Positions 1 to 64,000 of a DNA stretch of 64,000 nucleotides are shown piece after piece (position 1 is the first letter of the stretch; each line of letters begins with the position of its first letter). A model generated the notes under the pieces. It was given only the letters and a program-made list of their open reading frames with translations, was not told the DNA's origin and made no database searches. The translations under genes were made by a program, and so were the position numbers. This DNA is from Squalus acanthias (Eukaryota): contig JASTWF010000121.1 in assembly GCA_030390025.1 (NCBI GenBank), positions 558,001 to 622,000 of the forward strand. The letters run 5' to 3'.

Positions 1-150
1 GAAGTTATGCTGCAGCTATACAGAGCCCTGGTTAGACCACACCTGGAGCACTGTGAGCAGTTCTGGGCACAAGTCTCATGGAGTGGGGCTTGAACCCACG
101 ACCTTCTGACTCAGAGGAGAGAGTGCTACCAACTGAGCCATGGCTGACCC
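1..150. mobile_element. CR1 RT fragment (+, 1-70) abutting the tRNA-derived head of a SINE (-, ~71-150)
   Basis: 1-70 reads [23 protein letters not shown], matching other CR1 copies in the window. 71-150 is the reverse complement of a SINE head like the one at 55375-55460. Confidence 0.7.
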
Positions 151-1174
151 TTGGAGCTGTGGTTCCACTCTAGCCTCTGAGAGACGGACAAGTGTTAGCT
201 TTGAGTGGCTGGTGAGAAGAGTTACAGTTTCTCATGCAGAGTGTGTGGGGTGAGGTAGAGGTTTGAAGGGAAAAAGAAGCCGATATGATGTGAAGAAAGC
301 CTGCACGGTGTCTCCTCCAGCATTGTCACAAAAGTGACTCTCCCCCTGCCCGTGGGGCTGTAGGAGAGTGGGGGAGGGGAGTGTTGTGAGTAATGAGGCT
401 GCAGGTGTGAGGAGAGAGTAGTTGAGGTGAGAGGTAAGATTCTTACCGTGACAACTCCGCTGAGGACATTTAAATATTTTTTGTATTGCAGTCATGTCCT
501 GTGAGCTAAGCTGGCATTAATCTCCTCTGCTGCCTTTCCCCACTGTTGATGGAGGTGTTGCCTGGAGGACACCACCTGTCCACCACCCGAAACAGGGCCG
601 CCAATGCATCATCGGAGAACCTGATGGCCCGATCTGTGGGTCTGGCAGCCATTTCTGTGTTAACAATTGCTCCCTGGTGTCTGCGGTCAGTGTGCGCTTC
701 CGCTTTAATAGGTGCAGGCCGCCTTTCAGTGATGTGAAAGACACCTGATTTCCCACCTTCCCAAGTAGGCATGCAGCCAATGAATAGCATGGATAGTGCT
801 GGCTGCACACCTGTGTCAAAATCATAACCTCCCAGCACCAGCTTTATGTTGTCCCTGGGACCACTGAACAGGCACGTGCATCACCCGCCCTGCTCTCTCT
901 ACCTGAGTGGGGAAGATAATGGGACTTTCTTCCATGGTGAAGCTAGTGGGAAGAGGAGCTGGGGCCAGAATAGACCTAAACAGGTAAGTTTTTTAAACAT
1001 TCCTTATGGGGCCAGGAGGGGCAGGACAGTTTCCTTGGGCAGCACAAGGGATGTTTAGGCCTCCCCTGCCCCGGGCTCTCTCTGTTCCCCATCGCGAGAC
1101 CCTCCAGAATCACCCTGCACCGCGACTTACCTGAGTGCTGGGAACCATTGCTTCGATTGCGCCCGGCAGCCTCC

Positions 1175-1327
1175 GAGAGATTTTTGGACTTTAGGTGAAT
1201 CAAGGGATCTGGGGATCGGGCGGGAAAGTGGAGTTGAGGTCAAAGATCAGCCATGATCTTATTGAATGGCGGAGCTGGCTCGAGGGGCCGAATGGCCAAC
1301 TCCGGCTCCAATTCTTATGTTCTTATG
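1175..1327 (+). mobile_element. CR1 LINE 3' end fragment
   Basis: gatcagccatgatcttattgaatggcggag...ttcttatgttcttatg tail, shared with many CR1 ends in the window. Confidence 0.8.
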
Positions 1328-1490
1328 CTGCTTCCTGCCAGTTTTGGGCAGGTAACTCAGTGGGGGCACGCAGATGAGGTTTGGGAGTTAACATCGCCCG
1401 GGCCACAGGCTTCCATGGTTGAGGGGAGGTTTGGCACTTGTGTCGGCCTCCCACCCGCTTGTTTCCTGCTCTGTGTTAAAATTTGGGTTT

Positions 1491-1668
1491 GGGGTTAAAT
1501 TTAACCTCACCTGCCCATTGGGAAACTGACGGTATCAGGTGGAACGCCAGTTTCACACCCCGCCCGATATTACTGTCCAAATAGAGAGTGAAATCTGGCT
1601 GGGTGTGAAACCAGCGTTGCACCTGATCACGTCAGTTTCCCGATGGGCAGGTTGGTAAAAGTTGCCCC
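1491..1668. mobile_element. Hairpin (palindromic) MITE with GGGG...CCCC termini
   Basis: Left arm cctgcccattgggaaactgacggtatcaggtggaacgccagtttcacaccc is the near reverse complement of right arm gggtgtgaaaccagcgttgcacctgatcacgtcagtttcccgatgggcagg. A related copy lies at 45337-45514. Confidence 0.75.
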
Positions 1669-1669
1669 C

Positions 1670-2215
1670 AGAGTGACTGAGCACTTGGACAAGTATGAGC
1701 TGATCAAAGAGAGTCAGCATGGATTGTGAAGGGTCGGTCATGTCTGGCTCATCTAGTTGAACTGTTTGATGAGGTCACTAGCAGGGTGGATAGGGGAGGG
1801 TCTATAAATGTTGTCTATATGGACTTCCAGAAGGCATTTGATAAGGTTCCGCACAAGAGGTTATTAGCAAAAATGAAAATGCACATTCGAGGTAACCTTG
1901 TGAGCTGGGTTGGTAATTGGTAGGGAGGTCGGAGACAGAGAGTAGGGATAAGGTGACCCTACACTGATTGGAAGGATGTGACAAGTGGTGTACTGCAGGG
2001 ATCTGAACCGGGGCCTCAGCTTTTCACCATTATATTAATAACTTGGATGGAGGAATAGAGAGTTGAATATCCGAGCTTGCAGATGATACTAAGTTAAGAG
2101 GCACAGTAACTTTTGTAGATGGGAGCAGGAAGTTATAAAGGGAAATAGACAGTCTAATTGAGTGGGCAAAACTGTGGCAGATGGAGTTTAATATAGGCCA
2201 GTGAGGTCATCCATT
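1670..2215 (+). mobile_element. Degraded CR1 ORF2 (RT) fragment
   Basis: GRSCLAHLVELFDEVT...[18 protein letters not shown], followed by the ADDTKL region with frameshifts. Confidence 0.85.
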
Positions 2216-2457
2216 TTGCCTACATTCCTACATTACAACAGTGACTACACTTCAAAAGTGTTTCATTGGCTGTAAAGCGCTTTGGGATGTCCTGAGCTTG
2301 CGAAAGGCGCTATATAAATGCAAGTCTTTCTTTTTTATCTCTTCACTTATTGTCAGCTGCAAACTTCGATATACTCTATTTCATCATCCAAGTCATTAAT
2401 AAATATGGTGAAAAGTTAAGGCTCCAGACCAGTTCCCTGAGGAACACCACTTGTCAC

Positions 2458-2672
2458 TGACGTAATAAAGACTCACTACGCACTTGAACATAAAGCAAGG
2501 CTTTAATCAACTTGTAACAAAACATGGAGGTCTAGTTAGCAGTCACTAGCTTCCTGTTTCCAGATTGTCTCTGCCCAAGGTGGGCCCATGCCTGAGTATT
2601 TATACTCCCTGGACGGCGCCCCAGCTGGCCGCCCAGTAGTACTTCCTGAGTTGTTACTTGCGATTTATGACA
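2458..2672 (-). repeat. 3' LTR of the gypsy element
   Basis: 215-bp direct repeat of 6754-6968. Confidence 0.95.
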
Positions 2673-2710
2673 TTCTTCCTCCCTAAAAGGTTTGGAAGTC
2701 CAGTCTTCCT

Positions 2711-4260
2711 TTAACGGACTAGGCGGACCAGAAATAGCCGCAGACGTTTAGCTCTCTGCTTGTGACTGGAAGGCACGTCTCCCCGGACCGTGTCCTGGTC
2801 CCTGGGTCGCTTGGCCCGTACCGGTAAGTCAGTAGAGTCCGCGTCATCTTGATCATCCTGTGGAGGACTGGGAATATCATGACTCCGGGTGCGGGTCCCC
2901 ACAGGTGCTGAGCTGGCCTCATCCCGGGTCGTGGCTGGAGATTGTCCGGCGTCCTGGTTTCGGGTGGCCATCCTACGGGGAGCGTCCAGCTCCCTGAGTT
3001 GATCCGGTAGCGTTGCCGGCAGATCCCCCGATGTCCCAGGCGGGGCGTCATTTTCATAGGGGTGCGGAGTATTGATATCATTGTCGGGGGATCCTTCATC
3101 ATTCGGGCCCGTGTGACCGGTTGGGCAGGGAGCCAGATCTTGGAGCGAGACGGTGGTCTCCCGGCCATCAGGGTACCGTACGTGCGCATACGTGGGGTTT
3201 ACCTCCGTTAACTCCACCTCGTCAACGAGAGGGTCGTTTTTGGCAGACCGGACGAACCTCCGGAGTAGCACCGGGCCTGGAGCCACCAACCATGACGGTA
3301 GAGACGTCCCATGTGTAGAGCGACGCCGGAATTTGAAGAATCGCTCATGAGGCGTGACATTAGTAGATGTGGAGAGAAGAGACCTGATAGAGTGTAACGC
3401 GTCGGGGAGCACCGTTTCCCACTGCTGGTCCGGCAGGTTGCGTGACCTTAGTGCCAGACGGACAGCGTTCCAGATGATGGCATTGTATCGTTCAACCTGT
3501 CCGTTACCGATTGGGTGATATGGTGTCGTCCTACTTGAGGCGATTCCCCGTTGGGAGAGATAACTTTTAAGTTCACTCGACATAAAGGAGGGACCCCGAT
3601 CAGTGTGGATAAAATTGGCCGTCCCGCAAAGGGAAAAGACCTGATCGAGGCATTTAATTACCGTAGAGGTAAGCATATTAGGGCAGGGGAAGGCGAAGGG
3701 AAAGCGTGAATACTCGTCCACCATCGTAAGTAGGTAGGTGTTCCTTGTCGACGAAGGCAATGGCCCTTTAAAGTCTATGCTGAGCCTCTGCATAGGCTGC
3801 ATTGCATGTATGAGTAAGCCATCTGATGGGCGAAAGAATTGTGGTTTCAATTCTGCACAAATCCTACAGGAGGAGCATGTTTTCTTTATGTCCTCGGTTG
3901 AAAATGGTAGATTTTTGGAGCGCACAAAGTGCAACATGCGGGTCACACCAGGATGGCATAAGTCCATATGCAAATCCGCCAGAGTCGACGTTGACATTGA
4001 GGAGCAAAATGCCCGTGTGAAGGTATCTGGGGCCACGTTCTGTTTGCCGGGTCGGTAACAGATAGTATATCCAAAGGCAGCCAGCTCCATCCTCCAGAGT
4101 TGAATTTTATTATTTTTGATTTTCGTGCGCCTCCGGTTATCCAACATGAAGGCCACAGAGCGCTGGTCAGTTATAAGCGTAAAATGACGCCGAGCAAGAA
4201 AATGACCCCATTGGCGTACAGCCTCGATGATGGCCGTAGCCTCCTTCTCGACGGGGGGGG
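2711..4260 (-). CDS. pol: Pol part 2: RNase H C-terminal half and DDE integrase
   Basis: PVEKEATAIIEAVRQW...TDQRSV RNase H; H-x4-H...CSSC zinc domain; SIDFKGP / HTDRGPSF / GQVERYN DDE triad. Confidence 0.93.
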
Positions 4261-6653
4261 TAATGGAGCTCGCTACCCTGCAAGGTTCTGGATAGGAATG
4301 CCACGGGTCGGCCACCTTGATTCAAGGTAGCGGAGATCGCCACCTCCGATGCATCGCATTCGACCACAAAAGGAAGATTTTCGTCAATGGAGCGAAGCGT
4401 GGCTTTCTCCAGCTGTCGTTTGAGGAGGTTGAAGGCAGAAATAGCCGTAGCTTCCAATGGAAAAGACTTCGCATGGAGCAGGGGCTGTATTTTATCGGAG
4501 AAGTGTGGTATCCATTTTGCGTAATAAGCAAACATGCCAAGTGCCCGACGAAGAGAGCCGAGGTTCGTCGGGGGAGGGAGCTCCTGAAGTGGACGAAGTC
4601 GCTCTGGGTCCGGTTTAATAACACCGTTGCCCACCCAGTAGCCAAGAATGTTCACCGATGGCACCGACTTCACCGATTTGGATTCGTTTAACGTTAAGTG
4701 GCGATGGCGGAGTACGTCAAAAAATCTCTGAAGATTGGCGTCATGCTCCTTTTGATCATGGCCGGCAATAGTGATATTGTCTAAATACGGAAAGGTATCC
4801 GTCAAGTTCTCTTGCCGGACTAGGCCATCCATGGCCCGTTGGAAGACGGCCACCCCATTGGTGACCCCGAATGGAAGGCGGCGAAACTGGAAAAGCCGAC
4901 CATTGGCCTCAAAGGCCGTATACTTCTTGTCGGAGTCTTGCAGTGGCACCTGATGGTACGCGCTTTTTAAATCGAAGGTCGAGAATACCTTGTATTTGGC
5001 AAGGTTGTTGACCATGTCATCTATGCGTGGCAGCGGGTAGGCATCCAGATCGGTATATAGATTAATAGTCTGCGAATAATCGATACACAGACGTTTTTTA
5101 TGTTGTTTTAAGGGATTCCTCACGATGACGACCTGAGCCCGCCAGGGAGATGAACATGGCTCGATAATACCGTCGACTAAAAGGCGAGAGATTTCCGCCT
5201 CAATAAACGCTCGATCATCTTGGCTAAAGCGCCGCGATTTGGTGGCTATGGGTTTACAGCGGGGGGGAAGATTGGCAAACAGGGAGGGTTCACCGAGTAA
5301 GGCCGCCGAGAGTGCACAAAACGGCACCTTAGAAATGGTAAGCTCCGGCCTTGACCCTCCAAACTCAAAAGTGATCTTCTTATGCTGCTTCTGGAAGTCC
5401 TGTCCCAGAAGCACATCGCTGCATAAGTTTGCGAGTACTCCGAGCCGGGTGGAGAGATACGTGCGGCCGTTGAGGATGAGGTTGACCAGACAGAAGCCAG
5501 AAGAATTGGTGGTCAGAGTCGTCAGAGCCATTGCAATCTCCCTGTCCGAGGGATAAATGTGCAGTTTTAACCTGTTGACAGCCCGCTTACTAATGAAGCT
5601 GTCAGAGCTGCAGGAGTCGATTAGCGCGCTTAGAGTGTGCCCATTTACTGAAACCTTCGTGGCTGCATGGGACAAACTTTGGGGAAAAACAGCCGTGATG
5701 GGAGGAGGGTCAATTTTCCCTTCGGCAACTGTAGCCTTAACAGTAGTTCTTGGGGGAGGAGCAGCTCCATAGATAGCAGCTGTGAAGCTAACAGGAGCTC
5801 TCGACCGGTATACTTTAGAGGAGCGGCCTTTCTTGTTAGCAAAGGCCCGTGACTGGCATACCTTGGAAAAGTGTCCTTTCTTGCTGCAATGATTGCAGGT
5901 CACATTACGAGCCGGGCAAAATTTTCTGTGATGGCACGCCCCTCCACAAAAGAAACACTTTCTTCCTGATTGCCAGGATGCTGCTAGGGCGGGGTCGTCA
6001 TCAGCGAAGGCCTCTAGGGTAGGGTCGTCGTCCGTTAGAGTAGAGTCAACATCAGTGGGGGCATCCGCCCGAGACCTACCGAAAGACTCATTAAAGGAGA
6101 TAGCCGCCGCCCGTGCACGTGGTGGGAGATAAGTGTCTGCATTTTTCTTGGCCAAGTCCAAGGAACACGCCTGGTCATAAGCAGCCCGTAAATTGAGGGT
6201 TTTATTTTCCAGCAGGCGCTGACGTATAAAAGGGGACGCGATTCCATTGATAAAGGAATCGCGGATTAGTTCCTCTTGATACTGTTCAGCTGAAACTGCT
6301 TTAAGGTTACAATCCTTGCTGAGCCTGCGAAGTTTCTGGAGAAATTCATCGAGTGATTCCCCAGGCTGCTGCCGAGTTGTGGCCAGTAGGTGTCGAGCAA
6401 AGATTTCATTTGGGGACTTGACATATAGCTGCTGTAAGATTTCGATAGCAGTGTCATAGTCTATACAGTCCTCAATATAATCATACACATGAGGAGACAC
6501 GTAGTTGATAAGCATTCGTAACTTATTAGGGACATCTGCCCCACATTCTTCAAGAAAGTTGCTAAAGGTACGAAACCAATGCTTCCATACCTTTGCTGCC
6601 GCAGGTGCATTCGGGTCCAGGTCGAGACGAGCGGGTCTAAGGAGTTTTTCCAT
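4167..6653 (-). CDS. gag-pol: Gag-Pol polyprotein, part 1: gag with zinc knuckles, aspartic protease, reverse transcriptase, start of RNase H
   Basis: CFFCGGACHHRKFC and CNHCSKKGHFSKVC knuckles; LIDSCS protease site; RLCIDYS, FDLKSAYHQ, LPFGVTNG and YLDN RT motifs; VECDAS RNase H motif. The frame is lost at the C8 run (4253-4260). Confidence 0.93.
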   Translation of the reverse strand: MEKLLRPARLDLDPNAPAAAKVWKHWFRTFSNFLEECGADVPNKLRMLINYVSPHVYDYIEDCIDYDTAIEILQQLYVKSPNEIFARHLLATTRQQPGESLDEFLQKLRRLSKDCNLKAVSAEQYQEELIRDSFINGIASPFIRQRLLENKTLNLRAAYDQACSLDLAKKNADTYLPPRARAAAISFNESFGRSRADAPTDVDSTLTDDDPTLEAFADDDPALAASWQSGRKCFFCGGACHHRKFCPARNVTCNHCSKKGHFSKVCQSRAFANKKGRSSKVYRSRAPVSFTAAIYGAAPPPRTTVKATVAEGKIDPPPITAVFPQSLSHAATKVSVNGHTLSALIDSCSSDSFISKRAVNRLKLHIYPSDREIAMALTTLTTNSSGFCLVNLILNGRTYLSTRLGVLANLCSDVLLGQDFQKQHKKITFEFGGSRPELTISKVPFCALSAALLGEPSLFANLPPRCKPIATKSRRFSQDDRAFIEAEISRLLVDGIIEPCSSPWRAQVVIVRNPLKQHKKRLCIDYSQTINLYTDLDAYPLPRIDDMVNNLAKYKVFSTFDLKSAYHQVPLQDSDKKYTAFEANGRLFQFRRLPFGVTNGVAVFQRAMDGLVRQENLTDTFPYLDNITIAGHDQKEHDANLQRFFDVLRHRHLTLNESKSVKSVPSVNILGYWVGNGVIKPDPERLRPLQELPPPTNLGSLRRALGMFAYYAKWIPHFSDKIQPLLHAKSFPLEATAISAFNLLKRQLEKATLRSIDENLPFVVECDASEVAISATLNQGGRPVAFLSRTLQGSELHYPPRREGGYGHHRGCTPMGSFSCSASFYAYN

Positions 6654-6753
6654 GATGGATCAGTTTCTTGCCCAAGTTCCCTTCTGTGGTTCGAGTTGCA
6701 GCTGGTTGTTCCGAATCACCCAAAGCGTGGAGACGATATCAAGTTGATTGAAT

Positions 6754-6968
6754 TGACGTAATAAAGACTCACTACGCACTTGAACATAAAGCAAGGCTTT
6801 AATCAACTTGTAACAAAACATGGAGGTCTAGTTAGCAGTCACTAGCTTCCTGTTTCCAGATTGTCTCTGCCCAAGGTGGGCCCATGCCTGAGTATTTATA
6901 CTCCCTGGACGGCGCCCCAGCTGGCCGCCCAGTAGTACTTCCTGAGTTGTTACTTGCGATTTATGACA
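6754..6968 (-). repeat. 5' LTR of the gypsy element (TATAAATA at 6893-6900 and ATTAAA at 6798-6803 on the - strand)
   Basis: 215-bp direct repeat of 2458-2672, located upstream of the gag ATG at 6653. Confidence 0.95.
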
Positions 6969-6973
6969 GTCAC

Positions 6974-8470
6974 ATCCCGCCAATAGGAGTGAATTTCCTT
7001 TATCCCCACTCTATCTCCTACCTCCAAACAATTTCCAAACCAAGTCAGAAGCCATGCTCTCTCATTTTTGCTAATAATCTCACGTGAGGAACCTTATCGA
7101 ATGCCTTCTAGAAGTCTATGTAGACATCTTCCATAGACATGCCCTTATCTACCTTATTCGTAACCTGCTCAAAAAAATCAACTAGTTTACTCAGACATGA
7201 CACCCATAACAAAGCCATGCTGGCTCTCTCTGATCAGCTCATATTTGTTCAAGTGCTCGGTCGCTCTGTCCCTAATGACAGATGCTAGTGGCTTCCCCAC
7301 AACTGACGTTAAACTGACAGGCTATTAGTTACCTGATTTCTCTCTCCCACCCTTCTTAAATGTTGGAGTGAGGTTAGAAAATTTCCAATCAACAGCACAA
7401 TTCCAAAATAAAGAGAGCTTTGAAAGTATATGACTAATGCTTCTGCTAGTTACTCTCCTACTTCTTCAATGCCCTGGGGTGGAAACCATATCAGTTCTGG
7501 AGATTTATCTATTTGAAGTTCCATTATTTTCTCCATTGCCATTTCTAACTTGTATTGAATCCAATAAGTTGCTCCCATTTATTTTTAGTTTCCATTCTAT
7601 TACTAGTGTTTTATCCTCTTCCTCTGCTGTGAAAACAGATACAAAATACTCATTCAATAAATGTGCCATTACCTTTTGCCTATTACCGTATCACCTGCAT
7701 CACTTTTTAATGGGCCCACATCCCCGCTGTCCTGGCCAATATTTATCCCTCAATCAACATCACTAACAAAACAGATTATCTGCTCATTATCACATTGCTG
7801 TTGGTGGGAGCTTGCTGTGCGCAAATTGGCTGCCGTGTTTCCTACATTACAACAGTGACTACACTTCAAGAGTACTTCATTGGCTGTAAACGCTTTGAGA
7901 CATCCGGTGGTCATGAAAGGCGCTATAGAAATGCAAGTCTTTCTTTTCTTATATTTATAAAAACTTTTATCTATTAGCTTTTATATTACTTGCAATTCTT
8001 TTCGAATTCCCTTTCGCAGTTCTTAATATTTCTTTGTGTCCCTCTGTTGCTTTCCCTATTTCTCCATTGGATTACCACTTTGTTGTAAGCCACTTCTTTT
8101 AGCTTTATACTGTGACCTACCTCAGGTGTTGACCGTGGGTGCTTGACTTTACAAGTGGAACCGTTGCTCTTTAGGGGTAAGTATGCCATTATATTGTACT
8201 AAATACTTTGAATACCTCCCACAGGTAGGTTTACCCGTCAACACCTCATCCCAGTTTAACGTGTTCAGTTTACATTCCTTCAAAGTCGGCCTCACTTAGG
8301 TTTAAAACCTTGGTTTGTGTGATCTTTCTCCATCGAACTTAATGTCAAACTCTATCATCTTAGGGTCACTGTTTGTGAGATGCTCCCTCACTGACAGATT
8401 ATTAATTCTGGCTCGTTACTCATTACTAAATCTTAAATGGCCTGTTCCCTTGTTGGTTCTAAAACAGAAA
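6974..8470 (-). mobile_element. Old degraded CR1 (continuing from 2340-2457) with a DeuSINE fragment at ~7720-7950 (+)
   Basis: Reverse complement of CR1 RT motifs (gaaccttatcgaatgccttctagaagtctatgtagac). The SINE body and tail match 55600-55835. Confidence 0.7.
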
Positions 8471-8534
8471 ACTCTCCTGTACATAGAAATTCATTGCCAT
8501 GGGGTGGCACATCCACGTGGAACGTTGCCACTGA

Positions 8535-9546
8535 TTGTGAAGGGGATTGACAGAGTAGATGCTGAGAGGTTGTTTCCCCTGGCTGGAGAGTCTAGAACTC
8601 GGGGGCATAGTGTCAGGATAAGGGGTCGGCCATTTAAGACTGAGATGAGGAGGAATTTCTTCACTCATTGGGTTGTGAATCTTTGGAATTTTCTGCCCCA
8701 GAGGGCTGTGAATGCTCAGTCATTGAGTATATTGAGTGATACCCGCCCTCCTTCATGCTTCAGAGACATGGACCATGTACAGCAGGCACCTCAAAGCACT
8801 GGAGAGGTACCACCAACGCTGCCTCCGCAAGATCCTGCAAATCCATTGGCAGGATGGCGCACCAACGTCAGTATTCTCACTCAGGCCAACATCCCCAGCA
8901 TCGAAGCTTTGACCACACTCGATCAGCTCCGATGGACAGGCCACATCGTCTGCATGCCTGATACGAGACTCCCAAAACAAGCGCTCTAATCAGAGCTCCG
9001 ACATGGCAGGAGAGCCCCAGGTGGGCAGAGGAAATGCTTCAAGGGCACCCTCAAAGCCTCCTTGAAAAAGTGTAACATCCCCACTCACACCTGGGAATCC
9101 CTGGCCCAAGACTGCACAAAGTGGAGGAGAAGCATCCGGGAAGGCGTCGAACACCTCGAGTCTCTTCGCCAGGAGCAAGCGGAAGCCAAGCGCAAACAGC
9201 GGAAGGAGCGCACATCAAAACAAGCACCCCACTCACCCGCCCCTTCAACCCCCGTCTGCCCCACCTGTGACCGAGACTGTACATCTCGCATTGGACTCAT
9301 CAGTCACCTGAGAACCCATTTTTAGTGTGGAAGCAAGTCATCCTCGGTTCCGAGGGACTGAATAAGAATAAGAAGATATTCAAGGCTGAGATCGATAGAT
9401 TTTTGGACTCCAGGGGAATCAAGGGATACGGAGATCGGGCGGGAAAGTGGAGTTGAGTTCAATGACCAGCCATGATCTTATTGAATGGCGAAGCAGGCTC
9501 GAGGGACCGTATGGCCTACTCCTGCTCTTATTTCTTATGTTCTTAT
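8535..9546 (+). mobile_element. CR1 3' end split by an RTE-clade insertion
   Basis: KGIDRVDAERLFPLAGESRTRGHS...RRNFFT; the CR1 resumes at 9376 (atattcaaggctgag) and runs to a ttcttatg tail. Confidence 0.85.
8734..9375 (+). mobile_element. 5'-truncated RTE-like non-LTR retrotransposon with a C-terminal C2H2 finger
   Basis: QLRWTGHIVCMPDTRLPKQ...CPTCDRDCTSRIGLISHLRTH; (AAG)-type tail; ATATT duplication at 8729-8733 and 9376-9380. Confidence 0.85.
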
Positions 9547-9973
9547 TGGTTCTTCCTGTGTCCTGAGAAGTCCACTGTGCTCTCAAGCCAGCTCATCTCG
9601 TTTTTGCCCTAAAGTGGTCTGAATTTGATCTAGTTCAGTTTGCCGATGGTCTAATTCTTGCCCCACCTTCTTTGAGCTCTACCTTGGTTTGTCTTAACCT
9701 TGGAGTTGCCTCAGCACATTTTCCTTCTCCATCATTGCCTCTTTCCATGCTTTAGCTCATTTTGGCTTTGTATTCACATTGCTACTCCTGTGTTTATTCA
9801 CTTGATGTTCAGAGCTGGTCTTTTTCTTGACTTCTGCCTCCTTGTCACAGATTTCTGAATCTGTTTTGGTGAACTCGTGCCTAATCTATTTACAGTCACT
9901 TTAGTTTTGGGCGGCAGAGGCCCTGAGTGCGGTTTAAACAGAGTGCTGCGAGTTGGGAATTGATTCTTACTTT

Positions 9974-10043
9974 GCGAACTCATTTTTAATGTGGAAGCAA
10001 GTCATCCTCGGTTCCGAGGAACTGCCTAAGAAGAAGAGAAGGG
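9974..10043 (+). mobile_element. 70-bp 3'-tail-only copy of the same RTE family
   Basis: Matches 9311-9375 (gtggaagcaagtcatcctcggttccgagg). Flanked by a 10-bp TSD TTCTTACTTT at 9964-9973 and 10044-10053. Confidence 0.85.
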
Positions 10044-10059
10044 TTCTTACTTTACACCA

Positions 10060-12516
10060 AGGAAAGAGTCCGAGAGCGGGAGCAGTCAAACAACCACAAC
10101 TGCGAAACCGCTAAAGTGACGTCACAACCAGGGAAGGAGCTGATTGGTAAGTAGGACCTGGTGAGTATTTCTACAGTCCAGTCGTCGAAGTAAAAGTAAG
10201 GTCTCTAGTTTAGAGTAAGTAGTGTTGAAAGGGCAGTAAGGTCCCTAGTGTATTTAATATTCTTTAATTTAAAGGAAGTAAAGGGAGTAAATTAAGGGTA
10301 GGACATGGCAGGGCAGCTCGGCTGCATGGAGTGCTCCTCCTGTGCTATGTGGGAAGTCAGGGACACTTTCGGTGTCAAGGGTGAACACATGTGTTGGAAG
10401 TGTCTCCAGATGCAGCTACAGGAAACTCTCGTTTAAACGGCACCTAAATATCCGGAATTCTCTATTAACCGGCAAAATTCATACTCCGAAAAAAACACCT
10501 CAATAACCGGAAATGTTGCCGAGTCCGAGTCCGAGTCTCCCGCAGTGGCCGAGATAGTCAGTGGGGGGTAGTTCTCCAAACTGCCACTACTCGGCTTCTT
10601 GGCGCTGTCGGAAGTCCGAACACCTCAATAACAGGAGTCTGACTCTCCCGCGCTGTATACAGTCATTTACTGTATAAGTTTTGTTTTACTGTTAAGTAAT
10701 TAAAGAGTTATGGATTACCCTCAACTGGCAGTACTGTACTTAATCAAGCATCTTCCACCATCCATTTAACACAACATTCTGCAGGTGAGTACCCAATTAC
10801 TGTAAACTGCACATTTCTTGATTTTTTAAATTTTTGTTTGTTAAAAATAGCCTCGGTAGATAACCCTCTCCGTCATCCGGAAATTTTATTCAACCAGCAC
10901 CATCCCGGTCCCGTCGGTGCTGGATACGAAAGAGTTTCCTGTACTCGAAATCCACATTTCGGAGCTGGGGCTGCGGCTGGAATCACTGTGGAGCATCCGC
11001 GAAGCTGAGATCTTCGTGGATAGCACGGTTAACGAGATGGTCACACCGCAGATAAAGCATGCACAGGCAGACAGGGAATGGGTGACCGCCAGACAGAGTA
11101 AAAGAACTAGGAAGGTAGTGCAGGAATCCCCTGGGTCCATCTCCCTCTCCAACAGATTTTCCGTTTTGGATACTGCTGGGGGAGATGGTTTCTCAGGGGA
11201 ATGCAGCAAGAGCCAAGTCCGTGGCACTACGAGTGGCTCAGCTGCACAGGAGGGGAGGAAAAAGAGTGGGAGAGCAATAGTGATAGGGGATTCTATCATA
11301 AGGGGAACAGCTAGACGTTTCTGTGGCCGCAGACGTGACTCCAGGATGGTATGTTGCCTCCCTGCTGCCAGGGTCAAGGATGTCACTGAACGGCTGCAGG
11401 GCATTCTGAAGGGGGAGGACGAACAGTCAGAGGTCGTGGTTCACATTCGTACCAATGACATGGGTAGAAAGAGGGATGAGGTCCTGCAATAAGAATTTAG
11501 GGAGCTAGGTAGCAGATTAAAAAGCAGGACCTCAAAGGTTGTAATCTCTGGATTACTCCCGGTGCCACTTGCTAGTGAGTATAGGAATAGGAGGACAGAG
11601 CAGATGAATGCGTGGCTAAAGAGTTGGTGCAGGAGGGAGGGCTTTGGTTTCCTGGATCACTGGGTCTGCTTCTGGGGAAGGTGGGACCTGTACAAGTCAG
11701 ACGGGTTGCACCTGAACCAGAACGGGACCAACATCCTTGCGGGCAGGTTTGCTAGTACTGTTGGGGGGGGTTTAAACTAACTTGGCAGGGGGATGGGATA
11801 CGGAGTGGAGCTATAGTAGGGGGTGATGCACAGCCAAATATAGAGGAAAAAACAAGTCAGTCTGGAAGGCAGAGCAAATATGTAATGGCACAAGGGAGTA
11901 TGGCAAGGCTGGATGGCATTTATTTTAATGCAAGGAGTCTTGCGAGTAAGGCAGATGAATTGAAGATGTTGATGAACACATGGGAGTATGATATTGTTGC
12001 TATCACAGAGACATGGTTGAGGGAGGGGCAGGACTGGCAGCTCAATATTCCGGCATATAGAATCTTCAGGCGAGACAGAGGGGGTTGTAAAAGAGGAGGG
12101 GGTGTCGCAATATTAATCAACGAGTCAATTACTGCTGTAAGGAGGGTTGATATCTTAGCAGGTTCCTCTAATGAGGCCATATGGGTAGAACTTAAAAACA
12201 AAAAGGGGGCAAGCACTTTGCTGGGAGTGTACTTAGGGCCCCCCAAAGAGTCAGGGGGAGATAGAGGAACAGATATGTAGGCAAATCTCAGAGAAGTGTA
12301 GAAATAATAGGGTAATAATAGTAGGGGATTTCAACTTCCCCAATATTAACTGGGATAGTCAGAGTATGAAAGGCTTAGAGGGTGCAGAATTCTTAAAGTG
12401 CATGCAGGAGAGCTTTTTGAGCCAGCATGTCGAAAGTCCGACAAGAGAGGGGGCGGTACTGGACCTAATTCTAGGGAATGTAGCCGGGCAAGTGGTAGAA
12501 GTGTCAATAGGAGAGC
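10060..12516 (+). mobile_element. CR1 LINE 5' half: 5' UTR, ORF1 (zinc finger + SGNH esterase, from ATG 10305, disrupted) and ORF2 APE endonuclease start
   Basis: MAGQLGCMECSSCAMW...CWKC; VIGDSII, HIRTND and DGLHLN SGNH motifs; YFNARSL, IAITETWL and GGGVA APE motifs. Stop at 11490 and frameshifts. Confidence 0.9.
10419..10941. mobile_element. Tc1/mariner (pogo/Tigger-like) non-autonomous DNA transposon inside CR1 ORF1
   Basis: TIRs CAGGAAACTCT...GCACC / GGTGC...AGAGTTTCCTG with a TA TSD at 10417-18 and 10942-43. Removing the element restores KCLQMQL|LEIHISEL. Confidence 0.9.
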
Positions 12517-12654
12517 AAACTGTCAAGTCTGTGGTTTGTGTGACGAGCTCTTGATCTTGATCTTTATATTTTTGTGAACAAATTTCTCACAACAGAAGCT
12601 TTCTATTTTTCATTTCACTGATGCAAGTAAATGTCAACAAAAAATCTAATTAAA

Positions 12655-13026
12655 CTGTACAAAATTATGAGGGGCATAGATAGGGTAGATAGAAAGGAAC
12701 TTTTCCCCTTAGTAGAGGGGTCAATAACCAGGGGGCATAGTTTCAAGATAAGGGGCAGGAGGTTTAGAGGGGATTTGAGGAAAACTTTTTCACCCAGAGG
12801 GTGGTTGGAATCTGGAACTCACTGCCTGAAAGGGTGGTAGAGGCAGGAACCCTCACAACATTCAAGAAGCATTTAGATGAACACTTGAAACGCCATAGCA
12901 TACAAGGCTATGGACCAAGTGCTGGAAAATGTGATTAGAATAGATAGGGCATGATGGCCGGCGCGGACACGATGGGCTGAAGGGCCTCTTTCTGTGCTGT
13001 ATAACTCTATGACTCTATGACTCTAT
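12655..13026 (+). mobile_element. CR1 3' end with (ACTCTATG)n tail
   Basis: [27 protein letters not shown]; near-identical to 35918-36275. Confidence 0.88.
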
Positions 13027-14739
13027 CTGCTCCTTCATCTCCTGTTGTAGTTCTGCTTCTAATTACAGAACTTTCACTTCCTCGTCAGATCACTGTTCTT
13101 CCATTGCCTGCAAGTCTGTTTCCCTTTGCACCCTTCCTGTTTGAATTCCTGAGGCTCTGTCTTGGGTTTCTTGTCTTTTGTAGTTCAGGGGGTACAACAG
13201 TGTAACAACAGAGACCATCTGGGGTTTGGTTTTCATTGCTGCTAACCTCTCCACAAGCTCCTGCTGCCCATCCAAGGTTTTTCCATGGTTTTGTCCATCC
13301 TTTTGTAGCAGGCGAGGGTGTCTGGTGATTGGGTGATATCGTACAATATCGGACAAATCTCTGTAATCCACAGGATTAAGGTGGGCTATGGTCCTGTCAT
13401 GATAAATGTTTACCATTCCAAACCTGTGACCAGCTATGGCATTTTGATTTAGGGCCACTATCCCTTTACTTCAATTCCAACTCACACATTTGGGTTCCAC
13501 AATTATCATTCACATCTAAGTTTTGTAAGATTTAGCCCAACTTTGAACCATTTTATATTACCCAGTCCAAGGTGTACAAACAGTTACACAATCAAAACCA
13601 ATCATAGGGATGATGTGCACAACTGAGTGAGGTGATTAACTGCTAATTGCCAGAGTTATCTAGGGAGAAGTTAGATATAGAGGTGCATCAACTAATGTGT
13701 ATATGATAATGCAGTTCACACTATCACAAGGTTAAGTATTGGGAATCATTGAAAGTACTTTGCAGAGTTAATGGGAGGGCCCTCATTTGCATGGGGCAGG
13801 CAGGTGAAGTCCCATCTGAGGCACGTCTATTGGCCCATACCAGCAGAAATTTGGTGGGTGTCCACTCGTGGGGAGGTATTGTCCAGGGAACCCAATCCAG
13901 AGCAAGAGGGACGATCAATTATTTTTTCCAAAACAGTTTCTTCTCTTTCTTCAAGGTCCTGGCTGTATCTTCAGTGTTGACCCTAGTTGCCCTGAGAAGG
14001 TGGTGGTGGGCCTTTGCCTTGGACCACTGCATTTCTTGTGGTGCTGGTGCAGCCACAATCCTGCATCTGGCAGCCCACCACTGCAGGATGGGTGTGGTTA
14101 GAAATTATGGTCTAGATATGACATGAGACCGGCGTGTTGTGGGCACCTGCTGGGCATCCCCAGGCATTCCACCGGCAAAGAGGATTACAATTTCAGACCA
14201 CTGTGTCACTGGTATCGGCCCTCGGGTAGGTCCTGGGAGGGAGGGAGGAGCTGATTGGGAGAGAGGGGAGTGATTGTGAATAGGATGGAGGCGATCGGGA
14301 GGAATAGAGGGGTCGAACGGGAGTGGGGGAGGGAGCGATAGGGAGGGAGGGTGAGGGCAATCAGGAGAGAGCTGGCAATGGTCTTCGGTGCTGCTGTGGA
14401 GGCGGGAGGCACACTCCTGCACCTCCCAGCTCCACATTCAGGGAAGTACTTTATTAAAAAACTCACCTTTTAGGTGAGGGGCTGTAGTGGTCCCCTTAAG
14501 GACCACTGGTTAGGCTGCTTGTAGACCTGGTCTGGCGCTGGCGTCATTCAGGGTAGATTTTGTGAGGAGATCATTCAACAGCCGTTAGGCTCCTTATTTT
14601 CACATGGAAAGGGTCTAACGCTGGATTCAGACTCGGGTCCTGAATGGCTCTTTTTCTATTTTCACCAATATGGCCATAGTGGACACTTTGATCACCGTTT
14701 TGTGCCTGTAAAACGAGCGTGGCATTAACCGGGTACGGT

Positions 14740-15140
14740 CACATCGTGGTTCTGTTACTGAACTAGTAATCTAACGACTAAAGATCCGGAGACGTGAGAT
14801 CAAATCCCACCACGGCAGCTGGGGAATTTAAATTCAGTTAATTAAATTAATCTGGAACAAAAAAAGCTAGAATCAGTAATGGTGACCATGAAACTATCGG
14901 ATTGTAGTAAAAACCCATCTGGTTCACTAATGCCCTTTAGGGAAGGAAATCTGCCGCCCTTACCCGGTCTGGCCTATATGTGACTCCAGACCCACAGCAA
15001 TGTGGTTGACTCTTAACTGCCCTCTGAAATGGCCCAGCGAGACACTCAGCTGTCACCACCTTCTCAAGGGCAATTAGGGATGGGCAATAAATGCTGGCCT
15101 TGCCAGCGACGCCCACAGCCCGTGAATGAATAAAAAAATA
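14740..15140 (+). mobile_element. SINE whose 3' tail is shared with the LINE at 56040-57113
   Basis: Ends caccaccttctcaagggcaattagggatgggcaataaatgctggccttgccagcgacgcccaca...aataaaaaaa, matching 57032-57113. Confidence 0.75.
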
Positions 15141-15411
15141 ATTTCTATGCCAATGGCATTGCATTTGTGACCCAGAGCTGTGGGGTTATTCACAAACAAT
15201 GCATCACATGATGGTTTCCCATCGTTGGAATATGCGAACCAATATTTGAACAATATTCCTTGTTCACCTTCACTTTCAACGTTAAATCCTAGAAGTGGTG
15301 GCAGGACATGTGGATCCAGCAAAACGATCGCCTGTACATTGTTTATTCTACCACCTGTTGGATTTAACACAGGAACAGTTTGTCATATGATATTCATTTG
15401 ATATTCGAGCA

Positions 15412-16420
15412 ATTACACAGGAACAGGAGGAGGCCATTCAGCCCCTCGAGCCTGTTACACAGGAACAGGAGGAGGCCATTCATCCCCTCGAGCCTGTTAC
15501 AAAGGAACAGGAGGATGCCATTCAGCCCCTCGAGCCTATTACACAGGAACAGGAGGAGGCCATTCAGCCCCTCGAGCCTGTTACACAGGAACAGGAGGAG
15601 GCCATTCAGCCCCTCAAAGCTGCTACACAGGAACAGGAGGCCATTCAGCCTCTCGAGCCGGTTACACAGGAACAGGAGGAGGCCATTCAGCATCTCGAGC
15701 CTGTTACACAGGAACAGGAGGAGGCCATTCATCCCCTCGAGCCTGTTACACAGGAACAGGAGGAGGCCCATTCATCCCCTCAAGCCTGTTATACAGGAAC
15801 AGGAGGAGGCCATTCAGCCCATCGAGCCTGTTAGACAGGAACAGGAGGAAGCCATTCAGCCCCTCGAGCCTGTTACATAGGAAACAGCAGGAGGCCATTT
15901 AGCCTCTCGAGCCTGTTGCACAGGAACAGGAGGAAGCCATTCAGCCTCTCGAGCCTGTTACATAGGAACAGGAGGAGGCCAATCAGCCTCTCGAGCCTCT
16001 TACATAGGAACAGGAGGAGGCCATTCAGCCTCTCGAGCCTGTTACACAGGAACAGGACGAGGCCATTCAGCCCCTCGAGCCTGTTACACAGGAACAGGAG
16101 GAGGCCATTCAGCCTCTCGAGCCTGTTACACAGGAGCAGGAGGAGGCCAGTCAGCCTCTCGAGCCTCTTGCATAAGAACAGGAGGAGGCCATTCAGCCTC
16201 TCGAGCCTGTTACACAGGAACAGGAGGAGACCATTCAGCCTCTCGAGCCTGTTATACAGGAACAGGAGGAGGCCATTCAGCCCATCGAGCCTGTTAGACA
16301 GGAACAGGAGGAAGCCATTCAGCCCCTCGAGCCTGTTACATAGGAAACAGCAGGAGGCCATTCAGCCTCTCGAGCCTGTTACGTAGGAACAGGAGGAGGC
16401 CAGTCAGCCTCTCGAGCCTA
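15412..16420. repeat. 42-bp tandem array (~24 copies) derived from a CR1 3' terminus; the CR1 (-) continues to ~16720
   Basis: Unit TTACACAGGAACAGGAGGAGGCCATTCAGCCCCTCGAGCCTG runs directly into ctccaccattcaatcagatcatgg, the reverse complement of the CR1 3' UTR. Confidence 0.9.
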
Positions 16421-17703
16421 CTCCACCATTCAATCAGATCATGGGTGATCTGTACCTCTACTTCATTAACCCGCCATTGCTCCACATCCCCTGATACCAT
16501 TACCTAACAAAAATCTATCGATCTCAGACTTGAGAGCTGGAATTGACCCCCAGCATCCACAGCCTTTTGTGGAGAGAGTTCCAGATTTCCACTGCCCTTT
16601 GTGTGATGAAGTGCTTCCTGATTTCACTCCTGATCAGCCTGGCTCTAGATTTAAAATTATGTCCCTTTGTTCTTGATTCCCCCACCAGTGAAATAGTTTC
16701 TCGCTCTCTACCCTGTCGAACCCAATAAGTTCCTCCCCTTGTTTTATTTTTAGTACCCCTTCTATCGCTGGTATTTTATCCTCTTGCTCTACTGTGAAAA
16801 TGGAAACAAAGTGCTCCTTTAATAAATCACCATCACCTTGTTATTGGCCCCGATATTAACGGGGAGGTGGAAAATTGATTGAGGGCCTGGCTGGTGGGCG
16901 GGAGCACAAACAAGCAGCAGGGAGTCACAGCCGGGGACCCATGGGGACGGACCCTGGCAGCTAGTGGGGGGACACTCGGGGCCACGATCGGTGGGGGTGG
17001 AGGGGCGAGAGGTCAGAGTGTGACCGGGGGCGGGGGCTGAGAGGTAGGGCCGGAATCGGGGGGGATTGTTTCAAAGCTCGGGGCTGTGATCGGGGGAAGG
17101 GGGGTAGCCCGGTTTATGGAGGCCCAAGGCTTCCTTGTGAAGCCCAGAGGATCACTCCTGCCCCTCCTGGCCCACAAGAAAACCTGAAAAATAAATGTCA
17201 AACTTTCCAGCTGGGCCTCTTCTGTCAGCCCTTCCCTATGTTGTTGGTCCCAACATGGACCAGGGCGACTGGATCTCAGCCTCCCTTTCACCCTAATCTT
17301 TCTCTTCCTGTCAGGTCCAGCCTGTGACGCTGGGAGTGATCAGAGATTACTGCCCTGGAGGTTCTGCTTCTCAATCCAGAAAGACTGTAGCCCTGTTGGA
17401 GGGTCAGGTCTTGGGTCCACACCGTCATTCGGATGAGACGTTAACCCGAGGCCCCGTCTGCTCTCTCAGGTGGACGTAAAAGATCCCATGGCCACTATTT
17501 CAAAGAATCTCCATTGTCCTGGCCAATATTTATCCCTCAACCAACATTACTAAAACAGATTATCTGGTCATTATCACATTGCTGTAGTGGGAGCTTACTG
17601 TGTGCAAATTGGCTGCCGCGTTTCCTACATTACAACAGTAACTACACTTCAAAAGTACTTCAGTGGCTGGAAAAGCGCTTTGGGATGTCCAGTGGTCGTG
17701 AAA

Positions 17704-20700
17704 TACCAAGGGGCAGAAAACGTTAGTGGGAGTTGTATACAGACCCCCAAACAGTAATGCTGAGGTTGGGGATGGCATTAAATGGGAAATTAGAGACACG
17801 TGCAATAAGGGCACAGCAGTTATCATGGGTGACTTTAATCTACATATAGATTGGGCTAACCAAATTAGTAACAATACTGTGGAGGAGGAATTCCTAGAGT
17901 GTATACGGGATGGTTTCCTGGACCCATATGTCGAGGAACCAACTAGAGATCAGGCCATCTTAGACTGGGTATTATGTAATGAGAAAGGATTAATTAGCAA
18001 TCTTGTTGTGCGAGACCCCTTGGGGAGAAGCGATCATAATATGATAGAATTCTTCATTAAGATGGAGAGTGAAGTAGTTGACTCAGAGACTAGGGTCCTG
18101 AATTTAAATAAAGGAAACTATGATGGTATGAGGCGTGAGTTAGCTAGGATGGATTGGGGAGTGTTACTTAAAGGGTTGACGGTGGATAGGCAATGGCAAA
18201 CATTTAAAGATTGCATGGATGAACTACAGAATTTGGTCATCCCTGTTTGGCATAAAAATAAAAGAAAAATGGTGACTCAACCGTGGCTAACAAGGGAAAT
18301 TAGGGATAGCATAAGATCCAAGGAGAGGACATATAAATTGGCCAGAAAAAGTAGCAAAACTGAGGATTGGGAGCAGTTTAGGTTTCAGCAAAGGAGGACA
18401 AAGGGATTAATTAAGAGGGGGAAAATAGAATATGAGAGTAAACTTTCAGGAAACATAAAAACTGTCTGTAAAAGCTTCTATAGATATGTGAAGAGAAAAA
18501 GATTGGTGAAGTCAAGCGTAGGTCTCTTGCAGTCAGAATCAGGGGAATTTACAATGGGGAACAAAGAAATGGCTGCCGAATTAAATACATACTTTGGTTC
18601 TGTCTTCACAAAGGAGGACACAACTAAACTCCCAGAGATGTCGGGGAACATAGGGTCTAATGAGAGGGAGGAATTGAATGAAATCAGTATTTGTAGGGAA
18701 ATGGTGTTAGGGAAATTGACGGGATTGAAGGCCAATAAATCCCCAGGGCCTGATAATCTACATCCTAGGGTACTTAAGGAAGTGGCCCTAGAAATAGTAG
18801 ATGCATTGCTGGTCATCTTTCAAAATTCTATAGACTCTGGAACAGTTCCCATGGATTAGAGGGTAGCTAATGTAACCCCACTATTTAAAAAAGGTGGTAG
18901 AGAAAAAATGGGGAATTATAGACCGGTAAGCCTGACATCAGTAGTGGGCAAAATGCTAGAGTCCATTCTAAAAGATGTAATAGCAGAGCACTTGGAAAAC
19001 AGTGACAGGATCGGACAAAGTCAACATGGATTTACAAAAGGGAAATCATGCGTGACTAATCTACTGGAATTTTTTGAGGATGTAACTGGTAGAATAGATA
19101 AGGGAGGAACAGTGGATGTGGTGTATTTGGACTTTCAGAAGGCTTTCGATTAGATCCCGCATAAGAGATTAGCGTGCAAAGTTAAAGCACATGGGATTGG
19201 GGGTAAGGTACTGATTTGGATAGAGAACTGGTTGACAGACAGGAAGCAAAGAGTTGGAATAAACGGGTCTTTTTCCGAGTGGCAGGCAGTGACTAGTGGG
19301 GTACCACAGGGATTGGTGCTCGGACCCCAGCTATTCACAATATATATTAATGATCTAGACGAGGGAACTAGATGTAATATCTCTAAGTTTGCAGACGACA
19401 CAAAGCTGGGTGGGCATGTGTGCTGTGAGGAGGATGCAGAGAAACTCCAGTATGATTTGGACAGGTTGGGTGATTGGGCAGATGCATGGCAGTTTCAGTA
19501 TAATGTGGATAAATGCGAGGTTATCCACTTTGGTGGCAAAAACAGGAAGACAGATTATTATCTAAATGGCAATAGATTGGGAAAAGCGGAAGTGCAACGA
19601 GATCTAAAAAGGTGACTCAACCGTGGATAACAGGGGAAATTAGAGACAGCATAAAATCCAAAGATAGGGCGTATAAAATAGCCAAAAAACGCGCCAGAGC
19701 GGAAGATTGGGAACAGTTTAAGATAGAGCAAAGGAGGGCAAAGGGCTTAATCAAGAAGGGCAAAATAGCTTACGAAAGCAAGCTGGCGGAAAATATAAAA
19801 ACTAACTCCAAAAGCTTTTATAAGTATATCAAGAGGAAAAGACTGGTGAAAACCAAAGTTGGTCCATTGCAGTCAGATACGGGGGAATATATAATGGGAA
19901 ATAAGGAAATGGCAGACCAACTAAATGCATACTTTGGGTCAGTCTTTACGAAGGAAGACACAAAAAACCTCCCTGGGATATCGGGAAAAATAGGGACATT
20001 GGCAAAGGAGGAACTGACGCAAATCAATATCTCTAAGGATATGGTGTTAAGGAAGCTAAAGGGATTGAAGGCGGACAAATCCCCAGGGCCTGATAACATG
20101 CATCCTAGGGTACTGAAGGAGGTGGCCCTAGAGATAGCGGATGCACTAAGCATGATTTTTCAGAATTCATTAGACTCGGGAACAGTGCCCATGGATTGGA
20201 GGGTAGCTAACGTTACCCCACTATTCAAAAAGGGGGGTAGGGAAAAAGCAGGTAATTACAGACCTGGTAACTGGTAAAATAGATGGGGGAGAGCCAGTAG
20301 ATGTGGTGTACCTGGACTTCCAAAAGGCCTTCGATAAGGTCCCACATAAAAGATTAGCATGGAAAATTGAAGCTCATGGGATAAAGGGGAAAGTATTGAC
20401 GTGGATAGAGAACTGGCTGTCAGATAGAAAACAGAGAGTTGGAATAAACGGCTCATTTTCTGAATGGCAGGCAGTAACAAGTGGGGTACCACAGGGATCT
20501 GTCCTGGGTCCCCAGCTGTTCACAATTTATATTAATGACCTGGATCAGGGAGTCGAATGCAGCATTTCCAAATTTGCAGACGACACTAAACTAGGAGGGG
20601 GGGTGGGCTCAGAGGAGGAGACCAGGAGGCTCCAGAGCGATTTGGACAGACTGGGTGATTGGGCGGATAAATGGCAGATGCACTATAATGTGGACAAGTG

Positions 20701-22237
20701 CGAAGTTATCCACCTTGGGTGCAGGAACGGGAGGGCAAATTATTATTTAAATGGCAATAAATTGGGAGAGGGGGAAGTACAGAGAGACCTGGGTGTTCTT
20801 GTACACCAGTCACTGAAGGCGAGCATGCAGGTGCAACAGGCGGTCAAGAAGGCAAACGGTATGCTGGCCTTCATAGCAAAAGGGTTGGAATACAGGAACA
20901 GGGATACCTTGCTGCAGCTGTACAGGGCACTGGTGAGACCACACCTCGAGTACTGTGTACAGTTTTGGTCGCCTCATCTGAGGAAAGATGTTCTTGCCAT
21001 GGAGGGGGTGCAGCGGCGATTCACCAGGCTGATACCAGGAATGGCGGGATTGACCTATGAGGAGAGACTATGTAGTTTAGGGATGTACACACTGGAGTTT
21101 AGAAGATTGAGAGGGGACCTCATAGAAGTGTATAAAATTCTGACAGGTCTAGACAGATTAGATGCAGAAGGAATGTTTCCCTTGGCGGGTGAGAACAGAA
21201 CTAGAGGACATAATTTAAGGATAAGGGCTAAACCATTTAGGACAGAAATGAGGGGGAATTTCTTCACTCAGAGAGTGGTGAACCTGTGGAACTCATTGCC
21301 ACAGAGGGCAGTGTACGCCAGCTCATTAAATATATTTAAGAGGGAATTAGATATATTTCTACAGGCAAAAGGGGTTAAGGGTTACGGAGAGAAGGCGGGG
21401 ACGGGATACTGAATTGAAGGATCAGCCATGATCTCATTAAATGGCGGAGCAGGCTCGAAGGGCCGGATGGCCTACTCCTGCTCCTATCTTCTATGTATCT
21501 ATGTATCTATGTATCTATGAGATCTGGGAGTCCTTGTGCACCAGTCGCTGAAGGTAAGCATGCGGGTGCAGCAGGCGGTTAAGAAGGCAAATGGTATGTT
21601 GGCCTTCATAGCGAGAGGATTCGAGTACAGGAGCAAGGATGTCTTGCTGCAGTTGTACAAGGCCTTGGTGAGACCACACCTTGAATATTGTGTGCAGTTT
21701 TGGTCGCCTTATCTGAGGAAGGATGTTCTTGCCATGGAGGGATTACAGCGAAGATTTACCAGACTGATACCTGTGATGGCAGGAATGACGTATGAAGAGA
21801 GATTGGGTCGATTAGGCTTATATTCGCTAGAGTTTAGAAGAATGAGAGGGGATCTCATTGAAACTTATGAAATTCTAACAAGGCTAGACAGACTAGATGC
21901 AGGAAGGATGTTGCCGATGGCGGGGGAGTCCAGAACCAGAGGACACAGTCTAAGGATAAGGGGTAAGCCATTTAGGACTGAGATGAGGAGGAATTTCTTC
22001 ACCCAGAGAGTGGTGAACCTGTGGAATTCTCTACCACAGAAGGCAGTTGAGGCCAATTCATTAAATATATTCAAGAAGGAGCTAGATATATTTCTTAAGG
22101 CTAAAGGGATCAAGGGATATGGGGAGAAAGCAGGGATAGGGTACTGAATTTGGATGATCAGCCATTATCTCATTAAATGACGGAGCAGGCTCGAGGGGCC
22201 GAATGGCCGACTCCTGCTCCTATCTTCTGCGCTTCTA
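17704..22237 (+). mobile_element. 5'-truncated CR1 (copy A; APE C-terminus + RT) with in-frame stops
   Basis: [38 protein letters not shown]; TGAAA TSD. Confidence 0.92.
19606..21518 (+). mobile_element. CR1 (copy B) nested in copy A, with an internal deletion at ~20265
   Basis: GAGATCT TSD at 19599-19605 and 21519-21525; (ATCTATGT)n tail; open 221-aa and 369-aa RT ORFs. Confidence 0.92.
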
Positions 22238-22906
22238 TGAAAGGCGCTGTATAAATGCAAGTCTGTCTGTCTTTCTTTCTTTCTTTCCCTCCAGTCCGCC
22301 CCAGTTCCCACCACTTCCCGTGACCGCCATGTGGAAGATGGCAGTAGGCTGGAGGTAGCAGTGGTGAAGACCCTGGGGCCGGGGAATGCAGGGAGAGAGC
22401 CTCCTCTTCCTCCAGTCCTGCCCCCACACCCTTCCCTATGGAGACCTCAGTCTGCTGAGACCTAAATCGCTGTAGCCCTGTTGATCTTTGGGGAACTTCT
22501 GCCCCTTTAAATGCCTGGCCGCCTCTTCCAGTACCGCAGACACGTCCCAATTCCAGTTCTCACATCGCTTTGAATTCTGAGGAAGACTTTCCCACTATTA
22601 TCAGTACAGTGAAGATAATTCCAGTCTGAGAGAAGTAAGCTTGTATTAGAAGCTGTTGTTCAGTGTGAGATCAACATTGCTTTTCCTATTATATCAGTTC
22701 ACCTGTACTGCTGACATCAGCACACCTGCCCCTCAGCAAGTTTATTGTTTGACCTGAATCAGTAACAACCTAACCCACTGGCTCAGTCTCACAATCTGTT
22801 CTCTCTGTTTAACCTGATCTGTACTGCCTGGACTGTCCCTTTAAACACCAGGACACTTTGTAACTTTCAGACCGGTTTTTAAATTATTGATATTTTTCCC
22901 TTAAAG

Positions 22907-23254
22907 GTGCAAATGCTCCAGTCCTTCTCCAGTCTCCGAGCCTGGAACGTGTCACAGAGGGTCACTCGGCGCGGTTACAGTGTACCATGCGGAACGCCAG
23001 TGTGAGAGACACCGATGTCCACTGGTACCGCCGGCAACTACCAGGGAATTTTCTTAAGTGCGTTTTAACACATGAGGCAAGTGGCAGCACACGAGGGAGC
23101 CCAGGTTCCACTGACCGTCTCCAGCCTTCCACAGACACCTCCAATAACAGCTTCATTCTGACAATCACAAAGGTGCAGATTGATGACACTGCCGTCTATT
23201 ACTGCTCAGTGCGGGGATGGATCTTCGGGAGTGGATCCCTGCTCAGTGTCACCA
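22907..23254 (+). CDS. Ig V-set exon 1 with germline-joined J-like strand (receptor gene, membrane-distal domain)
   Basis: tttttcccttaaAG acceptor, GTGAGT donor, 348 bp, phase 1/1. Reads ANAPVLLQSP...ARLQCTM...DVHWY...DRLQPS...FILTITKVQIDDTAVYYC SVRGWI FGSGSLLSVT, with canonical Cys, Trp, DxAxYxC and FGxG. Confidence 0.93.
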
Positions 23255-23329
23255 GTGAGTACAGTTTACATTACAATAGCCTGAAAGTAATAACCCCTCA
23301 CACATGAATTAATTGGAGATCAGTATCTG

Positions 23330-24760
23330 ATAAAGCGGCAGGATGTGAAGTAAAGTGGTCTGGGCGATGGATTAGCTGGGGGCAAGAAGCTGAGCTCAGG
23401 TCGAGTAATTCCCCAAAGTTCGACATCTCTGGGCTTAGCCTGAGGGGGTGTCTGGGGAGGTTCGAGGCGTGTAGGGGTTTGCTGAGCTGAAGAGGAAGTG
23501 TTGTCTTCGCCGAGTCCTAATGTTGGACAGGCATTTGGAGAGAATGGAACAGCCTTGGAATCAATGGAGGAGGTGGAGAGGCAGAGCCGAGTGTTGCTGT
23601 CGATGTCAATGTTGACCCTGCTTCTGGATGATGTTACTGAGGGTGAAATGATGAAGAGGAGGAACCCAAGGATGGTGCCCTGGGGCACAGCAGAGATGGT
23701 CATTCAGACATCGGAGGAGACACCACTGGTGGTGATATAAAGCTAATGGTGTGACCAGCAACAACAACAACTTGTATTTATATAGCGCCTTTAATGTAGT
23801 AAAATGTCCCAAGGGGCTTCACGGGAGCGTTATTAAACACAATTTGACACCGAGCCACATAAGGAGATATTAGGACAGATGACGAGGTAGATTTTAAGGA
23901 ACGTTTTAAAGGAGGAAAGAGAGGTAGAGAGGCGGAGAGGTTTAGGGAGGGAGTTACAGAGCTTAGTGTCTGGGCAGCTGAAGGCACGGCTGCCAATGAT
24001 TGAGCGATTCAAATTGGGGAAGATCAAGAGACCAGAATTGGAGGAGCGCAGATATCTTGGGGGGGTGGGGAGTGTTGTGGGGCTGGAGGAGATTACAGAG
24101 ATAGGGAGGGGGCGAGGCCATGGAGGGATTTGAAAACAAGGATGAGAATTTTAAAGTCGAGGCATTGCTTCACCGGGAGTCAATGTAGGTCAGCGAGCAC
24201 AGGGGTGATGGGTGAACGGGACTTGGTGCGAGTTAGGACACGGACAGCAGAGTTTTTGATGACCTCAAGTTTACAGAGGGTAGAACGTGGGAGGCTGCGC
24301 CGGAGTGCGTTGGAATAGTCAAGTCTCGAGGTAACAAAGGCATGAATGAGGGTTTCAACAGCAGATGAGCTGAGGCAGGGGCGGAGTCGGACGATGTTAC
24401 AGAAGTGGAAATGGGCGGTCTTAGTGATGTCACGGATATGTGGTCGGAAGCTCATCACGGGGCCAAATATGACACCAAGGTTGCGAACAGTCTGGTTCAG
24501 CCTCAGACAGTTGCCAGGGAGACGGATGGAGTCGGTGACTAGGGAACGGTGATTGTGGCCGGGAATGAAGACAACGGCTTCAGTCTTCCCAATATTTAGT
24601 TGGTGTAATTTTTTCTCATCCAGAACTGGATGTTGGACAAGCAGTCTGAGAGTTTAGATACAGTGGAGGGGTTGAGAGAGGTGGTGGTGAGGTAGAGCTG
24701 GGTATCGTCAGCTTATATGTGGAAACTGACGCTGTGTTTTCAGATGATGTCGCCAATGGA
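23330..24760 (-). mobile_element. L2-clade LINE fragments (3' end at ~23760)
   Basis: FRPHIRDITKTAHFHFCNIVRLRPCLSSSAVETLIHAFVTSRLDYSNAL; aaaggcgctatataaatacaag(ttg)n tail. Confidence 0.85.
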
Positions 24761-24819
24761 GCAGGAGTGGAACCATGAGAGACCAGTGCCACGGAGGTGG
24801 ACTATTGAACAGAGACTTT

Positions 24820-26060
24820 TAAGAACATAAGAACATAAGAAATAGGAGCTGGAGTCGGCCAATTGGCCCCTCGATCCTGCTCCGCCATTCAATAAGATCA
24901 TGGCTGATCTAGTCTTGGCCTCAACTCCACTTTCCCTGCCCGCTCCCCATAACCCTTGACTCCCTTTTCGTTCAAAAATCTGTCTATCTCCACCTTAAAT
25001 AGATTCAATGACCCAGCCTCCACAGGTCTCTGGGAAAGAGAATTCCAAAGATTCACAACCCTCTGAGAGAAGAAATTCCTCCTCATCTCCGTTTTAAATG
25101 GGCAACCACTTATTCTGAAACTATGTCCCCTAGTTCTAGATCCCCCCTTGAGGGGAAACATACTCTCTGCATCTACCCTGTCAAGCCCCCTCAGAATCTT
25201 ATATGTTTCAATAAGATCACCTCTCATTCTTCTGAACTGCAATGAGTACAGGCCCAACCTGCTCAAACTTTCTTCATAAGTCAACCCCTTCATCTCAGAA
25301 ATCAACCTAGTGAACCTTCTCTGAACTGCCTCCAATTGAATATATCCCTCCTTAAATAAGGAGACCAAAACTGTACGCAGTACTCCAGGTGTGGTCTCAC
25401 CAACGCCCCGTACAGTTGTAACAAGACTTCCCTACTTTTATACTTCATCCCCCTGCAATAAAGGACAACATTCCATTTGCCTTCCTAATTACTTGCTGTA
25501 CCTGCATGCCAAATTTTTGTGTTTCATGTACAAGGACCCCTAGATCCCTCTGTACTGCAGCATTTTGAAGTCTCTCTCCATTTAAATAATAATTTGCATT
25601 TTTATTTTTCCTACCAAAGTGGATAACCTCACATTTGCCACATTATACTCCATCTGCCAGATTTTTGGCCACTCATTTAACATTTCTATATCCCTTTGGA
25701 GATTCTTTGTGTCTCTCCATAACTTGCTTTCCCACCTACCTTAGTATCATCTGCAAATTCGGCTTCATTGTACTCGGTCCCTTCATCCAAGTCATTAATA
25801 TAGATTGTAAACAGCTGAGGCCCCAGCACTGATCCCTGTGGCACCCCACTAGTTACAGTTTGCCAACCTGAAAATGACCCATTTATCCCGACTCTATGTT
25901 TCCTGTTAGTTAGCCAATCCTCTATCCATGCTAATATATTGCCCCCAACCCATGAGCTCTTATCTTGTGCAGTAACCTTTTATGTGGCACATTATTGAAT
26001 GCCTTCTGGAAATCCAAATACACTACATCTACTGGTTCCCCTTTATCCACCCTGCTCGTT
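24820..26060 (-). mobile_element. 5'-truncated CR1
   Basis: [12 protein letters not shown]...RRMRGDLIETYKIL; (TTCTTATG)n tail at 24820-24845. Confidence 0.9.
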
Positions 26061-26061
26061 A

Positions 26062-29000
26062 TGTGAGTGTGAGTGTGAGTGTAGTCAGTGGGTGTGAGTG
26101 TGAGTGTAGTCAGTGAGTGTGAGTGTGAGTGTGAGTGTAGTCAGTGAGTGTGAGTGTGAGTGTAGTCAGTGAGTGTGAGTGTGAGTGTGAGTGTAGTCAG
26201 TGAGTGTGAGTGNNNNNNNNNNNNNNNNNNNNNNNNNNNNNNNNNNNNNNNNNNNNNNNNNNNNNNNNNNNNNNNNNNNNNNNNNNNNNNNNNNNNNNNN
26301 NNNNNNNNNNNNNNNNNNNNNNNNNNNNNNNNNNNNNNNNNNNNNNNNNNNNNNNNNNNNNNNAGTGTGAGTGTAGTCAGTGAGTGTGAGTGTGAGTGCG
26401 AGTGTAGTCAGTGAGTGTGAGTGTGAGTGTAGTCAGTGGGTGTGAGTGTGAGTGTAGTCAGTGAGTGTGAGTGTGAGTGTGAGTGTAGTCAGTGAGTGTG
26501 AGTGTGAGTTTAGTCAGTGAGTGTGAGTGTGAGTGTAGTCAGTGAGTGTGAGTGTGAGTTTAGTCAGTGAGTGTGAGTGTGAGTGTGAGTGTAGTCAGTG
26601 AGTGTGAGTGTGAGTGTAGTCAGTGAGTGTGAGTGTGAGTGTGAGTGTAGTCAGTGAGTGTGAGTGTGAGTGTGAGTGTGAGTGTAGTCAGTGGGTGTGA
26701 GTGTGAGTGTGAGTGTAGTCAGTGAGTGTGAGTGTGAGTGTAGTCAGTGAGTGTGAGTGNNNNNNNNNNNNNNNNNNNNNNNNNNNNNNNNNNNNNNNNN
26801 NNNNNNNNNNNNNNNNNNNNNNNNNNNNNNNNNNNNNNNNNNNNNNNNNNNNNNNNNNNNNNNNNNNNNNNNNNNNNNNNNNNNNNNNNNNNNNNNNNNN
26901 NNNNNNNNNNNNNNNNNNNNNNNNNNNNAGTGNNNNNNNNNNNNNNNNNNNNNNNNNNNNNNNNNNNNNNNNNNNNNNNNNNNNNNNNNNNNNNNNNNNN
27001 NNNNNNNNNNNNNNNNNNNNNNNNNNNNNNNNNNNNNNNNNNNNNNNNNNNNNNNNNNNNNNNNNNNNNNNNNNNNNNNNNNNNNNNNNNNNNNNNNNNN
27101 NNNNNNNNNNNNNNNNNNNNNNNNNNNNNNNNNNNNNNNNNNNNNNNNNNNAGTGTGAGTGTAGTCAGTGAGTGTGAGTGTGAGTGCGAGTGTAGTCAGT
27201 GAGTGTGAGTGTGAGTGTGAGTGTAGTCAGTGAGTGTGAGTGTGAGTGTGAGTGTAGTCAGTGAGTGTGAGTGTGAGTGTGAGTGTAGTCAGTGAGTGTG
27301 AGTGTGAGTTTAGTCAGTGAGTGTGAGTGTGAGTGTAGTCAGTGAGTGTGAGTGTGAGTTTAGTCAGTGAGTGTGAGTGTGAGTGTGAGTGTAGTCAGTG
27401 AGTGTGAGTGTGAGTGTAGTCAGTGAGTGTGAGTGNNNNNNNNNNNNNNNNNNNNNNNNNNNNNNNNNNNNNNNNNNNNNNNNNNNNNNNNNNNNNNNNN
27501 NNNNNNNNNNNNNNNNNNNNNNNNNNNNNNNNNNNNNNNNNNNNNNNNNNNNNNNNNNNNNNNNNNNNNNNNNNNNNNNNNNNNNNNNNNNNNNNNNNNN
27601 NNNNNNNNNNNNNNNNNNNNNNNNNNNNNNNNNNNNNNNNNNNNNNNNNNNNAGTGTGAGTGTAGTCAGTGGGTGTGAGTGTGAGTGTGAGTGTAGTCAG
27701 TGAGTGTGAGTGTGAGTGTGAGTGTAGTCAGTGAGTGTGAGTGTGAGTGTAGTCAGTGGGTGTGAGTGTGAGTGTGAGTGTAGTCAGTGAGTGTGAGTGT
27801 GAGTGTAGTCAGTGAGTGTGAGTGTGAGTGTGAGTGTAGTCAGTGAGTGTGAGTGTGAGTGTGAGTGTAGTCAGTGAGTGTGAGTGTGAGTGTAGTCAGT
27901 GAGTGTGAGTGTGAGTGTGAGTGTAGTCAGTGAGTGTGAGTGTGAGTGTGAGTGTAGTCAGTGAGTGTGAGTGTGAGTGTGAGTGTAGTCAGTGAGTGTG
28001 AGTGTGAGTGTAGTCAGTGAGTGTGAGTGTGAGTGTAGTCAGTGAGTGTGAGTGNNNNNNNNNNNNNNNNNNNNNNNNNNNNNNNNNNNNNNNNNNNNNN
28101 NNNNNNNNNNNNNNNNNNNNNNNNNNNNNNNNNNNNNNNNNNNNNNNNNNNNNNNNNNNNNNNNNNNNNNNNNNNNNNNNNNNNNNNNNNNNNNNNNNNN
28201 NNNNNNNNNNNNNNNNNNNNNNNNNNNNNNAGTGTGAGTGTAGTCAGTGAGTGTGAGTGTGAGTGTGAGTGTAGTCAGTGAGTGTGAGTGTGAGTGTAGT
28301 CAGTGAGTGTGAGTGNNNNNNNNNNNNNNNNNNNNNNNNNNNNNNNNNNNNNNNNNNNNNNNNNNNNNNNNNNNNNNNNNNNNNNNNNNNNNNNNNNNNN
28401 NNNNNNNNNNNNNNNNNNNNNNNNNNNNNNNNNNNNNNNNNNNNNNNNNNNNNNNNNNNNNNNNNNNNNNNNNNNNNNNNNNNNNNNNNNNAGTGTGAGT
28501 GTAGTCAGTGAGTGTGAGTGTGAGTGTAGTCAGTGAGTGTGAGTGTGAGTGTAGTCAGTGAGTGTGAGTGTGAGTGTAGTCAGTGAGTGTGAGTGNNNNN
28601 NNNNNNNNNNNNNNNNNNNNNNNNNNNNNNNNNNNNNNNNNNNNNNNNNNNNNNNNNNNNNNNNNNNNNNNNNNNNNNNNNNNNNNNNNNNNNNNNNNNN
28701 NNNNNNNNNNNNNNNNNNNNNNNNNNNNNNNNNNNNNNNNNNNNNNNNNNNNNNNNNNNNNNNNNNNNNNNNNNNNNNNNNNNNNNNNNNNNNNNNNNNN
28801 NNNNNNNNNNNNNGTGAGTGTGAGTGTAGTCAGTGAGTGTGAGTGNNNNNNNNNNNNNNNNNNNNNNNNNNNNNNNNNNNNNNNNNNNNNNNNNNNNNNN
28901 NNNNNNNNNNNNNNNNNNNNNNNNNNNNNNNNNNNNNNNNNNNNNNNNNNNNNNNNNNNNNNNNNNNNNNNNNNNNNNNNNNNNNNNNNNNNNNNNNNNN

Positions 29001-31159
29001 NNNNNNNNNNNNNNNNNNNNNAGTGNNNNNNNNNNNNNNNNNNNNNNNNNNNNNNNNNNNNNNNNNNNNNNNNNNNNNNNNNNNNNNNNNNNNNNNNNNN
29101 NNNNNNNNNNNNNNNNNNNNNNNNNNNNNNNNNNNNNNNNNNNNNNNNNNNNNNNNNNNNNNNNNNNNNNNNNNNNNNNNNNNNNNNNNNNNNNNNNNNN
29201 NNNNNNNAGTGTGAGTGTAGTCAGTGAGTGTGAGTGTGAGTGTGAGTGTAGTCAGTGAGTGTGAGTGTGAGTGTAGTCAGTGAGTGTGAGTGTGAGTGTG
29301 AGTGTAGTCAGTGAGTGTGAGTGTGAGTGTAGTCAGTAAGTGTGAGTGTGAGTGTGAGTGTAGTCAGTGAGTGTGAGTGTGAGTGTAGTAGTCAGTGAGT
29401 GTGAGTGTGAGTGTAGTCAGTGAGTGTGAGTGTGAGTGTACTCAGTGAGTGTGAGTGTGAGTGTGAGTGTAGTCAGTGAGTGTGAGTGTGAGTGTGAGTG
29501 TGAGTGTAGTCAGTGAGTGTGAGTGTGAGTGTAGTCAGTGGATGTGAGTGTGAGTGTGAGTGTCATCAGTGAGTGTGAGTGTGAGTGTAGTCAGTGAGTG
29601 TGAGTGTGAGTGTAGTCAGTGAGTGTGAGTGTGAGTGTAGTCAGTGAGTGTGAGTGTGAGTGTGAGTGTAGTCAGTGAGTGTGAGTGTGAGTGTGAGTGT
29701 AGTCAGTGAGTGTGAGTGTGAGTGTAGTCAGTGAGTGTGAGTGTGAGTGTAGTCAGTGAGTGTGAGTGNNNNNNNNNNNNNNNNNNNNNNNNNNNNNNNN
29801 NNNNNNNNNNNNNNNNNNNNNNNNNNNNNNNNNNNNNNNNNNNNNNNNNNNNNNNNNNNNNNNNNNNNNNNNNNNNNNNNNNNNNNNNNNNNNNNNNNNN
29901 NNNNNNNNNNNNNNNNNNNNNNNNNNNNNNNNNNNNNNNNNNNNAGTGTGAGTGTAGTCAGTGAGTGTGAGTGTGAGTGTGAGTGTAGTCAGTGAGTGTG
30001 AGTGTGAGTGTGAGTGTAGTCAGTGAGTGTGAGTGTGAGTGTAGTCAGTGAGTGTGTGTGTGAGTGTGAGTGTGGTCAGTGGGTGTGAGTGTGAGTGTGA
30101 GTGTGTGTGTAGTCAGTGGGTGTGAGTGTGAGTGTAGTCAGTGAGTGTGAGTGTGAGTGTGAGTGTAGTCAGTGAGTGTGAGTGTGAGTGTGAGTGTAGT
30201 CAGTGGGTGTGAGTGTGAGTGTAGTCAGTGAGTGTGAGTGTGAGTGTGAGTGTGAGTGTAGTCAGTGAGTGTGAGTGTGAGTGTGAGTGTAGTCAGTGAG
30301 TGTGAGTGNNNNNNNNNNNNNNNNNNNNNNNNNNNNNNNNNNNNNNNNNNNNNNNNNNNNNNNNNNNNNNNNNNNNNNNNNNNNNNNNNNNNNNNNNNNN
30401 NNNNNNNNNNNNNNNNNNNNNNNNNNNNNNNNNNNNNNNNNNNNNNNNNNNNNNNNNNNNNNNNNNNNNNNNNNNNNNNNNNNNNNNNNNNNNNNNAGTG
30501 TGAGTGTAGTCAGTGAGTGTGAGTGTGAGTGTAGTCAGTGAGTGTGAGTGTGAGTGTAGTCAGTGGGTGTGAGTGTGAGTGTGAGTGTGGTCAGTGGGTG
30601 TGAGTGTGAGTGTGAGTGTGTGTGTAGTCAGTGAGTGTGAGTGTGAGTGTAGTCAGTGAGTGTGAGTGTGAGTGTAGTCAGTGAGTGTGAGTGTGAGTGT
30701 GAGTGTGTGTGTAGTCAGTGAGTGTGAGTGTGAGTGTAGTCAGTGAGTGTGAGTGTGAGTGTAGTCAGTGAGTGTGAGTGTGAGTGTAGTCAGTTGGTGT
30801 GAGTGTGAGTGTAGTCAGTGGGTGTGAGTGTGAGTGTGAGTGTGGTCAGTGGGTGTGAGTGTGAGTGTGAGTGTGTGTGTAGTCAGTGAGTGTGAGTGTG
30901 AGTGTAGTCAGTGAGTGTGAGTGTGAGTGTAGTCAGTGAGTGTGAGTGTGAGTGTGAGTGTGTGTGTAGTCAGTGAGTGTGAGTGTGAGTGTAGTCAGTG
31001 AGTGTGAGTGTGAGTGTAGTCAGTGAGTGTGAGTGTGAGTGTAGTCAGTTGGTGTGAGTGTGAGTGTCTATGTGAGTGTGAGTATGAGTGTAGTCATTGG
31101 GTGTGAGTGTGTTTGTGTGTGTAGTGTGTTAGTGTGAGTGTGAGTGTGAGTGTGAGTGT
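26062..31159. repeat. (GAGTGT)n-AGTCAGT compound microsatellite/minisatellite with many N gaps
   Basis: Direct reading; a degenerate continuation lies at 36277-36570. Confidence 0.97.
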
Positions 31160-33268
31160 ATTCAGGCTGCTGTGTGAGGCAAGGGAGGAGATTGCAGGGT
31201 CCCTGACACAAGTTATCAGAACCACTCTGGCCACAGGGGAGGAGCCAGAGGACTGGAGAACAGCTAACATAGAACCATTATTCAAGAAGGGCAGAAGAAT
31301 AAAACAGGGAATTACAGACCAGTGAGCCTAATATCAGTGGTAGGGAAAGTATTGGAAAAAATTCTGAGGGACAGAATAAGTCTCCACTTGGAGAGGCAAG
31401 GATTAATCAAGCATCGTAAGCATGGCTTTGACAGGTGGAGATCATGTCTAACCAATTTGATTGAATTTTTCGAGGGGGTGACTAGGTATGTGGAAGCGGG
31501 TAGTGCAGTTGATGTAGTCTACATGGACTTCAGTAAGGCTTTTGACAAAGTCCCGCATGGGAGACTGGTCAAGAAAATAAGAGCCCATGGGATCCAGGGC
31601 AATTTGGTACATTGGATCCAAAATTGGCTTAGTGGCAGGAGGCAGAGGGTGATGGTCGAAGATTGTTTTTGTGACTGAAAGCCTGTGTCCAGTGGTGTAC
31701 CGCAGGGATCGGTGTTGGGTCGTTTGCTGTTTGTAGTGTACATTAATGATTTAGATATGAATGTCGGAGGTATGATCAGTAAGTCCGCAGATGACACAAA
31801 AATTGGTGGAGTGGTAAATAGCGAGGAGGGAAGCCTCAGGCTACAGGACGATATAGATGGATTGGTTAGATGGGCAGAACAGTGGCAAATGGAATTTAAC
31901 CCTGAAATGTGTGAGGTGATGCATTTTGGAGGACTAACAAGGCAAGGGAATATACAATGAATGGTAGGACCCTAGGAAGGACAGAGGATCAGAGGGACCT
32001 TGGTGTGCATGTACATAGATCCCTGAAGGCAGCAGGACAGGTAGATAAGGTGGTTAAAAAGGCATATGGGATACTTGCCTTCATTAGCCGAGGCATAGAA
32101 TATAAGAGCAGGGAGGTTATGATGGAGCTGTACAAAACGCTGGTTAGGCCACAGCTGGAATATTGTGTGCAGTTCTGGTCACCACACTATAGGAAGGATG
32201 CGATTGCATTGGAGAGGGTGCAGAGGAAATTCACCAGGATGTTACCTGGGCTGGAGCGCTTCAGCTATGAAGAGAGACTGGACAGGCTGGGGTTGTTTTC
32301 CTTAGAGCAGAGAAGGCTGAGGGGGGACCTGATTGAGGTGTACAAAATTATGAGAGGCATAGATAGGGTAGATAGAAAGGAACTTTTCCCCTTAGTAGAG
32401 GGGTCAATAACCAGGGGCCACAGAAACATAGAAGATAGGAGCAGGAGTAGGCCATTCGGCCCCTCAAGCTTGCTCCGACATTCAATGTGATCATGGCTGA
32501 TCTTCCAAATTCAATCCCCTGTCCTTGCTTTCTCCCCATATCCCTTGATCCCTTTAGCCTTAAGAAATATATCTAACTCCTTCTTGAATATATTTAATGA
32601 ATTGGACTCAACTGTCTTCTGTGGTAGAGAATTCCACAGGTTCACCACTCTCTGGGTGAAGAAATTCCTCCTCATCTCAGTCCTAAATGGCTTACCCCTT
32701 ATCCTTAGACTGTGTCCTCTGGTTCTGGACTCCCCCGCCATCGGGAACATCCTTCCTGCATCTAGTCTGTCTAGCCTTGTTAGAATTTCATAAGTTTCAA
32801 TGAGATCCCCTCTCATTCTTCTAAACTCTAGCGAATGCAAGCCCAATCAACCCAATCTCTCTTCATACATCATTCCTGCCATCCCAGGTATCAGTCTGGT
32901 CAATCTTCGCTGCACTCCCTCCATGGCAAGAACATCCTTCCTCAGATAAGGCGACAAAAACTGCACACAATACTCAAGGCGTGGACTCACCAAGGCCCTG
33001 TACAACTGCAGCAAGACATCCTTGCTCCTGTACTCGAATCCTCTCGCTATGAAGGCCAACATACCATTTGCCTTCTTAACCTTCTGCTGCACCTGCATGC
33101 TTACCTTCAGCGACTGGTGCACAAGAACACCCAGGTCTCGTTGCACTTCCCCTTTTCCAAATCTATTGCCGTTCAGATAATAATCTGCCTTCCTGTTTTT
33201 TCCACCGAAGTGGATAACCTCGCATTTATCCACATTATACTGCATCTGCCATGCATCTGCCCAATCAC

Positions 33269-35038
33269 TGTAGGGGGTGGTATGTGGGGTGAGCCTTCAC
33301 CTCTGAATCAGTGAGCGGTTTGAATCGCTCCCACACCCTTGGTTCTAGACTTTGGACTTATTTAGGGGATGTGAACAAAGATGCAGGAGACAACAAGATC
33401 TGATGAAAGAATTTTGACTTTATTAAAAGAAAATGGTAACAAACTTAAAACACACTTAATACTTAAACACAGGTTGGGGAACAAACAGTACAGGTGAGGG
33501 AGAATGACAAAATACAAAAAAAACCTTATCCCTCCCAAAAATCCCACTATCTAGCTAGGTTTTGGTTTCAGGAGATCAGGGATAATGCTCACCAAACGAA
33601 TCCTTGACAGTTGAGAGTTAGGGTTTAGAGCCTTTTGAGCAAAAGGTTTCATAAGGCCCTTGTTGCCGCGAGGTGTCCGATGGTCACTGAGGCAGTCGCT
33701 CTGGTTTCTTCTTGCGTGTTGGTCTGCTTGTGAAGTTGTTGGCCTTCTTTCCTCCTCCTGCTCGTGGCTTGTGGTGTCTTGCTGGAACAGAGCTGAGAGA
33801 GAGCTGTGCGAGCGTTGAGAGCGTTGTCAGAGAGTCCAGAGAGAGAGAGAGAGACTGTCTTGGGGGCTAAGGCCCCCAATTATACTATTCAGCCTCTTTG
33901 TCCTTTTCGCGCCCAAAACCCCTTACTAAATCGTTTTCCTTTAGATTTCAAATGAGCCCTGTATATTCCATTGTCTTAGTTTTGGTGGGCTTGTTAGTTT
34001 TGATGGCTTTAACTTGATGTTAAACATGTCCTGATGGCTTCTGATGTTTCCATTTGGGCAGTGCCTTTATCTGCGCGCCAAATCTTGTCTCTATTGTCCT
34101 AAGTTTTTGGCGGGTTTGTAAATCTGTCCCTTTGGATACCTGGTTGATTTGTTTTTGATGAAGTAATCGTGGTACTAATTGTTTTATTGATTTCAGGCTT
34201 CTGGTATCCTGTTTGGGCCTGGGAATTTCAAAAGAGCTCTTGGATTATTTATATTTCGATGTGTGTGTGAAGCTTTGGGTTTTTCTCTTCCTCCTTGGTA
34301 GGAATGCAGTGTAAACAAATTCCCAGACAGCTTGATTGGGCCCCAATACCCCAGCTGTCCACTGCCTGGCCACGCCCCTCCGCAGCCTGTCTGTGTCTGT
34401 GAAAGGTGTCTTTCCCAACAGTAAGATTCAAAGGTCATTTTCCTCAGGGATTTTCTTCCCTGATCTTTAAAATGTCCAAAACTGAGGTTTTTACCTCTTA
34501 TCACTTCACTTAGGTCCCATCCTCCCAAGTTTGTATGAAAGGTCCAAAAATCACTCCCTTTACACGGGCAACACGGTGGCATAGTGGTTAGCACTGGTGC
34601 CTCACAGCGCCAGAGACCCGGGTTCGAATCTGACCTCGGGTGACTGTCTGTGTGGAGTTTGCACATTCTCCCCGTGTCTGCGTGGGTTTCCTCCGGGTGC
34701 TCCGGTTTCCTCCCACAGTCCAAAAATGTGTGGGTTAGGTTGATTTGGCTATGATAAATTGACCCTTAGTGTTAGGGGGGATTAAATATGTGGGGTTATG
34801 GGGATAGGATGGGATATGTTAGGGGGAATTAAATACGTGGGGTTACGGGGGTAGGGTGGGATATGTGTACTGTGGGGATTAAAGCAGGGACAGGGTACTG
34901 GATTTGGATGATCAGCCATGATCGTATTGAATGGCGGAGCAGGCTCGACGGGCCGAATGGCCTACTCCTGCTCCTAGATTCTATGTTTCTATGTTTACTG
35001 TTCTGTTCGAGTTTCTGGGGGATTTTGCGAAGCCTACA
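33269..35038 (-). mobile_element. Putative solo LTR (~1.34 kb without its SINE insert)
   Basis: TGTAGG...CCTACA inverted termini; 4-bp TSD TCAC at 33265-68 and 35039-42; AATAAA on the - strand near 33420; no coding capacity. Confidence 0.8.
34564..34993 (+). mobile_element. HE1-like V-SINE (tRNA head, V-domain core, CR1-type tail)
   Basis: ggcaacacggtggcatagtggttagcact...gtggagtttgcacattctccccgtgtctgcgtgggtttcctccgggtgctccggtttcctcccacagtccaaa; TTTAC TSD; twin copy at 51497-51938. Confidence 0.88.
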
Positions 35039-37052
35039 TCACCCAAACTGTCCAAATCATACTGGAGTTTCTCTGCATCCTCCTCACAGCACACACGCCC
35101 ACCCAGCTTTGTGTCGTCTGCAAACTTGGAGATATTACATCTAGTTCCCTCGTCTAGATCATTAATATCTATTGTGAATAACTGGGGTCCTAGCACTGAT
35201 CCCTGCGGTACCCCACTAGTCACCGCCTGCCACTCAGAAAAAGATTTGTTTATTCCAACTCTTTGCTTCCTTTCTGCCAACCAGTTTTCTATCCAAGATA
35301 ATACCTTACCCCCAATCCCATGTGCTTTAACTTTGCACATTAATCTCTTATGCGGGACCTTATCGAAAGCCTTTTGAAAGTCCAAATACACCACATCCAC
35401 TGGTTCTCCCTTATCTATTTTACCAGTTACATCCTCAAAAATTTCCAGTAGATTAGTCAAGCATGATTTACCTTTTGTAAATCCATGTTGACTTTGTCCG
35501 ATCCTGTCACTGTTTTCCAAGTGCTCAGCTATTACATCTTTTGTAATGGATTCTAGCATTTTCCCCACTACCGATGTCAGGCTTACCGGTCTATAATTCC
35601 CTATTTTCTCTCTACCTCCTTTTTTAAACAGTGGGGTTACATTAGCTACCCTCCAATCCATGGGAACTGTTCCAGAATCTATAGAATTTTGGAAGATGAC
35701 CAGCAATGCATCTACTATTTCTAGGGCCACTTCCTTAAGTACCCTAGGATGTAGATTATCAGGCCCTGGGGATTTATCGGCCTTCAATCCCGTCAATTTC
35801 CCCAACACCATTTCCCTACAAATACTGATTTCATTCAGTTCATCCCTCTCATTAGAACCTACGTTCCCCGACATCTCTGGGAGGTTATTTGTGTCCTCCT
35901 TTGTGAAGACAGAGCCAAAAATTATGAGGGGCATAGATAGGGTAGATAGAAAGGAACTTTTCCCCTTAGTAGAGGGGTCAATAACCAGGGGGCATAGTTT
36001 CAAGATGAGGGGCAGGAGGTTTAGAGGGGCTTTGAGGAAAACTTTTTCACCCAGAGGATGGTTGGAATCTGGAACTCACTGCCTGAAAGGGTGGTAGAGG
36101 CAGGAACCCTCACAACATTCAGGAAGCATTTAGATGAGCATTTGAAACACCATAGCATACAAGACTATGGACCAAGTGCTGGAAAATGGGATTAGAATAG
36201 ACAGGGCTTGATGGCCGGCGCAGACACGATGGGCCGAAGGGCCTGTTTCCGTGCTGTATAACTCTATGTCTCTATGAGTGTGAGTGTGTGTGTTTGTGAG
36301 TGAGTGTAGTCAGTGGGTGTAAGTGTGTGTGTGATTGTAGTCAATGAGTGTGAGTGTGTGAGTGTTTGTGAGTGAGTGTAGTCAGTGGATGTAAGTGTGT
36401 GTGTGAGTGTGTGTGTGGAGTCAGTGGGTGTGAGTGCTTGAGTGTGTATGTATAGACAGTGGGTGTGAGTGTGTGTGTGAGAGTAGTCAGTGTGTGTGAG
36501 TGTGTGTGTGGAGTCAGTGGGTGTGAGTGTGTGAGTGTAGTCAGTGGGTGTGAGTGTAGTCAGTGGGTGGGGGAGCAGTAATTAATTGTGGATGTTTGAG
36601 TTTCATGACGGCTCATGGGGAAAAAGCTGGGTTGTGGGATCAAGGTGGGATTTGGAGATGAGCAATATGTCACCACTTTGGTGATTTGGGCAAGGGAAGA
36701 TGCCAGCCAATATGTCCTGGGTCAGAGGAGGATGCCAGGATCAGGTGGGGACAGGCTGGTTGGGAGCTGGCGTAACACGTGTGGGTGCGAGAAACTGGGG
36801 ATTGGGGTCTCTGAGTGGCTCCTAAGCACAGGGGGTGTATAGGGCCAGTTAGTAATCAGGTGGTACCTGGTGCCAGTGAATACTCGGGGGCACTATGTAC
36901 TTGGCAGCAGAATGAGTAGTGAAGACTCAGGGTCAGGGAAAGGTGAGCATTGAGAGGAAAGCAGTGAGCACGGACAGGGTGGGGAGGGGATTAGGGAGAT
37001 TCAGGGAACATGCTGCGGGACTTGAGCAATGAGCAGAGCACCAGAGGTGGCT

Positions 37053-37320
37053 GGTATCAGGGAGGAGGGAAAGGGTGAAGTGTGGGGCTTGGGGACACTA
37101 GTGGGGACAGGGAGCAGGCAAAGCCTGAGGCTGGGGGCTGGTATCAGGGAGGAGGGAGAGGGTGAAGTGTGGGGCTTGGGGACACTAGTGGGGACAGGGA
37201 GCAGGCAAAGCCTGAGGCTGGGGGCTGGTATCAGGGAGGAGGGAGAGGGTGAAGTGTGGGGCTTGGGGACCCTAGTGGGGACAGGGAGCAGGCAAAGCCT
37301 GAGGCTGGGGGCTGTAATCA
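37053..37320. repeat. 87-bp G-rich direct repeat, 3 copies
   Basis: Unit ggtatcagggaggaggga...gaggctgggggct recurs at 87-bp spacing. Confidence 0.9.
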
Positions 37321-38699
37321 GGAAAGCAGGAGTGGGAGATATCTGACTCATGATGTCTCTATTAAGAGCGGGAAAAAGTGTGTGTGTGAAGATTTGTGAC
37401 AAATCTTGCAGTTGAGTGGAGTTGCGATTGCCGTAGTCAGTCATTGCAAAATGTTTCTACTGGTTGCATCGAATCTATTGGTGTATTAGGCTGTTATCCT
37501 TCTGTCAGAGAGAGGCACTGAGAGAAGGAGACTGCGCAGAAGCACTGAGGCCCCACATCAATAGAACCCTTAAAAATATCAGCACAAAAGGTCCAACTGA
37601 ATAATGTAAGTTTTAGGAAAGGTGAGAAACTCAAGACTCAAACTCGAAAGAGAACTTGTGGCTCTGCAACCGGAGGTATTGGCGAGATGTCCAATAGGAC
37701 TCGGGAGCTGGCTATGGACCAGCTTCAATATTCGGTGAATTATTTGTTTTATGAATTTATGATGTTATAAACCTTGTTGTTTCGGTCTAAATGTTTGGGT
37801 AGCTGAGGAAATGACAAAGGCTCCACAGAAATGGGAACAATTTATCTCATCAGTTTGTTTGGTTTATTCTGTGGTAGCCGTTGGTTCATGAATGGCAGCG
37901 TTGAAACAAACCCAGCATTTTAATTGAGCATCAGTGACTTTTCCCACCGATCCATAAATGCAACTAGTTTTCAATTGGTTTGCATTTAATTGATGGGATA
38001 TTTGAGGCAGTGAGCATGGTTAGCTTAGCAGGTAGTTCTTAATAAACACAAGCATTATTTGATGACACTTTCGAGGTGTAATACTTTTGACAAGTGTGAC
38101 TTTCTGATGTGCATTAGATATAATTAAAGCAGTGGATCTTCCGTGGCATTGCTCCTGGTCTGTTGGATGACGTGCTGTTTTACAGCAACAGAAATGTTGG
38201 ACCGTTTGGTGCACAATGCATTATTCTGCTGCCGTGGTGGAGATTTGTTTAAGCTACAGTTTGCCTATAAAATCAGAAAATGTAATTGGTGTAAATCCCA
38301 AGGTCAATTAAAGATTAATTGTTGGTGAGAGAGGTGCTTGTAACCAACATGTAATGAGACTTATTCTTTTTATATATACTTTCAAAAGTGTGATACGTGA
38401 AGTCTGATGGACACATGGTAGACACAAGACTTCTGAAAGTGCATGGAACACTGACAGCACCCATAAGGCCTATAGGCAAAATGCAGTAGCCTACACGATC
38501 AGAAAAGGATTCTACTCCATCGGTGTGCAGCTACTGCGTGATATCAATGCCATGTCAGGCGGGACAACACCCCTTCCCAGGCAGCAGTCCCTGCTCTTTC
38601 ACTTTAAGAAAATTATCTGTGGCAGGTTTATTTGAAGGTGAAGGCATGTCTTTACTCTCAGTCCCTCTCCCTCCTTTCACAATCTTTGCCCCCGTCTGC

Positions 38700-39090
38700 C
38701 TCCCTACCAGCCTCTGCATTTGCTACATCATCTTCTGTCATTTCTACCACCTACAGTATGATGCCACCAGCGAGCATATCATCTCCTTCTCTCCTCTCTC
38801 CACTTTCCTTCTTGTTCACTGATCCTCCAGCCCAATTTTCAGCTGCTCCTTGACTGGCACCTTCCTGTGTAAGTGCAGGAGATCCGACACCTATCCATTC
38901 AACTCCTCCCACAACATCGTTCAGAGCCTCAAACACTCCGAGGATGTGAGATGCAGTTTATGTGTTCCTCCTCTATTCCAGGATACTGTATTCACTGCTC
39001 ACACTGTGCTTTCTTTACACAGATTAGGTGACTGTTTTACCTGAGACCTCTATTCTATCTGCAGATTGTCTCCCTGTGGTCTGCTGCCTT
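38700..39090 (+). mobile_element. Degraded Penelope-like element (GIY-YIG region)
   Basis: GTFLCKCRRSDTYPFNSSHNIVQSLKHS...HRLGDCF resembles the Cys-rich linker and GIY-YIG region of vertebrate Penelope elements. Confidence 0.55.
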
Positions 39091-40372
39091 TATTTCCTCT
39101 CCTATCCTCACTCCCTTTGGCTCACCAAAGGTGTCTGTGCTTTCCTGGGCTCGACACTGCGCTCTGGAATTGCCTCCCTCGACCTCTCTGCCTCTTTCTC
39201 CTTTTTTAGGACCCCCTTAAAACCCGTCTCTTTGACCAAGCTTTTGGTTAACTCTCTTAATACCTCCTTTGGCTTGGTGTCCATTTTTCCTTCTACCTCT
39301 GTCAAGCACCTTGGATGTTTTTCTATATTAAAGGCACTATATAAACACAACTTGTTGACCTCTCCACCTTTGGCCTCTGATACTGTTCCAAATGAGTGCA
39401 ACGTAAGCTTCAGAGTCAATTAACTTTATCCTGGAAACTCTTTAACCCTCTGGTCTGAATATTGATTTAGTAACCTCAGACTTTAGCTATATTCCCCCAT
39501 TGTCTATGTGGTAGAGGGTGCCGGTGATGTGGGGTGGGTCTTTTAGTGTCAGAGGGCAGGAGAGGCGGGTTGGCATTTGGGGTGGAGAGCCGAGGGAAGA
39601 TTTCCCCGTTCCTGTGCCTGGGCGTATTGAACCGCCTGGGCACAACGTGTGGAGAAAGATCGGTTGAGGAGGAGTGTAGGTCCGTAAAGAAGCCTGCCTG
39701 ATGTTCCCTCCATTCATTTAATGGACAGGAGATTGGGTGGGCTCCCTCATGGACGCGTGCTTCTCTCTCCCCTCGATTCAATATCCCAGGCATTGCAATA
39801 CATCCAGGTGCAGAAACAGGGAGATCTATCTCCTTTGTCAGAAGACTCAGCTGTTGCTGGAGTTTGTGGCCTTGGTGATGGTCTGTTTTTCCTCTCTACA
39901 GGACAGGCTGATCTACTGTATCTACCCAGTATTTTCTATTTTAATCTTGGACCTGATCTACAGGCTTTTTGTGTCTTTCTTTTCAACTTCCTCAATTTTC
40001 TTGCTTTCTCCCTCATCTGGGCCTCTCGCTCCTTTAACGATTCACGTGTTCTTCGCATCTTTAATGCTTTCAACTTCTTTAATGCTTCTTCCAGTTGCCC
40101 AACTGAGATGATCTTTTTTACATCATCTAACAATCTCCTGCTTTTCATTTCAGCAGCTTACGGATCATTCAACCTATTAACGCCATCTTTGTGCTTGGAG
40201 TTTCTCCTCCTTGTGTCCTGATTCTGTTGAAATGCTCGCTGATCTTTCAGCTGTCCGTTCTGAAGCAGGGCGTTGCCTGAACTGTTGACCTGTCTTCTCT
40301 CTCTACAGATGCTGACTGACCGGCTGTGCTTCCAGCAACTTCTGTTTTTTTGTTTCAGATTTACAACATTGG

Positions 40373-40524
40373 GGCCCTGAAATTCTGTGGGGCTTCTTCC
40401 TGTTTCCTGCCATGACCTCAGTGGGAGATCGGCAGAAACTCTGTCACAATGTGCAGTCATTTACACCATTTCTCCATAGGTTACAGCGGGAAACTGGTAG
40501 AACCCCATCAGAATTTCCAGGCCT
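40373..40524. mobile_element. Degenerate hairpin MITE
   Basis: ggccctgaaattctgtgggg ... ccccatcagaatttccaggcc inverted arms. Confidence 0.6.
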
Positions 40525-40709
40525 TTTTATGAACATACGTTATAATGTTAGCTCCACAGCTCTTGCATTGTAATATACTCGGGGCTATAGTCACAGGAAA
40601 TTTGAAGAACACATCAAGTGACACAGAAGGGCCCAGCCTGCAGCACAATGTGTGTCAGTAAAGGAACGTGCATCATGCAGCTTGGTTGTGTTAGAAGGAA
40701 TTAGAGTCG

Positions 40710-41562
40710 AATCATAGGATGGTTACAGCACATTAGGCCCGTCGAGCACGTGCCGGCTCTCTGCAAGAGCACTTCAGCTAGTCCCACTCCCCCACCCTTT
40801 CCCCGTAGCCCGGCAATTTGTTTTCCTTCAGGTATTTATCCAATTCCCTTTTGAAAGCCACGATTGAGTCTGCCTCCAGCACCCTTTCAGGCAGCGCATT
40901 CCAGATAATAACCACTCGCTGCATAAAAAAGTTTTTCCTCATGTCGCCTTTGGTTCTTCTGTCAATCACCTTAAAACTGTGTCCTCTGGTTCTCGACCCT
41001 TCCGCCAATGGGAACAGTTTCTCTCTATCTACTCTGTCTAGACCCCTCATGATTTTGAACACCTCTATCAAATCTCCTCTCAACCTTCTCTGCTCTAAGG
41101 AGAACAACCCCAGCTTCTCCAGTCTGTCCACATAACTGAAATCCCTCATCCTTGGAACCATTCTCGTAAATCTTTTCTGCACCCTCTCTAAGGGCTTCAC
41201 ATCCTTCCTAAAGTGTAGTGCCCAGAATACTTCAGTTGAGGTTAAACCAGTGTTTTATAAAAGTTCATCATAACTTCCTTGTTTTTGTACTCTCTGCCTC
41301 TATTTATGAAGCCCAGGATCCTGTATGCTTTTGTAACCGCTTTATCAACCTGCCTTGCACCTTCAATGATTTGTGCACATTTACCCCCAGGTCTCGCTGT
41401 TCATGCAGCCCCTTTAGGATGGTACCCTTTAGTTTATATTGCCTGTCCTCGTTCTTCCTATCAAAATGTATCACTTCGCACTTTTCTGCATTAAGTTTCA
41501 TCTTCCACCTCTCCGTCCAATCCACCAGCCTGTCTATGTCTTCTTGAAGTCTATCACTATCC
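40710..41562 (-). mobile_element. 5'-truncated CR1
   Basis: LERVQKRFTRMVP...RRLRGDLIEVFKIMRG. Confidence 0.9.
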
Positions 41563-41674
41563 TACTTATGCCTACTTATGTGCGTATACAGTAAGCATTG
41601 AAAGGGCTGTGAGGCTGTAGGAATGTTTGTTTGGGACAGCCATGAAAGAATAGCAGGTTTTGAGGAAACCCCTT

Positions 41675-41851
41675 GGGGTGGATCTTGACTTTGTGCGATT
41701 GTGTAAACCGGGTGATCGTGAGTCGGGAGCACGTTCTACATCTCTCCCGGTTTTTATTTCTATTGGGATCAATAATCGGGAGAGATGTAGAACGGGCTGC
41801 CGACTCGCGATCACCCGTTTTACACAATCGCACAAAGTCAAGATCTACCCC
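41675..41851. mobile_element. 177-bp near-perfect hairpin MITE (PIF/Harbinger-like)
   Basis: GGGGTGGATCTTGACTTTGTGCGATTGTGTAAA ... TTTACACAATCGCACAAAGTCAAGATCTACCCC, arms ~75 bp; 3-bp CTT on both flanks. Confidence 0.85.
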
Positions 41852-41929
41852 CTTGTGACAGACCTGGCTTAAGAACACTGCTGTGCAGCCTTATCTCCAT
41901 GGTTTGCTTCAGATCGCTCTTACTGGTCG

Positions 41930-42755
41930 GTTCAGTGGCAAATGAACTTTAACAGAGATAAATGTGAGGTGATGCACTTTGGTAGGAAAAATAGAAACAT
42001 CACCGACACCTTAGACAATAAGAAACTGAATGGGGTGGAAGAGCAAAGGGATCTCGGGATACAGGGGAACAAATCATTAAAAGCAGCATCGCAGGTCAGC
42101 AGAGCAATTCAAAATGCTAACAAAGCACGGGGATTTATTTCTAGGGGTATCGAATTCAAAAGTAGAGAAGTTACGATAAACTAGTACAGGACCCTGGTCA
42201 GGCCACACTTGGAGTACTGCGCACAGTTCAGGTCTCCAGACTATAAAAAGGACACAGAAGCACAGGAGAAAGTGTGAGGAAGATTTACAAGGATAGTGCG
42301 GGAACAGAGAGATTACAGCTCTCGGGAAAGATTGAACAGGTTGGAGCTTTTTTTCTTTAGGTGACCTGATAGAGGTCTTTAAAATTCTGAATGGGTTGGA
42401 CAGGGTAGATGTGGAGAGATGTTTCCACTTGTGGGAGAATCTAAAACCAGGGGCCATAAATACAAGATAGTTATGAATAAATCCAATGGGGAAATGAGGA
42501 GAAATGTCTTTACTCAGAGGCTGGTTAGAATGTGGAACTCATTACCACAGGAAGTGGTTGGGACGAATAGCTTAGTTGCTTTTAAAAGGAAACTAGACGA
42601 GTACATGAGAGAAAAGGGAGGAGAAAGATCTGCTGAAAGGCTGAGATGAGGTCGATAGAATGGGAGGAGTCTCGTGTGGAGTATAAAGACCAGCACAGAC
42701 TAGTTGGGCCGAATGGTCAGTTTCTGTGCGGTATATTCTATGTAATTCGATGTAA
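41930..42755 (+). mobile_element. Degraded CR1 3' fragment
   Basis: FNRDKCEVMHFGRKN...FPLVGESKTRGHKYKI. Confidence 0.85.
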
Positions 42756-43315
42756 TATTTGCTGACAATCTGCTGCAAGTTGGTAAGAGCATTCATCCTG
42801 TCAGTTAATTCCCACAAGGCCCATTACACCAGTCTTTTTAGGGAAGGGGCTCCACGATGTGACAGAGGACGGAGTTCCTTCCCTCACTTTATCCAGCGTG
42901 AGTTTCAGTGCAGCATCAGTAATTCTGGCCGTGTGTGGTCAAGAAGCGACTGCTGTGCAGCAACTTTGAAGCTTTAAAGCCCTTCCTTTATGCTGCAGGT
43001 GAGAATGCAGCTGTTTAAATGTCTGCTACAGCTCTTTGAATAAGTGCCAGCTGTGAACGTTGTGCAAATGCTCCTTTAGACAGCCCGTTCTGTGGGCAGG
43101 AACTTGCACTGAACGGATAATATATGCCGATCGCAGTGCATTCAGCAGATGCACTTGTATCACATCACCCACTCCCAAGGTGCAGGCAAACAGGGTTTCC
43201 ATGCTCTAAGGTTCAGTTCACCTTCAGCACATCATCATTTTAAGCAGGTGAAGGTTTTATAAAATGTTGTGCTTCAAGTTGTATTATTATTATTGGTTCT
43301 TTTCAATATTAACAG

Positions 43316-43663
43316 GTCCATTGGCTGATCCGGTCCTTATTCAGGATCCAACAGTCAGCAAGGTATCAGTGGGTGAAACCGTCCAGTTACAATGTGCCAT
43401 GTACAATGCCAGTGTGAGTGACACTGATGTCCACTGGCACTACCAGCGACCTGGGAACAACAGCGAGTGGGTGATGAGCCAGTTTGTGAATGGCACCATT
43501 ACCAGGTCCCGGGGTTTCCACGACCGTTTTCAGCCTTCCAGGAACGTCACCAGTAACAGTTACATTCTGACCATCGTGAATGTGTCCCTCAGTGATACTG
43601 CTGTCTACAGCTGTGGTGTGTGGAGCTCCATCTATGGAGCAGGGACCCAGCTCAATGTAACCG
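43316..43663 (+). CDS. Ig V-set exon 2 with germline-joined J-like strand (membrane-proximal domain)
   Basis: aacAG acceptor, GTAAGT donor, 348 bp, phase 1/1. Reads PLADPVLIQDP...VQLQCAM...DVHW...DRFQPS...YILTIVNVSLSDTAVYSC GVWSSI YGAGTQLNVT; ~48% identical to exon 1 by manual alignment. Confidence 0.95.
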
Positions 43664-45336
43664 GTAAGTCAATGTTAGCTAACACTGGCAGGGTCTCAGT
43701 AACAGCACCGTATTGAGTATAAGAACACGAAAGCTATGGGATGAGACAAGGCCATTTGGACACTGAGCTCTGTCCTTCCAACAGCAATGCCCAGTTTGTC
43801 CAGTCACAGACTCGCCTCCATTCATTTACTGTAAGTTGGCAGATAACCACAGGGAACACTTGTAAAGAAATGTCCTCCCAACCATCCCCACAGCAACTGT
43901 GCAAAAACACTTCGACAGGGAAACAGTCCAATGAGATTCAATCTTTAAAATAAAATAATGTAAATGTTGGAAATCCGAAATAAAACAGAAAATGCTAGAA
44001 ATACATAACAGGCCGATGCCCATCTGTACAGAGAAAGGCCGGGCTCATGTTTTGGGCTTATAGCCTGAATAAACTGGGGGAAAACAGCCCCTTTTAGACT
44101 CAACAAGATGAAGTGGGGAACGGGGCAGAGAGAAGAGCTGAAAGACAACAGGCCTCACAAAGAGGCAGCTGATTGGTTCAGTGACCCGCCAATAGGTTTA
44201 TAATAAGGCTGGAAAGAGGTGTCAACAGGTCGATGATAGACGGAGATCATCTCCAGGAGGCAACAAGGAGGATTAACACAGGAAAAGGATGTGAAAATAG
44301 CTCCATGTGAAAAGGTACTGGGAATATACACAGCAAATAAACTCCAGAATCAAGTGGACAGAGGTGGAAAACATGGAAAGAGAAATGGGAGAATAACAAG
44401 AGAAAATAGTCTGAATCACATTTACCCGCCCATTTCCCATCTCCCTTCTCCCCTTTTCCGACATCCACCTAATTCCAATCTAATCTTGAATGTTGACATA
44501 GTTTCTGCCGCAACCGTTAACTGTGCAAGTGAATTCCAAGCCTCAGGACTTTAAATCCCAAGAAGCTATAGTTCCTGTCGCCACTGGCGAAGGTGGCCAT
44601 TCCCTGGCAGCTTGCCAGCCTGAGCCCACCGCCTACGATGCAAGTGAGCTGCCCGGTGTGGGCATGGAACAGGAGGGAGTGCACGGCCACTGGGCTACTG
44701 TCAGCGGAATGGCAGAGAGCAAATCCAGGCCACTGTTCCCAAAGATTATGTTGAACTTGGTTGGAACAGGTTAGGAGGTCAAAGATGGAGAGGTCTGAGT
44801 GAGAAAGAGAAGAGGCTGAACAGCAAGCGGATTTAGATAATGCCTTTCACGTAAAGTGCTTCCCAGGTCACAGAGATATGAGGAAAAGAATGGTTCCCAA
44901 GCCAGGGAGGGTTGGGGAACGTGGGCCGGCAGCGAGCTGGAGTTGTGTGGCGAGCAAGGAGGATCATTCCTGCTCCTTCCGACTCCACAAAAACAACATT
45001 TGGGAAGTTCTGGGGCTTTTTGAGGCCTTTTGTTGAGCGGTGTCCTGCGATCCCTTTAGCTTTGGCCCAAACTGCCATGTAGATCAGGCGAGGGCCTCTG
45101 CGCTGCTCAATTGGTTGTCTTTGCGCCTGTTTTAGGCCCATAAAATGGACACAACAATGTTAAAGTAAGAAATAACAACAGAAAATGCTGGAAACACTCA
45201 GCAGGTCAGGCAGCATCGTGGAGAGAGAAACAGAGTTAACGTTTCGGGTCGATGACCCTTCGTCAGAATGTTAAAGTAAGACCCCATTATATCTGATGGA
45301 CCTGACACTCAAGGCTGTTAACTTGCCAAATATAAA

Positions 45337-45514
45337 GGGGGCAATTTTAAGCGAACCCGCCCGTTGGACACTGATGGACTCGGGTGCAATACTGGTTTTA
45401 AAACCCGCCCGATTTTACTGTCCATTGAAGAATAATATTGTGTGGAGAGTAAAACTGACTTTCCATCCGATCCCGTCAGTGTCCCGACTGGTCAGTTCGG
45501 ATAAAATTACGCCC
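45337..45514. mobile_element. Hairpin MITE, same family as 1491-1668
   Basis: ggggcaatttt...aaaattacgccc termini; shared core cccgcccgat(a/t)ttactgtcca. Confidence 0.65.
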
Positions 45515-45612
45515 AAGGACTCTAATCTAAACTAACTCTGCTGGTTTTCTGTCAATCTTGGACATTGAGCTTACTGAAGCTGCCGTGTGTGTAACGTTCT
45601 GATATTTTACAG

Positions 45613-45763
45613 AAGAATCATCCGACAATCATTCCTGGATGTCCGATCTTACTTTTATTAGCATGGGCACAATTCTGGGCTTCGTTGTCTTATTCTGCAT
45701 TCTTCTGGGGTCATTGTTCCTCGTAAAACAAAGGATGCGCTTGGCAAAGAGCTCAACACAAGG
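45613..45763 (+). CDS. Transmembrane exon of the receptor
   Basis: ttttacAG acceptor, GTAAAT donor, phase 1/2. In frame with V exon 2: (E)ESSDNHSWMSDLTFISMGTILGFVVLFCILLGSLFLV-KQRMRLAKSSTQ(G), a hydrophobic span followed by a basic stop-transfer sequence. Confidence 0.88.
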
Positions 45764-46199
45764 GTAAATACAATTCCATCCCGTGTCTGATACTGTTGCA
45801 GCACAGAGTCATTACTTGATAATTCGCTGATTTTGATGAGCAAACATACTTCCATTGGACTGCACAGTCCCATTGCAAGTCGTGTGATCTGCTACTGTTG
45901 AGACCATCGCATGTCCAGATGCCCAACTGCTGTCCGTTATCTCCAACTCCGTCATGGCATCGCCCTTACCCCAGCACCGGCCCAGAGACAGCCGCTAGTT
46001 AGAGTCCAATGGGTGAAGCACTGAACATCACCCTGCAGGACCCCCTGTAGGAGCCGGCTCATTTCCCACCTACCCCACCTGACCAGCTATCTCCGAGTGT
46101 CGGTCTAGTGCCCGCGGCTCACTGGCCGCACGGCGCCTCATGGTGACAAGAACAAGCACTCGGCTCAACCAGTCCGTGTTGGCATTTACCCTCCACACC

Positions 46200-46670
46200 A
46201 ACTAATAGTCTGAATCACATTTACCCGCCCTGTTCCCATCTCCCTTCATCCCCTTTTCCTTCATCCCCCTCTCCAATCTAATCTCCAATGTTGACAGTTT
46301 CTGCCTCAAGCACTAACCCTGGGAGTAAATCCCACAGCCTCACAATACTCTGTGTGAACAGATTTCACCAGCCCGCCGCTCTAAATCTCTGACATTTAAT
46401 CTTCTATCTCTGGCCCCTCATTCTTTGCCACTTAACTACAGGTAACAGTCTGCTTCTATCTACCCGGTCCCATCTTGTCAGAATTTGAAACAACTCGATC
46501 ATATCGCCCCGTAATCTGCAGTGTTCTAATGAAGAAAACAATTTCTCAAATCCTTCTTTGTATTTATATTTCCTCATATCAGGCAGCATCCCAGTGAACC
46601 TGTGCTGTTCCCTCACTGAAGCCTCGATATCCTTCCTATAGTGGAGCCCAATACTGCACACAGTCCTCTA
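46200..46670 (-). mobile_element. Degraded CR1-like 3' fragment
   Basis: LEHCRLRGDMIELFQIL...DRVDRSRLLP; its end is repeated at ~44405-44530. Confidence 0.7.
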
Positions 46671-46747
46671 ACTGGTGGCCCACCTGCCAGCACCTGCCCC
46701 CTCTGCCCTCCTCCTGCGGAGTGCCGGCCGCGATCACTCAGCCTGAC

Positions 46748-48288
46748 GCTCCTCTACAGTGCCGGGCTCTCCTCTAGAGTGCCGGGCTCTCCTCTACAGT
46801 GCCGGGCTCTCCTCTACAGTGCCGGGCTCTCCTCTACAGTGCCGGGCTCTCCTCTAGAGTGCCGGGCTCTCCTCTACAGTGCCGGGCTCTCCTCTAGAGT
46901 GCCGGGCTCTCCTCTACAGTGCCGGGCTCTCCTCTACAGTGCCGGGCTCTCCTCTACAGTGCCGGGCTCTCCTCTACAGTGCCGGGCTCTCCTCTAGAGT
47001 GCCGGGCTCTCCTCTACAGTGCCGGGCTCTCCTCTACAGTGCCGGGCTCTCCTCCAGAGTGCTGGGCTCTCCTCTACAGTGCCGGGCTCTCCTCTACAGT
47101 GCCGGGCTCTCCTCTACAGTGCCGGGCTCTCCTCTACAGTGCCGGGCTCTCCTCCAGAGTGCTGGGCTCTCCTCTACAGTGCCGGCCTCTCCTCTACAGT
47201 GCCGGGCTCTCCTCTACAGTGCCGGGCTCTCCTCTACAGTGCCGAGCTCTCCTCTAGAGTGCCGGGCTCTCCTCTACAGTGCCGAGCTCTCCTCTACAGA
47301 GCCGGGCTCTCCTCTACAGTGCCGGGCTCTCCTCTACAGTGCCGGGCTCTCCTCTACAGTGCCGGGCTCTCCTCTACAGTGCCGGGCTCTCCTCTACAGT
47401 GCCGGGCTCTCCTCTACAGTGCCGGGCTCTCCTCTACAGTGCTGGGCTCTCCTCTAGAGTGCCGGGCTCTCCTCTACAGTGCCGGGCTCTCCTCCAGAGT
47501 GCTGGGCTCTCCTCTAGAGTTCCGGGCTCTCCTCTACAATGCCGGGCTCTCCTCTAGAGTGCCGGGCTCTGCTCTACAGTGCCGGGCTCTCCTCTACAGT
47601 GCCGGGCTCTCCACTACAGTGCCGAGCTCTCCTCTAGAGTGCCGGGCTCTCCTCTAGAGTGCCGGGCTCTCCTCTAGAGTGCCGGGCTCTCCTCTAGAGT
47701 GCCGGGCTCTCCTCTAGATTGCCTGACGCTCCTCAACAGTGCCGGGCTCTCCTCCAGAGTGCCGGGCTCTCCTCTAGAGTGCCGGGCTCTGCTCTACAGT
47801 GCCGGGCTCTCCTCTAGAGTGCCGGGCTCTGCTCTACAGTGCCGGGCTCTCCTCTGCAGTGCCGGGCTCTCCTCTACAGTGCCGGGCTCTCCTCTACAGT
47901 GCCGGGCTCTCCTCTACAGTGCCGGGCTCTCCCCTACAGTGCCGGGCTCTCCTCTGCAGTGCCGGGCTCTCCTCTAGATTGCCTGACGCTCCTCAACAGT
48001 GCCGGGCTCTCCTCCAGAGTGCCGGGCTCTCCTCTACAGTGCCGGGCTCTCCTCTACAGTGCCGGGCTCTCCTCTACAGTGCCGGGCTCTCCTCTACAGT
48101 GCCGGGCTCTCCTCTACAGTGCCGGGCTCTCCACTACAGTGCCGGGCTCTCCTCTACAGTGCCGGGCTCTCCCCTACAGTGCCGGGCTCTCCTCTGCAGT
48201 GCCGGGCTCTCCTCTAGATTGCCTGACGCTCCTCAACAGTGCCGGGCTCTCCTCCAGAGTGCCGGGCTCTCCTCTACTGTGCCGGGCT
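46748..48288. repeat. 20-bp minisatellite GCCGGGCTCTCCTCTACAGT (~77 copies)
   Basis: Direct reading. Confidence 0.97.
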
Positions 48289-50151
48289 CGTTTGCCGGCA
48301 CTCCCGATCCCTGGTGGCCCAGCTGGGCCCCGAGACACACTACGCCAGGCCCCTCACCTTTAATCAGGGGAGAAAGGCCTGCAGTACCGCGGCGTGATGT
48401 GCCGCAGCGCTTGGCACATCGCAGCTTCCAGTCGCGCCCCTCCACCCTCTCGGGGCGCTACTGGGTAAATTGGCCGTGGGGGCGCTAACTTTTTCGGGGC
48501 CCCAAAGGGGGCGCTACCCAATTTTTACCCCGTAGTGTCCTGGCATTCCCACTAGGAATCCCGGGGTTTCTTTGTTATGGAGAAGGAGGAGGACGAGGAG
48601 GTGGATCGGGGAGATTGAAGGATTTTAGAGTGAGGCATCACAAAAAGACATTTGTTCACTGCACCCAGAGACCCAATCACTAGGGCTTGCAGACCAAGAA
48701 GGTTTCATCTAGTCTTCTCTGGATGTCAGTGAACGCTGTGCTTCCCTCCCCAGAGAGCTTTGGGCTGATAGGTCACCTGCTATCTGAAGACCGACAGCCC
48801 ATTTTACCAGAAAAACACTGTAGCTTTGAAAGTCACCACTACCTTGAATTTCTCTGTAACTGGATCCTTGCTCTGTGCTCTGTAGACATCAGGAAGCCGA
48901 GCCCTGCTCACGGGTATTTGCCAGCATGTGTCTAAATGCTGATGAAATGTTTACTGTTAGTAAAGGACGGACAGTCTTAGTGGATCTGAACTAACATTAA
49001 AAACATAAAGACATTCCAGTACACGCCCTGAGAACTATTTTTAAACTTTATTTTTGAAATGTGAAATGTGTCTTTGCACAGGTTGCAATTATACTGCAGT
49101 GACTGTGAAGTGAAAGTAGTGTGAAAGCACACAGAGCCAAGGCGAATCCTCAATTCAGTGGTTCGGGGGCAGTTCTCCTGCACACGTTGCATTGCTTTGA
49201 TGCTGAAATCACAATAAGGGACAGAATCCAACACAAGTTAACTGGATCAGATTTGCCATGATCTGTGTGTTATAAAGAAGTCCACTCTTTCTCAAAGTAT
49301 GACGGGCTCTGCGCTTATTGGGTTGAGTAGATCAGAGTAAAGTCGCGATCCTGAACTCCCGGGAGAAAGTTGCACAAAGGGAACTCGATGGGAAGACTGG
49401 GACTAGTGTTCACACCTTGTCCCCAACCCAAGCTCCCTTTGTGCACAGCTCCCACTGTAGGGGTTTTTCTCACTCTTTTTTTGGTATGAGAAGTAAGAAT
49501 CAACCGAGGCTGAAATACTTTTCTAAATTAACTGGTTTATTGACATTAACACACAACAGTTTCACAGATAAAGATGCTTACAACCTTATCCGGGTGTCTA
49601 ACTCGGAAGCAAGGGCCCTCACTCCTTCTCGGAGACTGAGGGTTAATTCTTCATTGCTGTCATCTTTCAACTGCTTCTTGTTCTAACTCCTAGAAATGGC
49701 TGTAAAATGGCTGGTTTATATTCTCTTGCTGGTGTTTATGGCAGTTTCTCACAGTTCCCAAGGTCCAGCCAGACAGCTGTCCTTTCTCTAACCTCGGTCT
49801 TAGCTCCCCAAAAGCACAGCAAGTTTCTTGAACAACACTTTCCCTTCCACAGCCTGAAGGAATAATAACATGCTTGAACTTGGTCAAGCTTCCCAGCGTG
49901 CCTTCTGGTTTTGGTCAAGTTTAACAGTTCTGTGTTCTTTCCTCTATTGATATGAAATTCTGCTCTTCTAGCAAGTGATCCAGCGTTTCAAGCCCATCCT
50001 TTTAATCTTCCTTAAAAGCTGGTATTAAAAGTCCATTTTGAAAAGTCCCAAATCCTTCACCACCAAGAGCGTGAGCATTACAGCATTGTACTGTGGTAAA
50101 GATGCAGTGAATGAATCTCTTATGTTTATCTGATGTGTGCCATTTATTTAG

Positions 50152-50195
50152 GACCACTGATGAAGACCAGAACACTGTATCCGCAACGCTGAATG
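50152..50195 (+). CDS. Cytoplasmic exon 1 (44 bp)
   Basis: tttatttAG acceptor, GTAGGT donor, phase 2/1. Reads (G)TTDEDQNTVSATLN and bridges the phase-2 TM exon to the phase-1 next exon. Confidence 0.68.
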
Positions 50196-50599
50196 GTAGG
50201 TAAACCAATTCAATGGTTATTGCAACATGTGCTGGGAATTACTCTCAATCCCAGATGTCCCTTTGTGCTGTCAGGTTCATGATGTCATTAACCTGCTATT
50301 AATTAGACCAATTCATTTGTCTGATTGACAAAATGAATCATGAAATGCTGGAAACTTCCATCCCACGATCCTATCAGAGTGAAGGTGTGAGGAGGTGATA
50401 GGAGGCTTCCCCTTGCCTTGTGGCTACAGGTTGAAGTGTCCCCTCAGGATGGCAATGCTGCAGAGACATTGACCCCAAAATGCACGAGCCTCCAGGCACA
50501 GAAGGCCCAGGACACAGGACACAGGACACAGCCTCCCGGAATCCACCAGCACATAGAACCACACTTTTGTAGGTCTGATATTGTCACTTCTCAGGGCAG

Positions 50600-51005
50600 C
50601 TGCTTGGAACAGAGGAGGTGAAGAGGTGACCTAATAGAGGATTTCAAGATGATGAGAGGTTTGGATTGAGTAGATCGAGAAAAACTCTTCCCTCTGGCGA
50701 GTGGGTCAATAACCAGAGGTCACAGATTTAAAATCATTGGCAAAAGATCTGGAGGGGAGATGAGGAGAGATGTTTTCACTCAGAGAGTTGTGGGGATCGG
50801 GAACGCTCGACCTGAGAAGGTGGTGGAAGCTGATCCCATCAATAATTTGAAAAGGGAGTTGGACGGGTTCTGGAGGATGAGGCACTGACAGGGTTACGGA
50901 CAAACAGCGGGGGTGTGGGACTGAGCACCACTGCTCTTTCAAAGAGCCAGCACAGGCACGATGGGCCGAATGGCCTCCTTCTGTGCTGTAAGATTCTATG
51001 ATTCT
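50600..51005 (+). mobile_element. CR1 3' fragment
   Basis: agaggtgacctaatagagg...gattctatgattcta tail. Confidence 0.8.
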
Positions 51006-51197
51006 ACAATGAAGGTTATAATGGAGTGCAGCTAATGAAGAGTGGTCCTCGTATCTCCCACCAGCTGCACTCCTATAATGTAAAACTGCCCCGAGTGATC
51101 CCGCAGTATTATTTTTCATTCGCCATCTTCCCATGTTTAAAGAGCTCGACCTGTGCACGGATCGATTCTGAAGGAACATCATTGTATTTTCTTTCAG

Positions 51198-51241
51198 ATC
51201 AAACACGGACCAGCAACCAAACAGTCGCTTCTCCTGTCATG
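51198..51241 (+). CDS. Cytoplasmic exon 2 (44 bp)
   Basis: ttttctttcAG acceptor, GTAAGG donor, phase 1/0. Reads (D)QTRTSNQTVASPVM. Confidence 0.75.
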
Positions 51242-51496
51242 GTAAGGGATCGGGTCTCAGCTGCTGTTTGTGCTGAATGTTCAACACACTTCAGGTTTAC
51301 TAAAATATTCCAAAGCATGAAACACATCTATTGAACAGGAGGAACTTGATATGAAATATTACCAATCATTCCTTGTAACAAATGTAATGTGTCTGTGTTA
51401 TTCAACAGGGGCTGAAAGAAAATAATCAAAGATCAGAAGCTCACATAAATAATTTGCCTTATTTATTATCTGACTACAGGTTAAATGTACGGAGAT

Positions 51497-51938
51497 GTCC
51501 ACGGTGGCATAGTGGTTAGCACTGTTGCCTCTCAGCGCCAGGGACCCGGATTCGAATCGGGCCTCGGGTGACTGTCTGTGTGGAGTTTGCACATTCTCCC
51601 CGTGTCTGCGTGGGTTTCCTCCGGGTGCTCCGGTTTCCTCCCACAGTCCAAAAATGTGCAGGTTAGGTTGATTTGGCTATGATAAATTGACCCTTAGTGT
51701 TAGGGGGGGATTAAATATGTGGGGTTACAGGGATAGGATGGGATATGTTAGGGGGAATTAAATATGTGGGGTTACGGGGATAGGGTGGGATATGTGTCGG
51801 TGCAGGCTCGATGGGGATTCTGTGTGAGAAAGCAGGGACAGGGTACTGGATTTGGATGATCAGCCATGATCGTATTGAATGGTGGAGCAGGCTCGACGGG
51901 CCGAATGGCCTACTCCTGCTCCTAGTTTCTATGTTTCT
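51497..51938 (+). mobile_element. HE1-like V-SINE
   Basis: Near-identical to 34564-34993, including the internal duplication. Confidence 0.88.
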
Positions 51939-52711
51939 ACTGTGCCCGGGAAATTCTCTCACACATTGCAAGATTGAGGCCACAGACAGCTTGGGGGCGA
52001 TTTTCGCCCAATACTTTGAGGTGGCCAATTTGAGACCTTAAGCTGAAAGGTCGGTTTGGCCCGCGGTTAGTGCAAGACTTGGTGTCGGAGTTGTAGCCAG
52101 TGATAGGAACGGCCGCCCGGAGGATCACGAAACAGCTGATTGCCACTTAAAGTGCCTGCTAGCGCTCAGGAAAGAGGCTGCACGGCCTTTTTGGTAGCTC
52201 GCACTTCAACTAAAGCCCTCTCCTAACAGCGACTCGCTATTTGGGAGTAAACACGGCATTGATGTCGATTTCAAGCACAACTTAAAGGGATACTCACCAT
52301 TTAAAGGGATACTCACCATTTAAAGGGATACTCACCATTTCATGGTCATTGCTGCTGGAGCTGTGACGAGGACCTCTGAAACACATCGGGAGTCTTTCTG
52401 GGAGACTTTGTCAAGACTTCACCAACACTCCAGCAACATTTATTCCGGAAATACTCTGAGGACTTCACCTAAAAAGAGTCAGTGCTGTGCTAATCCAGCT
52501 TATTGGACAACTTATAGGCGTCACCAGGAGAATGGGAGTGCTTGGTCATCGGCATCTTGCTAGGGGTTGCCACGGAGGAAGACATGAGGCCAGGCGGCGG
52601 CTACAGGAGAGAGGGACAGTAGTGCGAGGTGGTGTCCTTCCCCCTGTGGGTTCAGGAAATCCCTCCTCCTCTAGACCACCTTCTCCAGGATCTACAGTAC
52701 CGCATCCGAGA

Positions 52712-53895
52712 ACCTGAGCCCTCTCCCACGGTCCCTGAGCCCTCGGTCCCTGAGCCCTCTCCCTCGGTCCCTGAGTCCTCTCCCTCGGTCCCTGAGCCCT
52801 CTCCCTCGGTCCCTGAGCCCTCAGTCCCTGAGTCCTCTCCCTCGGTCCCCGAGTCCTCTCCCTCAGTCCCTGAGTCCTCAGTCCCTGAGTCCTCTCCCTC
52901 GGTCCCTGAGCCCTCTCCCTCGGTCCCTGAGTCCTCTCCCTCGGTCCCTGAGCCCTCGGTCCCTGAGTCCTCTCCCTCGGTCCCTGAGTCCTCTCCCTCG
53001 GTCCCTGAGCCCTCTCCCTCGGTCCCCGAGCCCTCTCCCTCGGTCCCTGAGTCCTCTCCATCGGTCCATGAGCCCTCTCCCTCGGTCCCTGTGTCCTCTC
53101 CCTCGGTCCCTGAGTCCTCTCCCTCGGTCCCTGAGTCCTCTCCCTCGGTCCCTGAGTCCTCTCCATCGGTCCATGAGCCCTCTCCCTCGGTCCCTGTGTC
53201 CTCTCCCTCGGTCCCTGAGTCCTCTCCCTCGGTCCCTGAGTCCTCTCCCTCGGTCCCTGAGCCCTCGGTCCCTGAGTCCTCTCCCTCGGTCCCTGAGTCC
53301 TCTCCCTCGGTCCCTGAGTCCTCTCCCTCGGTCCCTGAGTCCTCTCCCTCGGTCCCTGAGCCCTCGGTCCCTGAGCCCTCGGTCCCTGAGCCCTCGGTCC
53401 CTGAGCCCTCTCCCTCAGTCCCTGAGCCCTCGGTCCCTGAGCCCTCAGTCCCTGAGTCCTCTCCCTCGGTCCCTGAGTCCTCTCCCTCGGTCCCTGAGTC
53501 CTCTCCCTCGGTCCCTGAGTCCTCTCCCTCGGTCCCTGAGTCCTCTCCCTCGGTCCCTGAGTCCTCTCCCTCGGTCCCTGAGCCCTCAGTCCCTGAGTCC
53601 TCTCCCTCGGTCCCTGAGCCCTCTCCCTCGGTCCCTGAGTCCCTGAGCCCTCTCCCTCAGTCCCTGAACACTCGGTCCCTGAGCCCTCAGTCCCTGAGTC
53701 CTCTCCCTCGGTCCCTGAGCCCTCTCCCTCGGTCCCTGAGTCCCTGAGCCCTCTCCCTCAGTCCCTGAACACTCGGTCCCTGAGCCCTCAGTCCCTGAGT
53801 CCTCTCCCTCGGTCCCTGAGTCCTCTCCCTCGGTCCCTGAACACTCGGTCCCTGAGCCATCTCCCTCGGTCCCTGAGCCCTCTCCCTCGGTCCCT
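52712..53895. repeat. 21-bp minisatellite CCCTGAGTCCTCTCCCTCGGT, with interspersed shorter variants
   Basis: Direct reading. Confidence 0.95.
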
Positions 53896-55374
53896 AAAGC
53901 CTGAAAATTGAGTGCTTTTCAAAAAGGCGTGTCTTATTAGCACAGCACACATTTAGTGGCAGTTTTCACCCTTTTGGCCAAAATAACCCCCATTGACTTG
54001 TGAAGGTTGTAGTTAGATAATTTTCTCAAATTCATCAGCTCATGGATCTGTGATCAAGCTGTCAAATTTGTTAAACATATTTTGGGCATCTTTAAGTTTT
54101 CAGCTCATTCTACCTGGCCGGATATTGCGGTCAGCGGTGAACTTGCGTACAGACTTTCTATGGGCTCGTGCACTGGAACTTGCTGTGATTAGAAAGCCAT
54201 TTCAGCGCAGCGCCCTCTACAGAGCAAGCAACTGTGTGCCTCTTTAACCAATCAGATTGAAGAATCAGTACTGAGCCGTGCAGAGTCTGAACCAGGAAGT
54301 GTCAGTTAACAATATTTCATTCAATGCCAAATCATGTACAGAGAGGGAAAGAAAGATGGGATTAAGAGAGAGAGATAAAAGAGACAAAGAAAAAGTAAAA
54401 AAAGTTATTCCTTTTTATGTTTTTTAAATCTCCAACAATAATTAAAGGCTGAAGCAATGAGACTTCACACGTGTAAAAGTTAATTTTCAGTGCTGGAGAG
54501 GTTGTTTGGCTGTAATTAAGACTTACCACGCTGTTAAAAAATTACTTACACTGGAATGGACAAGCCCTAACTTGTTCTGGTGATTTTAGTTTGTATTTAT
54601 AAGGTAAGTACAGCAATTCACGCCGGTCCATATGTTTCAATGGTGAGTCTCTCGGTGAGATAGCGGTGTAGCAAAGCTTCTGGAGGAGCAGGGCATCTCG
54701 GACGGCAACTTCCTGATTTCCGCGTATGTGTGGTCGCCGGAGGTTGCTCTCCAATTTACACTTGAATTACGGTGAGCGCTGATGGCCTGACCGTTATTTC
54801 TACCGCAAATTCCTCAATGCAAACCGACTGCACCAGTTGCCATTGTGTTTGTGTGCAGTCTGTGGAAACTCTTACACAGTCTCACATCCCCATTGTGAAC
54901 TGAACATCAATTTGGTCTTTGAAAATGTAGTTAGTTCCTTTTATGTAACAGGTTGTCTACAACATGTCCCATTGCATGTAATGCCATCAATGACTGTAGA
55001 CTCCTCACTATAATGGAGCAGGTTAATTGTGTTGTACTTTAAATTTCATAACATTTCTCCATTGTAGAAAGTACAGAAGCTGTTTTACAGAATGTGCGTG
55101 TAGTATCTGTGAAACGTGTAACCTTGACAGAAAATTCATCCATTTAAGGAATTTGTGGCTAAAATATTCCTTTCGAGCTTGCTGCAAGAAGCTGGAACAT
55201 ACAGACCAGCCATGGTTCAGGAAGATTCAATCTCTGCTCTGCTCCGAGTTAGCTGATCCCAGCTGGGGTAGAGACAGGCATGTTACAATCAGCCTCAGTA
55301 CCGTAGATTAATTAAGGGAAAATGAGCCAGAGTTAAAAACTCATTCTTGATGGCTATCGAGCAATCCTTAGGTG

Positions 55375-55835
55375 TCTCCCATGGCTCAGTGGCTAGCACT
55401 CTCACCACTGAAATAGAAGGTCGTGGGTTCGAGTCCCCACTCCGGAGACTTGAGCACTAAATCCAGGCTGACACTCCAGTGCAGTGCTGAGGGAGTGCTG
55501 CACCGTCGGAGGTGCTGTCGTTCGGATGAGATGTTAAACCAAGGCCCTGTCTGCCCTCTCGGGTGATCGTAAAAGATCCTATGGCACTATTTCGAAGAAG
55601 AGCAGGGAGTTCTCCCCAGTGTCCTGGCCAATAGTTATACCTCAACCAACATCACTAATGTAAATTAACTGGTCATTATCACCTTTCTGTTTTGTGGGAG
55701 CTTGCTGTGCGCAAACTGGCTGCTGCGTTTCCTACATTACATCAGTGACTACACTTCAAAAGTACTTCATTGGCTGTAAAGTGCTTTGGGATGTCCTGAG
55801 GTCATGAAAGGCGCTATGTAAATGCAAGTCTTTAT
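55375..55835 (+). mobile_element. Full-length DeuSINE (SacSINE1-like)
   Basis: tRNA-like head with A/B boxes (tggctcagtgg...ggttcgagtcc), Deu core, and L2-type tail aaaggcgctatgtaaatgcaagtc. Confidence 0.85.
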
Positions 55836-56039
55836 TTCCCTCTTTCCTTCCTTCCTTCTTTTCTTCCCCTTCGTTCCTTCCCTTTTCTGTTTTCGACTTT
55901 GGATAATGGCTGGATCAGGCTCGCTTGTGATGGTCTCAATAAAATAGCCAGCCGATATTCATCATTAAAGCTCACGGGTGAATAATGGCCATCAGAGTGA
56001 CCAGCGCCAATAAAAGCACATCCCAGCAACCAATCAATA

Positions 56040-57113
56040 TCTTCCCGAGTTCCACCAGGACCACTCGTTCCTGACCTCATTACAGCCTTGGTCCAAATCA
56101 TGGACAAAAGAGCTGAATTCCAGAGGCGAGGTGAGAGTGACGGCCCTTGACATCAAAGCAGCATTTGACCGAGTGTGACATCAAGGAGCCCCAGTAAAAT
56201 TGAAGTGGGGATGTTCGCTAATGATTGCACAGTGTTCAGTTCCATTCGCAACCCCATAGATAATGAAGCAGTCCATGCCCGCATGCAGCAAGACCTGGAC
56301 GACATTCAGGTTTGGGCTGATAAGTGGCAAGTAACATTCGCGCCACACAAATGCTAGCCATTGAATATTTCCAAAAAGTGTGAGTCTAACCACCGCCCCT
56401 TGACATTCAACGGCATTACCATCGCTGAAACACAACCACCGACATCCTGGGGGTCACCATTGACCAGAAACTTAACTGGACCAGCCACATAAATACTGTG
56501 ACAACAAGAGCAGGTCAGAGGCTGGGTATTCTGCGGCGAGTGTCTCACCTCCTGACTCCCCAAAGCCTTTCCACCGTCTACAAGGCAGAAGTAAGGAGTG
56601 TGATGGAATAATCTCCACTTGCCTGGATGAGTGCAGCTCCAACAACACTCAAGTAGCTCGACACCATCCAGGACAAAGCAGCCCGCTTGATTGGCACCCC
56701 ATCCACCACCTTAAACATTCACTCCCTCCACCACCGTCACACCGTGGCTGCAGTGTGTACCATCTACAAGATGCACTGAAGATACTCTCCAAGGCTTCTT
56801 CGGCAGCACCACCCAAACCCGCAACCTCAACCACCTAGATAGACAAGGGCAGGAGGCGCATGGGAACATCACCAGCTCCAAGTTCGCCTCCAAGTTACAC
56901 ACCATCCTGATTTAGAAGTATATCGCCGTTCCTTCATCATCGCTGGGTCAAAATCCTGGAACTCCCTCCCTAACAGCACTGTGGGAGCACCTTCACCACA
57001 CGGACTGCAGCGATTCAAGAAGGTGGCTCAACACCACCTGCTCAAGGGCAACTAGGGATGGACAATAAATGCTGGTCTTGCCAGCGACACCCACATCCCA
57101 TAAACAAATAAAA
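56040..57113 (+). mobile_element. CR1/L2-group LINE 3' fragment
   Basis: DIKAAFDRV, MFANDCTVF and QQDLDDIQVWADKWQVTFAPHKC RT motifs; an older copy lies at 63290-64000. Confidence 0.82.
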
Positions 57114-57290
57114 GAGGAAACCAGCAAAAGAGAAGAAATCATTCAGCTTACAAAAATACACGCAACTAATGTATTTGCAACAGTGATTTATCGAAGAAAT
57201 AAAAATAAATAATTCAATCTATTCACCAGCAGGCAATCTTTCACAACATATACGAAATAGCCAATGGCTGATGTTTTTATTGTATTGCAG

Positions 57291-57407
57291 TTGGATGAGG
57301 TAGAAATCCATTATGCTGTGCTTCAACTCACTCGACAAGGCACCGTGCAGCCGAAAGTGACAGTTACTGAAGGTACCTCAGAGTATGCAGCTGTGAAACG
57401 TACATAA
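57291..57407 (+). CDS. Terminal cytoplasmic exon with ITIM and ITSM-like motif
   Basis: tttttattgtattgcAG acceptor, phase 0. Reads LDEVEIHYAVLQLTRQGTVQPKVTVTEGTSEYAAVKRT*; IHYAVL fits (I/V/L/S)xYxx(L/V) and SEYAAV is a C-terminal ITIM/ITSM-like motif. Confidence 0.88.
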   Translation: MDEVEIHYAVLQLTRQGTVQPKVTVTEGTSEYAAVKRT

Positions 57408-57477
57408 TCACCTGAAGTTCGTCAAAAAGGTCATTCAGTAACTGTGCCAGATGTCAATCAAAGAGGCACACAAACAT

Positions 57478-57483
57478 AATAAA
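57478..57483 (+). terminator. Candidate polyadenylation signal AATAAA for the receptor gene
   Basis: Located 70 nt after the TAA stop. Confidence 0.5.
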
Positions 57484-57530
57484 CATGTAATGTCGACAGG
57501 CCCAGGGTCCCATACAAATATAGAGCGCAT

Positions 57531-60500
57531 GTCCAGACACTCCCGGACCCTGATATTACTGGACAGTCCGACACTCCCGGACCCTGATATTACCGGACAG
57601 TCCGATACTCCCGGACCCTGATATTACTGGACAGTCCGACACTCCCGACACTGATATTACCGGACAGTCCGACACTCCCGGACCCTGATATTACCGGACA
57701 GTCCGACACTCCCGGACCCTGATATTACCGGACAGTCCGACACTCCCAGACTCTGATATTACCGGACAGTCCGACACTCCCAGACCCTGATATTACCGGA
57801 CAGTCCGACACTCCCGGACCCTGATATTACCGGACAGTCCGACACTTCCGGACCCTGATAATACCGGACAGTCCGACACTCCCGGACCCTGATATTACCG
57901 GACAGTCCGACACTCCCGGACCCTGATATTACCGGACAGTCCGACAATCCCGACACTGATATTACCGGACAGTCCGACACTTCCGGACCCTGATAATACC
58001 GGACAGTCCGACACTTCCGGACCCTGATATTACCGGACAGTCCGATACTCCCGGACCCTGATATAACCGGACAGTCCGACACTCCTGGACCCTAATATTA
58101 CCGGTCAGTCCGACACTCCCCGACCCTGATATTACCGGACAGTCCGACACTCCCGGACCCTGATATTACCGGGCAGTCCGACACTCCCAGACCCTGATAT
58201 TACCGGACAGTCCGACACTCCCGGACCCTGATATTACCGGACAGTCCGACACTCCCGGACCCTGATATTACCGGACAGTCCGACACTCCCGGACCCTGAT
58301 ATTACCGGACAGTCCGACACTCCCGGACCCTGATATTACCGGACAGTCCGACACTCCTGGACCCTGATATTACCGGACAGTCCGACACTCCCGGACCCTG
58401 ATATTACCGGACAGTCCGACACTCCCGGACCCTGATATTACCGGACAGTCCGACACTCCCAGACCCTGATATTACCGGACAGTCCGACACTCCCGGACCC
58501 TGATATTACCGGACAGTCCGACACTCCCGGACCCTGATATTACCGGACAGTCCGACACTCCCGGACCCTGATATTACCGGACAGTCCGACACTCCCGGAC
58601 CCTGATATTACCGGACAGTCCGATACTCCTGGACCCTGATATTACCGGACAGTCCGACACTCCCGGACCCTGATATTACCGGACAGTCCGACACTCCCGG
58701 ACCCTGATATTACCGGACAGTCCGACACTCCAGGACCCTGATATTACCGGACAGTCCGACACTCCCGGACCCTGATATTACCGGACAGTCCGACACTCCC
58801 GACCCTGATATTACCGGACAGTCCGACACTCCCGACCCTGATATTACCGGACAGTCCGACACTCCCGGACCCTGATATTACCGGACAGTCCGATACTACC
58901 GGACCCTGATATTACCAGACAGTCCGACACTCCTAGACCCTGATATTACCGGACAGTCCGACACTCCCGGACCCTGATATTACCGGACAGTCCGACACTC
59001 CCGGACCCTGATATTACCGGACAGTCCGACACTCCCAGACTCTGATATTACCAGACAGTCCGACACTCCCAGACCCTGATATTACCGGACAGTCCGACAC
59101 TCCCGGACCCTGATATTACCGGACAGTCCGACACTTCCGGACCCTGATAATACCGGACAGTCCGACACTCCCGGACCCTGATATTACCGGACAGTCCGAC
59201 ACTCTCGGACCCTGATATTACCGGACAGTCCGACAATCCCGACACTGATATTACCGGACAGTCCGACACTTCCGGACCCTGATAATACCGGACAGTCCGA
59301 CACTTCCGGACCCTGATATTACCGGACAGTCCGATACTCCCGGACCCTGATATAACCGGACAGTCCGACACTCCCGGACCCTAATATTACCGGACAGTCC
59401 GACACTCCCCGACCCTGATATTACCGGACAGTCCGACACTCCCGGACCCTGATATTACCGGGCAGTCCGACACTCCCAGACCCTGATATTACCGGACAGT
59501 CCGACACTCCCGGACCCTGATATTACCGGACAGTCCGACACTCCCGGACCCTGATATTACCGGACAGTCCGATAGTCCTGGACCCTGATATTACCGGACA
59601 GTCCGACACTCCCGGACCCTGATATTACCGGACAGTCCGACACTCCCGGACCCTGATATTACCGGACAGTCCGACACTCTCAGACTCTGATATTACCGGA
59701 CAGTCCGACACTCCCGGACCCTGATATTACCGGACAGTCCGACACTCCCGGACCCTGATGTTACCGGACAGTCCGACACTCCCGGACCCTGATATTACCG
59801 GACAGTCCAGACACTCCCGGACCCTGATATTACCGGACAGTCCAGACACTCCCCGACCCTGATGTTACTGGACAGTCCGACACTCCCGGACCCTGATATT
59901 ACCGGACAGTCCGATACTACCGGACCCTGATATTACTGGACAGTCCGACACTCCCAGACACTGATATTACCGGACAGTCCGACACTCCCCGACCCTGATA
60001 TTACCGGACAGTCCGATAGTCCTGGACCCTGATATTCCCGGACAGTCCGACACTCCCGACACTGATATTACCGGACAGTTCGACACTCCCGACACTGATA
60101 TTACCGGACAATCCGATACTCCCGGACCCTGATATTACTGGACAGTCCGACACTCCCGGACCCTGATGTTACCGGACAATCCGATACTCCCGGACCCTGA
60201 TATTACCAGACAGTCCGACACTCCTAGACCCTGATATTACCGGACAGTCCGACACTCCCGGACCCTGATATTACCGGACAGTCCGACACTCCCGGACCCT
60301 GATAATACCGGACAGTCCGACACTCCCGGACCCTGATATTACCGGACAGTCCGACACTCCCGGACCCTGATATTACCGGACAGTCCGACACTCCCGGACC
60401 CTGATATTACCGGACAATCCGAGACACCCGGACCCTGATATTACCGGACAGTCGGACACTCCCGGACCCTGATATTACCGTACAGTCCGACACTCCCGGA

Positions 60501-62795
60501 CCCTGATATTACCGGACAGTCCGACACTCCCGGACCCTGATATTACCGGACAGTCCGACACTCCCGGACCCTGATATTACCGGACAATCCGAGACACCCG
60601 GACCCTGATATTACCGGACAGTCGGACACTCCCGGACCCTGATATTACCGTACAGTCCGACACTCCCGGACCCTGATATTACCGGACAGTCCGATACTCC
60701 CGGACCCTGATATTACCGGACAGTCCGACACTCTCGGACCCTGATATTACCGGACAGTCCGACACTCCCCGACCCTGATATTACCGGACAGTCCGACACT
60801 CCCAGACTCTGATATTACCGGACAGTCCGACACTCCCGGACCCTGATATTACCGGACAGTCCGATACTCCCGGACCCTGATATTACCGGACAGTCGGACA
60901 CTCCCGGACCCTGATATTACCGGACAGTCCGACACTCCCGGACCCTGATATTACTGGACAGTCGGACACTCCCGGACCCTGATATTACCGGACAGTCCGA
61001 CACTCCCGGACCCTGATATTACCGGACAGACCGACACTCCCAGACTCTGATATTACTGGACAGTCCGACACTCCCGGACCCTGATGTTACCGGACAATCC
61101 GATACTCCCAGACCCTGATATTACCAGACAGTCCGACACTCCTAGACCCTGATATTACCGGACAGTCCGACACTCCCGGACCCTGATATTACCGGACAGT
61201 CCGACACTCCCGGACCCTGATAATACCGGACAGTCCGACACTCCCGGACCCTGATATTACCGGACAGTCCGACACTCCCGGACCCTGATATTACCGGACA
61301 GTCCGACACTCCCGGACCCTGATATTACCGGACAGTCCGACACTCCCGGACCCTGATATTACCGGACAGTCCGACACTCCCGGACCCTGATATTACCGGA
61401 CAGTCCGACACTCCCGGACCCTGATATTACCGGACAATCCGAGACACCCGGACCCTGATATTACCGGACAGTCGACACTCCCGGACCCTGATATTACCGG
61501 ACAGTCCGACACTCCCGGACCCTGATATTACCGGACAGTCCGACACTCCCGGACCCTGATATTACCGGACAGTCCGACACTCCCGGACCCTGATATTACC
61601 GGACAGTCCGAGACACCCGGACCCTGATATTACCGGACAGTCGACACTCCCGGACCCTGATATTACCGTACAGTCCGACACTCCCGGACCCTGATATTAC
61701 CGGACAGTCCGATACTCCCGGACCCTGATATTACCGGACAGTCCGACACTCCCGGACCCTGATATTACCGGACAGTCCGACACTCCCCGACCCTGATATT
61801 ACCGGACAGTCCGACACTCCCAGACTCTGATATTACCGGACAGTCCGACACTCCCGGACCCTGATATTACCGGACAGTCCGATACTCCCGGACCCTGATA
61901 TTACCGGACAGTCGGACACTCCCGGACCCTGATATTACCGGACAGTCCGACACTCCCGGACCCTGATATTACTGGACAGTCGGACACTCCCGGACCCTGA
62001 TATTACCGGACAGTCCGACACTCCCGGACCCTGATATTACCGGACAGACCGACACTCCCAGACTCTGATATTACTGGACAGTCCGACACTCCCGGACCCT
62101 GATGTTACCGGACAATCCGATACTCCCAGACCCTGATATTACCAGACAGTCCGACACTCCTAGACCCTGATATTACCGGACAGTCCGACACTCCCGGACC
62201 CTGATATTACCGGACAGTCCGACACTCCCGGACCCTGATAATACCGGACAGTCCGACACTCCCGGACCCTGATATTACCGGACAGTCCGACACTCCCGGA
62301 CCCTGATATTACCGGACAGTCCGACACTCCCGGACCCTGATATTACCGGACAGTCCGACAATCCCGGACCCTGATATTACCGGACAGTCCGACACTCCCG
62401 GACCCCTGATATTAACGGACAGTCCGACACTCCCGGACCCTGATATTACCGGACAGTCGACACTCCCGGACCCTGATATTACCGGACAGTCCAACAATCC
62501 CGGACCCTGATATTACCGGACAGTCCGACACTCCCGGACCCTGATATTACCGGACAGTCCGACAATCCCGGACCCTGATATTACCGGACAGTCCGACAAT
62601 CCCGGACCCTGATATTACTGGACAGTCCGACACTCCCGGACCCTGATATTACCGGACCAGTCCGACACTCCCGGACCCTGATATTACCGGACAGTCCGAC
62701 ACTCCCGGACCCTGATATTACCGGACAGTCCGACACTCCCGGACCCTGATATTACTGGACAGTCCGACACTCCCGGACCCTGATATTACTGGATA
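57531..62795. repeat. 34-bp CpG-rich minisatellite TCCCGGACCCTGATATTACCGGACAGTCCGACAC (~155 copies, ~5.3 kb)
   Basis: Direct reading; period 34. Confidence 0.97.
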
Positions 62796-63289
62796 GGGCC
62801 TGAAACTTCCAGATGCTGATATTGCTGTGCCTGTAATTTTCCTCTGAAACATTATTTTCTGTGTGAATATTGCTACTTACATCTAACTCCAAAGAATAAG
62901 CTGCATTTGTAATTTTCTTTTGTGAAGGTAAATCTTTATATCTGTAATGTTAATTATGTTTTGCACCTTTAAGGGCTAATAATTGTTAGGTATTAGATAG
63001 AGATTAATTATCTCTCACCATCGGTGGTGGTCTGAATTGCCAAGAGTTTGTTGGGGGTATGAATTAGTCTGAGCCTGATCCTGGTTTCCCGAGGATCGAT
63101 AGAAAGCTCTTGCCCCGTCTCCTCCTGGCTCCATGGGAAGGTGTTTAAAATTAATCAGCAATGTTCCTTTGGTTTGTGGCCAGAGATCACTGGAGAATCC
63201 TGAGCGGGGCAGGTGTCAGTGACCAATTCGGAATCAACTGACCGCAGCTCCAAGGTGGCCTTGCAGAACTGGGGGTCAAAGGGCCAATC

Positions 63290-64000
63290 ACCTCAGCCCC
63301 AGGACATCATTGTCGATGTTCCTCAGGGCAGTGTCCTGGGCCAACTATCTTCAGCTGCTTCATTAATGGCCTTCCCTCCATCATAAGATCGGGAATGGGG
63401 CGTTTGCTGATGATTGCACAGTGTCCACCTCCATTCACAAATCCTCAGATAATGAAGGAGCCAATGCCAGCCTACAATAGGACATTCAGGCTTGGTCTGA
63501 TGTGGCAGGTAACATTTGCAGCACGAAAGAAAGTGCAGACACCTCACCTTCCAAAGCTGCAAACATGCTGGGTCATCATTGACCAGAAGCTGAACTGGAC
63601 CAGCCATGTCAATAGTGTGACTACAACAGCAGGACAGAGGCTGGACACTCTGTGACAACTGGTTCACCTTCTAACCCCTCAAAGCCTCTTCACAATCTAC
63701 AAGGCTTGTCAAATGAACACTCACCCCTTGCCTGGATGGGTGCAGCTGCAACAACACTTGAGAAGCTCAACACCATCCAGGACAGAGCAGTTCACTTGAT
63801 TGGCACCTCTGCCACTGGGCTCAGTATCCACCCCTCCACCACCGGCGCACCATGGTGCAGTGTGTGTGATCTACAGGATGCACTGCAGCAACTCACCAAG
63901 GTTCTCTTGACTATAGCTCCCTCCCCTGCTACCTCTAACATCAAGAAGAGCAACAGCAGCAATGCTGCAGGAACATCTTCACTTCCACATTCCAGCATTG
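63290..64000 (+). mobile_element. Degraded CR1/L2-group LINE fragment
   Basis: VPQGSVLG...FADDCTV motifs; colinear with 56200-56900. Confidence 0.8.

Follow-up and report, generated by a model that had tools for sequence, protein, structure and literature searches.

The two V-set exons examined here, in a 64,000 nt stretch of Squalus acanthias DNA (the window), are not part of an immunoglobulin (Ig) or T cell receptor (TCR) chain. The predicted gene codes instead for two V domains, a transmembrane segment and an ITIM-type tail, and would be an inhibitory receptor within a paired immune-receptor family of cartilaginous fish. The closest relatives outside this family are, by sequence comparison, the V domains of Ig light chain sigma-2 (sigma-cart, NS5, type I). 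We consider it probable (roughly 0.65) that an ancient germline-joined VJ exon of the sigma-2 lineage was shuffled into a paired-receptor scaffold. The broader proposition, that a RAG-rejoined Ig gene was turned into a non-rearranging receptor, giving a paired ITIM/ITAM family which predates the split of chimaeras from sharks, is judged moderately probable; if true, a part of adaptive immunity has been recycled as a fixed receptor. The fused VJ feature is real and belongs to a paired-receptor family with a sigma-2-related fixed VJ domain, while the window copy is possibly dead.

Both V-set exons are 348 nt in length with AG/GT borders (Table 1), and V and J are fused within a single exon in each, as a sequence-only reading of this DNA had stated. 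The Cys codon of exon 1 (23203-23205) is followed by the loop SVRGWI (23206-23223) and an F-G-S-G J-like end, and that of exon 2 (43612-43614) by the loop GVWSSI and Y-G-A-G, such that the CDR3-like loop of six residues claimed for both domains is present, as is the phase-1 GT donor claimed for each exon end. The Pfam V-set profile is covered over nearly its full model in exon 1 (E-value: 1e-15) and exon 2 (E-value: 1e-16), and the two domains share 47% amino acid identity (55/116 columns), in line with the earlier estimate of ~48%. Both are two-Cys V-set domains, save for one extra Cys in exon 1, and the I domain with extra cysteines, a hallmark of the NITRs, is absent from both. When joined, the six window exons form a single open frame of 349 amino acids, with the ITIM-consensus motifs IHYAVL (57306-57323) and SEYAAV (57378-57395) in the last exon. 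The first cytoplasmic exon of the window gene is without the Tyr found at the corresponding place in most homologues.

Table 1. Features of the predicted receptor gene and its surroundings in the 64,000 nt window
Feature	Position	Strand	Basis
Segmental duplicate, nearly the whole window, 92-98% identical to a paralogue on the same contig (G000:C262:74273-146800)	1..64000	+	blastn dot-plot
VJ-type V-set exon 1, diverged 'B' domain type, with SVRGWI loop	22907..23254	+	AG/GT borders, open frame, Pfam V-set
End of exon 1: Cys104, 6-residue CDR3-like loop, J-like end, phase-1 donor	23203..23254	+	Sequence; J length and donor position as in sigma-2 exons
VJ-type V-set exon 2, 'C' domain type, loop 43615-43632	43316..43663	+	Sequence, Pfam V-set, contig pieces, AlphaFold model
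Stalk and transmembrane exon, helix without charged residue	45613..45763	+	Hydropathy scan; tblastn to P0030; HMM of homologue tails (E 1e-17)
Cytoplasmic exon 1 (predicted), 44 nt	50152..50195	+	Weak HMM match (E 0.06); AG/GT borders; frame kept
Cytoplasmic exon 2 (predicted), 44 nt	51198..51241	+	Weak HMM match (E 0.66); AG/GT borders; frame kept
Last exon, two ITIM-consensus motifs and stop codon	57291..57407	+	tblastn; HMM (E 2e-8); open frame

Contigs assembled from sequencing runs that were guessed to be RNA, and which are 90-100% alike to exon 1, begin or end at the exon 1 borders and connect the exon 1 type with a leader, with a further V exon or with the beginning of exon 2, although these contigs derive from relatives or paralogues, other than the window copy. 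Further contig pieces span exactly exon 2, and no contig in this set links exon 2 to the transmembrane exon. There were no indels at either loop in the contigs of five such runs, which lose rare variants and stem from gene copies other than that of the window. Of the sequencing runs that contain the window copy, none is recorded as RNA, the best share being 0.32 of words. An AlphaFold model of the exon 2 domain built from aligned input (pLDDT: 96) matches Ig and TCR V domains with a TM-score of about 0.9, and the model allows an antigen-receptor-type V fold to be assigned to domain 2 with confidence; a single-sequence model was poor (pLDDT: 56). Both fold searches returned generic VH, TCR and VL domains at tied scores and so do not discriminate between lineages, and UrIg2 and NKp30 were not among the matches listed, which excludes nothing. 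A PDB sequence search gave scFv and antibody chains only, likewise without discrimination, and the ESM Atlas only an unnamed cluster and ITIM-type look-alikes.

Homologue searches yielded 103 multi-V proteins in sharks and rays under unrelated automatic names (SIRP-like, pIgR-like and IGSF3-like among these misleading gene-model labels), to which a deeper search added Callorhinchus members. In this genome the family comprises dozens of exons, clustered on the window's contig (C262) and several other small contigs, family-bearing contigs being about 0.1-1.1 Mb in size. A C1 profile found no match in 417 kb of family DNA (the window and 37 stretches), while the control stretches were positive in 4/4 cases. 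The six-residue loop occurs in 285/295 domains of the database proteins (eight unscored, one of eight and one of nine residues), in 27/28 family exons of this genome and in 6/7 domains of three Callorhinchus proteins. The sole exception among the 28 genomic exons, a loop of nine residues, is found in a divergent two-domain subfamily (L050 and L051; G000:C515:293-362 kb).

This near-constancy across sharks, rays and chimaera shows that the domains go back to a single joined exon, no younger than the split of chimaeras from sharks, and the single loop length in all domain types bears out the earlier view that these are not recent germline joins. The absence of recombination signal sequences (RSS) also held, with none within 1 kb of either exon in a relaxed scan. 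A stricter scan, which counted consensus mismatches within 450 nt of Cys104 rather than applying an RSS information-content model, detected a site at 0/28 family exons versus 6/6 split Ig/TCR V controls. The counter-test, which asked for close homologues that are split and RSS-flanked, was positive in part: this genome has such a sigma-2 gene, with V-12RSS and 23RSS-J, but within the family itself all 28 genomic exons are unsplit. The sequence-only reading had further argued that a fixed loop length favours an exon that was never split. This does not follow, as one old join with subsequent duplication yields the same pattern, and joined sigma-2 light-chain exons of this genome likewise share a fixed loop, of eight residues in 11/12 of those fetched (seven in the other), such that a fixed length is no proof of a never-split state. 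The inference was thus half right: the fixed length excludes recent or independent joining, and is common to an exon never split and one joined once, long ago.

A transmembrane segment is present in 84/103 family proteins, of which one carries a charged residue in it. Their tails, in counts that include isoforms and automatic gene models, comprise 41 with an ITIM pair, 18 ITAM-like and 25 other or short. One transmembrane type occurs with either tail, and the transmembrane exon type of the ITAM-like members sits in the same cluster; the family therefore shows what is characteristic of paired receptors, namely paralogues in a cluster whose ectodomains are alike and whose tyrosine motifs are opposed. 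The ratio pN/pS is 3.75 among five N-terminal 'A' exons, versus 0.98 for the B and 0.85 for the C type, values based on few synonymous changes and non-independent pairs. A Pro44-type residue, at a putative light-chain pairing position, is retained in 12/284 family domains versus 54/59 of sigma-2, while N-glycan sequons are about four times more frequent per domain in the family (3.5 versus 0.8). With a transmembrane segment and tail in frame and this residue eroded, the window gene does not read as a secreted light chain that would pair with a heavy chain. The leader also differs from that of sigma-2 and is followed by a long intron, and an octamer promoter is absent at 0/7 leaders of family paralogues versus 7/7 sigma-2 stretches. 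ETS/PU.1-like GGAA cores are located 100-260 nt upstream of the ATG in family promoters (L081-L084, L099 and L100) in a scan run without a control, and these cores suggest a leukocyte promoter.

In both genome searches sigma-2 exons rank next after the family, also when the query is stripped of its J part, these next-best matches forming a large V-C1 gene cluster, the relatives of which go by the name of Ig sigma-2 or type I light chain. With sigma-2 the window domains share a mean identity of 46-48%; the figure is 36-37% for the remaining joined VJ-C1 genes and does not exceed 33% for sigma, lambda, kappa, VH and TCR domains. Each window domain is as close to sigma-2 as to the other, whereas sigma-2 itself is 34% identical to sigma and 39% to lambda. 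Beyond V sequence, the family and sigma-2 share a V-W motif after Cys104 as well as J length and phase, and joined forms, one with a six-residue loop, exist in sigma-2 too. That one is a carpet-shark sigma-2 chain with the loop EVWGYI, which family loops such as SVWGWI and SVWSYI resemble. It is identical in five carpet sharks (5/7 proteins examined) and hence presumably germline-joined. In a decayed split sigma-2 gene of this genome (L065; G000:C24:46637500-46647499, minus strand; V-12RSS, 23RSS-J, C), the J starts with TGGATC like the J-like end of exon 1 and has the same length up to the donor, although the WIFG match of exon 1 is partly young, its nearest paralogue having Y in place of F. 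By contrast with sigma-2, the family is without C1 and has tandem V domains, a transmembrane segment and a tyrosine-motif tail.

Sigma-2 loci of this genome vary in form. Beside the decayed gene lies a divergent joined sigma-2-like gene (L031) with a seven-residue loop and an octamer promoter. Dozens of sigma-2 V-C miniclusters occur on G000:C3553, C24, C185 and C3349, in which 12/12 scored V exons are joined and CDR1 and CDR2 vary; four candidate split matches on C3553 and C185 proved to be joined exons, two of them frameshifted. The sigma-2 clan also includes a joined VJ-C1 gene whose loop has nine residues (L049/L094/L095; G000:C284:272000-283000, minus strand); this gene has relatives in Heptranchias and Stegostoma, shows no match to elasmobranch sigma-2 proper and shares its contig with a split VH (L054). 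Germline-joined VDJ heavy-chain V exons whose CDR3s differ were found on G000:C29 (L057 and L059).

In a careful tree (60 of the 114 rows of a quick tree, 112 columns, long-branch outgroups, with NKp30, UrIg and named PRARP left out), a single group (98/93) unites the family with sigma-2 and with joined VJ-C1 genes from sharks, coelacanth and a lizard. Rows L017, L027 and L034 had been dropped for want of a Cys104 match and L035 for a wrongly picked frame. Elasmobranch sigma-2 is a separate group (98/95), to which the family is sister rather than nested within it, and the family groups with the joined VJ-C1 genes (86/80). Monophyly of the family received 98 in the quick tree and was not recovered with resolution in the careful one. 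The lizard VJ-C1 protein P0232, read as possibly PRARP-like, falls in the sigma-2 clan, while unnamed teleost V-I proteins, read as NITR-like, fall far outside the family. Constraining sigma-2 with sigma was rejected (p-AU 0.016). Grouping the family with the six-residue-loop carpet-shark genes was 17 lnL worse (p 0.157) and not rejected; given this difference and the position of the family outside elasmobranch sigma-2, the carpet-shark loop match may be convergent.

Because of this kinship with sigma-2, we favour one ancient join followed by exon shuffling. Before the lineages of chimaeras and sharks parted, a V and a J of sigma-2 type would have been joined by RAG in a germ cell, with loss of both RSS. 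The joined exon would then have parted from its C1 exon and octamer promoter and been inserted between a different leader and a transmembrane and tyrosine-motif tail, which is feasible as its phase-1 ends permit insertion. Tandem exon and gene duplication could have given receptors of one to nine domains. Erosion of the residues for light-chain pairing and a gain of N-glycan sites would have followed, and the domains therefore likely act unpaired. The putative role of the N-terminal domain would be to bind a variable ligand, while the motifs predict recruitment of SHP-type phosphatases by ITIM tails and of Syk-type kinases by ITAM-like tails. The different leader, absent octamer, eroded pairing residues and gained sequons of the family agree with such shuffling; the junction nucleotides are too old to reveal P or N additions. 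Split and joined sigma-2 genes and germline joining of the RAG type have been reported (PMC2193156, PMC4279169), and Lee et al. (2000; PMC2193156) remark that a direct example of a RAG-rejoined Ig gene turned new receptor is missing.

In a different history, an unsplit VJ exon older than the RAG insertion would have given rise both to the family and to the joined VJ-C1 genes, with sigma-2 as the earliest rearranging branch or its RSS gained later. The unsplit state of all 28 genomic exons, the invariance of the loop as far as Callorhinchus and the grouping of the family with joined VJ-C1 genes agree with this, and the AU test did not reject trees in which the family branches outside all rearranging receptors, be it by itself or together with the joined VJ-C1 genes (p-AU 0.114 and 0.109). 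Furthermore, single-exon VJ relics are already known (PMC12227049), and sigma-2 is reported as joined in coelacanth, gar and turtle (PMC5985310), such that the joined state may be old for the sigma-2 clan, which speaks against ancient joining. However, the free tree places the clan among rearranging receptors, and the identity to sigma-2 far exceeds that of sigma-2 to sigma or lambda, with which a root on the family stem is hard to reconcile. The split sigma-2 V-RSS has the 12-spacer arrangement common to sigma, joined clan genes vary in loop length from 5 to 11 residues, as expected of separate joins, and the VJ-C1 members end in a light-chain-type Cys, a resemblance to light chains that would presuppose a heavy-chain partner. 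We therefore regard the never-split history as unlikely for the family, and still more doubtful is its extension, in which the entire sigma-2 clan would be the never-split stem that gave rise to rearranging receptors; if it were, the clan would be a nearer candidate for the RAG target than UrIg2.

An independent innate V-type lineage, NITR- or NKp30-like, could have become sigma-2-like in its V exon through gene conversion or convergence. Its leader, promoter and tail are unrelated to those of sigma-2, the architecture is NITR-like (bioRxiv 2021.06.11.448072), and named homologues and sigma-2 lie on contigs of differing size in the same species, yet the sigma-2 similarity spans the entire exon in every domain type, in Callorhinchus too, the NITR-like teleost proteins are distant in the trees and an I domain is absent, making this improbable. 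Very improbable is the reading of the exons as recent germline-joined Ig light-chain genes or pseudogenes with no separate receptor, to which the sigma-2-like V and J and the recurrence of germline joining in sharks lend some appeal. The gene structure rules it out, unless these exons are joined to a C1 exon in cDNAs: C1 exon and octamer are absent, transmembrane and ITIM exons are in frame, V-to-V splicing occurs in the contigs, and orthologous domain types are found in rays and Callorhinchus.

Paired receptors with built-in ITIM or ITAM tails include the hagfish APAR and CEACAM1/CEACAM3. By analogy, the family resembles these in its working logic of similar outer domains, opposite tails and a variable N-terminal domain, and it is predicted to work like NITRs or CEACAM-type paired receptors. 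PRARP/VJC1 have a VJ-C1 architecture and NKp30 (NCR3) is a single V domain with a charged transmembrane segment, unlike the window gene with its two V domains and uncharged segment. Both share a non-rearranging VJ exon with the family and are set apart from it by their descriptions, PRARP/VJC1 by their C1 (PMC10751288). The elasmobranch UrIg and UrIg2 are also non-rearranging single-exon VJ genes, the latter with a transmembrane segment, but they have 3 to 11 C1 domains and form dimers, a distinction drawn from their description only, in the available part of which ITIM/ITAM pairing like the opposite tails of the family is not described (PMC12227049). Since the family has no C1, it cannot be assigned to sigma-2, UrIg or PRARP/VJC1. 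The NITRs of ray-finned fish share with it clusters, single-exon VJ domains, inhibitory and activating forms and ITIMs; the typical NITR is V-I, with activation by way of a charged transmembrane residue, whereas the family is V-only with uncharged segments and ITAM-like tails, although V-only NITRs exist (bioRxiv 10.1101/2021.06.11.448072). The window gene thus has the single-exon VJ domains and ITIM tail in a cluster of a NITR, and neither its I domain nor its charged segment. The CD28 family (PMC11599192) and MDIRs (PMC3031540), judged by the accessible parts of their descriptions, do not match.

No published description of the family was found, though subscription papers or supplements may contain one, and it looks undescribed. 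From its sequence it is a source of candidates for leukocyte receptors, both inhibitory and activating, in cartilaginous fish, in which NITR homologues are cited as lacking (bioRxiv 10.1101/2021.06.11.448072). Single-exon VJ genes have been sought as relics of the gene into which the RAG transposon inserted (PMC12227049), and the family shows that a fixed loop and absent RSS are no proof of relic status. It furthermore offers an opportunity to test the opposite path, in which an adaptive gene becomes an innate one.

The window's own copy is of lesser importance, being possibly truncated. The duplicate to which it belongs has its start 3.7 kb upstream of the window, at a point that in the paralogue lies about 1.2 kb past the leader exon. 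A leader was sought through the window and the 70 kb preceding it, and the 92.9 kb before exon 1 gave no leader-like match, the best candidates showing 23 and 24 mismatches/52. Exon 1 also carries private changes at conserved sites. On these three grounds the copy is likely truncated, unless the assembly is broken there, and it is probably a 5′-truncated pseudogene. The leader-bearing paralogue copy is also broken, since an in-frame stop comes directly after Cys104 in L009 (G000:C262:99849-100193), which is the closest paralogue of exon 1.

Long tandem-repeat tracts and CR1/L2-like LINE fragments occupy the introns (15370-16420, 26200-30500, 46600-48500, 52500-53900 and 57500-62800), and most long open reading frames of the window stem from these. 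Two further long frames of 830 and 536 amino acids on the minus strand (2711-6659) contain gag/protease/RT-like and integrase-like stretches and were read by eye as a putative Gypsy-type LTR retrotransposon, which is likely a young insertion as it is located in a gap of the paralogue alignment (about 2457-6969).
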